A stretch of DNA of 64,000 bases, taken from Nemertoderma westbladi (Eukaryota > Animalia > Xenacoelomorpha). The position numbers and the translations under genes are program-made. Positions within the stretch are counted from its first letter, which is position 1, and every line of letters starts with the position of its first letter. Positions 1-64,000 of the stretch are shown piece by piece. A model generated the notes under the pieces. The model was not told the origin of the DNA and made no database searches. It worked only from the letters and a program-made list of their open reading frames with translations. The stretch is taken from assembly GCA_032718475.1 (NCBI GenBank), contig JAUCBJ010002518.1:1-64000 (forward strand), given 5' to 3'.

Positions 1-1695
1 CCGCCATCATACTTATCTACCTGTAACCGTGTCATACTATACTGTGCTATATCAGACTATTATACCTTTATACATATTACCGAACATCAGAACTCTTTTA
101 CCTTTCACACACGGCGGGGACGCGTGGATAGAAAACCCAACGGATAAACCGGGATCCGTAGATCCCGTCACAGTGACAGAATCAGATCCGCCCAGCTGCC
201 CTGACAGTGGTAGAATCCTAGCAGCGGCCCTAACAGTCTGACAGTGATAGAACTAGATCCAACCAACTGACAGACTGTGGCTGCCAGCCACCAAAGACGA
301 AGATGAGTCGAGAGAAAGGAACGATGGCCATGCTGGGAGAGATAGAGTAGGCGATAGGGTAGCGCGAACGACGGGATTAAACCCGGAAGTCGTGGAGTAC
401 ATACCGGTAGGTAGGCGAGAAGTAGATAGGCCTATATCGGTACAGCAGCATGACTATAATACACAGGGACATAACATATATCCAGGGGAGGGGGGAGTTA
501 TTGGAGATAGACGTATGGGCCCCAATGTATTAACATCAACCCCAGTACCAAACATACCGGCCGGGGGGGGGACAGGGTGACATTCCCCCATCACAATATC
601 GACAATATACCCCGATAGGAGCAAGAATATCGAACTCCCTGGACGAGAACAGGTCGTGCGGGCAGTCACTACCACACGCGGCTATACAGGGGACTGCTAG
701 TCCACAGTTAGCTGGTAGCAGGGCCACACCGTGGCGGGGACAGGAAGAAAATAACACCAAAAATAAACACAATCCCAATATACCCAGTAGGCCGAGTCTA
801 GACAATCGAAACATTAAATCGGTACATATAAACCTAAGCGCGATACGTGAAGGACTATACAGGAAACGCTATAATCCAGGATTCCAATGTCAATTACATC
901 GGGACGGAACCCATAAGACCAGGAGTTGCAAGTACTGGCAAGCGTTGCCCAAACGAGATCGTGTAGCCTACACAGACGCAAACGGACTATGTCATCGATG
1001 TGTGGTAAAAGGACACAGATCCGGAGAGTGTTGGGAAGGGAGAGGATGTGAAAGGACTAAACCAGGGGTAGAGAAGTCCATGAGCAAAGGAGTCGGGAAA
1101 GTAGAAGGAGGCGTGTTGCATACGCACACGGGGCTGGCACGGTGCGAGGGGGCATTACATGGACGGGCGTCGTGTATACCGAGGGACGAGCGGGGGTCGT
1201 CGAGGGCTCCAATGCCAGCGCACATACGAAGGGGGAGGCCAGCAAAGGTGGCACCGAAGAGAGTGTGGCGAAGAGTTAGAGGACGTATAGGAGGGCAGCA
1301 GGAGAGTGCCTACTGGAAGAAGGGGCACGTGAGAGTTTTTAGTCGTCCAAAGTTTTGGACTGAGGGGGGTGGGAATGAGGGCGAGACGCCCTTCCCACGC
1401 ATAAAATATAAAATAATTATTTAATTAAAATTAATGAAAATAATTAAATAATAGAGTAGGTAGAAGTTAGGTAGTAATAATTAGTTAGTTAAAGGGTGGT
1501 ACGTAGTACCGATAGTTAGTTAAAGGGTTAGAGGGTACGTAAGTACCGCTAGTTAGTTAGAGAGTTAGAGGGTACGTAGTACCGATAGTTAGTTAGAGAG
1601 TTAGAGGGTACGTAAGTACCGCTAGTTAGTTAGAGAGTTAGAGGGTACGTAAGTACCGTTAGTCAGTTAGAGAGTTAGAGGGTACGTAAGTACGA
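1..1695 (+). mobile_element. BEL/Pao LTR retrotransposon remnant (3' part of LTR 1-172, decayed gag, pol deleted, 3' tandem repeat)
   Basis: 1-172 nearly matches the LTR segment at 47208-47374 and ends GATCCCGTCACA like the LTRs at 45972/55058; knuckle CHRCVVKGHRSGEC in ORF 945-1424; 1335-1398 matches the post-pol motif at 50008-50070; 1485-1695 matches the repeat at 50110-50790. Confidence 0.8.
1485..1695 (+). repeat. ~35-bp tandem repeat GTTAGAGAGTTAGAGGGTACGT(A)AGTACCG(A/C)TAGTTA
   Basis: About six direct copies visible; same family as 50110-50790. Confidence 0.9.
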
Positions 1696-1699
1696 AGAC

Positions 1700-2460
1700 A
1701 CAGCATGTCTTACCACCTATATGCGGACAACATTCAACTGTATGAGCTTGCAAAAATTGACCAAACAGTGAAGGTCATTGAAAAATTGCATGAGAGACAT
1801 TAACAACTGCATGAGGACTTTTTTCCTAAAGCTGAATACTGACAAAATTGAGGTAATATTACTGCTATCCCGCTTTGGTACACAGATACCACGAACAACC
1901 TACCACCACAACCGATACCACCTACCTCCTCTAATGGTTAAAATAGGAACTGACATAATCTACTGTAGTCCAGGCGCACGTAATATTGGCCTTGAGCTGG
2001 ATTCCAATCCAATCTGACGCTAAGTAAACAAATCCAAATAACAGTTCGCAAAGCATTCTACCATTTAAAAAACTTATCAAGACTTAAACAGTACCTCGAT
2101 AGACACAACCTGGAGACTGTAATACACACTCTTGTTACCAGCAAATTAAATGCACACAATGCACTATATTATGGATTGCCTACAAAATCTATCTAAAACT
2201 GCAATAAGTGAAAAAAGACGGGACCATATTACTCCAATCCTAAAACAATTGCATTGGCTCACAATAAAACGTCGCATCGACTACAAGATAGCCATGTTAA
2301 CGTATAAGTGTTTGAACAGATGTGCCCCAGCCTACCTGACATAGCTGTTAACAACCTATAATCCGACTCACCAGTTACGTTCGAGTAACGCTGGCTTACT
2401 CGTGGTCCCTAGATTTAGAACTCTCCATTACGAGAAATGCGCTTTTTAAGTATCAACACC
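1700..2460 (+). pseudogene. L2/CR1-group LINE ORF2 fragment (RT C-terminal half), 5' part of a copy split by the Polinton
   Basis: YHLYADNIQLY (YADD-type motif), LKLNTDKIEVI, ARNIG, RDHITPILKQLHWL..RIDYKIAMLTYKCLN..APAYL; frameshifts and stops. Confidence 0.85.
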
Positions 2461-3614
2461 AGTAGTAGGGTCTTGGCCGGCTCTGCGACAGTTAGACCTC
2501 ACTGACACCCATTGGGTGTCATATGACACCCAATTATCACCCTATGGGTGTCATTGGGTGTCATTGGCGCCAGACTGTCTGGGTGACACCTCCCAATTAG
2601 GCTAATTAGACCCTAATTGACAGGTGTCATCAATTAATTAGTACAATTAAACCCTAACAGGTGTCATATGACTCCTAATTAGGGTTTAATTGATTATCCT
2701 AATTAATCAGACTGATTAGCGCCCTGACACACAATGGGTCATCAGTGATGTCTAACTGTCGCAGAGCCGGCTCAAGAGGGTGTCATAAGTGACACCGCAG
2801 CTCTTTTATTCATTAATACTTATTTATTTATATTTAATTTTAATTAATTATTTGTATTCTATTTTACTTTATTTATTCATTTGTACTTTATTTTATATTA
2901 ATTATTCATTTGTACTTTATGGGTATACAGCTCCCTTACTGGTAACTAATTACTCTTATCTATATCCAGACAGCTTTTTCGTTGACCTTTGACCTTTGAC
3001 CCCCAATTAGCTTTAACCAAGCAACAGCATATTAATGATAGTTGTATCCAAGCGCCCCTGCCCCCACCCCGTGACAGCTCTGATTACTAATTACTCTTAC
3101 ATATATCCAACCGCCTGCAGTTCCATAGTCTGCCGCTAGAGGGCGTATTATCTGAAAATTAACATCTTCTCTAACTTTGTTATTTTCAATTTAACTATTT
3201 ATTTATAATTAATTTTAATTAATTAATTGTACTTTATTTTACTTTATTTATTCATTTGTAGTTTATTTTAAATTAATTAATTGTATTCTATTTTACTTTA
3301 TTTATTCATTTGTACTTTATTTTAAATTAATTAATTGTATTACTTTTATTTTATATATTGATTTCTATTTTTAGATTAATTTGGTTTTATATTACCAATG
3401 ACGTAATTATGACAAAATGTCTATATTTAGCTCTATGGTTTATAGATCCCTTATCGTTAACTTTATAATCTTTCCTCTCGCGGGGCCCCTTTGTCTTCGT
3501 TATTCAATGGCGCCACTCTGCCTACCATTAAATAACATTGGGCAATCATTATCTCGCCTGATGTGACGTCATCAAAGCTGCTCTCTGATTGGTTTAATTA
3601 TATAGTCTTTTCTC
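2461..3614 (+). repeat. Left TIR of Polinton 1 (followed by a partial internal duplicate, 3615-3960)
   Basis: Reverse complement of 11110-12209 and, less exactly, of 18970-20129. Confidence 0.9.
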
Positions 3615-4759
3615 CATATGACTCCTAATTAGGGTTTAATTGATTATCCTAATTAATCAGACTGATTAGCGCCCTGACACACAATGGGTCATCAGTGTTG
3701 TCCAACTGTCGCAGAGCCGCCTCAAGAGGGTGTCATAAGTGACACCGCAGCCCTTTTATTTATTAATACCTATTTATTTATATTTAATTTTAATTAATTA
3801 TTTGTATTCTATTTTATTTTACTTTATTTATTCATTTGTACTTTATTTTAAATTAATTAATTGTATTAACTTTTACTTTATACATTGATTTCTATTTTAG
3901 ATTAATTAGTTTTTATATTACCAATGAGATCACTATGACATAATGTCTATATTTAACTTTATAATTACCTATTGCATCCCCCGTTCACCACATTCCCGGC
4001 AACTATCAACTACGTTCATCGGCGGGGCCCCCCTCCTCTGCCATCATTATTCATTAACTAGATACGACAGGCAGTGAATCTATACGTATACCCCCAAGGC
4101 AAATATAAATGAGCAGTCCCGTCTGTTAGCCTCCCCCCCGATGACTCACTAATAATCCCATCGCGGCCTTGACTACAGCAAATCCGTATGTCGCCCAAGG
4201 CTAATGCTCTAGCGGCCCTCCATTGTTCCCACTATAGCCGGCGTCGCTTTGTCCCTTTCCTATATCCAGGCAGCCGGTATCATAATGGGCTTTACCACTG
4301 TACTCGCATCTGCTCTCTCATTGGCTGCTCGATGCCTCCGATTAAGGGTCTAAGACCTTCAAGCTGATTATTTGCTTAGTTATCTAATTGGAGGGATGTG
4401 AGTTTGGACCCTAGAAGAGCATTATTCTTTTTCCTAGCTCTTGGTTAACTCTAGCATACACTCTAGCTTTGACTCTCCCGCCAGCTATAGTTATAGTATG
4501 CAACCTTGGGAGTTAATGTGAGAATATATTTCAGTGTATTTCATAGTAATAAAATCGTTTCCATGTGTCCTGCCGGTCCCTGGTTTAACTTATTTTGTGT
4601 TGGATTTATAATGGACGCGAGTAGGGATTGAACCCGTGACCATCTGTTTATCCTATTTTGTGTTTAGTTTAGTCTAGTTATTCTATGTTTACTTTTTATA
4701 ATTCCCATAAAACGGGATACGAGTAGGGATTGAGCCTGTGAGCATATGTTTTTCCTATT

Positions 4760-5062
4760 TTACCTCTTCTTCTCCATCTTTCTCACTCAAATTTTCCTCA
4801 TTTTCTAGGGGTAACTGTTTTTGTATCCCTTTCAAAATATTCACAACTTTATGAAATTTATTTTCCATTGGCTGTTTTATATTTAATATATCACGCTCAT
4901 CTCTCTTTTTCTTTTCATCTTCACTAAAAATATCTTCGGATTTTTTAAATTTTTTGGTAACGGAGCCATTAGTTTTCCTTTCTATATGTTTCCATATGAC
5001 GAGATAAATTGTCTTGTCTCATTTCTTTATTACAAACCAAACAACTTTCATGGCTATGCATT
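4760..5062 (-). pseudogene. Truncated copy of the C2H2-finger/acidic ORF
   Basis: Matches 28615-28917 and 60150-60451; truncated and frameshifted. Confidence 0.7.
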
Positions 5063-5897
5063 ATATAGCAATGTCATTTGATAATATTGAATTTTCACAT
5101 TATATTTATGTTAAATTATAAATTTATGCTACAATTATTATTTATATTAAAAAACAGAAATATTCGAGTTATATTGCATTATATATTTTACATTGAAGTG
5201 GAATACTTTAGATGTTGGGGGAATCTGGTTTGCGAGGGATATTTGAATGGTGAGTATAACTATCCTTGAGAGCTAGTGCAACGTTTTCTCACTATGGATG
5301 GGCTTTACCACTGTACTCGCATCTGCTCTCTCATTGACTGCTCGATGCCTCCGATTAAGGGTCTAAGACCTTCAAGCTGATTATTTGCTTAGTTCTCTAA
5401 TTGGAGGGATATGAGTTTGTACGCTAGAAGAGCTTTATTCTTTTTCCTAGCTCTTGGTTAACTCTAGCATACACTCTAGCTTTGACTCTCCCGGAGATAG
5501 TGATAGTATGCAACCTTGGGAGTTAATGTGAGTAAAGACCAAGAGATTAGACTTCAGGCTCCCTCTATTGGTTCATTCTTCTTAACTTTATAAAATAACT
5601 CAACCCGTATTTAAAGTTTTAAAAATTATGACTTAGTCGACTAGCTTTGACTCTCCCGGAGATAGTGATAGTATGCAACCTTGGGAGTTAATGTGAGTAA
5701 AGACCAAGAGATTAGACTTCAGGCTCCCTCTATTGGTTCATTCTTCTTAACTTTATAAAATAACTCAACCCGTATTTAAAGTTTTAAAAATTATGACTTA
5801 GTCGACTAATTTTCCAAAGTATATTATAAAAACATATAATTTCTTGAATAGATAGACCTAATAGTAATAAATAATGTGGGGGTAAATACATTTATAA

Positions 5898-6360
5898 TTA
5901 AGGTAACTGTAGCTCGAGACTGGGGCAATCAAGTGTTCTAACTAAGGTTCTATAGCAACTCCGATAGGCAATGATCGATAATGGTGGGGTCCCTGAGAGT
6001 AGATAGAGTGTATTATTCTCCAAATAGTTCCCAGGAAGTAAGAGGCCACGTTGCACCTTGCGGTGGTAGGCGTCGAGTTTGTCGATATCCTTTCGGCGTA
6101 GGGATCCAATAGTCAGAGTTAATCTGTAGATTATGACAGGGACGGCGAGTGTGTTCCACATCTTAAAGATGGTCTCTAGGTTGAGCCACCTTGCTGTCCA
6201 TCCTTTGGTATGGAAAACTTGCGACATCATGGCTATTGTCTGGATAACATTGTGGAGGTTGCTAGCGGGGTTAGAATTTCCCAGTTTGTGTCCGAGGAAT
6301 TTCAGATGGTTCGACATAGGCAAATACTGTAAGGAGTAACTGTAAGGGACAACTGCGCTC
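5898..6360 (-). pseudogene. Decayed RTE-like LINE ORF2 C-terminal fragment inside Polinton 1
   Basis: LKFLG..TIFKMWNTLAVPVIIY..LDAYHRKVQR..NNTLY resembles the post-RT region of RTE-type LINEs; absent from the paralogous region near 15358. Confidence 0.55.
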
Positions 6361-6590
6361 CCAATCTCGCTCGCCGGCTGGTCCTCACGCAAATTTAGCC
6401 TATGAGAAAATAAATAATTTATTTTATAATTAAATAATAATTTATTATTTAAGTAATTGCTTTATAGCCATCTTGGTAATTCTTATAACGTTAAAATTAT
6501 TGTAATTACTCAAATTAATTTCTATTCAAACTGCATATTGCTTTAACCTATTTTATTATATCATATTAAATAAAGGAATGTTAGTATTAA

Positions 6591-7016
6591 TTAAAACTTA
6601 CACCATGGTTCCTCCCTAAAATCCTCTGTTTCCTCCCAGTTTTCCTGGGGAAAAGGGTGAAGGAAACGCTGTTCCTCAGCCGCTGCTATCTCTTTCAGAA
6701 CATATTCCTGGTACAAATACTGGTCGTACCAGTTGGAGGAGGTCCAAAGCCCTTCCACACGCGCTTCCTCCAATGCTCGAATCTCGAGCTCTCGATTAAC
6801 CAAATCCTCCTCCCACGCCATCTCCTCTTCCTGATCCCTCAATTAACGGCCATAGGGAGTGGCCGCTTCCGACCTGCTCTCCATGGTCTGTGTACCGACG
6901 CTTCTGGTCATGGTTGTGTTGATAGCGTTGGAAGCAGTGGTGATGGATGTAGCTGTGGTGGTGATGGAGACCGATGCCACGGGGGCAGCTAGCTGGGTGT
7001 TGGAGGTGGAATCCAT
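6591..7016 (-). pseudogene. Small ORF (Thr-rich N-terminus with RSVGTQT, acidic/Trp-rich C-terminus) with one in-frame stop
   Basis: ORFs 6843-7043 and 6591-6842 are contiguous in frame; ATG at 7016; upstream TATATAAA and TCAGT on the minus strand (7105-7150). Confidence 0.5.
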
Positions 7017-9234
7017 GGTATTGATTAATTGGTAAATTAACAAGTTTAAAATTGTAAACGCAAAAGTTTAAAATGTAGAATAAATCACATAAAATTTTTC
7101 GAGCTCAAAACTGATGACGAATGAAGGCCCCGTCTCGGTTTATATAGCATCAGCGCAGAGGGAGCAACGCAACAGTTTCAACGAGCGGCGGCTTTAATTA
7201 AAGGGCTCCCAGTGATAAGTCGTTAGGAGCCAGTAGTAATTATATATCAGTAATAACTATGGGATATAGCATATGAATGTTAGCCTTATTTGGGCCCTCA
7301 AGCTTATTAGCAATAGAGATATCTCGCTTGCCGGCCGGCCCTCATGCAGATTTAGCGGCGCCAAGGCTAACGGGGCACCTCGAAGACAGTCTGGCTATAG
7401 TAGAGTAGAATGGATATACGAGTCCATAGCTAAAATACATCTGCCATGGAGCCTTCGCGTAGCACTATGCTCACCAATTATATTTATAATTCTCTATCCG
7501 CGAAATTTTCAGGAATTTTAAATTTTGGCCGTCGCTTCGCGGAAAAAATAAAAAGTAAACACAAAATAGGATATACAGATTGTCATAGATTTGATTCCCT
7601 ATCTCGACCAGAGTCATTATGACCCTCCCCCGATATTTATACAATATTTTATAGGCCGGTAGTATTGGGGTTATTATGTGACTCATGAAAATAAATCTTA
7701 AATACAATACAAATGCTCCATCTGGGTAAAAGTGGATGCAATGTATTTACAAATCGAGTGTGGATCAGGATAGTTTTCGTTAAGGTTTCACCTTGGTGAA
7801 GTGGAAGCATTGTATTCACATTTCGAGTACCATTTTTATTGAAACTATGGGGCATTTTATATTAGCCGATTTTTCAAAATTTGTAAAGTTTTGAGGGTTT
7901 TTATGAAAAATATAGGGATTTAGGGATTATCATTCAAATTGACTACGAAGAAGGCATAGGGATCATTAATGGTGTGCTGAGACTCAGAAATTTTCAGGAA
8001 ATTTAAATTTTTGCCCTCGCTTCGCGGCATTATGACCCTCCCCCCCCCCCCCGATATTTATACAACATTTTATAGCCCGGTAGTATTATGATTAAAGCTA
8101 CTAAACTAAAACATAACAAAGTGCAATTATCCTATCTGTTCCAACTCGGTGTCACTAGTTTAGATAATATACTATAATAATAGTGATAGCAGATGCTTTT
8201 AATTTCGCGATGAAATAATGTCAGCAAACGAAATATAGTGAATACATCATAGATAGAATTTTAAATTTTGCAGTTGCATGGAGTGATAACCCTTAGGTGA
8301 AAGCTAAATTTGCTCTACTTTAATCAAATGGGGCATTAAAGCTACGAGTATATTTTCCTCTACATCCTCCCTCGATCTTACACAAATCTGGGCAAAAGGC
8401 AGTTGAAGGGCTATTATTCCCAACATATGCGGTCCTCCCTTTAATGTTTCATTGTTCTATTCATAGTCGCCTTTAAGAATTTCTCGGGAAAATAAGGATG
8501 AGGGGCTATCACTTTCAACCCCATGCGGCCCTCCCTTTCATGATTTCATTGAACTATCCATAGTACGAACAATCAAACCAAAGCCTTTGAATATCCTCGC
8601 GGCTTATCAGCGGCGCCATGGCTAACGGCTTAATATTAACAGTGAAGCATCTAAAAGACAGAGTGTCTATGATAGGACAGAACAGCGTACTTACAGCCTA
8701 GAGGTGGTCGCCCTGAAAACTTTGCTCGCCATCAATACATACAAAGCATCGCTTGATGGATAGAGTAATAGGGTGGATATTTTCATTTTGGTGAATATAA
8801 TTTATAGCATTAATCACGAAAATCGCTAAATAATATATTTTAATTAAAATCAGCTCTGATAAACAACTTGCATATCGAGTTTGTAAAGAATTCATAGGGA
8901 TTGGCTGTTTATTTAGGGGTTAACATTCAAATTGATTACGAAGAAGCAGTAGGGGTCATTAATGGTATGCTGAGACTCACTTACTTCATGGCTCGCTCTC
9001 ATAGAATAGATTAACTAGTAGAGAAAAATGAAAAATAAGTGGTTAAACATCTTATATTTTTTAAACAATATGGGGAAACAAGAATAAATAATTTACCGAC
9101 AACATCAATATTAAATAATATAACAACAACAGATAAATAATTTACCAACAACATTGAAAATAAATAATATAAGAACATCAACAATAACAAAAGATATAGT
9201 GAGAACAGTTTTTATTAAATAGAGACTGTTTATA

Positions 9235-10944
9235 TTAATAGGGTTGCTGGCCTCCGAGAATAACTGGTTTAACCCTTTTAGGGTCCGATACTATTAATGG
9301 TTGCGTTAATTTTCTCTTTGATAGTTTGTTGAGATAGCCTTTTCTTGGGGGGTGAAATAGATTAAGGTGTGTTTGCTGCGGGAGAAAGATGCCTTCTCTG
9401 AGAGAACGTTTTAGTAATTCGAAAAGGCGCGCGATGGTAAAGTCGTTGGATAGGGTGATAGTGTTGGTATTTTTCGTATTGGTGAATATAATTTCTGCTG
9501 GTTTGTTCTCGATATGAATGTAAGGACTGAGATAGTAGTGAGAGTTGGGTGGGTTGGTTATATTTATCGCGAGAAAATCGCTGCCCCTAATATTGAGACC
9601 GTTGGTGAACTGAAAATTGGTATTCTCTTCGTCTTTCATTAAAATGGGCCAGATACCGACATATTTTTCGGATTTGAACTTATAGATAAAGGCTGCGATA
9701 CTGCTATTTATGAGATAGCGTTGGTGATTGGGGATCGTAATCTGCTTTGGTTTGAAAGCAAATTGTATAGCCATAGCCTTGAATCTTATTAGAGCCTCGC
9801 GCGCTTGAATCGTGTTAGCTATAGTAAAGGATTCGTTAAATTTTCTCTCGGTTATCTGTAAATCAATTTCTGAATCACTGATACAACTTTGTATCGATAT
9901 TCGCTCGGAAATGTTGTCTTTGTATACGTTAAGTTCATCGTAGCAGACACATTCGCTATCCTCGATGGTTGAATCGAACCATTTCAATTCGCCGACCTCG
10001 GTTGGTGTAAGAAGAATCATGCCCCTAGAAGAAACAATAGCCTTTCCATCGTCAACCTCGTAGCCATTGGTGATCGCTAAATTGCGCTCGTTCCGAATAT
10101 TTGTAGCAAACCCAAAAGTGCAATAGTCAAAAGCAACCCAATTGCCCGGTTTTAGGACAAGGTGAGTAGTAGGATTAATAAAAGGGCGACAGATGTTTAC
10201 ATATTGTTGAAATAAAATGGCGCAGGCGACGGAAAAGGTGATCCATGAACTGTTTACAGTGTCTTCCAGCTTTATTAACTCGAGTGGATTCAGTGGGTTA
10301 ATACTTCCATAGGTGCCAACTCTATAATTGAATCCAAAGTAATAGGAGACTTTATAGGCGTAAAGGCATGTGAGCTCATTCAATTTCTCGCCGAAAGCGA
10401 GAACATCCTTGTCAAAAAGTTTAAAGAAACGAGTCTCCTCTTCCTCGGTCGGAGTCGACGAGTTCCAGATGAGAAGAAGAATCGAGTTTGCGATACTATG
10501 AAAATCAAATAAGCGATCATCGGAGAAGAAGGAGGTTACGAGAGTGGTTAAACCCAGTAGACGATTTGCCACATCTTGGTTGATGTTTTCTCGAATAAAA
10601 TCGACGACACTAGTTGGAATCGTAAACGTCTCGGGCGAAGTAGTTAGATTGAACGTGATTTTGTTGTCCCTTTTTAAAAGTTTGAAACCGTGGTTGGAGG
10701 AATGAAGTTTATTATCGTCGAGGGTTTGATATTGTCCATCGTGAAGTTCGTAGCAGGCGCGGAAAATAAAGTGCGCGTAGTTTGCCGGAATCGGGATGGG
10801 TTGGATTAAGGTTGTATTTATCGTTAACGGGAAGAGTTTGTTCGCCGAATCGAAATATAGACCAAACGAGTTGTCTTGTAGCATAAACTGATTTTCGTTG
10901 CAAACCAGATCGTTGCTTGAATAGCTGATTTCTGAATGTGCCAT
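9235..10944 (-). CDS. Uncharacterised 569-aa Polinton-borne protein, copy 1
   Basis: Long uninterrupted ATG ORF in AT-rich DNA, upstream CCAAT/TATA module, basic C-terminus (KRK..KRVK); no family recognised. Confidence 0.8.
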   Translation of the reverse strand: MAHSEISYSSNDLVCNENQFMLQDNSFGLYFDSANKLFPLTINTTLIQPIPIPANYAHFIFRACYELHDGQYQTLDDNKLHSSNHGFKLLKRDNKITFNLTTSPETFTIPTSVVDFIRENINQDVANRLLGLTTLVTSFFSDDRLFDFHSIANSILLLIWNSSTPTEEEETRFFKLFDKDVLAFGEKLNELTCLYAYKVSYYFGFNYRVGTYGSINPLNPLELIKLEDTVNSSWITFSVACAILFQQYVNICRPFINPTTHLVLKPGNWVAFDYCTFGFATNIRNERNLAITNGYEVDDGKAIVSSRGMILLTPTEVGELKWFDSTIEDSECVCYDELNVYKDNISERISIQSCISDSEIDLQITERKFNESFTIANTIQAREALIRFKAMAIQFAFKPKQITIPNHQRYLINSSIAAFIYKFKSEKYVGIWPILMKDEENTNFQFTNGLNIRGSDFLAINITNPPNSHYYLSPYIHIENKPAEIIFTNTKNTNTITLSNDFTIARLFELLKRSLREGIFLPQQTHLNLFHPPRKGYLNKLSKRKLTQPLIVSDPKRVKPVILGGQQPY

Positions 10945-11034
10945 CGTGATTGTGTACCGGTAACTCGTTTAGGAAATAAAAATAAATAAATACTTTTACG
11001 AAAATAATTAAAACTTTTCAGGAAAACAAAGAGA

Positions 11035-11165
11035 CAATGATTGGGAATGTGGTGAACGGGGGCTATTATAGAGGGGGCTAGAATGGGTTAGCCAATCAGG
11101 GAACAGGAGAGAGAAAAGACTGTATAATTAAACCAATCAGAGAGCAGCTTTGATGACGTCACATC
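11035..11165 (-). promoter_or_regulatory. Promoter module: TGACGTCA (CRE-like), two CCAAT boxes, TATAATA, TCATT initiator-like
   Basis: Motifs read directly; the CCAAT/TATA part recurs at 18895-19025, 29030-29160, 26455-26550 and degenerate at 60590-60680. Confidence 0.6.
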
Positions 11166-12209
11166 AGGCGAGATAATGATTGCCCAATGTTATTCAATGG
11201 TAGACAGAGTGGCGCCATTGAATAACGAAGACAAAGGGGCCGCGAGAGGAAAGATTATAAAGTTAACGATAAGGGAACTATAAACCATAGAGCTAAAAAT
11301 AGACATTATGTCATAGTGATCTCATTGGTAATATAAAAACTAATTAATCTAAAAATAGAAATCAATGTATAAAATAAAAGTAATACAATTAATTAATTTA
11401 AAATAAAGTACAAATAAATAAATAAAGTCAAATAGAATACAAATAATTAATTAAAATTAGGTACAAATAAATAGTTAAATTGAAAATAACAAAGTTAGAG
11501 AAGATGTTAATTTTCAGATAATACGCCCTCTAGCGGCAGACTATGGAACTGCAGGCGGTTGGATATAGGTAAGAGTAATTAGTAATCAGAGCTGTCACGG
11601 GGTGGGGGCAGGGGCGCTTGGATACAACTATCATTAATATGCTGTTGCTTGGTTAAAGCTAATTGGGGGGTCAAAGGTCAAAGGTCAACGATAAAGCTGT
11701 CTGGATATAGATAAGAGTAATTAGTTACCAGTAAGGGAGCTGTATACCCATAAAGTACAAATGAATAATTAATATAAAATAAAGTACAAATGAATAAATA
11801 AAGTAAAGTAGAATACAAATAATTAATTAAAATTAAATATAAATAAATAAGTATTAATGAATAAAAGGGCTGCGGTGTCACTTATGACACCCTCTTGAGC
11901 CGGCTCTGCGACAGTTAGACCTCACTGATGACCCATTGTGTGTCAGGGCGCTAATCAGTCTGATTAATTAGGATAATCAATTAAACCCTAATTAGGAGTC
12001 ATATGACACCTGTTAGGGTTTAATTGTACTAATTAATTGATGACACCTGTCAATTAGGGTCTAATTAGCCTAATTGGGAGCTGTCATCCAGACAGTCTGG
12101 CGCCAATGACACCCAATGACACCCATAGGGTGATAATTGGGTGTCATATGACACCCAATGGGTGTCAGTGAGGTCTAACTGTCGCAGAGCCGGCCAAGAC
12201 CCTACTACT
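11110..12209 (-). repeat. Internal right-hand TIR (end of inner Polinton unit)
   Basis: Reverse complement of 2461-3614, ending CCTACTACT at 12209, directly abutting the pPolB remnant. Confidence 0.9.
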
Positions 12210-12584
12210 ACAGAAGCCGAGAGCCGCGGTTTGCAGTATAAACAGTGGGTTTTCCTTAAACCAAAGGTCTATAGTTTTCAATCCTACGATGCCCCAATCA
12301 AGAAAACCGCCAAAGGTGTATCTAGATCGGTTGTCGCTAAGCAACTAACACACGAGGATTATGCAGACTGTTTTGAAAACGAGGCAATGCTCTTCCGCTA
12401 TAACTCTACCTTCACTTCTAGAAAGCATCAAATTTTTACTGGTCATGTCTATAAGAAGGCACTAACGCTCTGGGATACGAAATCATATTGGAGTAGTAAA
12501 TATAGCAGCAAACCATACAGGCACTATAGCACTAAGCTTGTTAGACCGGCAAAACAAGTAGTAATCCCTCCTACTAGGATTTAA
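12210..12584 (+). pseudogene. Protein-primed family B DNA polymerase (pPolB), C-terminal fragment
   Basis: FLKPKVYS..KKTAKGVSRSVVAKQLTHEDYADC..FTSRKHQIFT..KKALTLWDTK..PYRHY follows the Polinton pPolB C-terminal pattern (KxY, KAKG, HxDY, KKAL..DDKR, PYGHY); N-terminus cut off by the TIR. Confidence 0.8.
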
Positions 12585-12607
12585 ATTTATTTTTCTAGAA
12601 TAAGAAA

Positions 12608-13114
12608 TTGAACAACAAAATAGAAATAACCAATAAACAGTTTACCGGAAAAAACATTGCCAAATTTGAACTAGAGAAAATTTCACAGCAAATTACAGGT
12701 CAAAGTTGCTTAAAACCAAACATGTTTATCTACAAAGGTGACGATTCAACTATAATGCTATTTCCCAGCGGCGCAGTAACAATTGTAGGCCTTTGCAATA
12801 ATTTAGCTAGTGAATTGCTTTATTTAAAACAGACTATCGGGATGCAATTACAAAATTTGAAACTTAATACCGAAACACGAACTATTATTTTTCCAAGTGT
12901 TAATTTTAAATTATTAATGAAAAAATGTGGACATCATACAATTAATAATAAAGCAATATTTATTAGCTATACCCCCGAATTATTTTGTGCGATTAGAATA
13001 TATATAGGATGTGCATATTTCAGTGTATTTCATAGTAATAAAATCGTTTCCATGTGTCCAGCCGGTGAATTCCCTGAATCATTATCTATTTTACAAACTT
13101 TATTATTAAATTAG
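12608..13114 (+). CDS. Divergent TATA-binding protein (TBP)-like protein
   Basis: Two-repeat layout over ~168 aa: IMLFPSGAVTIVG resembles TBP ALIFSSGKMVCTG, and SYTPELF..FSVFHSNKIV resembles SYEPELFPGL..LLIFVSGKIV. Start is TTG, so the real 5' end is uncertain. Confidence 0.65.
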   Translation: MNNKIEITNKQFTGKNIAKFELEKISQQITGQSCLKPNMFIYKGDDSTIMLFPSGAVTIVGLCNNLASELLYLKQTIGMQLQNLKLNTETRTIIFPSVNFKLLMKKCGHHTINNKAIFISYTPELFCAIRIYIGCAYFSVFHSNKIVSMCPAGEFPESLSILQTLLLN

Positions 13115-13184
13115 TTTATTTACCATGGTATACATGAAAGTTTACTATATTATTTATTTTGTGTTGGTTTTTATTTTTCCGTTA

Positions 13185-14665
13185 GTAGGGTTTCAATCCG
13201 TGACCATCCGTTTTTCCTACTTTTTATAATTGCATTAGTAGGACTCGAACCCGGGTTTAACTTATTTTGTGTTGGTTTTATAATGGACGCGAGTAGGGAT
13301 TGAACCCGTGACCTTCTGTTTTTCCTAATTTATGTTTAGTTTAGTTACTCTAGTTATTCTATGTTTACTTTTTATATTTTCATGATTAGGATTCAAACCC
13401 TGGTTTAACTTATTTCGTGTTGGATTTATAATGGTCGCGAGTAGGGATTGAACCTATGACCTCCTGTTTATTTTCCATAAAACGGGATACGAGTAGGGAT
13501 TGAGCCCGTGACCTTCTGTTTTTCCTATTTTGTGTTTAGTTTAGGTACTCTAGTTATTCTATGTTTACTTTTTATATTTTTTTCATAAAACGGACACGAG
13601 TAGGGATTGAACCTACAGTATGACCATCTGTTTATCCTATTTTATGTTTAGTTTAGTTACTCTATGTTAAAGTGAATTTTCACATTATATTTGTGTTAAA
13701 TTATAAATTTATGTTACAATTATTATTTATATTATAAAAAACAGTTAAAGTGAATTTTCATATTATATTTATGTTAAATTATAAATTTATGCTACAATTA
13801 TTATTTATATTATAAAAAACAGAAATATTCGAGTTATATTGCATTATATATTTTACATTGAAGTGGATTACTTTAGATGTTGGGGGGAATCTGGTTTGCG
13901 AGGGATATTTGAACGGTGAGTATAACTATCCTTGAGAGTTAGTGTGACGTTATCTCACCATGGATGGGCTTTACCACTGTACTCGCATCTGCTCCCTCAT
14001 TGGCTGCTCGATGCCTCAGATTAAGGGTCTAAGGCCTTCAAGCTGGTCATTTGCTTAGTTCTCTAATTGGCGGGATGTGAGTTTGGACCCTAGAAGAGCA
14101 TTATTCTTTTTCCTAGCTCTTGGATAACTCTAGCATACACTCTAGCTTTGACTCTCCCGGCTATAGTTATAGTATGCAACCTTGGGAGTTAATGTGAGTA
14201 CATATTTCAGTGTATTTCATAGTAATAAAATCGTTTCCATGTGTCCTACCGGTGAATTCCCCGGATCATTATCTATTTTACAAACTATATTATTAAATTA
14301 GTTTATTTACTATGGTATACATGAAAGTTTACTATATTATTTATTTTGTGTTGGTTTTTATTTTTCCCTGAGTAGGGTTTGAATCCGTGAGCATCCGTGT
14401 TACCTACTTTTTATAATTGCATTAGTAGGACTCGAACCCTGGTTTAACTTATTTTGGGTTGGTTTTATAATGGACGCGAGTAGGGATTGAACCCGTGACC
14501 TCCTGTTTATTTTCCATAAAACGGGATACGACTAGGGATCGAACCTGTGACCATCTGTTTATCCTATTTTGTGTTTAGTTTAGGTACTCTAGTTATTCTA
14601 TGTTTAACTTATTTTGTGTTGGTTTTATATTGGTCGCGAGTAGGGATTGAACCCGTGACCATCTG
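13185..14665 (-). repeat. Clusters of tRNA T-arm/B-box-like repeats (GGTCACGGGTTCAATCCCTACTCG)
   Basis: GAGTAGGGATTGAACCCGTGACC and variants recur at 13185-13625, 14370-14665 and 4619-4740, within a larger ~1-kb duplicated unit. Confidence 0.7.
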
Positions 14666-17093
14666 TTTATCCTATTTTGTGTTTAGTTTAGTTACTCTAT
14701 GTTAAAGTGAATTTTCATATTATATTTATGTTAAATTATAAATTTATGCTACAATTATTATTTATATTATAAAAACAGAAATATTCGAGTTATATTGCAT
14801 TATATATTTTACATTGAAGTGGAATATTTTAGATGCTGGGGGAAACTGGTTTGCGAGGGATATTTGAATGGTGAGTATAACTATCCTTGAGAGCTAGTGC
14901 AACGCTACCTCACTATGGATGGGCTTTACCACTGTACTCGCATCTGCTCTCTCATTGGCTGCTCGATGCCTCCGATTAAGGGTCTAAGGTCTTCAAGCTG
15001 GTCATTTGCTTAGTTCTCTAATTGGAGGGATGTGAGTTTGGACCCTAGAAGAGCATTATTCTTTTTCCTAGCTCTTGGATAACTCTAGCATACACTCTAG
15101 CTTTTACTCTCCCGCCGGCTATAGTTATAGTATGCAACCTTGGGAGTTAATGTGAGTAAAGACCAAGAGATTAGACTTCAGGCTCCCTCTATTGGTTCAT
15201 TCTTCTTAACTTTATAAAATAACTCAACCCGTATTTAAAGTTTTAAAAATTATGACTTAGTCGACTAATTTTCCAAAGTATATTATAAAAACATATAATT
15301 TCTTGAATAAATAGACCTAATAGTAATAAATAATGTGGGGGTAAATACATTTATAATTCTAATATAATTATTAAGGATAAATAGTCCTAATACTAATATA
15401 ATTATGTAATAGTAAGCAAAATTTTTATGCGCAACCATCAGAGATTATTTGGATATAAAAGATCACACAGCAGGAGGCTAACTTGCTGGGATCGACAAAG
15501 GCTTTGTGTGCGGTGTGTCGCTATGTCTTATATCGGGTGGATGAGAGAGCCCCCTCCGGCGCAACATTGTGAACATGGGCTATATTGCTAGAGAGAGAAC
15601 TACATATAAGACCATGGCCGGCCCTCATGCAAATTTAGCGGCGCCAAGGCTAACGGGGCACCTCGAAGACAGTCTGGCTATAGTAGAGTAGAATGGATAT
15701 ACGAGTCCATAGCTAAAATACATCTGCCATGGAGCCTTCGCGTAGCACTATGCTCACCAAATATATTTATAATTCTCTATCCGCGAAATTTTCAGAAATT
15801 TTAAATTTTTGCCGTCGCTTCGCGGAAAAAATAAAAAGTAAACACAAAATAGGATATACAGATTCTCACAGATTCGATTCCCTATCCCCGACCAGGGTCA
15901 TTATGACCCTCCCCGGTGTTTGTACAACATTTTATAGCCCGGTAGTATTATGATTAAAGCTACTAATCTAAAACATAACAAGTGCAATTATCCTATCTGT
16001 TCCAACTCAGTCTCACTACTTTAGATAATATACTATAATAATAGTAATAGCAGCTGCTTTTAATTTCGCGATGAAATATTGTCAGCAAACGAAATATAGC
16101 GAATACATCATAGATAGAATTTTAAATTTTGCAGTCGCATGGAGTGATAACCCTTAGGTGAAAGCTAAATTTGCTCTACTTTAATCAAATGGGGCATTAA
16201 AGCTATGAGTATATTTTCCTCTACATCCTCCCTCGATCTTACGCAAATCTGGGTAAAAGGCAGCTGAAGGGCTATCATTCCCATCATATGCGGTCCTCCC
16301 TTTAATGTTTCATTGTTCTATTCATAGTCGCCTTTAAGAATTTCTCGGGAAAATAAGGATGAGGGGCTATCACTATCAACCCATGCGGCCCTCCCTTTCA
16401 TGATTTCATTGAACTATCCATAGTACGAACAATCAAACCAAAGCCTTTGAATATCCTCGCGGCTTATCAGCGGCGCCATGGCTAATGGCTTAATATTAAC
16501 AGTGAAGCATCTAAAAGACAGAGTGTCTATGATAGGGCAGAACAGTATACTTACAGCCTAGAGGTGGTCGCCCTGAAAACTTTGCTCGCCATCAATACAT
16601 ACAAAGCATCGCTTGATGGAAAGAGTAATAGGGTGGATATTTTCATTTTGGTGAATATAATTTATAGCATTAATCACAAAAACGCTAAATAATATATTTT
16701 AATTAAAATCAGCTCTGATAAACAACTTGCATATCGAGTTTGTAAAGAATTCATAGGGATTGGCTGTTTATTTAGGGGTTAACATTCAAATTGATTACGA
16801 AGAAGCAGTAGGGGTCATTAATGGTATGCTGAGACTCACTTATTTCATGGCTCGCTCTCATAGTATAGATTAACTAGTAGAGAAAAATGAAAAATAAGTG
16901 GTTAAACATCTTATATTTTTTAAACATTATGGGGAAACAAGAATAAATAATTTACCGACAACATCAATATTAAATAATATAACAACAACAGATAAATAAT
17001 TTACCAACAACATTAATAATAAATAATATAAGAACATCAACAATAACAAAAGATATAGTCAGAACAGTTTTCAATAAATAGAGACTGTTTATA

Positions 17094-18803
17094 TTAATAG
17101 GGTTGCTGGCCTCCGAGAATAACTGGTTTAACCCTTTTAGGGTCCGATACTATTAATGGTTGAGATAATTTTATCTTTAATAGATTGTTGAGATAGCCTT
17201 TTCTTGGGGGGTGAAATAGATTAAGGTGTGTTTGCTGTGGGAGAAAGATGCCTTCTCTGAGAGAACGTTTTAGTAATTCGAAAAGGCGCGCGATGGTAAA
17301 GTCGTTGGACAGGGTGATAGTGTTGGTATTTTTCGTATTGGTGAATATAATTTCTGTTGGTTTGTTCTCGATATGAATGTAAGGACTGAGATAGTAGTGA
17401 GAGTTGGGTGGGTTGGTTATATTTATCGTGAGAAAATCGCTGCCCCTAATATTGAGACCGTTGATGAACTGAAAAGTGGTATTCTCTTCGTCTTTCATTA
17501 AAATGGGCCAGATACCAACATATTTTTCGGATTTGAACTTATAGATAAAGGCTGCGATACTGCTATTTATGAGATAGCGCTGGTGATTGGGGATCGTAAT
17601 CTGCTTCGGTTTGAAAGCAAATTGTATAGCCATAGCCTTGAATCTGATTAGAGCCTCGCGCGCTTGAATCGTGTTAGCTATAGTAAAGGATTCGTTAAAT
17701 TTTCTCTCGGTTATCTGTAAATCAATTTCTGAATCACTGATACAACTTTGTATCGATATTCGCTCAGAAATGTTGTCTTTGTATACGTTAAGTTCATCGT
17801 AGCAGACACATTCACTATCCTCGATGGTTGAATCGAACCATTTCAATTCGCCGACCTCGGTTGGTGTAAGAAGAATCATGCCCCTAGAAGAAACAATAGC
17901 CTTTCCATCGTCAACCTCGTAGCCATTGGTGATCGCTAAATTGCGCTCGTTCCGAATATTTGTAACAAACCCAAAAGTGCAATAGTCAAAAGCAACCCAA
18001 TTTCCCGGTTTTAGGACAAGGTGAGTAGTAGGATTAATAAAAGGGCGACAGATGTTTACATATTGTTGAAATAAATTGGCGCAGGTGACGGAAAATGTGA
18101 TCCATGAACTGTTTACAGTGTCTTCCAGCTTTATTAACTCGAGTGGATTCACTGGGTTAATACTTCCATAGGTGCCAACTCTATAATTGATTCCAAAGTA
18201 ATAGGAGACTTTATTGGCAAAAAAGCATGTGAGCTCATTCAATTTCTCGCCGAAAGTGAGAACATCCTTATCGAAAAGTTTAAAGAAACGAGTCTCCTCT
18301 TCCTCGGTCGGAGTCGACGAGTTCCAGATGAGAAGAAGAATCGAGTTTGCGATACTATGAAAATCAAATAAGCGATCATCGGAGAAGAAGGAGGTTACGA
18401 GAGTGGTTAAACCCAGTAGACGATTTGCCACATCTTGGTTGATGTTTTCTCGAATAAAATCGACTATACTAGTTGGAATCGTAAACGTTTCGGGCGAAGT
18501 AGTTAGATTGAACGTTATTTTGTTGTCCCTTTTTAAAAGTTTGAAACCGTGGTTGGAGGAATGAAGTTTATTATCGTCGAGGGTTTGATATTGTCCATCG
18601 TGAAGTTCGTAGCAGGCGCGGAAAATAAAGTGCGCGTAGTTTGCTGGAATCGGGATGGGTTGGTTTAAGGTTGTATTTATCGTTAACGGGAAGAGTTTGT
18701 TCGCCGGATCGAAATATAGACCAAACGATTTGTCTTGTAGCATAAACTGATTTTCGTTGCAAACCAGATCGTTGCTTGAATAGCTGATTTCTGAATGTGC
18801 CAT
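17094..18803 (-). CDS. Uncharacterised 569-aa Polinton-borne protein, copy 2
   Basis: Same length as 9235-10944 with roughly 20 amino-acid differences and no indels or stops. Confidence 0.8.
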   Translation of the reverse strand: MAHSEISYSSNDLVCNENQFMLQDKSFGLYFDPANKLFPLTINTTLNQPIPIPANYAHFIFRACYELHDGQYQTLDDNKLHSSNHGFKLLKRDNKITFNLTTSPETFTIPTSIVDFIRENINQDVANRLLGLTTLVTSFFSDDRLFDFHSIANSILLLIWNSSTPTEEEETRFFKLFDKDVLTFGEKLNELTCFFANKVSYYFGINYRVGTYGSINPVNPLELIKLEDTVNSSWITFSVTCANLFQQYVNICRPFINPTTHLVLKPGNWVAFDYCTFGFVTNIRNERNLAITNGYEVDDGKAIVSSRGMILLTPTEVGELKWFDSTIEDSECVCYDELNVYKDNISERISIQSCISDSEIDLQITERKFNESFTIANTIQAREALIRFKAMAIQFAFKPKQITIPNHQRYLINSSIAAFIYKFKSEKYVGIWPILMKDEENTTFQFINGLNIRGSDFLTINITNPPNSHYYLSPYIHIENKPTEIIFTNTKNTNTITLSNDFTIARLFELLKRSLREGIFLPQQTHLNLFHPPRKGYLNNLLKIKLSQPLIVSDPKRVKPVILGGQQPY

Positions 18804-18969
18804 TGTGATTGTGTACCGGTAACTCGTTTAGGAAATAAAAATAAATAAATACTTTTACGAAAATAATTAAAACTTTTCAGGAAAACAAAGAGACAATGAT
18901 TGGGAATGTGGTGAATGGGGGCTATTATAGAGGGGGCTAGAATGGGTTAGCCAATCAGGGAACAGGAGG

Positions 18970-20129
18970 GAGAAAAGACTGTATAATTAAACCAATCAGA
19001 GAGCAGCTTTGATGACGTCACATCAGGCGAGATAATGATTGCCCAATGTTATTCAATGGTAGGCAGAGTGGCGCCATTGAATAACGAAGACAAAGGGGCC
19101 GCGAGAGGAAAGATTATAAAGTTAACGATAAGGGATCTATAAACCATAGAGCTAGAAATAGACATTATGTCATAGTGATCTCATTGGTAATATAAAAACT
19201 AATTAATCTAAAAATAGAAATCAATATATAAAATAAAAGTAATACAATTAATTAATTTAAAATAAAGTACAAATGAATAAATAAAGTAAAATAGAATACA
19301 AATAATTAATTAAAATTAAATATAAATAAATAGGTATTAATGAATAAAAGAAACATACCGGTATTACAACTATCGGTGGGTGTAACATACCGGTATTACA
19401 ACTACCGGTAGGTGTAACAGAGGGGGCGGGGCGCTTGGATACAACTATTATTAATAAGCTGTTGCTTGGTTAAAGCTAATTGGGGGTCAAAGGTCAAAGG
19501 TCAACGATAAAGCTGTCTGGAGTAATTAGTTAGCAGTAGGGGAGCTGTATACCCTAGGGCTAAATAAGGCTGCAAGTCTATGGTTAGATGCTTCCAATAA
19601 TGATCTCATTTAGTAGCGGTAAGTAATATAAAAACTAATTAATCTAAAAATAGAAATCAATGTATAAAGTAAAAGTAATACAATTAATTAATTTAAAATA
19701 AAGTACAAATGAATAATTAATTTAAAATTAAATATGAATAAATAAAGGTAAATAAAATATAGATAATTAATTAAAATTAAATATAAATAAATAACAGAGC
19801 TGTGGTGTCACTTATGACACCCTCTTGAGCCGGCTCTGCGACAGTTGGACAACACTGATGACCCATTGTGTGTCAGGGCGCTAATCAGTCTGATTAATTA
19901 GGATAATCAATTAAACCCTAATAGGACACATGTTAGGGTTTAATTGTACTAATTAATTGATGACACCTGTCAATTAGGGTCTAATTAGCCTAATTGGGAG
20001 GTGCCACCCAGACAGTCTGGCGCCAATGACACCCAATGACACCCATAGGGTGATAATTGGGTGTCATATGACACCCAATGGGTGTCAGTTGGGTCCAACT
20101 GTCGCAGAGCCGGCCAAGACCCTACTACT
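18970..20129 (-). repeat. Outer right TIR of Polinton 1
   Basis: Inverted copy of the left end, ends CCTACTACT followed by TSD AACACC. Confidence 0.9.
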
Positions 20130-20135
20130 AACACC

Positions 20136-20345
20136 GACAATATGGAATGCCCTGCCTCAAGAAATTCGAGAATCCGAAACGTTACAAAAAGTCACTAAAA
20201 ACTCATTATTTAAATCTGGAATACAATAACTAGAAATTTTTAACTTGAGTGTATTACTAGCTTTATCTGTGCTTTTAATAATTGATTGCGCCTTGCATAA
20301 ACTCTGATAAGGCGCTATATAAATATTATATATTACTATTATTAT
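20136..20345 (+). mobile_element. 3' end of the L2-like LINE split by Polinton 1
   Basis: TIWNALPQEIRESETLQK continues the ORF2 end; tail GCGCTATATAAAT followed by ATT-type repeats. Confidence 0.8.
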
Positions 20346-20509
20346 CAGTTAATCCCAAGATTCAGGAAGAGGTAAACTTCAGTCATCAATTTTTTAACAA
20401 TAACTTACTTCGCCTATGCTATGTGCACATTATACTTCCAATCATTTGTGTTTGCCAGTGTTCAAATGTCTTATTGTGATAATTGTTGATTACTATTTCC
20501 TAAATATAG

Positions 20510-20709
20510 GTAGAGCTCACAACATTGGATTGCTCCTAAATATCGAATCCTACGATTATTCTCCACAATATGGCGCCAATGCATCGGCATACCAACCTGC
20601 AGCATTTTATTTAGCAATACATGGAACAGATGCGATACCTGATTTCTCTTCATCAACTTTTACTCTGAATGGAGGCTCCAGCACTAAAATTGGCATAAAC
20701 ATGCGACTG
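20510..20709 (+). CDS. Exon of host DEG/ENaC (ASIC/pickpocket-like) sodium channel, extracellular domain
   Basis: AG acceptor 20508-20509, GTAAGT donor at 20710; IGLLLNIESYDY..FYLAIHGTDAIPD..FTLNGGSSTKIGI fits the DEG/ENaC pattern; phase-0 join to the next exon. Confidence 0.8.
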
Positions 20710-21084
20710 GTAAGTGAATTAGGAACCGAGAGTTTACTTACGGTAAGAATTTGTCAAGGCTGGCTGACAGCCCTAATAATTTCCAGGTGCATAGTAGGCC
20801 AGTCCATATGCTTAGCTACACCACCCATCCAAAAAAAACGTCATAGACGCAATGTACCAGCTGGTGCTCATGACATTTTTTGATGGGCCTTAGTGCCTGA
20901 GTACTAACAGTGGCCCAAGTGGCCCTAAATTCTAGGTAGTATCTGAGGGAATAAGACCCCATTTCCGATTTTATTGTTTTCATATTCATAAATGACTCTC
21001 AGATTTATAACCAGAAATTCTGATTTGTAACCAGGAACTCGTAACCGCTTTCGTAACCAAAAAATTCGTAAGAAATAGTCAGTT

Positions 21085-22286
21085 CCCTTATAGGTACCCT
21101 TATAGGTACCCTTATCGGACCCTTATCGGACCCTTATCGGACCCTTATAGGTACCCTTATAGGTACCCTTATCGGACCCTTATCGGACCCTTATAGGTAC
21201 CCTTATAGGTACCCTTATCGGACCCTTATCGGACCCTTATAGGTACCCTTATCGGACCCTTATCGGACCCTTATCGGACCCTTATAGGTACCCTTATCGG
21301 ACCCTTATAGGTACCCTTATAGGTACCCTTATCGGACCCTTATCGGACCCTTATCGGACCCTTATAGGTCCCCTTATCGGACCCTTATAGGTACCCTTAT
21401 AGGTACCCTTATCGGACCCTTATCGGACCCTTATCGGACCCTTATAGGTACCCTTATCGGACCCTTATAGGTACCCTTATAGGTACCCTTATCGGACCCT
21501 TATAGGTACCCTTATAGGTACCCTTATCGGACCCTTATAGGTACCCTTATAGGTACCCTTATCGGACCCTTATCGGACCCTTATCGGACCCTTATAGGTC
21601 CCCTTATCGGACCCTTATAGGTACCCTTATAGGTACCCTTATCGGACCCTTATCGGACCCTTATCGGACCCTTATAGGTACCCTTATCGGACCCTTATAG
21701 GTACCCTTATAGGTACCCTTATCGGACCCTTATCGGACCCTTATCGGACCCTTATAGGTACCCTTATCGGACCCTTATAGGTACCCTTATAGGTACCCTT
21801 ATCGGACCCTTATCGGACCCTTATCGGACCCTTATCGGACCCTTATCGGACCCTTATCGGACCCTTATCGGACCCTTATCGGACCCTTATAGGTCCCCTT
21901 ATCGGACCCTTATAGGTACCCTTATAGGTACCCTTATCGGACCCTTATCGGACCCTTATCGGACCCTTATAGGTACCCTTATCGGACCCTTATAGGTACC
22001 CTTATAGGTACCCTTATCGGACCCTTATCGGACCCTTATCGGACCCTTATAGGTACCCTTATCGGACCCTTATAGGTACCCTTATAGGTACCCTTATCGG
22101 ACCCTTATCGGACCCTTATCGGACCCTTATCGGACCCTTATCGGACCCTTATCGGACCCTTATCGGACCCTTATCGGACCCTTATCGGACCCTTATCGGA
22201 CCCTTATAGGTACCCTTATCGGACCCTTATCGGACCCTTATCGGACCCTTATCGGACCCTTATCGGACCCTTATCGGACCCTTATA
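21085..22286 (+). repeat. Intronic two-variant minisatellite (CCCTTATAGGTA 12 bp / CCCTTATCGGA 11 bp)
   Basis: About 100 interspersed units with no spacers. Confidence 0.95.
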
Positions 22287-22498
22287 TGCCCGTCACTAGT
22301 TTTAATTTGTTGGGAAATCTTAGATATTTTCAATTTTAAATCATAAAATTTCGTTGAGAGTAGCTGTAGAGTAGCTGTAGTGCCATTTGTTTGTTAATGA
22401 TGATTGATAATGGCGATACTTATTTATCATCACGGGACTTTACAAAGACTTATATTAAACGTGTATTAATATAATGTAATAATGTTTATATATTTTAG

Positions 22499-22709
22499 TT
22501 TCGACGAATTAACACATTGGGTTCGAGTTGCATAAAGGAAAACACTCTCCAATATTACAAAGAGTATTCTCTATCAACATGTATAAGTGAATGCGAAGCA
22601 AAATACCTAATCAATAAATGTGGCTGTGCTGAAGAAACTTTTGGTGCGAATTTTACCAATGTAAGAAAATGTTTCCCAAATGATTTAGGAGAATGCACCT
22701 TCCCAACGC
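22499..22709 (+). CDS. Exon of host DEG/ENaC channel, cysteine-rich thumb region
   Basis: TTTTAG acceptor, GTAAGT donor at 22710; FRRINTLGSSC..YYKEYSLSTCISECEAKYLINKCGC..C..C has DEG/ENaC cysteine spacing. Confidence 0.85.
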
Positions 22710-23379
22710 GTAAGTATGAAACAAATGCATTGATTCAACAAGAACCATACCAGAAATAAACCTAACAAACATACACATTTATTATCTCTGCACAATGCAT
22801 GAAAGTTATAAGGGGAAAAAGGAAGTGGGAAAACAGAAACTGCAACAACCATGGAGAATCAGGCAGCAGGACCTCAATTCCACTGTCCGCGCTCGTTTGA
22901 CCTATTAGTAATGTATTCCCACCCATGATATTGAAAATATCATTCTGTTCGTTCGAAGGTTGCGTTCAGTTTTGCCTATGGCTGCCATAATCACAAACTG
23001 TAGTTAATGAATGACGCAATAGAGATATTACATTGGCATACCGTTGTTGCCCTCCTCCACATGAGATAAACAGTACGTTGTACAATTTCGTCTAATTATT
23101 ATAAATTAAAATGGCCTTCAGCAAACGAGAATTCGAGAAATATTTGAATGCCTCACCATATACTCACACAGAATATCTCACCTGTTTCTCAACGAAATTT
23201 AGACATTGTTACTAGTCATTGTATTTTACATATTTGGCATCCTTGTAATGCAAGTGTTATGTCATGGTATCTAGGCTAGTAGACGTAGTATGAGTCGCTT
23301 TCGTCCTAGATACCAATCGGGGGTGGTAGGTAATACAGTTAGGTATTACTTGTCGAAGGGGTCTTAATAGCTCTGGATC

Positions 23380-24235
23380 TCAGTGAAAACTCAACTGGAC
23401 TTTATCTTCACATATTGACAGTGTATTGCCTGATAACCTTTTAGAAGTAAATGTGTCTGAGTCTGTACTCCCAGATATTCCCATTGGTGATATCTCCTTT
23501 GCTGAAGTGAAGGCTGCTGCAAAGAGCATTAAGACCAATCGTGCCAGTGGAGTAGATGGTGTTCCCCCTGAGGTCTTTAAAATACCTGAGTGTTTGGAGT
23601 CATTTATCCCATCATAGTAGACATGTACCGAACAACAAGAGTCCCACAAGAAATGAAAACAAATAAGTTGGTGCCAGTTCCCAAGAAGGGCAACCTAACA
23701 CTCTATGGTTATTTTCGGGGAATCTCATTGATCTCGATTGCTGCAAAGCTATACTATAGAATTCTATTAAATCGCATCAGGGATCCCAGTGAGAGACTGC
23801 TCCGTGGAAATCAGAATGCATTCCGCAAAGCTTTTGGGACCAAGGAGCCCATTTTAAGACAGACATCTGACTGTTATCTTTGTTGACTTCTTCAAGGCCT
23901 TTGATTCAGTATCTTGCTCACGTATGTTCAGCATGCTTTCATTATGTGGGATTCCTGATGAAATTATTGCAGCAATCAGATCAGTATACGATGGTTCGAC
24001 AACATTTGTGTCTACTGTTGATGGTGACACAGAGCCATTCGAAGTGTTATGGGGAGTCCTCCAGGGAGACACACTTGCACCATTCTTATTCAAAAGTGTG
24101 GCTGACTATGTTCTATGCATGTCCTTAGATCATCATAATGATGATGGGTGTGGGATGATGGTAACTCCACCTACTGGCTCCAGAAGTCGAGGAAATCCTG
24201 CCAAGTACCTAACTGATCTAGACTTTGCTGATCAC
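23380..24235 (+). pseudogene. RTE-clade LINE reverse transcriptase fragment
   Basis: ASGVDGVPPEVFK, PVPKKGNL, FRGISLISIAAKLY, QNAFRK, FVDFFKAFDSV, GVLQGDTLAPFLF, LDFAD across frameshifted ORFs. Confidence 0.85.
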
Positions 24236-24239
24236 TACA

Positions 24240-24660
24240 GGGTTCACAGCTGCTCCTCACCTCCTAAATGTTTTGTTTGTCCTCTTCATTATTAAGAGTT
24301 CAACTAGTTGGTCTTTTATTGCTTGTTTACATTGATCGATTTCCGCGTCTTTGAATTTGCATGATCGAGCTAGGTTTCTCAGAGCAAGATAGCAATCCTC
24401 TATGGATTCGCCCTCATCCTGGTGTCTTAGGCGAAATGTTCGTCGTTCCATTTTATTCCATTTACTCTTGTTAATTTTATATTTTATCCCAATCACTTTC
24501 GGTTTCGCTCTCATCATCGTAATATTTGGTAATACATTCTTTCACACGAACTGCACTATCACGTTTACTTACTCTAGGTTTACTTTCAGTTTCATTAACT
24601 TGTATTTCTGTCGATATTGGATGAGGAATGATATCTTTGATATCCTTCATCTTACACTCT
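24240..24660 (-). pseudogene. Ty3/gypsy-like gag fragment
   Basis: ERRTFRLRHQDEGESIEDCYLALRNLARSCKF..IKDQLV matches the gypsy gag QxxGES motif; boundaries approximate. Confidence 0.65.
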
Positions 24661-24679
24661 AAATTATAAAGTCTCTTAA

Positions 24680-25165
24680 GGGGGGGGGGGGGACATTTTC
24701 AAAGTGTTCAAAAAACCTTTCAAACGAGCCATAAATTATCGAATTTGGGTGAAAAACGGCGGAGGAGTAGTATTTTGAAAAATGGAAATATCGTGAAATG
24801 TAATTCCGAGATAATTTGCTTTAAAATTTGAACCTTCCCGCTCAAACCTGACTGTCTGTAGTCTGTTAATCGGTCAGTAATGATTGACACTATGGCTTCA
24901 TACCAACTCACTAAAATTATCAATATGGGGGTTTTCGGGGTCGGTGATTTCGTTTCTGATGTCAGTTTTAATGTTTGGTGGCATCTCATATGTCTGTCTT
25001 CTAAATTTTGACGGACAAACTGATAGACTGAAAGACAGCGATCTCGCCAAGCTGTTTCAAGATTTGAACTCCCCATTAAATTCTGCATCAGATGAAATAG
25101 AAAACCAAAAATGTGAAAATTTTACCCAAGGAGGGGGGTACCCCCCCCCCCCCCCCCCCCTCCCC
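24680..25165. mobile_element. Non-autonomous TTAA-flanked DNA transposon (Kolobok-like MITE)
   Basis: TTAA at 24676-24679 and 25166-25169 around G-run/C-run termini; no credible coding capacity. Confidence 0.5.
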
Positions 25166-27009
25166 TTAATGGGACGTTTCGAATAACCTGTGCTAATTTT
25201 CACGGTGAGGCATATTGATGTTTCCATCAATCCCAGGGTGAACTGCGGTTATAAATCCAAGAGGCCATTGCATACGGGGTGCGTTGCCTTTAATTGGCTT
25301 AACGATGACAACCACTCCTATGTTAGGGATAATCAGATTCTTAGTTGTAGACCAACAACGATATTCGCACAAACTTGTAAGATATTCCAGAATTTTCAGG
25401 ATTAAGGCTTAAGAATTTTCATTCTTAAGAGGAACGATTTAATCTTATTATGGCTAAATTGCTAGATGATACGAAAGTGGAAGAATTATCGCTTATCATT
25501 CGATTCGGAGTGCCACGGCGGCTTATGAATCTACGAATTTACATTGCAAGGAAAGTTTATAATTTCACCAAAATGTTAGTAAAGATTTTTCGCATAATGA
25601 TATTGGGTTTGCTTTATTGATTTCAGTTTGAAACAACAATAGTTTACGTTACAACAGCTACTTCGGGGACGAGGCTTTTTTTAGGTCGACAAATCCAATT
25701 GGCGAGGTTACATGCCCTCGTTTAGTAGATAAGTCGTTAAAAAATCAGACAAATTTCGGTTGCACTGGAAACAGTAGTAGGGTCTTGGGCGGCTTTGTCA
25801 CAGTTGGACCCCATTCATGACTCATCGATGAGTCACAACACCCATAGAGTGTCATTGGGTGTCATTGGCGCCAGACAGTCGGGGTGTCACCCCCCAATTA
25901 GGCTAATTAAACCCTAATTGAAGGGTGTCATCAATTAATTAGTACATTTAATCCCAAATATGTGTCTTACGATTCCTAATTAGGGTTTAATTGTTTATGC
26001 TAATTAATCAGACCGACTAGCGCCCTAACACCTAATGGGTCATGAGTGATGTCCAACCATCACCTAGAGGCCCAGGTGGGTGTCATAAGTGACACCTCTG
26101 CTGTTTCCTAACTTCTTTAGCTATATCTAAGCAGCTTTAATGTTGACCTTTGACCCCAAGCAGCTTTAACCAAGCAGCAGGTTTTTAAAATTGGTTGTAT
26201 CCAAGCCCCCCCCCCCCCCCCCCCCCCCCCCTCGTGACACCTCTGATAAGTAATTACACTTAGCTGTTTCCAAGCGCCCCATCCCCTCATCCAATAGACT
26301 CTAATAATCCTATACTAATTAGCATAGGGTCCTCTATAGTAACCTATTTCTGTTATACCCCAAGGGTAATGAACCAACGGTCTTATCTTCGTTATTCAAT
26401 GGTGCCTCTTTGGCTGCCATTGAATAACATTGGGCATGCCACAACTGGCCTCCCTCGAGTTCTGATTGGCTGCCTAACGCGCTCCGATTGGCTAATCAAT
26501 TCTAGCCCCCCTCTATAATAGCCCTCGTTCACCGTATTCCCATTCATTATCTAATTTTTATTATTGAAAAGTTTTAGTTATTTTTCTTAAAAGTATTTAT
26601 TTATTTATTTAATATCTTTCTTAAAGTAAGTATTTATTGTTACAATTATGTTATTGTATTATGGATAATTTAAATCGCCGCGATTCCGATTACCCCACTC
26701 TAGGTAAACCGAGGATAGTAATAGATTTTCAATATTAAACTATTCATTCGCGGGACAAACAATCCACCAGCGCTACTGATGTTCCCCAGTCTGCCGCTAG
26801 AGGGCGAAATGTTTGATAGTGAAAACCTGATTTCATTCGATTGCTTTTAAACCATTTAGGTGAAACTTGGTAGACATCTACTATCTCATAGGCTATACTT
26901 TACTGAGGAGGTTGATCGACCCGCAGTTGTCCCTGTCTGCTGCTAAAGACTCGAATTTAAGACCTGAGGCACTCCTAAAGTCTCGAGTTTTAGGTCTGAG
27001 CCACAGATT

Positions 27010-27355
27010 ATGCCTCACTGAGACACAGACTATGCCTCACACTGAGGCACAGACTATACCTCACTGAGGCGCAGACTATGCCTCACTGAGGCACAGACTA
27101 TGCCACACTGAGGCCGGGTCTATGCCTCACTGAGGCACTGAGGCACAGACTATGCCTCACTGAGGCTAAGACTATGCCTCACTGAGGCACAGACTATGCC
27201 TCACTGAGGCACTAAGGCACAGAATATGCCTCACTGAGGCACTGAGGCACAGACTGTGCCTCTCTGAGGCTCAGACTATGCCTCACTGAGGTACTGAGGC
27301 ACAGACTATGCCTCTCTGAGGCTCAGACTATGCCTCACTGAGGCACTGAGGCACA
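27010..27355 (+). repeat. 22-bp palindromic minisatellite TGCCTCACTGAGGCACAGACTA
   Basis: Tandem units with 9-bp half-unit additions; further arrays at 29378-30010, 30565-30772, 61741-62500. Confidence 0.9.
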
Positions 27356-27809
27356 GATTAAGGGTCTAAGGCCTTCAAGCTGATCATTTGCTTAGTTTTC
27401 TAATTAGAAGGTCGTGTGTTCGAACCCTAGAAGAGCATTATTCTTTTTCTTAGCTCTAGGCTGACTCTAGTGTACACATACTTTGACTCTCCCAGCTATA
27501 GTGATAGTATGCAACCTTGGGAGTTAATGCGCTGTCTTACGAGTAAAGGCCAAGAGATTAGACTTCAGGTTGCCTCCATTGATTTACTCTTCTTAACTTT
27601 ATAAAATAACTCAACCCTTATTTAAAGTTTTAAAAATTATGTCTTAGTAGACCAATTTTCCAAAGAATATTATAAAAACATATAATTTCTTGAATAAATA
27701 GACCTAATAGTAATAAATATTGTGGGGTAAATACATTTATAATACTAATATAATTATTATGGATAAATAGCCCTAATACTATTATGAAAGGAACTCAAAC
27801 AAACAAATG

Positions 27810-28917
27810 TCAATAGCGTCGTCCTGCGCGGGCATTTACTGAACGAGAGTTTTTTATCATAGGTCTTCGAAAATTAGTAAAAGCTGGTTGATTTACTTTA
27901 CTTTCATCTTCCTCATTACCCAACTGTTTCTTAATTTTATTCAATTGTTCATTAATTTTCAGTAATTTACTTTTATTTCCCAGAACCTGTCTTAATATCT
28001 CTTCTCTATTTTCCTCATTTTCTTCCATTTGTTTAATAAATTTCCGCATTTGATTTTTGTTTCCTAATATTTGTCTCAATATCTCTTCTTTATTTTCATC
28101 ATTCTCTTCTAAATGTTTAATAAATTTCTGTAATTTAATTTTACTTCCTAGGACTTGGGTCAATGTCGCCTCTTTATTTTCTTCATTTTCCTTCAAATGT
28201 TTAATAATTTTCCGCAATTGATTCTTATTTCCAAGTAATTGCCTCTTTATTTCCTCATTATCATCATTTTCATCCTCTTCTCCACTTTCCTGATCTTCAC
28301 TTTCTTCACCCTCTTTCTGACCTTCACTTTCTTCATCCTCTTCCCCGCCTTCACTTTCTTCATCCTCTTCCTGTTCTTCACTTTCTTCATCCTCTTCCTG
28401 TTCTTCACTTTCTTCATTCTCTTCCTGACCTTCGCTATCTTCACCCTCTTCTTGACCTTCACTTTCTTCATTCTCTTCCTGACCTTCGCTATCTTCACCC
28501 TCTTCTTGATCTTCACTTTCTTCATCCTCTTCCTGATCTTCACTTTCTTCGTTCTCAACTTCACTCTCTTCAACTTCATCCTGACCCTCACTATTTTCAT
28601 TCTCCATCTCATCATCCTCTTCTTCTCCATCTTTCTCACTCAAATTTTCCTCATTTTCTAGGGGTAACTGTTTTTGTATCCCTTTCAAAATATTCATAAC
28701 TTTATGAAATTTACTTTCCATTGTCTGTTTTATATTTAATATTATCACGCTCATCTCTCTTTTTCTTTTCATCTTCACTAAAAATATCTTCGGATTTTTT
28801 AAATTTTTTTGGTAATGGAGCCATTAGTTTTTCCTTTCTATGTGTTTCCATATGACGAGATAAATTGTCTTGTCTCATTTCTTTATTACAAACCAAACAA
28901 CTTTCATGTCTATGCAT
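27810..28917 (-). pseudogene. C2H2-finger + Glu-rich + helical-repeat protein with one frameshift
   Basis: CLVC..NLSRHMETH finger (28711-28917) joins the acidic ORF (27810-28778) if one extra A near 28743 is removed; the paralogues at ~4885 and ~60270 lack that base. Confidence 0.7.
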
Positions 28918-29377
28918 TATATAGCAATGTCAATTGATAATATTGAATTTTAGCTAAATGATTTTACAAAATTTTAAATAAATTAAACTTTTATGAAAAT
29001 AAATAAAACTTTTTAATATAAAACTTAGAGAATGACTGGGAATGCGTTGAACGGGGGTTATTATAGAGGGAGGCTAGAATGGATTATCCAATCAGAGTGC
29101 GAGGGTGAGTTAGGCAGCCAATCAGGACTCGAGGGAGGAAAGTTAGACAGCCAATGAGAGAGTAGATGCGAGTACAGTGGTAAAGCCCATCCATAGTTTG
29201 ATAACGTCACACTAACTCTCAAGGATAGTTATACTCACCATTCAAATATCCCTCGCAAACCAGATTCCCCCCCCCCCCCCCCCTAGCATCTAAAGTATTC
29301 CACTTCAATGCAAAATATATAGAGCTTTAGTTGGATTTGAACCTGTGCTTGTAAACTTTTTTGTGCTCGTATATTGA

Positions 29378-30010
29378 AGTGAGGCATAGACTATGCCTCA
29401 CTGAGGCATAGTCTATGCCTCAGTGAGTCATAGTCTATGCCTCAGTGCCTCAGTGAGGCATAGTCTATGCCTCAGTGAGGGATAGTCTATGCCTCAGTGC
29501 CTCAGTGAGGCATAGTCTATGCCTCAGTGAGTCATAGTCTATGCCTCAGTGCCGCAGTGAGGCATAGTCTATGCCTCAGTGAGGCATAGTCTATACCTCA
29601 GTGCCTCAGTAAGGTATAGTCTATGCCTCAGTGAGGCATAGTCTATCCCTCAGTGAGTCATAGTCTATGCCTCAGTGCCTCAGTGAGGTATAGTCTATGC
29701 CTCAGTGAGGCATAGTCTTTGCCTCAGTGCCTCAGTGAGGCATAGTCTATGCCTCAGTGAGGCATAGTCTATGCCTCAGTGCCTCAGTGAGGCATAGTCT
29801 ATGCCTCAGTGCCTCAGTGAGTCATAGTCTATGCCTCAGTGAGGCATAGTCTATGCCTCAGTGCCTCAGTGAGGCATAGTCTATGCCTCAGTGAGTCATA
29901 GTTTATGCCTCAGTGAGGCATAGTCTATGCCTCAATGCCTCAGTGAGACATAGTCTATGCCTCAGTGAGACATAGTCTATGCCTCAGTGCCTCAGTGAGG
30001 CATAGTCTGT
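29378..30010 (-). repeat. Palindromic 22-bp minisatellite, inverted orientation
   Basis: TGCCTCAGTGAGGCATAGTCTA units. Confidence 0.9.
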
Positions 30011-30071
30011 GTCAGGTCTTAAATGAGAGTCTTACAAATTCGAACGTCAACGAACAAATTCGAAGGTTACT

Positions 30072-30145
30072 GTTCCACCTTGGTGTAGTGGTTGCGTTGA
30101 ATTCACATCTCCCGTATGTCATGGGTTCGATCCTCACATGAACCA
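30072..30145 (+). ncRNA. tRNA-like sequence with Pol III A and B boxes (probably pseudo-tRNA)
   Basis: TGGTGTAGTGG (A box) and GGTTCGATCC (B box) at tRNA-like spacing; cloverleaf not confirmed. Confidence 0.35.
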
Positions 30146-31469
30146 GGGCAGTTTTCGTTTGGTTAGCAATAGGCCTAACGTTGCAAAATGCAGTATTATT
30201 GCCTAGTAACCAATTCATGGCTATCGTATGGTTTTCACTTTAAGACATTTCGCCCTCTAGCGGCAGCCTGGGGAACTTCAGACTACTCTGTGACTCTGCA
30301 AAAGATATGGCCTATGCCATAGTAGATGTCGATTGGGGGGTCAAATTAGGTAATAATATATCTAAATAAGCCTCAAACATCTTGCCTCATGGCTCGCCCC
30401 TTAGAACCCTTAAGCAATATAACTTCATAGTTTTGCGGATTGTAAATAACAAAGCTAGAGAAGATGTTAATTTTTAAATAATACGCCCTCTAGCGGTAGA
30501 CAGGGGAACTTCATACTACTCTGTGACTCCGCAAAAGATATAGCCTATGCCGTAGTAGATGGCCACACTGAGGCCGGGTCTATGCCTCACTGAGGCACTG
30601 AGGCACAGACTATGCCTCACTGAGGCACTAAGGCACAGAATATGCCTCACTGAGGCACTGAGGCACAGACTGTGCCTCTCTGAGGCTCAGACTATGCCTC
30701 ACTGAGGTACTGAGGCACAGACTATGCCTCTCTGAGGCTCAGACTATGCCTCACTGAGGCACTGAGGCACAGATTAAGGGTCTAAGGCCTTCAAGCTGAT
30801 CATTTGCTTAGTTTTCTAATTAGAAGGTCGTGTGTTCGAACCCTAGAAGAGCATTATTCTTTTTCTTAGCTCTAGGCTGACTCTAGTGTACACATACTTT
30901 GACTCTCCCAGCTATAGTGATAGTATGCAACCTTGGGAGTTAATGCGCTGTCTTACGAGTAAAGGCCAAGAGATTAGACTTCAGGTTGCCTCCATTGATT
31001 TACTCTTCTTAACTTTATAAAATAACTCAACCCTTATTTAAAGTTTTAAAAATTATGTCTTAGTAGACCAATTTTCCAAAGAATATTATAAAAACATATA
31101 ATTTCTTGAATAAATAGACCTAATAGTAATAAATATTGTGGGGTAAATACATTTATAATACTAATATAATTATTATGGATAAATAGTCCTAATACTAATA
31201 TAATTGTTATGGATAAATACTCCTAATACTAATATAATTGTTATGGATAAATAGCCCTAATACAATTATGAAAGGAACTCAAACAAACAAATGTCAATAG
31301 CGTCCTCCTGCGCGGGCATTTACTGAACGAGAGTTTTTTATCATAGGTCTTCGAAAATTAGTAAAAGCTGGTTGATTTACTTTACTTTCATCTTCCTCAT
31401 TAACAAACTGTTTCTTAATTTTATTCAATTGTTCATTAATTTTCAGTAATTTACTTTTAGTTATAATCT

Positions 31470-34400
31470 ATACTCTAGTGAGTACGGCCCCAGGAAGAAT
31501 TAGAAGTGGATCTGGATAAACCGCTTCTGCCATCCTTGCTCCGATCTTGGGCGTCAACTCTTCAGTGTATGAACTACTAGAGTTATCGTGCCGTTGAGAA
31601 ATAAGTTCTCGGTTCGGGTGCTGCTGCTGTTTAACAGCTGCTTCTTGGTCCCGCTTAACTTGAGCCCTAGTGCCTATAATAGACCTATGGTGCTTTACTA
31701 GCGTAGGGTCTGAAACTACTACTGTAGGGATGACCTTTCTTACAGTAGGAGGGGACTTGGACTTTGGTCTCAGATGTTCGATACTCTTATCGAGTTACAG
31801 ACTGTTCTTTCTAGGAGACTATCTGACAGGGTTTGTTTTGTGTCAGCCATGATTTATTTTACAGTTGAATGCCTACTACTATAACGACAGTTAAAGTAAG
31901 TCTAGTAATTCAGTATCAACTGTAAGCCTAGTAATTAATTACCGATACCGTTACTCAGTGTAACGTGATATATATATAATATTAAAATACCGGTATACGC
32001 TTATAGTATATATATAAGTATTATTTACAGACTAGGTTCAGTCACAGAATACCGGTATATAATTTCAGCCTAAATTTATATAAATAAATATAATAAGCTT
32101 ACCGTAAATACCGGTAATGTCAATTATTTAATAATAACTGAGTTTCTGAATTTTAGGGTTACTTCCCTTTACTTTATTACTGATATTAAACAGTAGTTCA
32201 ACTGATATTAAGACCTAATTGATGTATGACAGGCCTACTATTTTATAAATCTGTTTGAGTTGATTTATAAATATATATATACCCGTACAATGGGTTTTGA
32301 TAATGTTTGAAATAAATGTTATTATTTCTAGATAAAGCAAAGAGTCACTACACAGAAGCTGAATGCTCTCAGTGGAGTGCTACTTGTTGGACACTAATAC
32401 GGATAATTCTACTTTACTAAGTTACTTATCACTACAAATTACTTACAATTACTAACAGGTTGAGATTACAATCTCTAAATAAACAATAAACAAGTTACAC
32501 GTACAATTTTTTAGGGTAATTTTACAAGAATTCTACGAACCAGCCTAACAAGGAGTTAGAATTTCTGGTTCTTACTAACTGACAGGAAACTATGGTAGTT
32601 GAAACCAATAAAGTAGTAGTAAGTAAGTTGCGTTGTCCAGATAAGGAAATACCACTGTCTGACGACTTATAGTCTTAAACTCTATAAGTACTACATTATG
32701 TACCCGGAGTGTCCTTACCTAGAGGTTAATTATCGAAGCCAACCAGAACTAACGTACCTATTAACCACGTTACAACGCAAATATACTGCCTACACACTAA
32801 ATTACTTTCGGAAAGCACTGTACTCGAAACCCTAAATTAGGTACAAGTACTTATACAACAAAAAACCAGCAGTTAAATATACTTGAACAGCCAAAAGAAC
32901 CATGGTATCTGCTGGAGTGACCTGAGCACAAAATCACCATTCTTTACCTACACCAAGCAGCCCTGATGTAATACCGGGGTTAATTTAACTATAATGGTAT
33001 GTATAACAAGCACAATTACTGTAGGAATAAACTTAGGGAATTGGAGGTTGCGAATACTCACATAGACTCTGAATAATAAATATTACGCTACCCGTGCAGA
33101 CTATTTAAACAAAACACAGACCAAATGTTGGCAGACTACTGCCAAGCCTAAATAAACTACAGTATATGCAGACTCCAAAATGGTTAGTTAGTAGGCGTTC
33201 TAACCAAGTAGTACGACTTATTCTTTTGGGGGGGATTTACCTTACAGCACTGGATGCCCCCACCTTCCTAACTAGCACTTTATCGGACAGACACTCTACA
33301 CACACTGCAATCGCCTCAGACCTAACAACAGTTAGACAACAATCCGGCCTACAAATTATTTATACAATCTAAGCAGGCTTACACACCTTCTGCTCAATAT
33401 TACACTTACAGATAAATAAAACTGACAGAAATAAGTAAAATCCCAATAAAACCAGGGCTGCAGTCCCCGATTAAATATCAAGACCTACCGGTATATAATT
33501 ATCACAATCGAAATAATACTTTTGTACCTGTAAGTACCGGTTCGGGTGATTAGGCCTACAGCTTACCGTCTGACCGGTACATTCGACTTTATTGCCTACG
33601 GCGCAATAAAGAAACTAAATCTATTAATGTTCTTACCAGAACATTAGACAAAGTATATTTATTGCCTACTGTGCAATCAAGAAACTGAAATCTATTAATG
33701 TTCTTACCAGAACATTAGACAAAATATATTTATTGCCTACTGCGCAATAAAGAACCAAATCTATTAATGTTCGCGCTTTTAGACCTTTAGCAGTTTAACC
33801 TGCCAATTTTAGTTGTCCTTTTGTTTATAAATCGACTTTAGCCTATATCAATTACCTAGTGTACTGGAGTTACATCAGCCGAAGCCAGTCTGTGCGCGAC
33901 CTTTCACCCACGGTTTTGGGAGACTGGACTCGGATTCCTTGATAGTGATTGCGGTGTAGACCTACTGTATTATTCAATTGATCGTTACTATATAATCTCA
34001 GACAATGTATTTACTTTCGGGGAAATATTAACAGTTCCTTTAGGACGTGGCGCTTTAAGTATAAAAACAGAGTTATGACTTATACTAATCACAACTAGAT
34101 GGCCACAGAGTTTCGTAAATAGCGTATTCTTTAGGAGATGCTTTATTATCTTTCACACTACTTCACACGACTTCACACTACTTCACACTACTGCGCACTA
34201 ATCTGCCGACCGTCACTGAATTTGATCATATATAAGGAAAATCGCAACTGACACTTGTAGGGATTATGAAATAGCATTTAATTCACACAAAAACCACTAT
34301 AATTTAAGTCGCAGTTGTTACCGGTAAACCTGTTCCTCTTACCTTCAGTAATCAATAAGATTGGGGGTTTTATGATTATTTATCGGTATTCTCCAAATAT

Positions 34401-34483
34401 GACAACATATCCATTAATATAACAACAATTAATAACAGACCGTAAACAGAAGTAAAATAATGTGGTGAACAGTCAGTATGTGT
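31470..34483 (-). repeat. ~3-kb direct repeat, copy A (leader or long LTR of outer BEL/Pao element)
   Basis: Near-identical to 55631-58633 (offset 24161). Confidence 0.9.
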
Positions 34484-34976
34484 TACTTATGAAAGCCCGG
34501 TGAGACGGGTGGTGAGTGGATTGGATTGATATGTGTAGCAATGTTCCATGATAATAGATATACGTTCTTATAATCAAAGCCATCTGATGTTTAGGCCAAA
34601 GTCTGAAACTTCTACACAGAAGTACAGAAGATTCTGAGCCGGTTCTGGTGCTCAGAAAAATAGTAAACAAAGACCGTAATGCATTGCGCGAGTTTCCATA
34701 GGCCTCTGTCAGACATAAGGGGGAAAATCGTTCTGATTGGCTGAATAGGCAGAACAAAGAAAACAGAGAATCAGCTGATAGATGTCGTCACACCAGCTCC
34801 AATTCCTTCCCGTCGCGTAGTTGGACAAATTCAGGGCTATTTTAGAGTATTCTGCGCATTGCGGAAAAATGACTTGTTATGTCCGAAAAGCTTTTACACC
34901 GCTCCCAGAAAATGGGATTTAAGTTTATAAAATATAAAAAATCACAGTTTCTAAAATACAAAAAAACTCTAAACTA

Positions 34977-37175
34977 TTAGTCCTTCTTACGTGAACGGCG
35001 TTTACGAAGTTTTTTGAGGCTAGTAAGAGTCCTTTTCTCTTTGGGGCGAGCCACTTTACTAGGAGGGCTATAACTCCTGGGTGAGGGGTGCAATACAATT
35101 GCATCGGAAGGTTCAGGGTTGCGGTCGGTGTATCCGCCGGTCGAGGTACCCGGTTGATCGATATCAACCTCAGTGGAACGAGGTCGAACAACCTTTAGAG
35201 CGCGTTTCAGGACAGCAGCTCTCACTGGTCCCTGATGGGTCGTTTGCACAAGAGCGGTAGGCGGACCGTGAGTAGTGAGAAATTTCCTCAGTTTGAAGGT
35301 TCTTTCCAACTCGCGTTCTCGGGCTCTATATTCATAGGGTCGTCTATGAACTTCCTGTAGCTCTGGATGCGAGTTTATGAACAAGTCACCGCGGGATTTA
35401 TCATTGGTAAAAACCTTAAACTGTGTGTACGATCTTCCGGTTTCACCACATAATATTGAGTTAAATTGACATAATAAGGATGGTCTTTGATTCCATAAAA
35501 TGAGTTCGGTAAAGGTCTAGCGCGTAGGTCGTGTACCATACGACGGACAAGATCAGCTCGATTGTCCGGAGGTTCAACGAGTATACCGTCGACACGAGCA
35601 GCCTCAATTGGCAGACGTTGTAACATAGGAGCGTCAGCGATAAGTTCTCTAGATCTTAGGTTGATATCAACCGGTTGGGGTTGTACCATGGCGAAGAGTT
35701 TGTCTCCGAAATGGGGAACCATCGAGGGATGAATGATGGTTTTGGAATAGAGATCAGTAATAAGGGTTTGAGCTTCTGGTTGGGCTAAAGCTGCTTCTTC
35801 TCTCTCGTCCATTTCGATGTGCTTCTCCTCGAGCTGATTTTCCTCCGCTTGTCATTGGAAGCGTTCGTCTAAAAACTCTTGTAGAGAGTAGGTTGGTCCA
35901 AGTTCGATGTCTTCCTCAAGGTTCTGGATTTCTCGATCGAACTGGGGTAAGGCCAATTCCTTTACCGCTTGGACTTGCTGCTGCAATTTAAGTTTATCTA
36001 AACAATCGGTAAGTTCCTTTTCCAATCTTTTGCCGAATAGCGCCTAACGCGTTTCGTACAACGCTCTCCTCCACCTCTGTGACGGGTTGTATCAGGGTTA
36101 AACCGGGACGATTATACGGGTTGAACGGTGATATTAAATGTCCGCGTCCCAATCCGGCTAGGTAGGATGGGCGAATATCTAGAGAGCCCACTACCGGAGT
36201 GCCACCGACTAATTGTTCGGGTAACACTAGATCTTTGAACAGTGAGTACAGTTCAGGAGGATCCGTCATACTATTAGGATCAAGAGTCTGAGGTCTCACC
36301 AGGGAATGAGGAGGTCTGACCGAGTATTCCGGAACTCTGATCATAGGTTTGTTTAAGGATCGTTTGAGTCAAGCAACCGTAGGTGATATGTCGAACAAGT
36401 TTCGCTCGAAACTTCCGTAAGTATAGCGAGTAAAACTGTGTTTAGCGCAACGTCTCTGCGGATGTTTTTGTCTTTCCGTTTGTTGGTTGGGTCTAGGGCA
36501 TTCATCACAATAATACCAAAGACGCACGTCTTGTAGGGGAAACGCTGGTGATCTTTCTCCAGTTTTACAATATTCCTTCATCTGTTCGAAGCTATCCGGT
36601 ACAACAGGTAGCGGTCGATTGGTGGTGAGATACATCATAGTGAAATAGAGTCGTTTGAGTTCGATCATAGGGTTATGATGTATACCTTGAGGATATCGAG
36701 TTTCTAAATTTTGTTGACTGGCTACATTGAGATATGTTTCTCTCAAGAATTCCAAATAGTCGTTGAAGTCACTGCGTTTATCCGGCTCTTCAACGTCTTC
36801 TCTCTCGAGACGGTTTCGAATAGAATTTTCGTGTTCGATTCTCAGTTTATCGTTCCGACTCCGCTGGGCATGATATTTAAACAGGATCATTTCCCTTTCG
36901 GTGTCTACATCGTCCGTATCGTGTAAATCGATAAGATGACCAGTAGTTAAGAAGTCCATATACGTACCATTACGATGCGAATAGCGAGCGGTGAATTTTC
37001 TATAGTCCAATTCACGTGTGAGCTGTTCCTTTGACATTGGCGGTTCTATATAACGGCCATCGTCCTCCGTAGTAGGTTGACTAGCGTCGCCGCTTATTAA
37101 ACTATCAACAAACGCTTGCAATGGTAGGGTATATCGCTCCTTGATACCAAGATCATCTTCTATCAACTCAGTCAT
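34977..37175 (-). pseudogene. Accessory ORF region downstream of pol in outer BEL/Pao element (fragmented)
   Basis: Four co-oriented, nearly abutting ORFs (268, 116, 145, 135 aa) with bridging coding-like sequence at 35813-35995; CDEC..H..C motif; basic C-terminus. Confidence 0.6.
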
Positions 37176-38897
37176 AGCTGCTATATGGGTTTATCAATAT
37201 TATAATTAATGATAGGCTAGCGGTCGTCGCTGCCTCCCCCTCAATGCCCCCGGACAGCGCAAGATCCTCAGCGCTGATGTACTGTCGTCGCTGTGCCTCT
37301 CGCCAATGTAGTAGCTACACAACGACAACAATAACCAGCGCGAGTCACTCCACTGTCCATCCCAGGGGCTTAGAATTACTTCAGGTTCTTGCTACAGAGG
37401 CAGGGTAACTTTCACAACTGCGACTCGCTACTGTAAACACACTTTAGTAGTAACATTCACCTATAAATGCACAAATTCCACACACCTGTCACAAGTTGTA
37501 CACATTCGGGCCATTTGTCCATTAGTCAAGTGCCTTCCAGAATGCCACGTTATTATTATGTATCCCTGGATACTAGCAGGGTGCTATTTATTCCACATGC
37601 TATTCAATGGGGCAAGCTTTCTATTGTTCTTTTAACTCGCTTCTAATTCTAGTGTGGTTGTTGCTATGGTGACATTATGGAAAGCTAGCAGTAGAATTAG
37701 GGTAATTCTCATGCATACAGATCTGGGATGCTATTTAATAGTAATTCTTTAATTGTCAATATTCCCCTTTATACATGATTTTATGAATTTTATCGGCTAT
37801 TGACTATACATTGGAGATTCTCGCACACTAATATACTTAATAGGGTGAATCTCCGCTCCCATGATCTATTAATTAATGGAATTTTGGGAATGTTATAAAT
37901 TGTATAAAATGACAATTTATCAAATTCATGAGAGGATATGAATTTAAAATTTATTCCCGTAAATTTTATTATTTGACACTAAAATAGACACAATTTTATT
38001 CCAGAGCATGTCTGGGAACTAGGATCCTTAATTCTAGGAATTTTGTCTTTTTAAGAGTATCGGTAAGTGTTACGATATCTTAATTGACTAGAAATTTAAA
38101 GGATCTAAATTTTAACAGATTTTTGGTTTACAAACTCTTTAGGGTTTATTTGTCAGCATTTACTCTATTATAACATTTGTTTTAATAGATTTTATAAATA
38201 TTTATTAAATATTTAATATTTAAGATGGGCACCGATTTATTCCAGAACATGTCTGGGGATGTTAAACACTGATTCTAGAATTTTGTCTTTCAAGTATATC
38301 GGTGGGTGCCGCGATATCTTAATCGACTAGAATTTCAGATGGTCAAAGGGTTTAACAGATTTATTTTGCGTTTTTAACGCTACTGTTAAATGGACATCAT
38401 TCTACTATATGTATTATTTAATATACGGTATGAGAGCAATATTGCAAGAAGCAATGTCAGTGAGAAGAGGCAAGTCGTTTCCAAGGTCTACCCAGAGCTT
38501 GGTTTAGCCGAGACACGAGGATCTGAACTTTGCATTCCTAATACTCTACTTACCAATAATACTTGAGTATAGTAGGAGCGGTATTGTACTTTTAATAAGT
38601 ACGGACATTTCATCTTACTGTAGTCACGTATTTATAATATAACACGGACAGTAAGGAAAGAGAAAATGAATTATTTCTCGCCGTTAAACTAAATATATAA
38701 TGCTAAGTAATTAAGTAATAAACACGAATATATATTGCACGAATCTACTGAATAATCGCTAAAATAATATTCTACTAAATAAAATTAAAGAAAACGATTA
38801 TAATAATAAAAATTACGTAATAATACATACATAAATATAAAAATAATAATAAAAATATATATAAAATAATGTAGTCACACACCCACTCCAGACGCTG

Positions 38898-41263
38898 TTA
38901 CGTTGGGGAGTCCCTAGATGTTTGTTGGATTAGGGAGGTGGTCGTGGGAAGAGTATCTTGCCTTCCATAGTTTCTGGATAGCTCTCTGTCTCTTTCTAGT
39001 AAACATAAACGACCAACTGGGCGATTGAGTTGTTGTGTTTCGAATACATTCGAAATACAGTAACTGATCTTCTCAGTCAGAAACCTATCCAATACCTTAT
39101 AAGTGGGAAGGTCTTTAATAGCATGGACCTTTTCGGATGTTATTGGAGCGGTATCACTAGCGATCTTCGTCCTGGAATAGTGATGATGGAAACATCTTTT
39201 CAGATACACGATGGCCTTACAAAGCCGATTCCAGGAGCTATAATGATTTATTGCTCTCTGCAGGAGAGGTGAGAGTCCTTGCGCGACATCTGGAGTTCCA
39301 GATTTCCAGTCTCTTCCTCTGATTTCTACAACTGATTTGTTTGTGGTGGGGGAGTTTAGATCCACAGCGTCATCTCCGGAGGTGTGTAGTACAGACTTAA
39401 ACTTAAGGTCCGATTATTTAGAGCAGCAGTAGTTCCAGTACTCCTCTATGGGAGTCCATGCTGGGCTCTAACTGCTGAGGACACCAAATCTCTGGATGGC
39501 ACATTCACAAGAATGCTACGCCGGGTTCATTGTGTCAAGTACAATGCACACATCTCCAACCAGACACTATATAACATTGGAGGTGTCTCATTGGTTCCCC
39601 CAAGCTTGACACTAGAACAAAACCGCCTCCGCTTTGCAGGACATTGCTTTCGCCGTGAGGACCAGCCAGTGCATAATCTTGTACTTTGGCAGCCTCATGG
39701 AGTGAATAAGCATGGTGGACAGCCCATGACTTTCTTGAGACGCATCTTAAAGGACACTGGCCTTAAAGATGCGGATGATCTAGCAAATGTCATGGGTGAT
39801 AGGGAGTTGTGGCGGTGCAATTTTGTTGACAAGCCGGCACAGCATTCTTAAAAATGCAGCTGCAATGCAGCATGCCGATCCTAGTAGTAGTAGTAGTAGT
39901 GTAGTACAGACAGATCTATCACGGGTTTAAATAACTTTGATTTACTCGTCCGGGTTTTAGGTTTGACTTTTTCCGCTCCCTTGGCTTGTCTAATCTCAGC
40001 CGTGGTGAGATGAGGAGGCCATTCATCCTCTTCTTTACTCAGGAAGTCGGGTCCACCTAACCAGTCTGGAGTATCTATCAGTTATTGCGGGGTTGCTCCT
40101 CTAGAGGCGATGTTGGCTGGATTAATCGTCCCAGGGCAATGTCTCCATTGATCTACATTAGAGCGACTAAGTATAATGGCTACTCTGTTGGTAACGAAGA
40201 CGCTGAACTGACAGACTTCGTTTGTTATATACTCCAGAACGAGTAAAGCATCAGTCCAATAGACAGTTTTCTCCAGTGGATAGTCAATCTGTTCTGTTAC
40301 ATTCTGGCCGATAGCTGTAGCGTATAGAGCCGCCTTTAACTCCACTCGAGGAACTCGTAATTTGTTGTTTATCAAGGCCTTAGAGGTGACCAAGGCAACT
40401 TTAATTCCATCCGGAGTTTCAACCCTCAGGTAGGCTACTATACCTATTCCCATATCGCTGGCGTCTCCAAACACATGGAGTTGATAGGAATACGTGGGGA
40501 GAACGTGACCAAAATATGAACGTAAAATCGTAAAGTTCTTGATGGATGGTAGAGAATCTTCCCATTTCATCCACTTCTTTAGTAGTTCTCCCTTAAGTGG
40601 ATCATCCCACGAGTGGTTTTCAAGCCACATTTGTTGCACCAAGCTCCGAGCGACTAATATAACTGGACTAATAAATCCCAATTGATCGAAATAAGTGCTC
40701 AGGATACTTAGACAAATCCGTTTAGTTCTAACTGGATTATCTCACTGTTTTAACTGGAAAAACAAGATATCTCTCTCCGTGTCCCATTTTAAACCAAGCG
40801 TCTTGGTTTCCGGAAGATCGTCCTTGATGAGGTCCAGATCTTTAACACCTCGGTCTTCTACCGGGATCGATTCCAGAAACTCATGGGAGTTACTAGTGAA
40901 TTTGGTTAGCCGAAATCCACCGCGTTGCAAGCACTCCACCGTTCCCTTGGCAACATCAATGGCTTCTTCCACCGATGGGAGGGACTTTAAATTGTCGTCC
41001 ATGTATATATCCCGTTTGATGTTGTCAATAACCGCTTTAGAGAAGGCATCTCGGTTGTTGTCGGCAGTTGTACGCACTACCGAACAAGCGTTCGTGGGGC
41101 TCGAGATGATCCCGAAAGCTTGGATGGTCATCCAGTACTCCACCGGTTTTCGGTTGAGGTCTCCTTCAGGCCACCACAGAAATCGTAGGCTGTCTCGATC
41201 CCTATCCAGCACCTTGACTTGTAAGAACATGCCTTCTATGTCCGAAGCGAATGCGATAGAATA
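38898..41263 (-). pseudogene. BEL/Pao pol remainder: RT, RNase H, integrase mostly deleted
   Basis: MFLQV..LRFLWW, FGIISSP, YMDD, KTLGLKWD; HVFGDAS, PRVELKAA, WTDA, WRHCPGTINPA; terminal RPVGRLCLLE; integrase core absent. Confidence 0.9.
39397..39898 (+). mobile_element. 5'-truncated RTE-clade LINE insertion
   Basis: VLLYGS..W..RMLRR..RLRFAGHCFR..DRELWR; (TAG)n tail; 13-bp TSD GTGTAGTACAGAC at 39384-39396 and 39899-39911. Confidence 0.9.
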
Positions 41264-44200
41264 TTACCGCAGTCCCAATAGTATTCCCAACAAGGATTGG
41301 AGTAAGTTGGGTCCCGGCAACAGTTCGGAGTTCAGGGATTGACCCATATAAAGGGCGGAGCCGTCAAACACTACCCGGAATTCGTTGGCTTTACCAGGCT
41401 TGGGAACGTAATGATGTGTTAGATAATACGTTCTTTCCATTATGGGTGTTTCTTCCGGAACTCGCTCCGCATATCCTTTATCAATAAATTTCTTCAGCTG
41501 GGTTCTATACATTTCCCTGGCTTGATCGTTGGCAGTAAGACGCCGATGTAGTTGCGCGATTCTCTTTTCCGCTAAAGGTCGGTTATTTATAAAGGTGGGT
41601 TCTCGCCGTCGGAATGGAAGACCAATCTCATAGCGACCTTCATCCTTCAGATAATGGGTTGTCGTTTCCTGAATCTGCTTGGCTCTCTCTTCCTCGACAG
41701 ACAAGGCTTTGTTGTAGGAATTAGGCTCTACGGCTTCTTGAGTAAAGAATCGTACGGCGTGTTCATCACGGATTTTGTTATTGTATCGATCTATCACTTC
41801 ATTTAATTCGTCATTATAAGTAAATTGTCCGCCATGTTGATCGATGAGATGGCATAGGTTGACTTGGTTTAACCAAGTTTGGGTTTTGGTGAGGAGATCG
41901 ATTATGTTTTCCTCATCATACAGTTGATTAATGTCGTCATTATCTGAGGAGTATGGAGTTCCCTCAGTTGTGGTTTCTCCCTCACTGATTTCTTCTTCCC
42001 ATTCACTCACCTGATGTACTCTCTCATTAGGGAGTCTTTCCATTAGAGTTCTACGGGAAGGTCCAGTGAAGTACCAACCTACTCTCGTTCTTCCCGCATA
42101 CGTTTGTAATGGTTGCGGTTTTTCTAATGTCTCAAGCGCTTCGTGCGCATTTTGGCCGATTAATATCTGCACCCCTGGATAGTCAGTGTTGAATCTAGGT
42201 ATATTATGTTGCTGGGTAAAATGGTCTTCATCCCAGTTGTAAGGTTCCACTTGGCTAGTAGCAAAGTTCTTTATAGCCACCATTTTTACCGACCTTACAC
42301 TATGTTCTCCTAGTTCATCCTGGGGAGTGGATAACACACCCACGTAGTAATCTGTGGCTACTGTGGATTTCCAAACCTGCATGATTCCTGAAAGGTTCAA
42401 CTTAGTTCGGAACTTGGCTTGTCCAGCAAAGATGTCTTCGGCTAGTTCTTTGTCGATGAATCTACCTGTGCTGCCGGAGTCAAGTAGGGCGTTTACTATC
42501 AGGCTCTTCCCTAGCCCATGGACTCTCAGCTGCACCACAGGAAATTCCCGGATTCCGACAGAGGAAGTTGGCGCTTTCCAAGATGGTTGTCGGTCCGGAA
42601 TAGTCAGTTTAGGATTTTCCACCTCCGATTCAGTCTCGTACGTAAGTGCTCGATACACAGCGGTGTTTATCATATAACAGGATTCATTTTCGTCGGAGAA
42701 TTCGTCCGTGTAGAATCCTTCCATCTCAGAACTGTGGTCAGTGTCGATCACATCACTGAATTGGACATGTAGTTCAGGCTCACTTACCTGACTCGTGCGG
42801 GTTCTGTCAAATTCTGTGTGCAGCAAGATGTGATGTTTCGCGCCGCACTTAGCACACCTCGCGTCTGAGTAACAGGTCCGTCGTTGGTGTCCTCGTCTGA
42901 GGCAATTATAACACAACCGCTTATCCCACATGACATCACGTCTATCCTTAAGGGATTTCTTCAAGAATTCATCACACCCACTCAAGCGATGTGGCCCGTC
43001 GCACAATGCACATTTGGGTTTGATGTTACTTACTTTAACATGTGTTGTGTTGTGCACACTTGTTCTTTCCTCTGGCTTTCTTCCATGAATTCTCTTAGGA
43101 GACGTAGGAGGAGTTGTTACCTGATCTCTCCTGTCACTGGTTCGAGACTTAGATTTACTTACGTCTTTCCTCATTTTATTGACATAATAAGATCTTTCAG
43201 TGTCCTTACCGCTATTCTCCTCGTATGAGGTTTGGCTTTCGCCATCGTCCGTATAACACACTGGTGTTACCTTTCTCCTAGAAACGGGTTTTTCACTCAC
43301 CTTACTCTCTGGTGTCTTCTCTCTGGACTGCTTTAGGAGCTGTAATCTTACCTCTCCATTTAAGAATGACATAAGATCAGCCATGGTAGGGTCTCTTTGT
43401 TGCTGGTCCATCATATAGAGAACCTTGTTGTCCCAACGATTACCTACTCCACCCTTTGGCAAAATTGGCAAAGTAGATGCTACGGCTCCAACAACCATAG
43501 AACTCTGATATTCTTGAGACTTACCTAACCAATCTAGCTGTCTACAGATCTCTTGAATCTCATTGGAAAACTCTATAATCGCGCTGCTAAGAAACTTTCG
43601 GGGCGCTACTAATTTCGCATATAAATACCTAGCTATGTTAGTCCTATTACCATACCTGATGTTTAGTGTATCCCAAACTTGTCTTAATCCATCTGGATGT
43701 CCAATAAACTTTAACGCCATTAACTTGGGAGGTCCTTCCAAGCACTCGGTGAGGAATCTAAGTTTCTCTCTGTTAGATAGTACAGAGTTCTGTATGTTAT
43801 CTTTATAATATTCATTAAAAGGTAACCATTTCATCTCATATCCATTAAACTTGACGACCTCTCCCACCTTTACCGCTTGACGGGCTTCGGTTCTAGCCAT
43901 TTGACGTGTAAAACTTTCTTGAGCCATCGTATTATTTAATATCGAGTTATCGGTATATAAATTTCTCGGATTATGATCAGATCTGTATGGGATATCATTA
44001 TCAACGGGTTTATAATTACCCTTAATAGGGTTTACTATAGGAGTTTCTACTTCACTAGTAGTATAGATGCGTGTAGGCTCCACACCTTGCGCATGAAATA
44101 TTTCAGATCTAATGGGTTGACACATTGTTACATGGGGTGGTGGTATACCCATTTGTATATTTACTAATTTATCGCGCTCTAAAGCGATACTTTGTTGTAC

Positions 44201-44674
44201 TTCTTGTAACTCTAACCTACTCTCTCTCACTGTTCCCTTTAACTGCTGCACAGTACCTTCCAATTCTCGGACCTGCTGTGAAGACCTTTGTCTATGGTCT
44301 TCCAGTTGCCCGAGCAGGCGGTTCATCCCCCGCCGTCCCTTGTCCACCCACTCAACCGCTGAAGCGGGAGCCGCCAACATAGTAGCGGGGTGACGCGTAG
44401 GGACGACGGGAGACAAGTCATTTATGTCTTGCTCGGCGTCCAGGACCGGATGTGGTTCCGGGGCTTGTCTACTGGGCACAGGTAATTTAGTACTGTGCAA
44501 AGGGAATTTAGAGTTAGGTTCTGGAAGTACAGGGGTCTCCATCACCGGAGTGGCTTCCATGACAGGCCTAATTATTTCAGGCTCATCTACTATAGTAGGG
44601 AGTCTTTCTACTCTAATAATTTGGTCTGTAGGTTCTTGATTACTTAAGTCTACATTAGCTAGTTGCCTTCTCAC
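41264..44674 (-). CDS. BEL/Pao Gag-protease-RT N-terminal polyprotein segment (1136 aa open)
   Basis: KFNG..WLPF..EKLRFL..L.G gag core; three Cys/His boxes CALCDGPHRLSGC, CYNCLRRGHQRRTC, CAKCGAKHHILLH; protease ALLDSGS; YLTHH..FRVVFDGS..SLNSELLPGPNL. Confidence 0.92.
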   Translation of the reverse strand: MRRQLANVDLSNQEPTDQIIRVERLPTIVDEPEIIRPVMEATPVMETPVLPEPNSKFPLHSTKLPVPSRQAPEPHPVLDAEQDINDLSPVVPTRHPATMLAAPASAVEWVDKGRRGMNRLLGQLEDHRQRSSQQVRELEGTVQQLKGTVRESRLELQEVQQSIALERDKLVNIQMGIPPPHVTMCQPIRSEIFHAQGVEPTRIYTTSEVETPIVNPIKGNYKPVDNDIPYRSDHNPRNLYTDNSILNNTMAQESFTRQMARTEARQAVKVGEVVKFNGYEMKWLPFNEYYKDNIQNSVLSNREKLRFLTECLEGPPKLMALKFIGHPDGLRQVWDTLNIRYGNRTNIARYLYAKLVAPRKFLSSAIIEFSNEIQEICRQLDWLGKSQEYQSSMVVGAVASTLPILPKGGVGNRWDNKVLYMMDQQQRDPTMADLMSFLNGEVRLQLLKQSREKTPESKVSEKPVSRRKVTPVCYTDDGESQTSYEENSGKDTERSYYVNKMRKDVSKSKSRTSDRRDQVTTPPTSPKRIHGRKPEERTSVHNTTHVKVSNIKPKCALCDGPHRLSGCDEFLKKSLKDRRDVMWDKRLCYNCLRRGHQRRTCYSDARCAKCGAKHHILLHTEFDRTRTSQVSEPELHVQFSDVIDTDHSSEMEGFYTDEFSDENESCYMINTAVYRALTYETESEVENPKLTIPDRQPSWKAPTSSVGIREFPVVQLRVHGLGKSLIVNALLDSGSTGRFIDKELAEDIFAGQAKFRTKLNLSGIMQVWKSTVATDYYVGVLSTPQDELGEHSVRSVKMVAIKNFATSQVEPYNWDEDHFTQQHNIPRFNTDYPGVQILIGQNAHEALETLEKPQPLQTYAGRTRVGWYFTGPSRRTLMERLPNERVHQVSEWEEEISEGETTTEGTPYSSDNDDINQLYDEENIIDLLTKTQTWLNQVNLCHLIDQHGGQFTYNDELNEVIDRYNNKIRDEHAVRFFTQEAVEPNSYNKALSVEEERAKQIQETTTHYLKDEGRYEIGLPFRRREPTFINNRPLAEKRIAQLHRRLTANDQAREMYRTQLKKFIDKGYAERVPEETPIMERTYYLTHHYVPKPGKANEFRVVFDGSALYMGQSLNSELLPGPNLLQSLLGILLGLR

Positions 44675-45442
44675 CGCAGGAGGTAAATTGGGTAACTTCT
44701 GACGGTGTGGCGTTCTTCTACATCTGCTTGTATGAGATTTATTACCTTTCCCCTCGGGATCTGTTGTATCACCCTCATCGGAGGAGGTAAATCCCTGTCT
44801 TCTGGGAGTAGATTAACTCAGTATTTGCATCTGAGTAGCTGTCCTTTGTTTCTTCAAGTAATCTTGTTTCGCCTGAAGGTTCTCCAGCTCTAGTTGGGTA
44901 GTCGCTTCAGACGCCTTCTGTTCTGTCTCTGCCACTGCCGCCTTTCTTTCAGCCTCTGCAGCTGACGCCTTCCTCTCAGATTCTGCCGCTGCCTCTGCCG
45001 CTGCCGCTTTTCTTTCAGCCTCTGCAGCCGATGCCTTCCTTTCAGATTCTGCCGCTGCCACTGCCACTGCCGCTGCCGTTGCCACTGCCGCTGCCGCTGC
45101 CGCTGCCGCTGCCGCTGCCGCTGCCGCTGCCGCTGCCGCTGCCGCTGCCGCTGCCGCTGCCGCTGCCGCTTTTCTTTCAGATTCCGCAGCTGCCGCCTTC
45201 CGCTGCTGCTGACCTTCGGTCTTCTATTTGCCTTTTCTTTATCTGCTCTTCTTGGTCCATCGCTATGAGGATGCTTTCATCAAATTTAACCTGCTCCGCA
45301 GCTAATATTTCCGCATCTAACGAGTCCAACACAAATTTGGCTCCCTCACTATTAGGGTGAAGTCCAGCTAGCCGTCTCCTTAGCTCTTTGTCACCTATAA
45401 ATCGTTGATAGTCCGACAGATAGATGTCAATAGCATCCTTCT
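44675..45442 (-). pseudogene. Upstream gag portion with poly-Ala (GCGGCA)n expansion
   Basis: Frame continues from 55059 across the inner element (KPQKK|DAIDIYLSDYQRF); hexamer run at ~45050-45170; AEAERKA repeats. Confidence 0.65.
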
Positions 45443-45972
45443 TGTTAGCTTATTCAATCCCGCTAACACCCCATAAAGTTATAAGCCGATAAGCAATATT
45501 GGGAGCCACGAGATTGGGCAATTAACCAACTCGTGCCATCCCAATAAGAGTGGGAAGGAAGCACACAATAAAGGGTCAGGGGCCAAACCCCTAACCCAGA
45601 GAGTACAGGTGGAGTGAACGGGAACACTCCACGGGGCGCCAACAAGGGTATCAACCAATCAGAGGGGGGCAAGGCATCGATTAGGTAGTAATTAGGCCAA
45701 CCGTGCAATATAATCAGTAACCTATTAATCAGTAATTCAGTTATCTCAATGCAGTAGTGCTAGCATAGGTTAGTTAGTTTAGATAGGGGAGCACGGGACT
45801 TTTAGTTACCGTATCCCGCCTTCCACATATCTATATCTATATCTTATACCCATCAGTTATTATACACCAAACATCAGAACTCATTCACTGCTTTCGTTTA
45901 CTCTTTATACACGGCGGGGACGCGTAAACTAAAATACCGGATAAATCGGGATCCCTCCTGGATCCCGTCACA
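45443..45972 (+). repeat. 5' LTR
   Basis: TGTTAG..GTCACA, direct repeat of 54529-55058. Confidence 0.95.
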
Positions 45973-46078
45973 GTAACTAAAATCTAGTTGCCGCCCTAGC
46001 TAAACTGTAAAAGTAACTAAAACCAGCTGCCGCCCCAGATAAAAGCCAAACCACCAGTCACCAATCTGCAGAAGAGAG

Positions 46079-47064
46079 ATGAGCCAGTCAGGTGAATCGA
46101 CACCGCCGCGGACCCCGGACGACGATCTAACGATCCGCGAGGCCACGGCGAGACGATACGAACCCACGACGCCGGTCGATGCTACGCCGACCACGTCGAC
46201 GCACGTTGACGCCACGTCGATAACGAGCGACCCGGCGAACCAAGATGTGGGGGGTCGTCTACAAAGAGGGGACGAGTCGGGAGTCGAAAGGGAGAAAGAC
46301 GAGGTCAACGTACCGATGTCGCCGGCCAGCCACAGGCCGAGGACGACGAACGGTCCACCGGAACGGCGACGGTGGGGCCGTCGGTACGACGTCGGACCCG
46401 GAGAGATGGAGGAGAGGTCGGCGACGAGGACGTCGGGGTTTCCGATCGACTTCGACGGGCCTACAACGCGACCCGGGAACTACTAAAGGAGGCCAAGGAG
46501 GGGGCGAGGATAGACGAGGTCAGGATGACAAAGGGACTAGGTGAGTCGAACAGATACTTTGATCACCTAGTGTGTTCTGGGCAGAGAGAACTGGCCGGGG
46601 AGAGAGCGAGAGGGGTTGCCTTCGAACTGTTTGGGCTATGGGAACGTAGGGGTATGGGGCCTGGTGTAGTGTACATAGGGCCATACTTAGTCGATGCCAG
46701 GGAAGTTAAGTTAGTGGGTTGGAAGAGACATGGGGAGGGCGAATCCGAGGTTAACTCCGAGGATTCGGTCTCGTCGGTCGGAGGAAGTTCTGGGAAGCGG
46801 GGGAAAGTTAGTAGGACGGAGGGGCGACGGGAGTCCGTCGCAACCGATAAGTCTGCTACATCCTCCGCAAAAGAAAGAAGGGTGCGAGAGAGTGAACGCG
46901 TGGCGTATAAATTAGAAAAGGCGGCGGCAGAGCGGAAACAGTTAGAGGGGCAATTGAGAGAGCAAACCGCATTATTAGAGTTGGTAAGGGAGGATAGAGA
47001 GAGAACAACAGGGGCAACGGGAAACACACCAGGGAAGGTGAAAGGGCGAGAAGTGGGATATTAG
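46079..47064 (+). pseudogene. Probable gag N-terminal region, frameshifted and truncated
   Basis: Overlapping ORFs 46079-46486 and 46372-47064 right after the leader, coiled-coil-like end, cut by an LTR fragment. Confidence 0.5.
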
Positions 47065-47383
47065 CCAATGGGGGGACAGCATCGACTAGGTACAGTAATA
47101 TGGCCAACTGTGCAGTACATATATTACCTGTTGGTGCTTCCCTATTCAGTTTAGTTTACTCAGTCAGATCAGTAGGGTGGAACGGGGACTTCTGTCACCG
47201 TCCGCTACCGCCATCATACTTATTACCTGTTGTGTCATACTATACTATATATCTCAGACTATTATACCTTTATACATATTACCGAACATCAGAACTCTTT
47301 TACCTTTCACACACGGCGGGGACGCGTGGATAGAAAACCCAACGGATAAACCGGGATCCGTAGATCCCGTCACAGTGACAGAA
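47057..47383 (+). repeat. Internal partial LTR plus PBS-position motif of a sister subfamily
   Basis: Matches 1-181 and solo LTR 60990-61339 more closely than the flanking LTRs. Confidence 0.85.
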
Positions 47384-47384
47384 C

Positions 47385-49994
47385 AGATCAGATACAGGGC
47401 GCGAGGTTCGCGACATCCTAAAAGGATTCGGCTTTAACCTGACAAAATTCCAATCCAGTTCGGAAGAATTTATCAAAGCCATAGAGGACAGGAAACCAGA
47501 ATCGACCATGGATAACCCCACAACAGCCAAAGGGCAGGACATGGCGATTAAGAGAACAGAATCTCAGCAGAAGGCATTGGGAATCGTGTGGGATAGAAAG
47601 ACAGACGAACTGAAGTATCAGCTGAGCCAGGAGGGCGCAGACATCCACACAAAGAGGGGCTATGTATCGTATATAGCAAGGATATACAATCCCCTAGGCC
47701 TAGCATCCCCATTATTAGTCACGGGGAAACAGATACTCAAGAGAGTATACAAATTGAAAGATGAGTGGGACGTAGAGGTACCAGAGGAAATCAAGAAACA
47801 GTGGAGCAAGTGGACAGGAAACCTGGAGAAGATGGGAACATACAACATGCCAAGGGTGTATTTCCCGGATGGGAACATGACGAATCTGGACCTACACATG
47901 TTCTCCGACGCGTCGTTGGAAGCGTACGGAGTGGCACTCTACTTAGTACAACGAGAGGGGGCTCATAAGCCAAGGCTAGCCTTTAGCAAAGCAAAGTCAA
48001 CGCCGCCAGATTCAGCATCAGTTCCCAAGTTAGAATTGACAGCTGCGAGACTAGGAGTAAGAGCCACAGCCTACCTAGTGGATACTATTCCCAACATAGT
48101 GGAGACACACTACTGGACGGACTCCATGGTAGTGCTTGGTTGGCTACACAACGAAAAGACGAGATACCCGATGTTCGTCGCGAATAGAGTGGACGAAATA
48201 AGGGCGAGCACAGAACTGGAACTGGGGTGGCACTACTGCCCAACAGACGAGAACCCAGCGGACTTGCTGTCGAGGGGCGTGGAACGCCACACTTTCCTGA
48301 AGAAGGAAGTATTGTGGCAACATGGGCCACAATTTCTGAGCGATAGGGAGGCCTGGCCGCCGATGAGGAAGGTGGACCCGGGCTCGGAAGTAGTATCAGA
48401 AGGAGAAGAGGGAGACTCAGAGGGAGAAGAGATATACTCCCAGATGGCGAGGGAGATTAGGGACGTGCAACTGTGCAGGAAAGGAAAGGAACTGTGCGAT
48501 AACCCGACGGATAAACTCCTCAGCTACAGTTCTAGTTGGTATAAAACCAAGAAACTAGTGGCGTACTGGAGAGCCTTCGGAAATTTCCTTGCGGGAGTCG
48601 GCAAGGACAAGAAGATCAGGACAACCATAGATCTGGAAGGAGCGGCCAAGGCAGTGATCCGCTATGAACAACGGAAGAACTACGGCGACGAGGTGGAACG
48701 CGTCGGTAACCAACAGCACCTCCGACGGGATAGCGAGCTGATTACGCTGTCGCCACAACTCAATGACGACGGGATTCTAGTAATGAATTCTAGGGTGGGA
48801 TACAACAACAGCATAGTCGTACCACCGAAACCCATCATCATTCCCACAGGATCGCCAATAGTCCACCAGATTATATGGGACTCCCACAAATCGATATTGC
48901 ATGGGGGCACCAACCGAACCCTCACAGAGATAAGGAGGACCTATTGGGTCAAACAATTAAGGAAGAAGGTTAAAGTGGTAGTGGGGCAGTGCCAGACCTG
49001 CCGACGAGCGAAGAAGGAGCGAGCCATACAGGAGATGGCGCCACTACCGGCGAGTAGGGTAAGACAGCACGACCCGCCATTTACGCATTGCGGTGTGGAC
49101 ATGTTCGGGCCGATAAAGATCAAAGTGATGCGACACACGGAGAAACGCTACGGCATTATCTTCGTATGCAACAATACGCGGGCGGTAGGGATAGAACTCG
49201 CCCAAGATGCAACCGCATCAGCGTTCATTAACGCCTTGGAAAGATTTAGGGACCGCAAAGGTGGGACGATCGCAGTGATATACAGCGACAACGGCACCAA
49301 CTTTGTGGGCGCAGAGAGTGAGATGGCAGAGGCCTTGGACATCTTGGAGGGGGAAGAAGTCAGGGCAGCCATGAGACGACGACAAGTAAAGTGGGAGAGA
49401 AGGACGCCTTATGCACCACATACACTAGGATGCGTCGAGAGACTAGTGGGCAGTTCAAAGCGTCTAATGATGAAGCTAATGAATACCCACATGGTCACTG
49501 AGGACGTCTTACGGACAGTACTTGCGAAGTGCGAGGGGATCATTAATAGCAGACCGCTATATCCGGAGAATGATGACCCTGAGTCACTAGACGTGCTAAC
49601 GCCTAGCCATTTCCTGATGGAAAGGCCAGCAACCATCGATATGCGGGGTGTAGACCCAGACGACATACACTCCCGCCAAAGTTGGAAAGTCGCTAAAGCG
49701 ATAAGCGCAGAGTACTGGAGGAGGTGGGTCGAGGAATACCTACCCACCCTCCATAAGCGAAGCAAGTGGAGGAAGCCGAACAGGGAGTTAAGAGAGGGAG
49801 ATCTCGTAATCGTTACGGATGATACTATCATCAACAACCAATGGCGGTTGGCGAGAGTTGTAGGCACCTACTCCGACGAGGACGGAAGAGTCCGATCGGT
49901 AGAAGTGCGGATAGGTGGAAAGATAGGTGCGAAGGACAGAAAAACTTACAGGAGAGCTATAGGTAAATGCTGTCTATTGGAAGGGGCACCTTAG
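47385..49994 (+). CDS. BEL/Pao Pol: RT C-terminus, RNase H, integrase (5'-truncated)
   Basis: GFNLTKF, KALGIVWD, TKR..IYNPLG; HMFSDAS, PKLEL, WTDS, NPADLLSRG; H..H..CQTC zinc motif; DMFGP, SDNGTNFVG, ERLV; WRRWVEEYL. Annotated ORF starts 47508 but the frame is open upstream. Confidence 0.95.
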   Translation, partial: RSDTGREVRDILKGFGFNLTKFQSSSEEFIKAIEDRKPESTMDNPTTAKGQDMAIKRTESQQKALGIVWDRKTDELKYQLSQEGADIHTKRGYVSYIARIYNPLGLASPLLVTGKQILKRVYKLKDEWDVEVPEEIKKQWSKWTGNLEKMGTYNMPRVYFPDGNMTNLDLHMFSDASLEAYGVALYLVQREGAHKPRLAFSKAKSTPPDSASVPKLELTAARLGVRATAYLVDTIPNIVETHYWTDSMVVLGWLHNEKTRYPMFVANRVDEIRASTELELGWHYCPTDENPADLLSRGVERHTFLKKEVLWQHGPQFLSDREAWPPMRKVDPGSEVVSEGEEGDSEGEEIYSQMAREIRDVQLCRKGKELCDNPTDKLLSYSSSWYKTKKLVAYWRAFGNFLAGVGKDKKIRTTIDLEGAAKAVIRYEQRKNYGDEVERVGNQQHLRRDSELITLSPQLNDDGILVMNSRVGYNNSIVVPPKPIIIPTGSPIVHQIIWDSHKSILHGGTNRTLTEIRRTYWVKQLRKKVKVVVGQCQTCRRAKKERAIQEMAPLPASRVRQHDPPFTHCGVDMFGPIKIKVMRHTEKRYGIIFVCNNTRAVGIELAQDATASAFINALERFRDRKGGTIAVIYSDNGTNFVGAESEMAEALDILEGEEVRAAMRRRQVKWERRTPYAPHTLGCVERLVGSSKRLMMKLMNTHMVTEDVLRTVLAKCEGIINSRPLYPENDDPESLDVLTPSHFLMERPATIDMRGVDPDDIHSRQSWKVAKAISAEYWRRWVEEYLPTLHKRSKWRKPNRELREGDLVIVTDDTIINNQWRLARVVGTYSDEDGRVRSVEVRIGGKIGAKDRKTYRRAIGKCCLLEGAP

Positions 49995-50109
49995 CAAAGC
50001 TAGAGGATATTTTAGTCGTCCAAGTTTTGGACTGAGGGGGGTGGGATTGAGGGCGAGACGCCCTTCCCACAAACAAAATAATAAAATAAAATAAAAAAAA
50101 TAGTACATG

Positions 50110-50790
50110 GTAGGTACGCAGTTAGTAGGCAGAGAGTTAGTTAGAAGGTACGTAAGTACCTAGTTAGTTAGTTAGTTAGGAGGTACGTAGTACCGCCAGT
50201 TAGAGAGTTAGTTAGAGGGTACGTAAGTACCGTTAGTTAGTTAGTTAGTTAGGAGGTACATAGTACCGCCAGTTAGAGAGTTAGTTAGAGGGTACGTAAG
50301 TACCGTTAGTTAGTTAGTTAGTTAGGAGGTACATAGTACCGCCAGTTAGAGAGTTAGTTAGAGGGTACGTAAGTACCGTTAGTTAGTTAGTTAAAGAGTT
50401 AGAGGGTACGTAGTACCGATAGTTAGTTAGAAGAGTTAGAGGGTACGTAGTACCGATAGTTAGTTAGAGAGTTAGAGGGTACGTAGTACCGATAGTTAGC
50501 TAGAGAGTTAGAGGGTACGCAGTACCGATAGTTAGTTAGAAGAGTTAGAGGGTACGTAGTACCGATAATTAGTTAGAGAGTTAGAGGGTACGTAGTACCA
50601 ATAGTTAGCTAGAGAGTTAGAGGGTACGCAGTACCGATAGTTAGTTAGAGAGTTAGAGGGTACGTAGTACCGTTAGTTAGAGAGTTAGAGGGTACGTAGT
50701 ACCGATAGTTGGAGTTAGAGTTAGAGGGTACGTAGTACCGTTAGTCAGAGTTAGAGTTAGAGGGTACGTAGTACCGTTAGTTAGAAGAGA
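50110..50790 (+). repeat. Tandem repeat between pol and extra ORF (GGTACGTAGTACC core, GTTA runs)
   Basis: Roughly 20 units of ~30-40 bp. Confidence 0.9.
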
Positions 50791-51275
50791 GAGAGTAAGA
50801 GGTAAAAAGGGGTATATAAGATATAGATATTAGTTAGCAGTTAGTAGCGAGAGGGGGGCATATGAGTACAGCTGGGTAAATCGTGTGGCCACACGACGTA
50901 TACTGCTGTACCGCATAGACCCACAGGGTAGGCCAGAATGTGGATTAGAGAATAGAGTAATCCATAGGCAGTAGTAAGTTGTAGGACAGTAGAATCAAAG
51001 TAAATAAAATAAATAAATAGAATAGGGCTGAAAATTGTAAAATAGTGGCAACACAAGGGAAGTTATTCTAGAACATAATAAAAGTAACGGACAGAAATCG
51101 AAATTAGGGTGTATTTACTAGCTTCAAAATTAATTAGGAATAATTTAGGTTAAAAGGCGCAGTTAAGTAGGAAGTAGGCCATTATCGAACTGTACAGAAC
51201 ATCCTAGACACATCACTCATCTGTATTGCGCCTTGGTAAGGCACCACCTTGCAGGTGAGCGAGTGAACGTTCGGA

Positions 51276-53822
51276 ATGGCGAGTAAGTTGATCAGAAAGA
51301 GAAAGGCGGAGTCAGGAGGAAAGGAGATACTGGTGGATTTCACCGAGAGACATACGGAAGAGAAGACGAGAGGATACTACGAGAGGTTGGAAAGGGGTCA
51401 CGCGGCACGAGCGCTGCAGGATCACTTCCGGGAGGCGCACAAACAGCGGCTGGTCGGGACCTACGGGACCCCGTCGCTAGACAACGCGATCTTCCAACAC
51501 TTCCACTACGTGGTGAAAGGGGACGAGGCGAAGTTCGGGATTCCGAAATACCCGAGGGAATCACCGAGGAAGGACTGGAAAAGATTCATAGAGTCCGTCA
51601 ACAGAGGAGGATATATGATCCTAGATGACGAGGGAACCGTGGAAGACGAGGCGGGCTCGAGACGAGGAACGGCAGGGTCAGCCAGGACCATACTCCTACA
51701 TTTGGCCGCGCCAAATGGGGACATCTTCTTATTCGACCTAGGGACGTATGGGAAGAAGGACGGGCCGAAATTAGACCGATTACCGAAAGCGGTACAAGTC
51801 TTAGTAAGAGAGAAGTCGACGACGAAAGTGGGATCGGCGATTCGCGAGGACGCGGAGAGGATCATCGGTCCGGACGCCACCAACCTCCTGGATATGCAGA
51901 AAGTCTTTATGGCTATGACGGCACCGGATGGATTGGGGGTAGTCGAAAACACAGGCCAATGTGGGGCGGTGGCGATGGGCCAATTATTGGGGCTCGTATG
52001 CCACAAACCGATGGAGTGGGGGAAGTTTAGGGAAGAATACGGGGCAGAACTAGCAAACTCGCTAAAGTGGGGAGCTAGACCGGGAAAGCAGGAGGTATAT
52101 CAGTTCCGCAGGGGAGCGATAAAGGTATATCAGAAGCGATATATCCTGCAGGAGGACTGGATGATGATAAGTTTGCTTAACTTATTCATGACCATGATTA
52201 TCGAGAGGGAACCAGGGGCATTTCTGTTATCGGGATCACCCCTAAGCTACAGGAGAGCCTTTAAAGTGGCCTTTGACGGTCTGGTAGACCACCCGGGGCT
52301 GAAGGGCGAGTCGGTGTATTACAACAGCCGACATCTGGTAGACGGGGAGACAGATACACCGTATCAGAGATGGGAGCAGTTAGAGACGGATAGACGAGAA
52401 GCAAAGCGACTGGAAGAAGTCGCTAGACGGGAGAGGATAGAAGCAGAGGAGAGGGAAGAGGAGGCCAGGACACAGAGTTACGGCTTCGAGGAACAGGCGG
52501 GCCTAGACGAACTTCATTGGACTTCGTCAGGGAGTTCGGGGGAGTCTCTAGGGCGAGAATTGGGATGGACGGTGGGATCGCCGAAACAGTCGACGTCGGG
52601 GTTGCGAACGATGCCCATACCAGCGGGCGCCGAGGGCGACCAACCGCCAAGGAAGTTAAGGGAGCTAGAGGGATGGAGAGCTACGGGCGAGAGCCAAGGT
52701 GGGAAGGGACATAGTGGATCCATCGGGATACCGGGATTGGAGACACTACCAGAGGAGGACGACGACGACGAGTTCGGAGAGATACCGCCCATCGAGAGGA
52801 TAGGCCACTCGGACACGGACTGGGTTGGCGGAAGGGTGGTGACGGCCAGTGGGGCGAGGGCCTTCTGGAACAGATCCGGCAAGCGGACCTGGGTGCACGA
52901 GGAGCCGGCGATGGATTTCGCGGGGAGCACCATCAGGTTGGGCGAGCAACCGGGGACGGCACCACGGATAGTATTCGGGGAGACGATGCCCGAGAGGGGC
53001 GGAGAGATCGACGTAAACAGGGAGACCAACGTAGAGAAGTTCGCCTACCAGCGACTCCACAGACTGCAGAGATCGCTTGGGACGAAAGACGAGGTGGGAT
53101 GGGAGACATTGGTACTCGGCTGCGACTACTGTGGGAGACAGACCCATCGGGAAAGCAGCTGCCTATACCGGTTCCAACAGGGAACCTTTTGTCTCTACTG
53201 CAGAGAACCAAGCCACAGGATGGGGGCGTGTCCACGGTTGCATAACCGATGTCCAAAGTGCCACTTTCGGGGACACTACGGACGCGAGTGCGACTGGATG
53301 AACGACGAGGAGAAGTTCACAAGATTCGAGGAGTAGGCCGACGTCGGGGCCATGACGCGCCAGTGCATGAAGGCCCAGGAGTTTAAGTGGGGTTTCTTCC
53401 TTATCAATCAGGAGACTCACATGGAAATCATAAAGCGGAGGCTACCGTTTACCTACCAGGAGGTAGCAACGGCGGCGTCGTACGCTGGAGTGATGAACAC
53501 GCAAAGGTATCTGGACAGGTGGACGCCAGAGAACCGAAGGGAGTTTAGGGATTTCTTGGCGGAGCACGTACCAAAGGCAATGAAAATGATCCTATGGGAC
53601 TCCACTAGAGGGAGACAACCGGGCCATTCTGAGGGGCCACCGGCGAAGCGATATCGGGCACTAATAACACCAGCGCCCAAGGAGCCAACGACCGGGATCA
53701 GCAAGGAAGTGGCGGCGAAGGTCCGAAAGCAGAAAGCGGATGATGCCAGAGGAACGGTGATAACCAAGAAGCGGCCCAGGGAAGAGGACGCTAGGGGGAA
53801 CTACCCCCGGAGGAACAGATAG
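51276..53822 (+). CDS. Extra ORF: DEDDy (WRN/EXD/MUT-7-like) 3'-5' exonuclease + three CCHC zinc knuckles; one in-frame TAG at 53334-53336
   Basis: ILDDEG (ExoI), LLHLAA..IFLFDL..LPKAV..KVGSAIREDAERI (ExoII), NLLDMQ, QKRYILQED (ExoIII-like); CDYCGRQTHRESSC, CLYCREPSHRMGAC, CPKCHFRGHYGREC; ORF 53352-53822 is in the same frame. Confidence 0.75.
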
Positions 53823-54528
53823 GTTCCCAGAGTCGAGGGAGAGAGACTGGGACTTGGACGTGGTACGCCTGGCAGGCGCCGCGTGGGACGTACGAACTAT
53901 TAAGTACAAATTTAATTAATGCAAATAATCATATAAGTGAAATCTGTATGTACGTACGTAGTGATTAGTAATCTAGAAATATATACGTTCGGAGTAAGTA
54001 CTATAGTCATACAACCTTTCTCAATTAGCTACTGGGACTGGGGGATAACTGACTATGGCACTATGGACGAGACACCAGACAATTTCACACTTCTTGAGTG
54101 CGACGGCACGAGAGGGGGGGGAGATTCGTCAGAAGGGAAGAGACAGTCAAAGTGAGGTTGAGGGACGGAATAATAGTGCGGAGTGCGGAGAGAGTGCGGA
54201 CGCAATTCTAGTGTGGGGGGGGAGAATAAGAGGCTGAGTGAGGGACGAGGAGGTCTGAGTGTGAGAGAGTTAGGGTGAGAGTGAAGGTGAGATAGGGCGG
54301 AGGTGTTGGGGAAACAAAAGTTGCGTGAAAGGTGAGCGCGATTGGCCCGACATGAGACGCCAGGCAAACAGGGTAGCGTTATCATACCCATAGGGGGCGG
54401 CCTGGAAAGCCAAATCCGAGAAAAAAGAATTCCACCCCACACCCGATACTAGATCGGGATCCAGCGGGATTGTAGCGCACTTTTTGGTTGATGCTATCTT
54501 CTTACCGGGAAGATAGCATGGGGGGGAG

Positions 54529-55058
54529 TGTTAGCTTATTCAATCCCGCTAACACCCCATAAAGTTATAAGCCGATAAGCAATATTGGGAGCCACGAGAT
54601 TGGGCAATTAACCAACTCGTGCCATCCCAATAAGAGTGGGAAGGAAGCACACAATAAAGGGTCAGGGGCCAAACCCCTAACCCAGAGAGTACAGGTGGAG
54701 TGAACGGGAACACTCCACGGGGCGCCAACAAGGGTATCAACCAATCAGACGGGGGCAAGGCATCGATTAGGTAGTAATTAGGCCAACCGTGCAATATAAT
54801 CAGTAACCTATTAATCAGTAATTCAGTTATCTCAATGCAGAAGTGCTAGCATAGGTTAGTTAGTTTAGATAGGGGAGCACGGGACTTTTAGTTACCGTAT
54901 CCCGCCTTCCACATATCTATATCTATATCTTATACCCATCAGTTATTATACACCAAACATCAGAACTCATTCACTGCTTTCGTTTACTCTTTATACACGG
55001 CGGGGACGCGTAAACTATAATACCGGATAAATCGGGATCCCTCCTGGATCCCGTCACA
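54529..55058 (+). repeat. 3' LTR
   Basis: Direct repeat of 45443-45972, preceded by PPT GGGGGGGAG. Confidence 0.95.
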
Positions 55059-55063
55059 CTTCT

Positions 55064-55553
55064 TCTGAGGTTTCCCGGATATAACTTCGCCTTCCACCTG
55101 AGAAAAAGTAGCGACTGTTGATTCTCCGTGGGTCATGTGCTCCGTTAGCTGAACTTTCCATTGTGTCGTTCCCTGGGCTTTAAGACTTACCCGTTGGAAC
55201 CAAGTCTTTACGGCCACTTGCAACGACGTGTCTTGGCTTCTCTTCTAGGCTTCCTCAAAGGCTGAAAGGATTAGTCTGATCCGTAAAATTCGTTCTCGCA
55301 CTTGATAAAGCAGCTCTCCCTGCTCTTGAGGTCCTTGATGTTGTTGAAATAGGTGTTCCTCTAATCTCTCCAAAGAACTGAAGAATCCCTGGACATATCC
55401 TGCTGCCGACCTCTTCCATACAGCTGGATCTCTAGTGTCCCTTACTATCACCATCCTGTATAAGTCCTCCCAGGCAGCTTCCGATAAGTTAAACGGGAGT
55501 CCGGGTCCGGGGAAGTTCCATTGCGTCTCGACAATAGACCTCAGTTCCTCCAT
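55064..55553 (-). pseudogene. 5' start of outer element gag
   Basis: ORFs 55245-55553 and 54984-55223 lead into the frame that resumes at 45442. Confidence 0.55.
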
Positions 55554-55630
55554 CGTCTATCCCGCATAACTGTCCCTGGTCGATCGCTTATTTCTCGCCC
55601 AATCGATTTGATGTTCCTCCTCCACAATCA

Positions 55631-58600
55631 ATACTCTAGTGAGTACGGCCCCAGGAAGAATTAGAAGTGGATCTGGATAAACCGCTTCTGCCATCCTTGC
55701 TCCGATCTCGGGCGTCAACTCTTCAGTGTCTGAACTACTAGAGTTATCGTGCCATTGAGAAATAAGTTATCGGTTCGGGTGGTGCTGCTGTTTAACAGCT
55801 GCTTCTTGGTCCCGCTTAACTTGAGCCCTAGTGCCTATAATAGACCTATGGTGCTTTACTAGCGTAGGGTCTGATACTACTACTGTAGGGATGACCTTTC
55901 TTACAGTAGGAGGGGACTTGGACTTTGGTCTCAGATGTTCGATACTCTTATCGAGTTACAGACTGTTCTTTCTAGGAGACTATCTGACAGGGTTTGTTTT
56001 GTGTCAGCCATGATTTATTTTACAGTTGAATGCCTACTACTATAACGACAGTTAAAGTAAGTCTAGTAATTCAGTATCAACTGTAAGCCTAGTAATTAAT
56101 TACCGATACCATTACTCAGTGTAACGTGATATATATATAATATTAAAATACCGGTATATGCTTATAGTATATATATAAGTATTATTTACAGACTAGGTTC
56201 AGTCACAGAATACCGGTATATAATTTCAGCCTAAATTTATATAAATAAATATAATAAGCTTACCGTAAATACCGGTAATGTCAATTATTTAATAATAACT
56301 GAGTTTCTGAATTTTAGGGTTACTTCCCTTTACTTTATTACTGATATTAAACAGTAGTTCAACTGATATTAAGACCTAATTGATGTATGACAGGCCTACT
56401 ATTTTATAAATCTGTTTGAGTTGATTTATAAATATATATATACCCGTACAATGGGTTTTGATAATGTTTGAAATAAATGTTATTATTTCTAGATAAAGCA
56501 AAGAGTCACTACACAGAAGCTGAATGCTCTCAGTGGAGTGCTACTTGTTGGACACTAATACAGATAATTCTACTTTACTAAGTTATTTATCACTACAAAT
56601 TACTTACAATTACTAACAGGTTGAGATTACAATCTCTAAATAAACAATAAACAAGTTACACGTACAATTTTTTAGGGTAATTTTACAAGAATTCTACGAA
56701 CCAGCCTAACAAGGAGTTAGAATTTCTGGTTCTTACTAACTGACAGGAAACTATGGTAGTTGAAACCAATAAAGTAGTAGTAAGTAAGTTGCGTTGTCCA
56801 GATAAGGAAATACCACCGTCTGATGACTTATAGTCTTAAACTCTATAAGTACTACGTTATGTACCCGGAGTGTCCTTACCTAGAGGTTAATTATCGAAGC
56901 CAACCAGAGCTAACGTACCTATTAACCACGTTACAACGCAAATATACTGCCTACACACTAAATTACTTTCGGAAAGCACTGTACTCGAAACCCTAAATTA
57001 GGTACAAGTACTTATACAACAAATAACCAGCAGTTAAATATACTTGAACAGCCAAAAGAACCATGGTATCTGCTGGAGTGACCGGAGCACAAAATCACCA
57101 TTCTTTACCTACACCAAGCACCCCTGATGTAATACCGGGGTTAATTTAACTATAATGGTATGTATAACAAGCACAATTACTGTAGGAATAAACTTAGGGA
57201 ATTGGAGGTTGCGAATACTCGCATAGACTCTGAATAATAAATATTACACTACCCGTGCAGACTATTTAAACAAAACACAGACCAAATGTTGGCAGACTAC
57301 TGTCAAGCCTAAATAAACTACAGTATATGCAGACTCCAAAATGGTTAGTTAGTAGGCGTTCTAACCAAGTAGTACGACTTATTCTTTTGGGGGGGATTTA
57401 CCTTACAGCACTGGATGCCCCCACCTTCCTAACTAGCACTTTATCGGACAGACACTCTACACACACTGCAATCGCCTCAGACCTAACAACAGTTAGACAA
57501 CAATCCGGCCTACAAATTATTTATACAATCTGAGCAGGCTTACACGCCTTCTGCTCAATATTACACTTACAGATAAATAAAACTGACAGAAATAAGTAAA
57601 ATCCCAATAAAAACCAGGGCTGCAGTCCCCGATTAAATATCAAGACCTACCGGTATATAATTATCACAATCAAAATAATACTGCTGTACCTGTAAGTACC
57701 GGTTCGGGTCATTAGGCCTACAGCTTACCGTCCGACCAGTACATTCGACTTTATTGCCTACGGCGCAATAAAGAAACTAAATCTATTAATGTTCTTACCA
57801 GAACATTAGACAAAGTATATTTATTGCCTACTGTGCAATCAAGAAACTGAAATCTATTAATGTTCTTACCAGAACATTAGACAAAATATATTTATTGCCT
57901 ACTGCGCAATAAAGAACCAAATCTATTAATGTTCGTGCTTTTAGACCTTTAGAGGTTTAACCTGCCAATTTTAGTTGTCCTCTTGTTTATAAATCGACTT
58001 TAGCCTTTATCAATTACCTAGTGTACTGAAGTTACATCAGCCGAAGCCAGTCCGTGCGCGGCGTATGACCCACGGTGTGGGAGACTGGATTCGGATTCCT
58101 TGAGAGTGATTGCAGTGTAGACCTACTGTATTATTCCATTGATCGTTACTATATAATCTCTGACAAATATATTTACTTTCGGGGAAATATTAACAGTTCC
58201 TTTAGGACGTGGCGCTTTAAGTATAAAAACAGAGTTATGACTTATACTAATCAGAACTAGATGGCCACAGAGTTTCGTAAATAGCGCATTCTTTAGGAGA
58301 TGCTTTATTAACCTTCACACTACTTCAGACGACTTCACACTACTTCCCACTAGTTCGCACTAATCTGCCGACCGTCACTGAATTTGATCATATATAAGGA
58401 GGATCGCAACTGACACACGTAGGGATTATGAAATAGCATTTGATTCACACAAAACCACTATAATTTAAGTCGCAGTTGCTACCGGTAAACCTGTTCCTCC
58501 TACCTCAGTAATCAAGAAGATTGAGGGGTTTATGATTATTTATCGGTATTCTCCAAATATAACAGCAATATCCATTAATATAACAACAATTAATAACAGA

Positions 58601-58633
58601 AGTAAAATAATGCGGTGAGCAGTCAGTATGTGT
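55631..58633 (-). repeat. ~3-kb direct repeat, copy B
   Basis: Near-identical to 31470-34483. Confidence 0.9.
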
Positions 58634-58669
58634 CATCAGAAAATAGTAAAGTAAATGGGACAGACTGTC

Positions 58670-58735
58670 AACCAGACAGTCTGGCGCCAGTCAGTGGGGT
58701 CTAACTATCACCAAGCCGCCCAAGACTCTACTACT
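58670..58735 (-). repeat. Orphan short Polinton terminus
   Basis: CCAGACAGTCTGGCGCCA..AAGCCGCCCAAGACTCTACTACT, inverted match to 25773 onwards. Confidence 0.75.
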
Positions 58736-59510
58736 GACGATTTATCCTAGTGGTGTGGGTGGACGATGTATCCTAGTGGTGTGGGAGGACGATGTATCCT
58801 AGTGGTGTGGGTGGACGATGCATCCTAGTGGTGTGGACGATGTATCCTAGTGGTGTGGGTGGACGATGCATCCTAGTTGTGTGGACGATATTTCCTAGTG
58901 GTGTGGGTGGACGATGTATCCTAGTGGTGTGGGTGGACGATGTATCCTAGTGGTGTGGGTGGACGATGCATCCTAGTTGTGTGGACGATATTTCCTAGTG
59001 GTGTGGGTGGACGATGTATCCTAGTGGTGTGGGTGGACGATGTATCCTAGTGGTGTGGGTGGACGATGCATCCTAGTTGTGTGGACGATATTTCCTAGTG
59101 GTGTGGGTGGACGATGTATCCTAGTGGTGTGGGTGGACGATGTATCCTAGTGGTGTGGGTGGACGATGCATCCTAGTTGTGTGGACGATATTTCCTAGTG
59201 GTGTGGGTGGACGATGTATCCTAGTGGTGTGGGTGGACGATGTATCCTAGTGGTGTGGGTGGACGATGTATCCTAGTGGTGTGGACGATGTATCCTAGTG
59301 GTGTGGGTGGACGATGCATCCTAGTTGTGTGGACGATATTTCCTAGTGGTGTGGGTGGACGATGTATCCTAGTGGTGTGGGTGGACGATGTATCCTAGTG
59401 GTGTGGGTGGACGATGTATCCTAGTGGTGTGGACGATGTATCCTAGTGGTGTGGGTGGACGATGCATCCTAGTTGTGTGGACGATATATCCTAGTGGTGT
59501 GGGTGGACGA
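58736..59510 (+). repeat. 26/22-bp minisatellite GACGATGTATCCTAGTGGTGTG(GGTG)
   Basis: About 30 tandem units with higher-order repetition. Confidence 0.95.
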
Positions 59511-59518
59511 TGGATGGA

Positions 59519-60451
59519 TAATTTACTTTTATTTCCAAGGACTTGTCTTAATATCTCTTCTCTATTTTCCTCATTTTCCTCCATTTGTTTAATAAATTTC
59601 CGCATTTGTTTTTTGTTTACTAATATTTGTCTCAATATCTCTCTTTATTTTCATCATTCTCTTTTAAATGTTTAATAAATTTCTGTAATTTAATTTTATT
59701 TCCTCGAACTTGGGTCAATGTCGCCTCTTTATTTTCTTCATTTTCCTTCAAATGTTTAATAATTTTCCGCAATTTATTCTTATTTCCAAGTAATTGTCTC
59801 AATATTTCCTCATTATCATCATTTTCATCCTCTTCTTCACTTTCTTCATCTTCTTGTTCATAACTTTCTTTATTTTCTTGTTCCTCACTTTCTTCCTGAT
59901 CTTCACTTTCTTCACCCTCTTTCTGACCTTCACTTTTTCATCCTCTTCCTGTTCTTCACTTTCTTTACCCTCTTCATGTTCTTCACTTTCTTCATCCTCT
60001 TCTTGGTCTTCACTTTCTTCACCCTCTTCTTGACCTTCACTTTCTTCATCCTCTTCCTGATCTTCCTGATCTTCACTTTCTTCGTTCTCAACTACACTCT
60101 TTTCAACTTCATCCTGATCCTCACTATTTTCATTCTCCATCTCATCGTGCTCTTCTTCTTTATCTTTCTCACTCAAATTTTCTGCATTTTCTAGGGGCAA
60201 CTGTTTTTGTATCCCTTTCAAAATATTCATAACTTTATGAAATTTATTTTCCATTGTCTGTTTTATCTTTAATATATCACGCTCATCTCTCTTTTTCTTT
60301 TCATCTTCACTAATAATATCTTCGGATTTTTTAAATTTCTTTGATTCTGAGGATCAATTAGTTTATCCTTTCTATGTCTTTCCATATGTCGAGATAGATC
60401 GTCTTGTCTCATTTCTTTATTACAAACCAAACAACTTTCATGTCTATGCAT
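59519..60451 (-). pseudogene. Further copy of C2H2/acidic ORF, 5' part (3' part at 31293-31459)
   Basis: Paralogous to 27810-28917; broken at NKSKL by the 28-kb insert; frameshifts. Confidence 0.8.
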
Positions 60452-60780
60452 TATATAAGAATATCAATTGATAGTATTGAATTTTCGCTAAATGATTTTA
60501 CAAATTATAATTATGAGTAAAATTTTAAATTTTAAATAAACAAAACTTTTATGAAAATAAAAAAACTTTTAAAAATAAAAATATATAATGAATGGGAAAG
60601 CAGTAAACAAGGGTCTATATAGAAGAAACTTAGTTTGGCGTAGCCAATGAGAGACCAGATGCGAGTAAAGCAGCCAATGAGAGAGCAGATGCGAGTACAC
60701 GCTTAATTTCTTTTGCCGTTCTTCGTTTCAGGGGTAAAGCCCATCCGTGGTGAGATAACGCCACACTAACATAGTTAAAC

Positions 60781-61339
60781 TGTTAGCTTATCCAATTCCG
60801 CTAACACAAACCCATAAAGTAAGCCGTTAAGCAATATTGGGAGCACGAGGTTGATTACCCAACCTCGTGTCACCCCAATAAAGTGGGAAGGAGAAACACA
60901 CAATAGGGGTCAGGGGCCACACCCCTGACAGAGAGAGAACAGCAAGGGCGAAGGGAAGCACTTCAGAGGGGGGCAAAGGGTGCCAACAAGGATATTAGCC
61001 AATGGGGGGAAAGCATCGACTGAGTAACACCACGTGGCCAACCGTGCAATATATATTACCAGTCATTATTATCCCATTCACTTAGTAAGTCAGTTAGTTA
61101 GGGTAGTAACGGAACTCTAATCACGTCTCCGTCCACTGCCACCATCACCGTTCAATGCATTACCGGTATTCACCCACTTTATCATTATATCAGCTTCTAC
61201 TGTGTTTATACTATTATACCCTATATTATATATACACCGATCAGTCAACAACACCGGAACTCTTTTACATTACGCACGGCGGGGACCGTAGATTAGAAAC
61301 CAACCGGATAAATCGGGATCCTTGGTGGATCCCGTCACA
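60781..61339 (+). mobile_element. Solo LTR of a third BEL/Pao subfamily
   Basis: TGTTAGC..CCCGTCACA, 559 bp, 5-bp TSD TAAAC at 60776-60780 and 61340-61344; empty-site paralogue at ~29225-29240. Confidence 0.92.
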
Positions 61340-61740
61340 TAAACTCACCATTCAAATATTCCTCGCAAACCAGATTCCCCCCAGCATCTAAAGTATTCCA
61401 CTTCAGTGCAAAATATACAGTATAGAGTTTTAGTTGGATTTGAACCTGCGTAGCAAACTCTTTTGTAAAGTTAAGAAGAGTGAACCAATGGAGGCAACCT
61501 GAAGTCTAATCGCTTGGCCTTTACTCATAAGACAGCGCATTAACTCCCAAGGTTGCATACTATCACTATTCGTTTCCATTTGTTTACTCTCTCAACAAAT
61601 GATATATTCTCACTATATAGCTGGGAGAGTCGAAGCTAGTGTCCACTAGAGTCAAACAAGAGCTAAGAAAAGGAATAATGCTCTTCTAGGGTTCGAACTC
61701 ACGACATTCTAATTAGAAAACTAAGCAAATGATCAGCTTG

Positions 61741-62500
61741 TCTGAGGCATAGTCTGAGCCTCAGTGAGGCATAGTCTGTGCCTCAGTGCCTCAGTGAGGC
61801 ATAGTCTGTGCCTTAGCGAGGCATAGTCTGTGCCACAGTGCCTCAGTGAGGCATAGTCTGTGCCTTAGCGAGGCATAGTCTGTGCCTCAGTGCCTCAGTG
61901 AGGCATAGTCTGTGCCTTAGCGAGGCATAGTCTATGCCTCAGTGCCTCAGTGAGACATATTCTGTGCCTCAGTGCCTCAGTGAGGCATAGTCTGTGCCTC
62001 AGTGCCTTAGTGAGGCATAGTCTGTGCCTCAGTGCCTCAGTGAGGCATAGTCTGTGCCTTAGCGAGGCATAGTCTGAGCCTCAGTGAGGTATAGTATGTG
62101 CCTCAGTGCCTCAGTGAGGCATATTCTATGCCTCAGTGCCTCAGTGAGGCATAGTCTGTGCCTCAGTGCCTCAGCGAGGCATAGTCTGAGCCCCAGTGAG
62201 GCATAGTCTGTGCCTCAGTGAGGCATAGTCTGTGCCTTAGCGAGGTATAGTCTGTGCCTCAGTGCCTCAGTGAGGCATAGTCTGAGCCCCAGTGCCTCAG
62301 CGAGGCATAGTCTGAGCCTCAGTGAGTTATAGTCTGTGCCTCACTGAGGCATAGTCTGAGCCCCAGTGAGGCATAGTCTGTGCCTCAGTGAGGCATAGTC
62401 TAAGCACCAGTGAGGCATAGTCTGTGCCTCGGTGCCTCAGTGAGGCATAGTCTGTGCCTCAGTGCCTCAGCGAGGCATAGTCTGAGCCCCAGTGAGGCAT
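61741..62500 (-). repeat. Subterminal palindromic 22-bp minisatellite
   Basis: TGCCTCAGTGAGGCATAGTCTG units, inverted relative to 27010-27355. Confidence 0.9.
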
Positions 62501-63494
62501 AGGATTAAATGTTCTAATTAATTGATGACACCCGTAAATTAGGGTCTAATTAGCCTAATTAGGAGGTGTCACCCAGACAGTCTGACGCCAATGACACCCA
62601 ATGACACCCTAGGTGTCACATTCCTAAGCGATGAGTCATGAGTTGGGTCTAACTGTCGCCGAGCCGGCTATACTCCTACTACTGGAAACTTAATTGGTAA
62701 CTAAGTAGAAGAGTGCAAAGTTTAGTCAATCGATAGTCATTGGACTAAAGATTGTCTGTACCAAATTTGGAGAACCCCATCTAATAGCTATGTTAAATCC
62801 TTGTTGCTAAGGAAAAACACATGAAATTGAAAGTGATACAATTATTATATTTTTATAGAGTTTTTCTATACTAACGTTAACCTGAACAATGGCCTACCGG
62901 TACTAATAATAGGCTTTGACTTAACACAAACATAGACATAAAACTACTATTTATATGAACACAAAACACAAAAAACAACTACAACAGGCAGTTAAACATA
63001 TATATGACTAGCCCCATATTTATTCTTATTTTATGTACAATTCGAATACATTACTGTATACAGATAGATATAACAAATAACTACTATTTTATTCATTCAT
63101 ATGCAGACAACTACAAAGTCACTTATTTGAGAAGTTCGCTTTGGAGGGACTTCGCAAAGAACAAAATTTCCCTGAGATTCCACACTAGACTATTTGGCGA
63201 AATTAATCTCTGAGCTATACGTTTGAGGATCACTGAGTGTTGATATCAAATTGTTATCACAAATTTTTCTTATCATCAATCGCACATGAAAACTAACAGA
63301 ACAAAGCAGTATATACTACAAGTATTAAATATCGCCTCAGGAAAAGTCTAGAAGCATACGAGTCACAGCCAACAGGAATGGGCTGCGTGAGTGAACAAAT
63401 AATACAAGTTCATTTTCAATTATTGCACTTCCTAAATAAGTTGTGAAATCCATCCATTCAAATATCTCAAATGATGATTACCTTTGCAAAGTCT

Positions 63495-63998
63495 TTACCT
63501 AAATGCTGCCGGGTGGCGTATAACTTCCTGGTGTGGTTTAGAGACAATCCTTTTCGCTTCTCTGGTTTTAGGTTCTGTAAATTCGTTTCTCATTTTATGG
63601 CTTTGCCGATACCTACGAATCTTATCCAAGGCTCCATCGGATGGGTAGGATCTCATGCGATCTTTGTTTTTATGAGAACCCGCAGTGGTGAAGCTGTACC
63701 CCTTAGTATCATCGACTAGGGCGGGGACTATTGAAGGCTTTTGAGCTTGGCCAGTAGTGAAACCCGACTTGATCGAAGCCAAGGATGATCGATGTTTAAG
63801 AGACCCTACCACGTGATCGCCTCGTTTACTTCCTTTAACGGTTTGATCGTTAGTGGCTCCTGTCGTACCTATTGGTGTATCCCCTTCTAGCCAACCTCGT
63901 TCCTGAACTTTGTCCAATATGAATTGTGGGGCTTTCTGCCCAATCTCACGAATAAGAACCGAAACGAAACAACCATTTTGAGTTTCAGACGGAGGCAT
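63495..63998 (-). other. Open frame running off the window edge, possible exon of unknown gene
   Basis: 167 open codons, higher GC than flanks, ends at AG|GTAAAG donor-like site; no motif recognised. Confidence 0.25.
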
Positions 63999-64000
63999 TA

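Follow-up and report, generated by a model that had tools for sequence, protein, structure and literature searches.

A BEL/Pao family of LTR retrotransposons in Nemertoderma westbladi probably primes its minus strand with a 5′ fragment of its own transcript, an internal primer that, judging from the sequence, would probably be 33–71 nt long. The window analysed here is 64,000 nucleotides of contig JAUCBJ010002518.1, and the features described below lie on its plus strand unless stated otherwise. In one family member, element A, the PBS position reads GTAACTAAAA (45973–45982), stands directly after the 5′ LTR with no spacer and no TGG, and makes 10/10 Watson–Crick pairs with a segment inside the LTR (45800–45809), here called the slot, which is the predicted 3′ end of a self-primer. 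A first-pass annotation had reported this complementarity and a second one in a related LTR, B; all its coordinates were correct, and both 45973–45982 with 45800–45809 and 47375–47383 with 47190–47198 are exact reverse complements. Beyond that annotation, the LTR and leader contain an inner PBS copy, a stem beside the slot (P1), an outer helix and repeated PBS-like units. The most likely reading of these sequences is a self-priming that would be Tf1-like in principle but different in anatomy, with an internal primer, an upstream clamp and a decoy site.

Element A (45443–55058) is a recently inserted, defective and chimeric BEL/Pao member. Its 5′ LTR (45443–45972, TG...CA) is 99.4% identical to its 3′ LTR (54529–55058), with 3 differences per 530 nt; the 3′ LTR is directly preceded by a polypurine tract (54520–54528) and followed by the target duplication, not by a PBS. 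The 5-nt target site duplication occupies 45438–45442 and 55059–55063, and the LTR ends were set independently by the 3′ LTR, a solo LTR and the 5-nt target duplications. The reading frame at 47382–49991 is a pol fragment with the RT end, the Pao peptidase/RNase H region, integrase and DUF5641 but no RT catalytic core, and its domain matches (PF05380, E 1.6e-38; PF18701, E 2.8e-24; PF17921, E 4.3e-12) identify element A as BEL/Pao. The domains that define Belpaoviridae (Pao A17/RNase H, integrase and DUF5641, in RT-RH-IN order) are present in A, as are the TG...CA LTRs, target duplication and polypurine tract of the class, but an intact gag-PR-RT is not: A is an internally deleted chimera whose pol starts after YxDD. 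The best pol homologues of A are 28–34% identical, and the top matches of 878 and 260 homologues have PF05380. Membership of the Tf1/sushi group was considered and rejected, since the domains are those of BEL/Pao and not of a Ty3/gypsy chromovirus Pol. In order, A consists of a gag fragment, the 3′ part of a B-type LTR, nine PBS-position bases and a pol starting past the RT YxDD. Because the RT core is absent, A would have needed RT in trans, or the core was lost after insertion.

Element A is inserted in the gag of another, distantly related BEL/Pao element, which lies on the minus strand (39990–45437 and 55064–58633) and shows about 32% identity to A in the RH region. The leader of this host element measures about 2.6 kb, and the first 3 kb of the element are present again at 31465–34483 (97%). 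When it was used as a control, one AT-rich 10-nt self-match only was seen, in an element whose LTR end is not fixable. A CTGCCG/alanine-rich repeat lies in its gag region at 44902–45200, beside the insertion site of A. Elsewhere the window holds satellite-like arrays at 20900–21900, 27000–30800 and 58600–62500, with units of 11–12, 22–30, 26 and 9–27 nt and some inverted copies, and inverted repeats of 0.2–1.1 kb at 2461–3851, 11111–12209 and 18969–20129.

The perfect complement that starts at the first base after the LTR end is 10 nt long in A and 9 nt long in B, at offset 0 in both. The PBS of both thus has the property of Tf1-type elements, complementarity to a segment of the 5′ LTR directly past the LTR. 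Matches of such length arose in 4/5000 dinucleotide shuffles of the LTR for A and in 4/5000 for B. In control flanks, those of the 3′ LTR and the solo LTR, the longest complement was 5 nt, and the window-wide background was 0.96% for at least 10 nt and 1.2% for at least 9 nt. The slot/PBS complementarity is genuine, and chance is a very improbable explanation for it. Owing to the offset of 0, the 3′ C of the slot faces the base that immediately follows the terminal CA, so that extension would copy the LTR end exactly.

The type of PBS expected in BEL/Pao, 18 nt complementary to a tRNA 3′ end and starting with TGG, was not found in the A/B LTR family. The earlier statement that a TGG-type PBS is missing was borne out for A and the B insert, where TGG is absent within 60 nt past the LTR end, and needs amending for the B copy with its PBS at 173, where the first TGG stands at offset 35. 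The pairings described here could also serve regulation or packaging, as a switch between a hidden and an exposed PBS, the primer being a host RNA without a CCA end such as a tRNA half or another small RNA; we consider this improbable. The first seven bases of the B PBS resemble the complement of an aspartate tRNA anticodon loop, but neither A nor C shows this likeness when the cut is placed identically. The A and B PBSs differ, and each fits its own slot to the last base in primer register; since the PBS differs in step with the slot, a host primer would need a matching change too. Half-tRNA primers are known in Ty1/copia lineages according to the available part of PMC6317226, but Rfam and ARAGORN revealed no credible tRNA in the window, and no credible ribozyme either. 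Relaxed ARAGORN settings gave many overlapping calls that were taken as noise, and Rfam gave 0 matches to the window at gathering score and two chance matches (E 4.5 and 5.9), neither of them on the slot. A primer cut from the element's own RNA is compatible with the exact register and the step-wise change, and we retain it.

Two further LTR subfamilies bear on the pairing; where their 5′ and middle regions align best, the three types A, B and C are 67–76% alike. The LTR that had been called a sister of A turned out to be the 3′ part of a B-type LTR (46993–47374) embedded in A and not a free element, while the pairing reported for it stands. Its slot lies at 47190–47198 and its inner copy at 47326–47335, and its PBS (47375–47383) joins pol sequence, starting past the RT YxDD, within about 20 nt. 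The end of another B-type 5′ LTR occupies 1–172, with a PBS at 173–181 and further PBS-like units at 207–215 and 244–252. Type C is represented by a solo LTR with a target duplication (60781–61339), with its slot at 61116–61124, the position given earlier, and an inner copy at 61288–61297; the slot flanks in this LTR read GGAAC-x-GT, not GGGAC-x-CGT as stated. Public contigs on the solo LTR indicate an abundant family with many variants in this organism, and a slot variant of C (A>T at 61119) occurred in 3, 5 and 5 contigs in three runs from two samples.

The B-type PBS, GTGACAGAA (47375–47383, also 173–181), is the exact complement of the slot at 47190–47198. Over the nine positions shared by A and B, 18/18 slot:PBS pairs are Watson–Crick, with three two-sided changes, and non-cognate combinations of slot and PBS give 5–6/9. 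Allowing GU softens this specificity, with 8/9 for the A slot on the B PBS and 9/9 for the A slot on the C inner copy. The slot of the copy at 173 is cut by the window edge, so the slot-to-PBS covariation comes from two sequences only, A and the B insert, with three changed pairs. Within this scope the changes agree with the earlier argument that compensatory change reflects selected pairing, and C adds a partner in its inner copy. Covariation could, beside selection, come partly from copying during reverse transcription.

The inner PBS copy is present in every LTR type (starting at 45924, 47326 and 61288), each time with one extra purine at the third position; in A it occupies 45924–45934, after the 3′ strand of P1 (45913–45922), within 45913–45934. 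Across the three subfamilies, the solo LTR included, slot and inner copy are 27/27 paired (26 Watson–Crick and 1 GU) with the bulge at the same position. Five of the nine positions changed on both sides, and random 9-mers matched as well in 8, 29 and 33 of 200000 trials. The inner copy of C, GTAGATTAGA, equals the predicted C post-LTR sequence, GTGATTAGA, plus one bulged base; among the contig loose ends listed on the solo LTR, none held the bases after a C-type 5′ LTR. That the C slot finds its partner within its own LTR supports selected pairing and also reveals a second partner of the slot. The proposal of priming from the element's own RNA draws on the lack of a 3′-CCA tRNA site, the exact register and the covariation, while the model first offered for it was without this second partner. 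One of the three LTR differences of A, at 55018 in the 3′ LTR, falls in the inner copy and breaks one pair, which is consistent with a change after insertion.

The slot is flanked by further paired elements. The 5′ strand of stem P1 (45810–45820) begins at the base after the slot, pairs with 45913–45922 and is kept in B and in the solo LTR, where the first pair lacks one base on each strand. An LTR-terminal hairpin (45947–45967) has 8 bp, or 7 bp in B, with a loop that varies among subfamilies and a pair probability of 0.95–0.99. Upstream of the slot, an R segment (45775–45798) forms the 5′ strand of an outer helix whose 3′ strand is the leader (45983–46007); its outer 8 pairs have probabilities of 0.89–0.96. 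With the PBS left out, the best-pairing LTR window for the leader is just 5′ of the slot in both A (250 windows) and B (176 windows). The R-to-leader duplex has −32.9 kcal/mol for A with A (3/300 shuffles) and −39.7 kcal/mol for B with B (0/300), and the crossed combinations have −19.3 and −26.5 kcal/mol. A's outer helix alone was equalled by 74/500 shuffles, and A's leader is paired by the upstream segments of B and C as well as, or better than, by its own. A second exact PBS copy lies 40 nt downstream of the first (46013–46022), and within the leader, units of this kind recur every 34–40 nt. Past pol, a tandem array of about 18 copies of a 36-nt unit resembling the R segment (50131–50785) has 21 nt that are 90% identical to the R segment of the solo LTR. 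The 36-nt-unit array past pol is also found in the B copy (1452–1693), and its unit contains a small inverted repeat.

It is conceivable that all these complementary stretches are functionless by-products of template switching or inverted copying, and that priming is by a DNA hairpin, a protein or random RNA. The family is chimera-prone, as illustrated by the B piece in A and by the B copy at 1–1693, where gag is joined to the integrase end, and PBS-like units are repeated in the leader. However, three separate partners (PBS, inner copy and P1) follow the slot region in LTRs whose best aligned parts are only 67–76% alike, and one P1 base pair was lost as a pair in the solo LTR. We regard the by-product explanation as very unlikely and continue with self-priming.

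The B-type partial LTR and PBS (46993–47400) stand in for most of gag-PR-RT in element A. As described in the accessible text of PMC11042837, Tf1 undergoes PBS-guided, integrase-independent insertion, which the junction of B piece and pol in A recalls; a nested insertion plus deletions fits the origin of this piece too. The B copy contains, at 301–1424, a broken gag fused to the last integrase codons and is a non-autonomous derivative. At about 1693 it is cut by a fragment that we take to be LINE-like from its motif. A scan with the LTR-end pattern gave 0 matches in viral contigs and 0 in metagenome contigs, and scans for related loci with pol gave 37 and 35 pattern matches, none of them confirmed.

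Promoter motifs suggest where the RNA would begin. A motif scan detected a candidate TATA box at 45709 and an initiator-like motif (A at 45739), together spanning 45709–45742, and further initiator-like motifs in the A LTR at 45772 and 45776. TATA counterparts occur at 47120 in B and 61050 in the solo LTR. With the TATA at 45709 and an initiator-like motif 61 nt before the slot, the remark that the geometry is unlike that of Tf1 proved right. The initiator-like motifs would give primers of 71, 51 and 45 nt, or of 33–38 nt from the nearer set. Transcription would start 33–71 nt upstream of the slot's 3′ end, and a primer from such a start would be longer than the 11 nt of Tf1.

Folding models of the uncut A RNA gave two states 1.5 kcal/mol apart, with slot:inner at about 0.93 and slot:PBS at about 0.04. 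The two states have the outer helix, the end hairpin and most of P1 in common, and the PBS of the uncut RNA is in a local hairpin. In uncut RNA, slot:PBS is not predicted to be the ground state, a point against any simple view of self-priming, and the slot being kept on the inner copy in the predicted uncut RNA speaks for the switch with a host-RNA primer discussed above. The 5′ piece cut after the slot was modelled to bind the first PBS in register in both A and B. A's bare 10-mer instead bound the second PBS copy in the model, so the outer helix would set the site. Compared with shuffled sequences, the B region as a whole folded no better (z −0.9), and the solo LTR had z −2.2.

A strictly Tf1-like arrangement, with the RNA starting at or just before the slot, a 9–11 nt primer and the upstream pairing as a relic, would make slot:PBS dominate in one model: for an RNA starting at the slot its probability was 0.92 in the B insert, and in A it reached up to 0.24, in the shortest construct. 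But each of the three LTRs has its TATA 66–91 nt ahead of the slot, with no such motif at −30, the leader finds its pairing partner in the sequence just 5′ of the slot, and A's bare 10-mer prefers the second PBS copy. We think such an arrangement quite unlikely. The primer end could also be made by splicing, as a donor GT stands 0–1 nt past the slot in A, B and C. These donors fit only 2–3/6 consensus positions and their offset varies, and a splice-made primer, to which we give hardly any weight, was rejected. The slot is contiguous, so no splice junction is needed, and stem P1 explains the GT after it.

Under self-priming with an internal primer, the RNA would be a near-balanced two-state switch between slot:inner and slot:PBS, which Gag/nucleocapsid or RT within the particle would probably shift. 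A predicted cut just past the slot would free the 5′ piece as primer, the cutter most likely being the element's RNase H acting at the slot/P1 junction, by analogy with Tf1. The primer would be clamped by the outer helix and thereby steered to the first of the repeated PBS units. At the other end of the RNA, GATAAA (45940–45945) is a candidate poly(A) signal that precedes the LTR end by 29–32 nt in each subfamily, and AATAAA is absent downstream of the slot in the three LTR types. Should GATAAA act as the poly(A) signal, the slot and the inner copy would recur at the RNA 3′ end; the inner copy would then mask the 3′-end slot, which would neither compete for the PBS nor be cut.

A broader scenario is possible, although we put it forward tentatively. 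This BEL/Pao lineage may have evolved tRNA-independent priming itself, with a tRNA-sized (33–71 nt), internally cut primer and a decoy PBS in the LTR that holds the primer back until packaging and covers the duplicate at the 3′ end of the RNA. Old primer copies, written back during plus-strand synthesis, may account for the PBS repeats in the leader, and the product of an exonuclease-like ORF may remove primer bases as far as the edge of the duplex. This extra ORF in element A (51270–53336) encodes 688 aa with a possible WRN-type 3′–5′ exonuclease domain and C-terminal zinc knuckles, comprising three zinc-knuckle-like motifs, and is preceded by a TATA-like motif near 50830. Its Atlas features are 0.93–0.94 to PF01612 clusters, and all 30 named matches are PF01612. 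Pfam, phmmer and PDB searches gave no support for an exonuclease and no homologues bar one short repeat match, and the single-sequence structure model had a pLDDT of 37. The exonuclease identity is a lead only; if real, it would be an unusual cargo for BEL/Pao.

Priming by the element's own RNA has been demonstrated for Tf1, in which RNase H, cutting between bases 11 and 12, frees the first 11 nt of the RNA as primer (PMC7175516, in its accessible portion); the corresponding cut in BEL/Pao element A is a prediction. Priming of Tf1 requires a three-duplex structure, in which the flanking duplexes come from LTR sequence downstream of the primer (available sections of PMC10085805). Tj1, Tcn1 and the copia TAR lineage are predicted to be self-primed as well (excerpts of PMC4600332 and PMC6317226). 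As far as the available parts of these sources go (PMC7175516, PMC10085805, PMC4600332), A shares with Tf1/Tf2 of S. pombe, Tj1, Tosmo/Tcry and Tf1/sushi the lack of a tRNA PBS and a PBS complementary to the 5′ LTR. From the same partial texts, A also shares with the Tf1 group extra duplexes around the primer helix, one of which is an LTR-end hairpin. The Tf1 group, as presented there, consists of Ty3/gypsy chromoviruses, a different superfamily from the BEL/Pao of A. The slot is predicted to be internal in A, whereas the primer is the RNA 5′ end in Tf1. The end hairpin of A fits the 'pretzel' structure described for Tf1, but A departs from it in that its leader pairs best upstream of the slot and not downstream. 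The bulged decoy PBS in the LTR and the PBS unit repeated in the leader of A and B are likewise unlike what the accessible texts describe for Tf1.

Self-priming has been called where the LTR contains a complement to at least 10 bases starting 0–5 nt past the 5′ LTR (PMC6317226, accessible part). By this definition, which covers Tcn1 (Ty3/gypsy) and TAR/Houba/Osr-1 (Ty1/copia), A would be called self-priming and B is one base short (same portion of PMC6317226). Those elements are plant and fungal and belong to other superfamilies, and the accessible part of PMC6317226 describes no decoy copy or covariation for them. Belpaoviridae use host tRNA priming via an 18-nt PBS for tRNA-Arg or -Gly, and BEL/Pao replication is described as poorly understood (PMC8742986); the BEL/Pao element Achilles has a tRNA-Tyr PBS (available text of PMC4580426). 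Compared with these descriptions, the ICTV profile and Achilles as far as accessible, A has the same domain content and order, TG...CA LTRs, 5-nt TSD and PPT. The tRNA PBS of the described elements is absent in A, whose closest proteins are only 34% identical. In the survey PMC3118150 the words primer, PBS and tRNA are absent, and the accessible portions of PMC3601003, PMC13524379, PMC3286476, PMC11042837, PMC12451622, PMC6934838 and PMC5443660 name no self-priming BEL/Pao. A claim of self-priming in BEL/Pao was not found in the literature searched, which was represented mostly by titles and the starts of abstracts, and a prior mention is possible.

If true, self-priming in BEL/Pao would add another independent origin to those of Tf1/sushi and of the copia elements predicted to self-prime, and such families would be missed by PBS-based annotation. 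A self-priming element would no longer depend on the tRNA supply of its host and would escape defences based on tRNA fragments. Testable predictions for the RNA ends, unlike those for Tf1, follow from the decoy site and the internal primer.

Follow-up and report, generated by a model that had tools for sequence, protein, structure and literature searches.

A predicted DEDDy-type 3'-5' exonuclease with zinc knuckles between pol and the 3' LTR of a BEL/Pao retrotransposon

What is encoded by the long open reading frame that occupies the position of env, between pol and the 3' LTR, in a BEL/Pao retrotransposon of Nemertoderma westbladi? An earlier note had read this frame (ORF3) as an accessory RNA-processing enzyme made of a DEDDy 3'-5' exonuclease and three zinc knuckles. 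The question was addressed here by computational analysis of a window of 64 kb, that is, the whole stretch of DNA in which the element lies. The element is made up of the following features.

45438-45442 and 55059-55063, flanking the LTR pair: 5-bp target duplication, CTTCT
45443..45972, plus strand: 5' LTR, type A, 530 bp, TG...CA (LTR comparison)
46043..47064, plus strand: two overlapping open frames of 147 and 284 codons, no Pfam family
46993..47383, plus strand: 3' portion, inside the element, of an LTR of a second type (type B), with its end at 47374 (LTR comparison)
47379..49994, plus strand: BEL/Pao pol, 5'-truncated, with the end of RT, RNase H/Pao region, integrase and DUF5641 (Pfam)
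50135..50784, plus strand: tandem array of a 36-nt unit, 17.9 copies, in the spacer between pol and ORF3
51276..53822, plus strand: ORF3, 848 codons with one internal stop, TAG (ORF list)
54520..54528, plus strand: polypurine tract adjoining the 3' LTR
54529..55058, plus strand: 3' LTR (LTR comparison)

The element is assigned to BEL/Pao (Belpaoviridae) on the families and domain order of its pol, its two LTRs, the polypurine tract and the target duplication. Pfam matches in pol include Peptidase_A17 (E 1.6e-38), DUF5641 and integrase in the order RT-RH-IN; identity to the best other BEL/Pao loci is 32-33% across about 870 aa, and tblastn with this pol matched all 121 of the BEL-motif loci listed. 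The LTRs, the polypurine tract, the pol families and their order, and the total size of 9.6 kb are shared with Belpaoviridae as portrayed in PMC8742986 and the accessible part of PMC3118150. BEL/Pao elements are known from animals only, according to the part of PMC3601003 available. The insertion is recent, because its LTRs are identical at 527 of 530 bases (three differences) and a 5-bp duplication lies on either side. The studied copy is itself best described as a defective, non-autonomous mosaic that would need trans-acting proteins to move, since gag and protease are unrecognisable (no Pfam family match upstream of 47379) and RT lacks its front. The frames at 46043..47064 are possibly a broken remnant of the gag side. 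Pol begins late in RT, immediately behind the 3' part of the type B LTR, which is 94.7% identical to window positions 1-188 and 67% to 60927-61339; an LTR of this second type also ends at window position 172. Additional G-rich purine tracts occur at about 50030-50045, 54105-54125 and 54215-54230, one of them just past the pol stop, where the polypurine tract of a simple BEL/Pao element is expected, and they are possibly a trace of the acquisition of ORF3. Just past the tandem array, the spacer bases 50815-50830 repeat LTR positions 391-406 in inverted orientation without a mismatch over 16 nt (E 2e-4).

Other repeats surround the element. It adjoins the broken gag-pol of a second BEL/Pao element on the opposite strand:

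38898-45442, minus strand: second BEL/Pao element, DUF1759 gag-protease at 41264-44812, pol pieces split by stops

This second element carries a long repeat of Ala codons at about 44935-45200. Window positions 1-1693 hold a related deletion derivative with a type B LTR end, followed at 173 by an identical self-pairing word in the primer-site position, and with repeats in the leader, CCHC-like remnants and the last bases of pol; the 36-nt array of the pol-ORF3 spacer recurs in it at 1452-1693. A third LTR type, 76% identical to type A over 288 nt and with no primer-site word behind it, lies at 60781-61339 and is probably a solo LTR. Two 3.7-kb repeats (8045-11749 and 15907-19554), 95% identical and each with a minus-strand frame of 577 codons that has no Pfam match, represent an unrecognised mobile element or gene. 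Two 3-kb repeats (31465-34483 and 55626-58633) are 97% identical, and an acidic low-complexity frame with no credible Pfam match is present in several copies (27810-28823, 59500-60350).

ORF3 itself divides into the following parts.

51483..52235, plus strand: predicted DEDDy-type 3'-5' exonuclease domain, aa 70-320, with D117, E119, D192, Y289 and E293
52236..53015, plus strand: linker, a charged helix-like stretch (about aa 365-400) followed by an acidic region rich in G, S, P and E
53121..53291, plus strand: three CX2CX4HX4C zinc knuckles, starting at 53121, 53190 and 53250
53337..53822, plus strand: part behind the internal stop, 161 codons, its tail basic, with motifs resembling an NLS at aa 788 and 832

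The frame of about 848 codons with one TAG, reported by the earlier note between pol and the 3' LTR, was recovered, and its stop is codon 687 (53334-53336); the remaining five frames over 51276-53822 contain 17-48 stops each. The reported motifs were likewise found in place, namely DDEG at 51624 (D117), KVGS at 51825, D192 at 51849 and YILQED at 52140, together with the three knuckles, a single one of which arises by chance in 2 of 20000 shuffles. The absence of a signal peptide and of a transmembrane anchor also held. The highest mean hydropathy over 19 residues is 1.19, no membrane anchor or signal-like stretch and no RX[KR]R furin site were found in ORF3, and it has a single NxS/T; on these grounds an env identity was ruled out. 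The motifs in the tail at aa 788 and 832 are ones which we take to be NLS-like.

Is such a frame, interrupted by a stop in a defective copy, a gene at all? Six public sequencing runs from four studies contain the stretch or part of it, three of them at least half of its words, and other copies were seen as differences among the assembled contigs of four runs, out of seven listed, aligned to the element. Two of the runs show an abundant and diverse family, with 31459 and 13466 contigs aligned to the element. At the position of the codon-687 stop, every covering contig in the four runs (n=34, 21, 3 and 1) carries another letter. The stop is private to the studied copy, which answers the question of whether the TAG is a sense codon elsewhere, and the part of ORF3 behind it is covered without gaps by contigs from two public runs, one of which bears another organism label and may be RNA. 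Within 51480-52240, 40 of 112 variable sites were listed, a selection of all sites drawn from copies that are related and not independent; 32 of the 40 are third-position sites (p 1.8e-9) and 30 (75%) are silent by hand count as against 30% expected, giving a ratio of roughly 0.14 for the N-terminal domain. No indels are among the differences listed for this region. The only indel listed for ORF3 is an in-frame insertion of 3 nt in the linker, at 52750, and single-base insertions occur just 5' of the ORF3 ATG. In the pol control, all 13 listed variable sites are third positions. Two observations weigh on the other side: only four of 11 listed sites in the knuckle region are silent when taken singly (none falls on a Cys or His), and no contig from another copy in the four runs spans pol and ORF3 together. 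An antisense frame at 51506-52099 shares the third positions and was considered as the selected frame; it is short, and both the silent first-position changes in Leu codons and the sites past 52099 fit the sense frame. Because 30 of the 40 listed N-terminal differences are silent, the sequence comparison supports purifying selection on the ORF3 protein as an accessory gene of a multi-copy BEL/Pao family. The possibilities raised beforehand, that the frame is confined to this copy or evolves neutrally, do not agree with the related copies, which carry ORF3 with mostly silent differences.

The nature of the selected protein is less directly read. Pfam, PDB-sequence and homologue searches with the ORF3 domain gave no match, nor did homologue searches with three queries (full ORF3, the knuckle region and the domain alone). 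The lone match in a library of 50% clusters was an artefact, a 14-fold repeat protein matching 19 residues. No related loci were found among metagenome or viral contigs, plasmids gave one chance match, and the best match to ORF3 in 201 bacterial genomes had E 7e-4 over 47 residues. Profile-profile comparison with hhalign gave a probability of 1.7% (E 0.029). These blank searches are what would be said for another reading, in which the ORF is selected but its N-terminal part is an orphan alpha/beta domain whose motifs match by chance, and two of the controls described below lend themselves to the same reading.

Three methodologically different tests agree against that reading. In the ESM Atlas, aa 70-350 fell at 0.94 beside clusters of PF01612, with 24 of 30 matches in the PF01612 set; the best such cluster has PF01612 on 34% of its members, three unnamed clusters score higher (0.95-0.96), and shuffled proteins reach 0.9 in 4-10 of 100 cases. 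The second test used a profile of our own, built from 54 bacterial PF01612 domains, whose division into RNase D, PolA and WRN-like groups was made in this analysis. The joint profile scores the ORF3 domain at 6.4 bits, which none of 2000 shuffles reached, and among 1014 six-frame windows of the 64 kb the two highest are the ORF3 domain, the next scoring 4.3. With the sub-profiles, the score was reached by 2/2000 shuffles for WRN-like, 2/2000 for PolA, 93/2000 for RNase D and 727/2000 for small RNase D, so that WRN-like and PolA score best and the RNase D sub-profiles do not lift the domain above shuffles. Third, the catalytic columns read D-E-D-Y-E (D117, E119, D192, Y289, E293). The D-x-E of ExoI and the Asp of ExoII (D117, E119, D192) are in register with invariant columns, as is Y289 of ExoIII. 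In the shuffle control, all five columns were filled by 1 of 154 and four of the five by 12 of 154. When the references were mixed, unguided MAFFT brought four motifs into register in all 18 runs; with WRN-like references alone it did so in none of six, and ExoI was misplaced in all six.

Structure prediction added compatibility. Modelled from the single sequence, AlphaFold gave a pLDDT of 34 and a model whose fold searches returned nothing usable; its predicted order of strands and helices fits a DEDDy fold, as do the order and spacing of the motifs, which again speaks against chance matches. On a supplied DEDDy alignment of 35 rows, AlphaFold gave a pLDDT of 68, a pTM of 0.70 and core blocks of 86-93, and this model matches Rrp6, TbRND, EXD2, Nibbler, Egalitarian, WRN and NrnC with tied Z scores of 12-14. 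Because the DEDDy alignment had been supplied, these fold matches are circular and the model would indicate compatibility only. None of the subfamilies WRN, EXD, MUT-7 and Egalitarian stands out from the others. The host DEDDy proteins (WRN-exo, EXD1/2, MUT-7/Nibbler, Egalitarian, Rrp6, NrnC) share the predicted fold at 10-19% identity with no nameable donor, and no HRDC or other host-type domain was seen in ORF3. Overall, the N-terminal domain of ORF3 very probably has a DEDDy/DnaQ-like fold, and an orphan domain with chance motifs is very unlikely. Of the exonuclease claimed earlier, the fold stands as likely on the Atlas, the profile and the catalytic columns; the proposed search of Pfam and of predicted structures left Pfam and PDB blank, a profile score of 6.4 bits and a model that fits on the supplied alignment only.

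The claim to activity is weaker than the claim to the fold, because the acid of ExoIII is Glu. At Y+4, where Asp is expected, ORF3 has E293, and an Asp (D294) follows at Y+5; ExoI reads Asp-Asp-Glu as against D-T-E in the references. These departures could point to a weak or dead DEDDy fold that serves as an RNA-binding adaptor, helping to package element RNA, to transport it or to bring it into the nucleus, comparable to EXD1, Egalitarian or Maelstrom. The accessible text of PMC5408684 treats EXD1 and Maelstrom as inactive derivatives, and it also describes rotifer ORF3s that alter the motif (DEED) and are thought to be possibly active. In ORF3 the four acidic positions and the Tyr are all kept as acid or Tyr, and the catalytic codons are hit by none of the 40 listed variable sites (of 112). 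An adaptor of this kind is accordingly considered unlikely, and judged from its sequence the domain is probably catalytically active.

A likely partner in substrate binding is the knuckle array. In the ESM Atlas it resembles zf-CCHC clusters at 0.84-0.87, which counts as no more than a lead, and the best PDB sequence match is the trypanosome RNase D, TbRND (PDB 7C42), at a non-significant E of 0.27. TbRND also has the highest query TM-score in Foldseek, 0.54, for the model built on the DEDDy alignment. As described in the available part of PMC7797062, TbRND shares the plan predicted for ORF3, with an array of CCHC fingers behind its 3'-5' exonuclease domain; these fingers bind RNA, feed the exonuclease and raise its activity. 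No other protein of solved structure was found to have this plan. TbRND is however a cellular, mitochondrial trimmer of guide RNAs with four fingers behind a linker of 28 residues (same partial source), whereas ORF3 belongs to a mobile element and has three knuckles about 300 residues away. By analogy the two would share a plan and a predicted fold; common descent beyond the fold is not supported.

A second unusual property lies behind the 5' LTR. Belpaoviridae are described with a primer site of 18 nt for tRNA-Arg or tRNA-Gly (PMC8742986). No TGG tRNA-type primer site was found behind either LTR type of the element, and the following words were found instead.

45800..45809, plus strand: word in the LTR, candidate self-primer, 10-nt reverse complement of 45973-45982
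45973-45982, plus strand: primer-site position, 10 nt, pairing with the element's own LTR; second copy at 46013
47190-47198 and 47375-47383, plus strand: type B self-complementary pair, 9 nt

The type A complement arises in 11 of 20000 shuffled LTRs and the type B pair in 18 of 20000. The LTR words of the two types occupy homologous places, and each of the three bases that distinguish them is compensated on the partner side; the cognate duplexes have -8.2 and -12.5 kcal/mol and the swapped ones -4.1 and +0.4. In the predicted fold, the pair probability is 0.99 for type B and 0.03 for type A, which loses to a stem internal to the LTR. The type B primer runs directly into a stem, so that an endonuclease cut would be needed beforehand. 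A conserved GC-rich hairpin ends both LTR types just 5' of the primer site (45950-45968 and 47353-47370). No self-encoded tRNA-like primer was found, as the 64-kb window has no tRNA gene and the element no credible Rfam match. The pairing of LTR and primer site is read as the signature of self-priming of the Tf1/Tj1 kind, in which, according to the accessible part of PMC4600332, the primer site can pair with part of the LTR of the same element; the complement is 10 and 9 bp here. Tf1/Tj1 belong to Ty3/gypsy, in contrast to the BEL/Pao element studied, and no self-primed BEL/Pao element is named in the accessible portions of two open papers on self-priming. The missing tRNA primer site departs from the ICTV description and, as judged from the sequence, leaves the pol-based grouping within BEL/Pao intact.

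A survey of other BEL/Pao loci served as control. Scanning of metagenomes by an integrase motif gave at least 121 BEL/Pao loci. Among 50 loci of at least 5 kb, 16 have an LTR-like pair, and 10 of these 16 have a TGG tRNA-type site. In 15 of the 16, the 3' repeat lies 727-1003 nt past the integrase motif, as compared with about 5.2 kb in the studied element. None of the 121 loci listed (26 of them with at least 4 kb downstream) matched our DEDDy profiles, and for this reason ORF3 would not be a general feature of BEL/Pao in the metagenome sample. Three individual loci were also recorded: L177, a BEL/Pao element in which the 20 nt that follow the LTR (end about 3053) contain no TGG site; L194, in which 5.8 kb separate the integrase from a 90% repeat; and L166, where a frame of 1467 codons with two knuckle-like motifs downstream of the integrase probably belongs to the next element of a tandem pair.

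What might the enzyme do for the element? We tentatively favour the reading that ORF3 is a predicted DEDDy-fold 3'-5' exonuclease with knuckles that would trim the 3' ends of the element's own RNA. ORF3 would be expressed from a sub-genomic RNA, the CCHC knuckles would hold the exonuclease on element RNA by way of the long linker, and metal would be bound by D117, E119, D192 and E293 (or D294); RNA as the substrate is suggested by analogy with the trypanosome RNase D. The defective copy studied here would be mobilised in trans. Of the accessory RNA-processing enzyme proposed in the earlier note, the selected accessory gene stands, on the silent excess and the private stop, and the fold is likely; that fold lacks a match in Pfam and PDB.

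A role on DNA, in which the domain would remove 3' overhangs from cDNA ends, or from intermediates of strand transfer, ahead of integration, would fit the top scores of the WRN-like and PolA sub-profiles (each 2/2000 shuffles) and the NLS-like motifs of the tail. Integrase processes its own DNA ends, CCHC knuckle arrays such as that of TbRND indicate RNA, and the model on the DEDDy alignment matches enzymes of RNA and of DNA equally well, all of which makes such a role highly improbable. The ability of DEDDy enzymes to use ssDNA, noted in the accessible part of PMC5408684, is a point in its favour.

Host small RNAs are another candidate substrate. A DEDDy-knuckle protein, possibly nuclear, could degrade or over-trim host piRNAs, siRNAs or their precursors and so counter silencing; the abundance and diversity of the family in two runs, the motifs at aa 788 and 832, and the presence of host relatives from small-RNA pathways (Nibbler, EXD1) among the tied structural matches are in keeping with this. 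The 2'-O-methylated ends of piRNAs resist DEDDy-type enzymes, which counts against it. The portion of PMC5408684 available discusses the small-RNA role of MUT-7, which would fit counter-silencing. In the same portion, the rotifer DEDDy ORF3s have no clear link to copy number and are themselves covered by small RNAs, two points that weigh against it. We regard this role, which includes the anti-piRNA factor of the earlier note, as rather unlikely.

Within the preferred reading, the trimming of element RNA, the most speculative step concerns which RNA is finished. In Tf1 the self-primer is cut by RNase H, and DEDDy-type exonucleases halt at duplexes. The self-primer is the candidate substrate because an element free of tRNA must make a precise RNA 3' end: it would first be cut by RNase H in the manner of Tf1, or be supplied as a short transcript, and the exonuclease would then shorten it up to the border of the 9-10 bp duplex. 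That this is a BEL/Pao lineage which dispenses with a host tRNA primer, primes itself and finishes the primer with its own knuckle-tethered 3'-5' exonuclease is an idea to which we give a low probability. We know of no exonuclease ORF in Tf1/Tj1.

The earlier note could not say whether such a gene had been described in BEL/Pao elements. The kind is known, as DEDDy ORF3s have been published for the LTR elements Juno and Vesta of bdelloid rotifers (PMC5408684) and for Athena/Terminon elements (PMC5408684, PMC6431247, PMC5718144, PMC6338049), in each case going by the accessible parts of these papers. As far as PMC5408684 could be consulted, the function of the rotifer ORF3s is putative, and Juno and Vesta share with the present element a third ORF that is not env and lies behind pol, ahead of the 3' LTR, with a DEDDy-type domain (predicted in the present case), no transmembrane segment and an altered catalytic motif (DEED in the rotifers, D-E-D-E here). 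Unlike Juno and Vesta, the present element is BEL/Pao (Peptidase_A17, DUF5641), with an ORF3 of 848 codons. Its ORF3 has three CCHC knuckles, and the accessible text of PMC5408684 does not use the word CCHC and mentions a Cys-His-Cys motif only. Belpaoviridae are described with gag, pol and sometimes env (PMC8742986), whereas here the third gene resembles an exonuclease and the primer-site sequence is complementary to part of the LTR. No published report of a DEDDy ORF in BEL/Pao, or of a DEDDy ORF3 with knuckles, was found in the open literature, Repbase and subscription journals lying outside this scope, and the word "exonuclease" is absent from PMC3118150 and PMC5348765. What is new is the BEL/Pao host element, the knuckles and the self-pairing primer site; the nuclease ORF3 itself was already known.

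With these results, predicted nuclease cargo in place of env, as described for rotifer elements, extends to a second superfamily of LTR elements. The differing domain plan, an exonuclease with a CCHC array in parallel to the trypanosome RNase D, suggests that such recruitment has been repeated and selected and is not an oddity of rotifers. Genes of the ORF3 type escape Pfam and BLAST, so that similar ones have probably been overlooked in repeat libraries. The studied copy has an intact predicted exonuclease domain and belongs to a family with an unusual primer site, and the trimming of RNA ends or primers could be separated from the destruction of small RNAs by simple assays. If primer finishing were true, the element would carry a self-contained priming module, and this would be the first assignable job for a DEDDy ORF3 of a retrotransposon.
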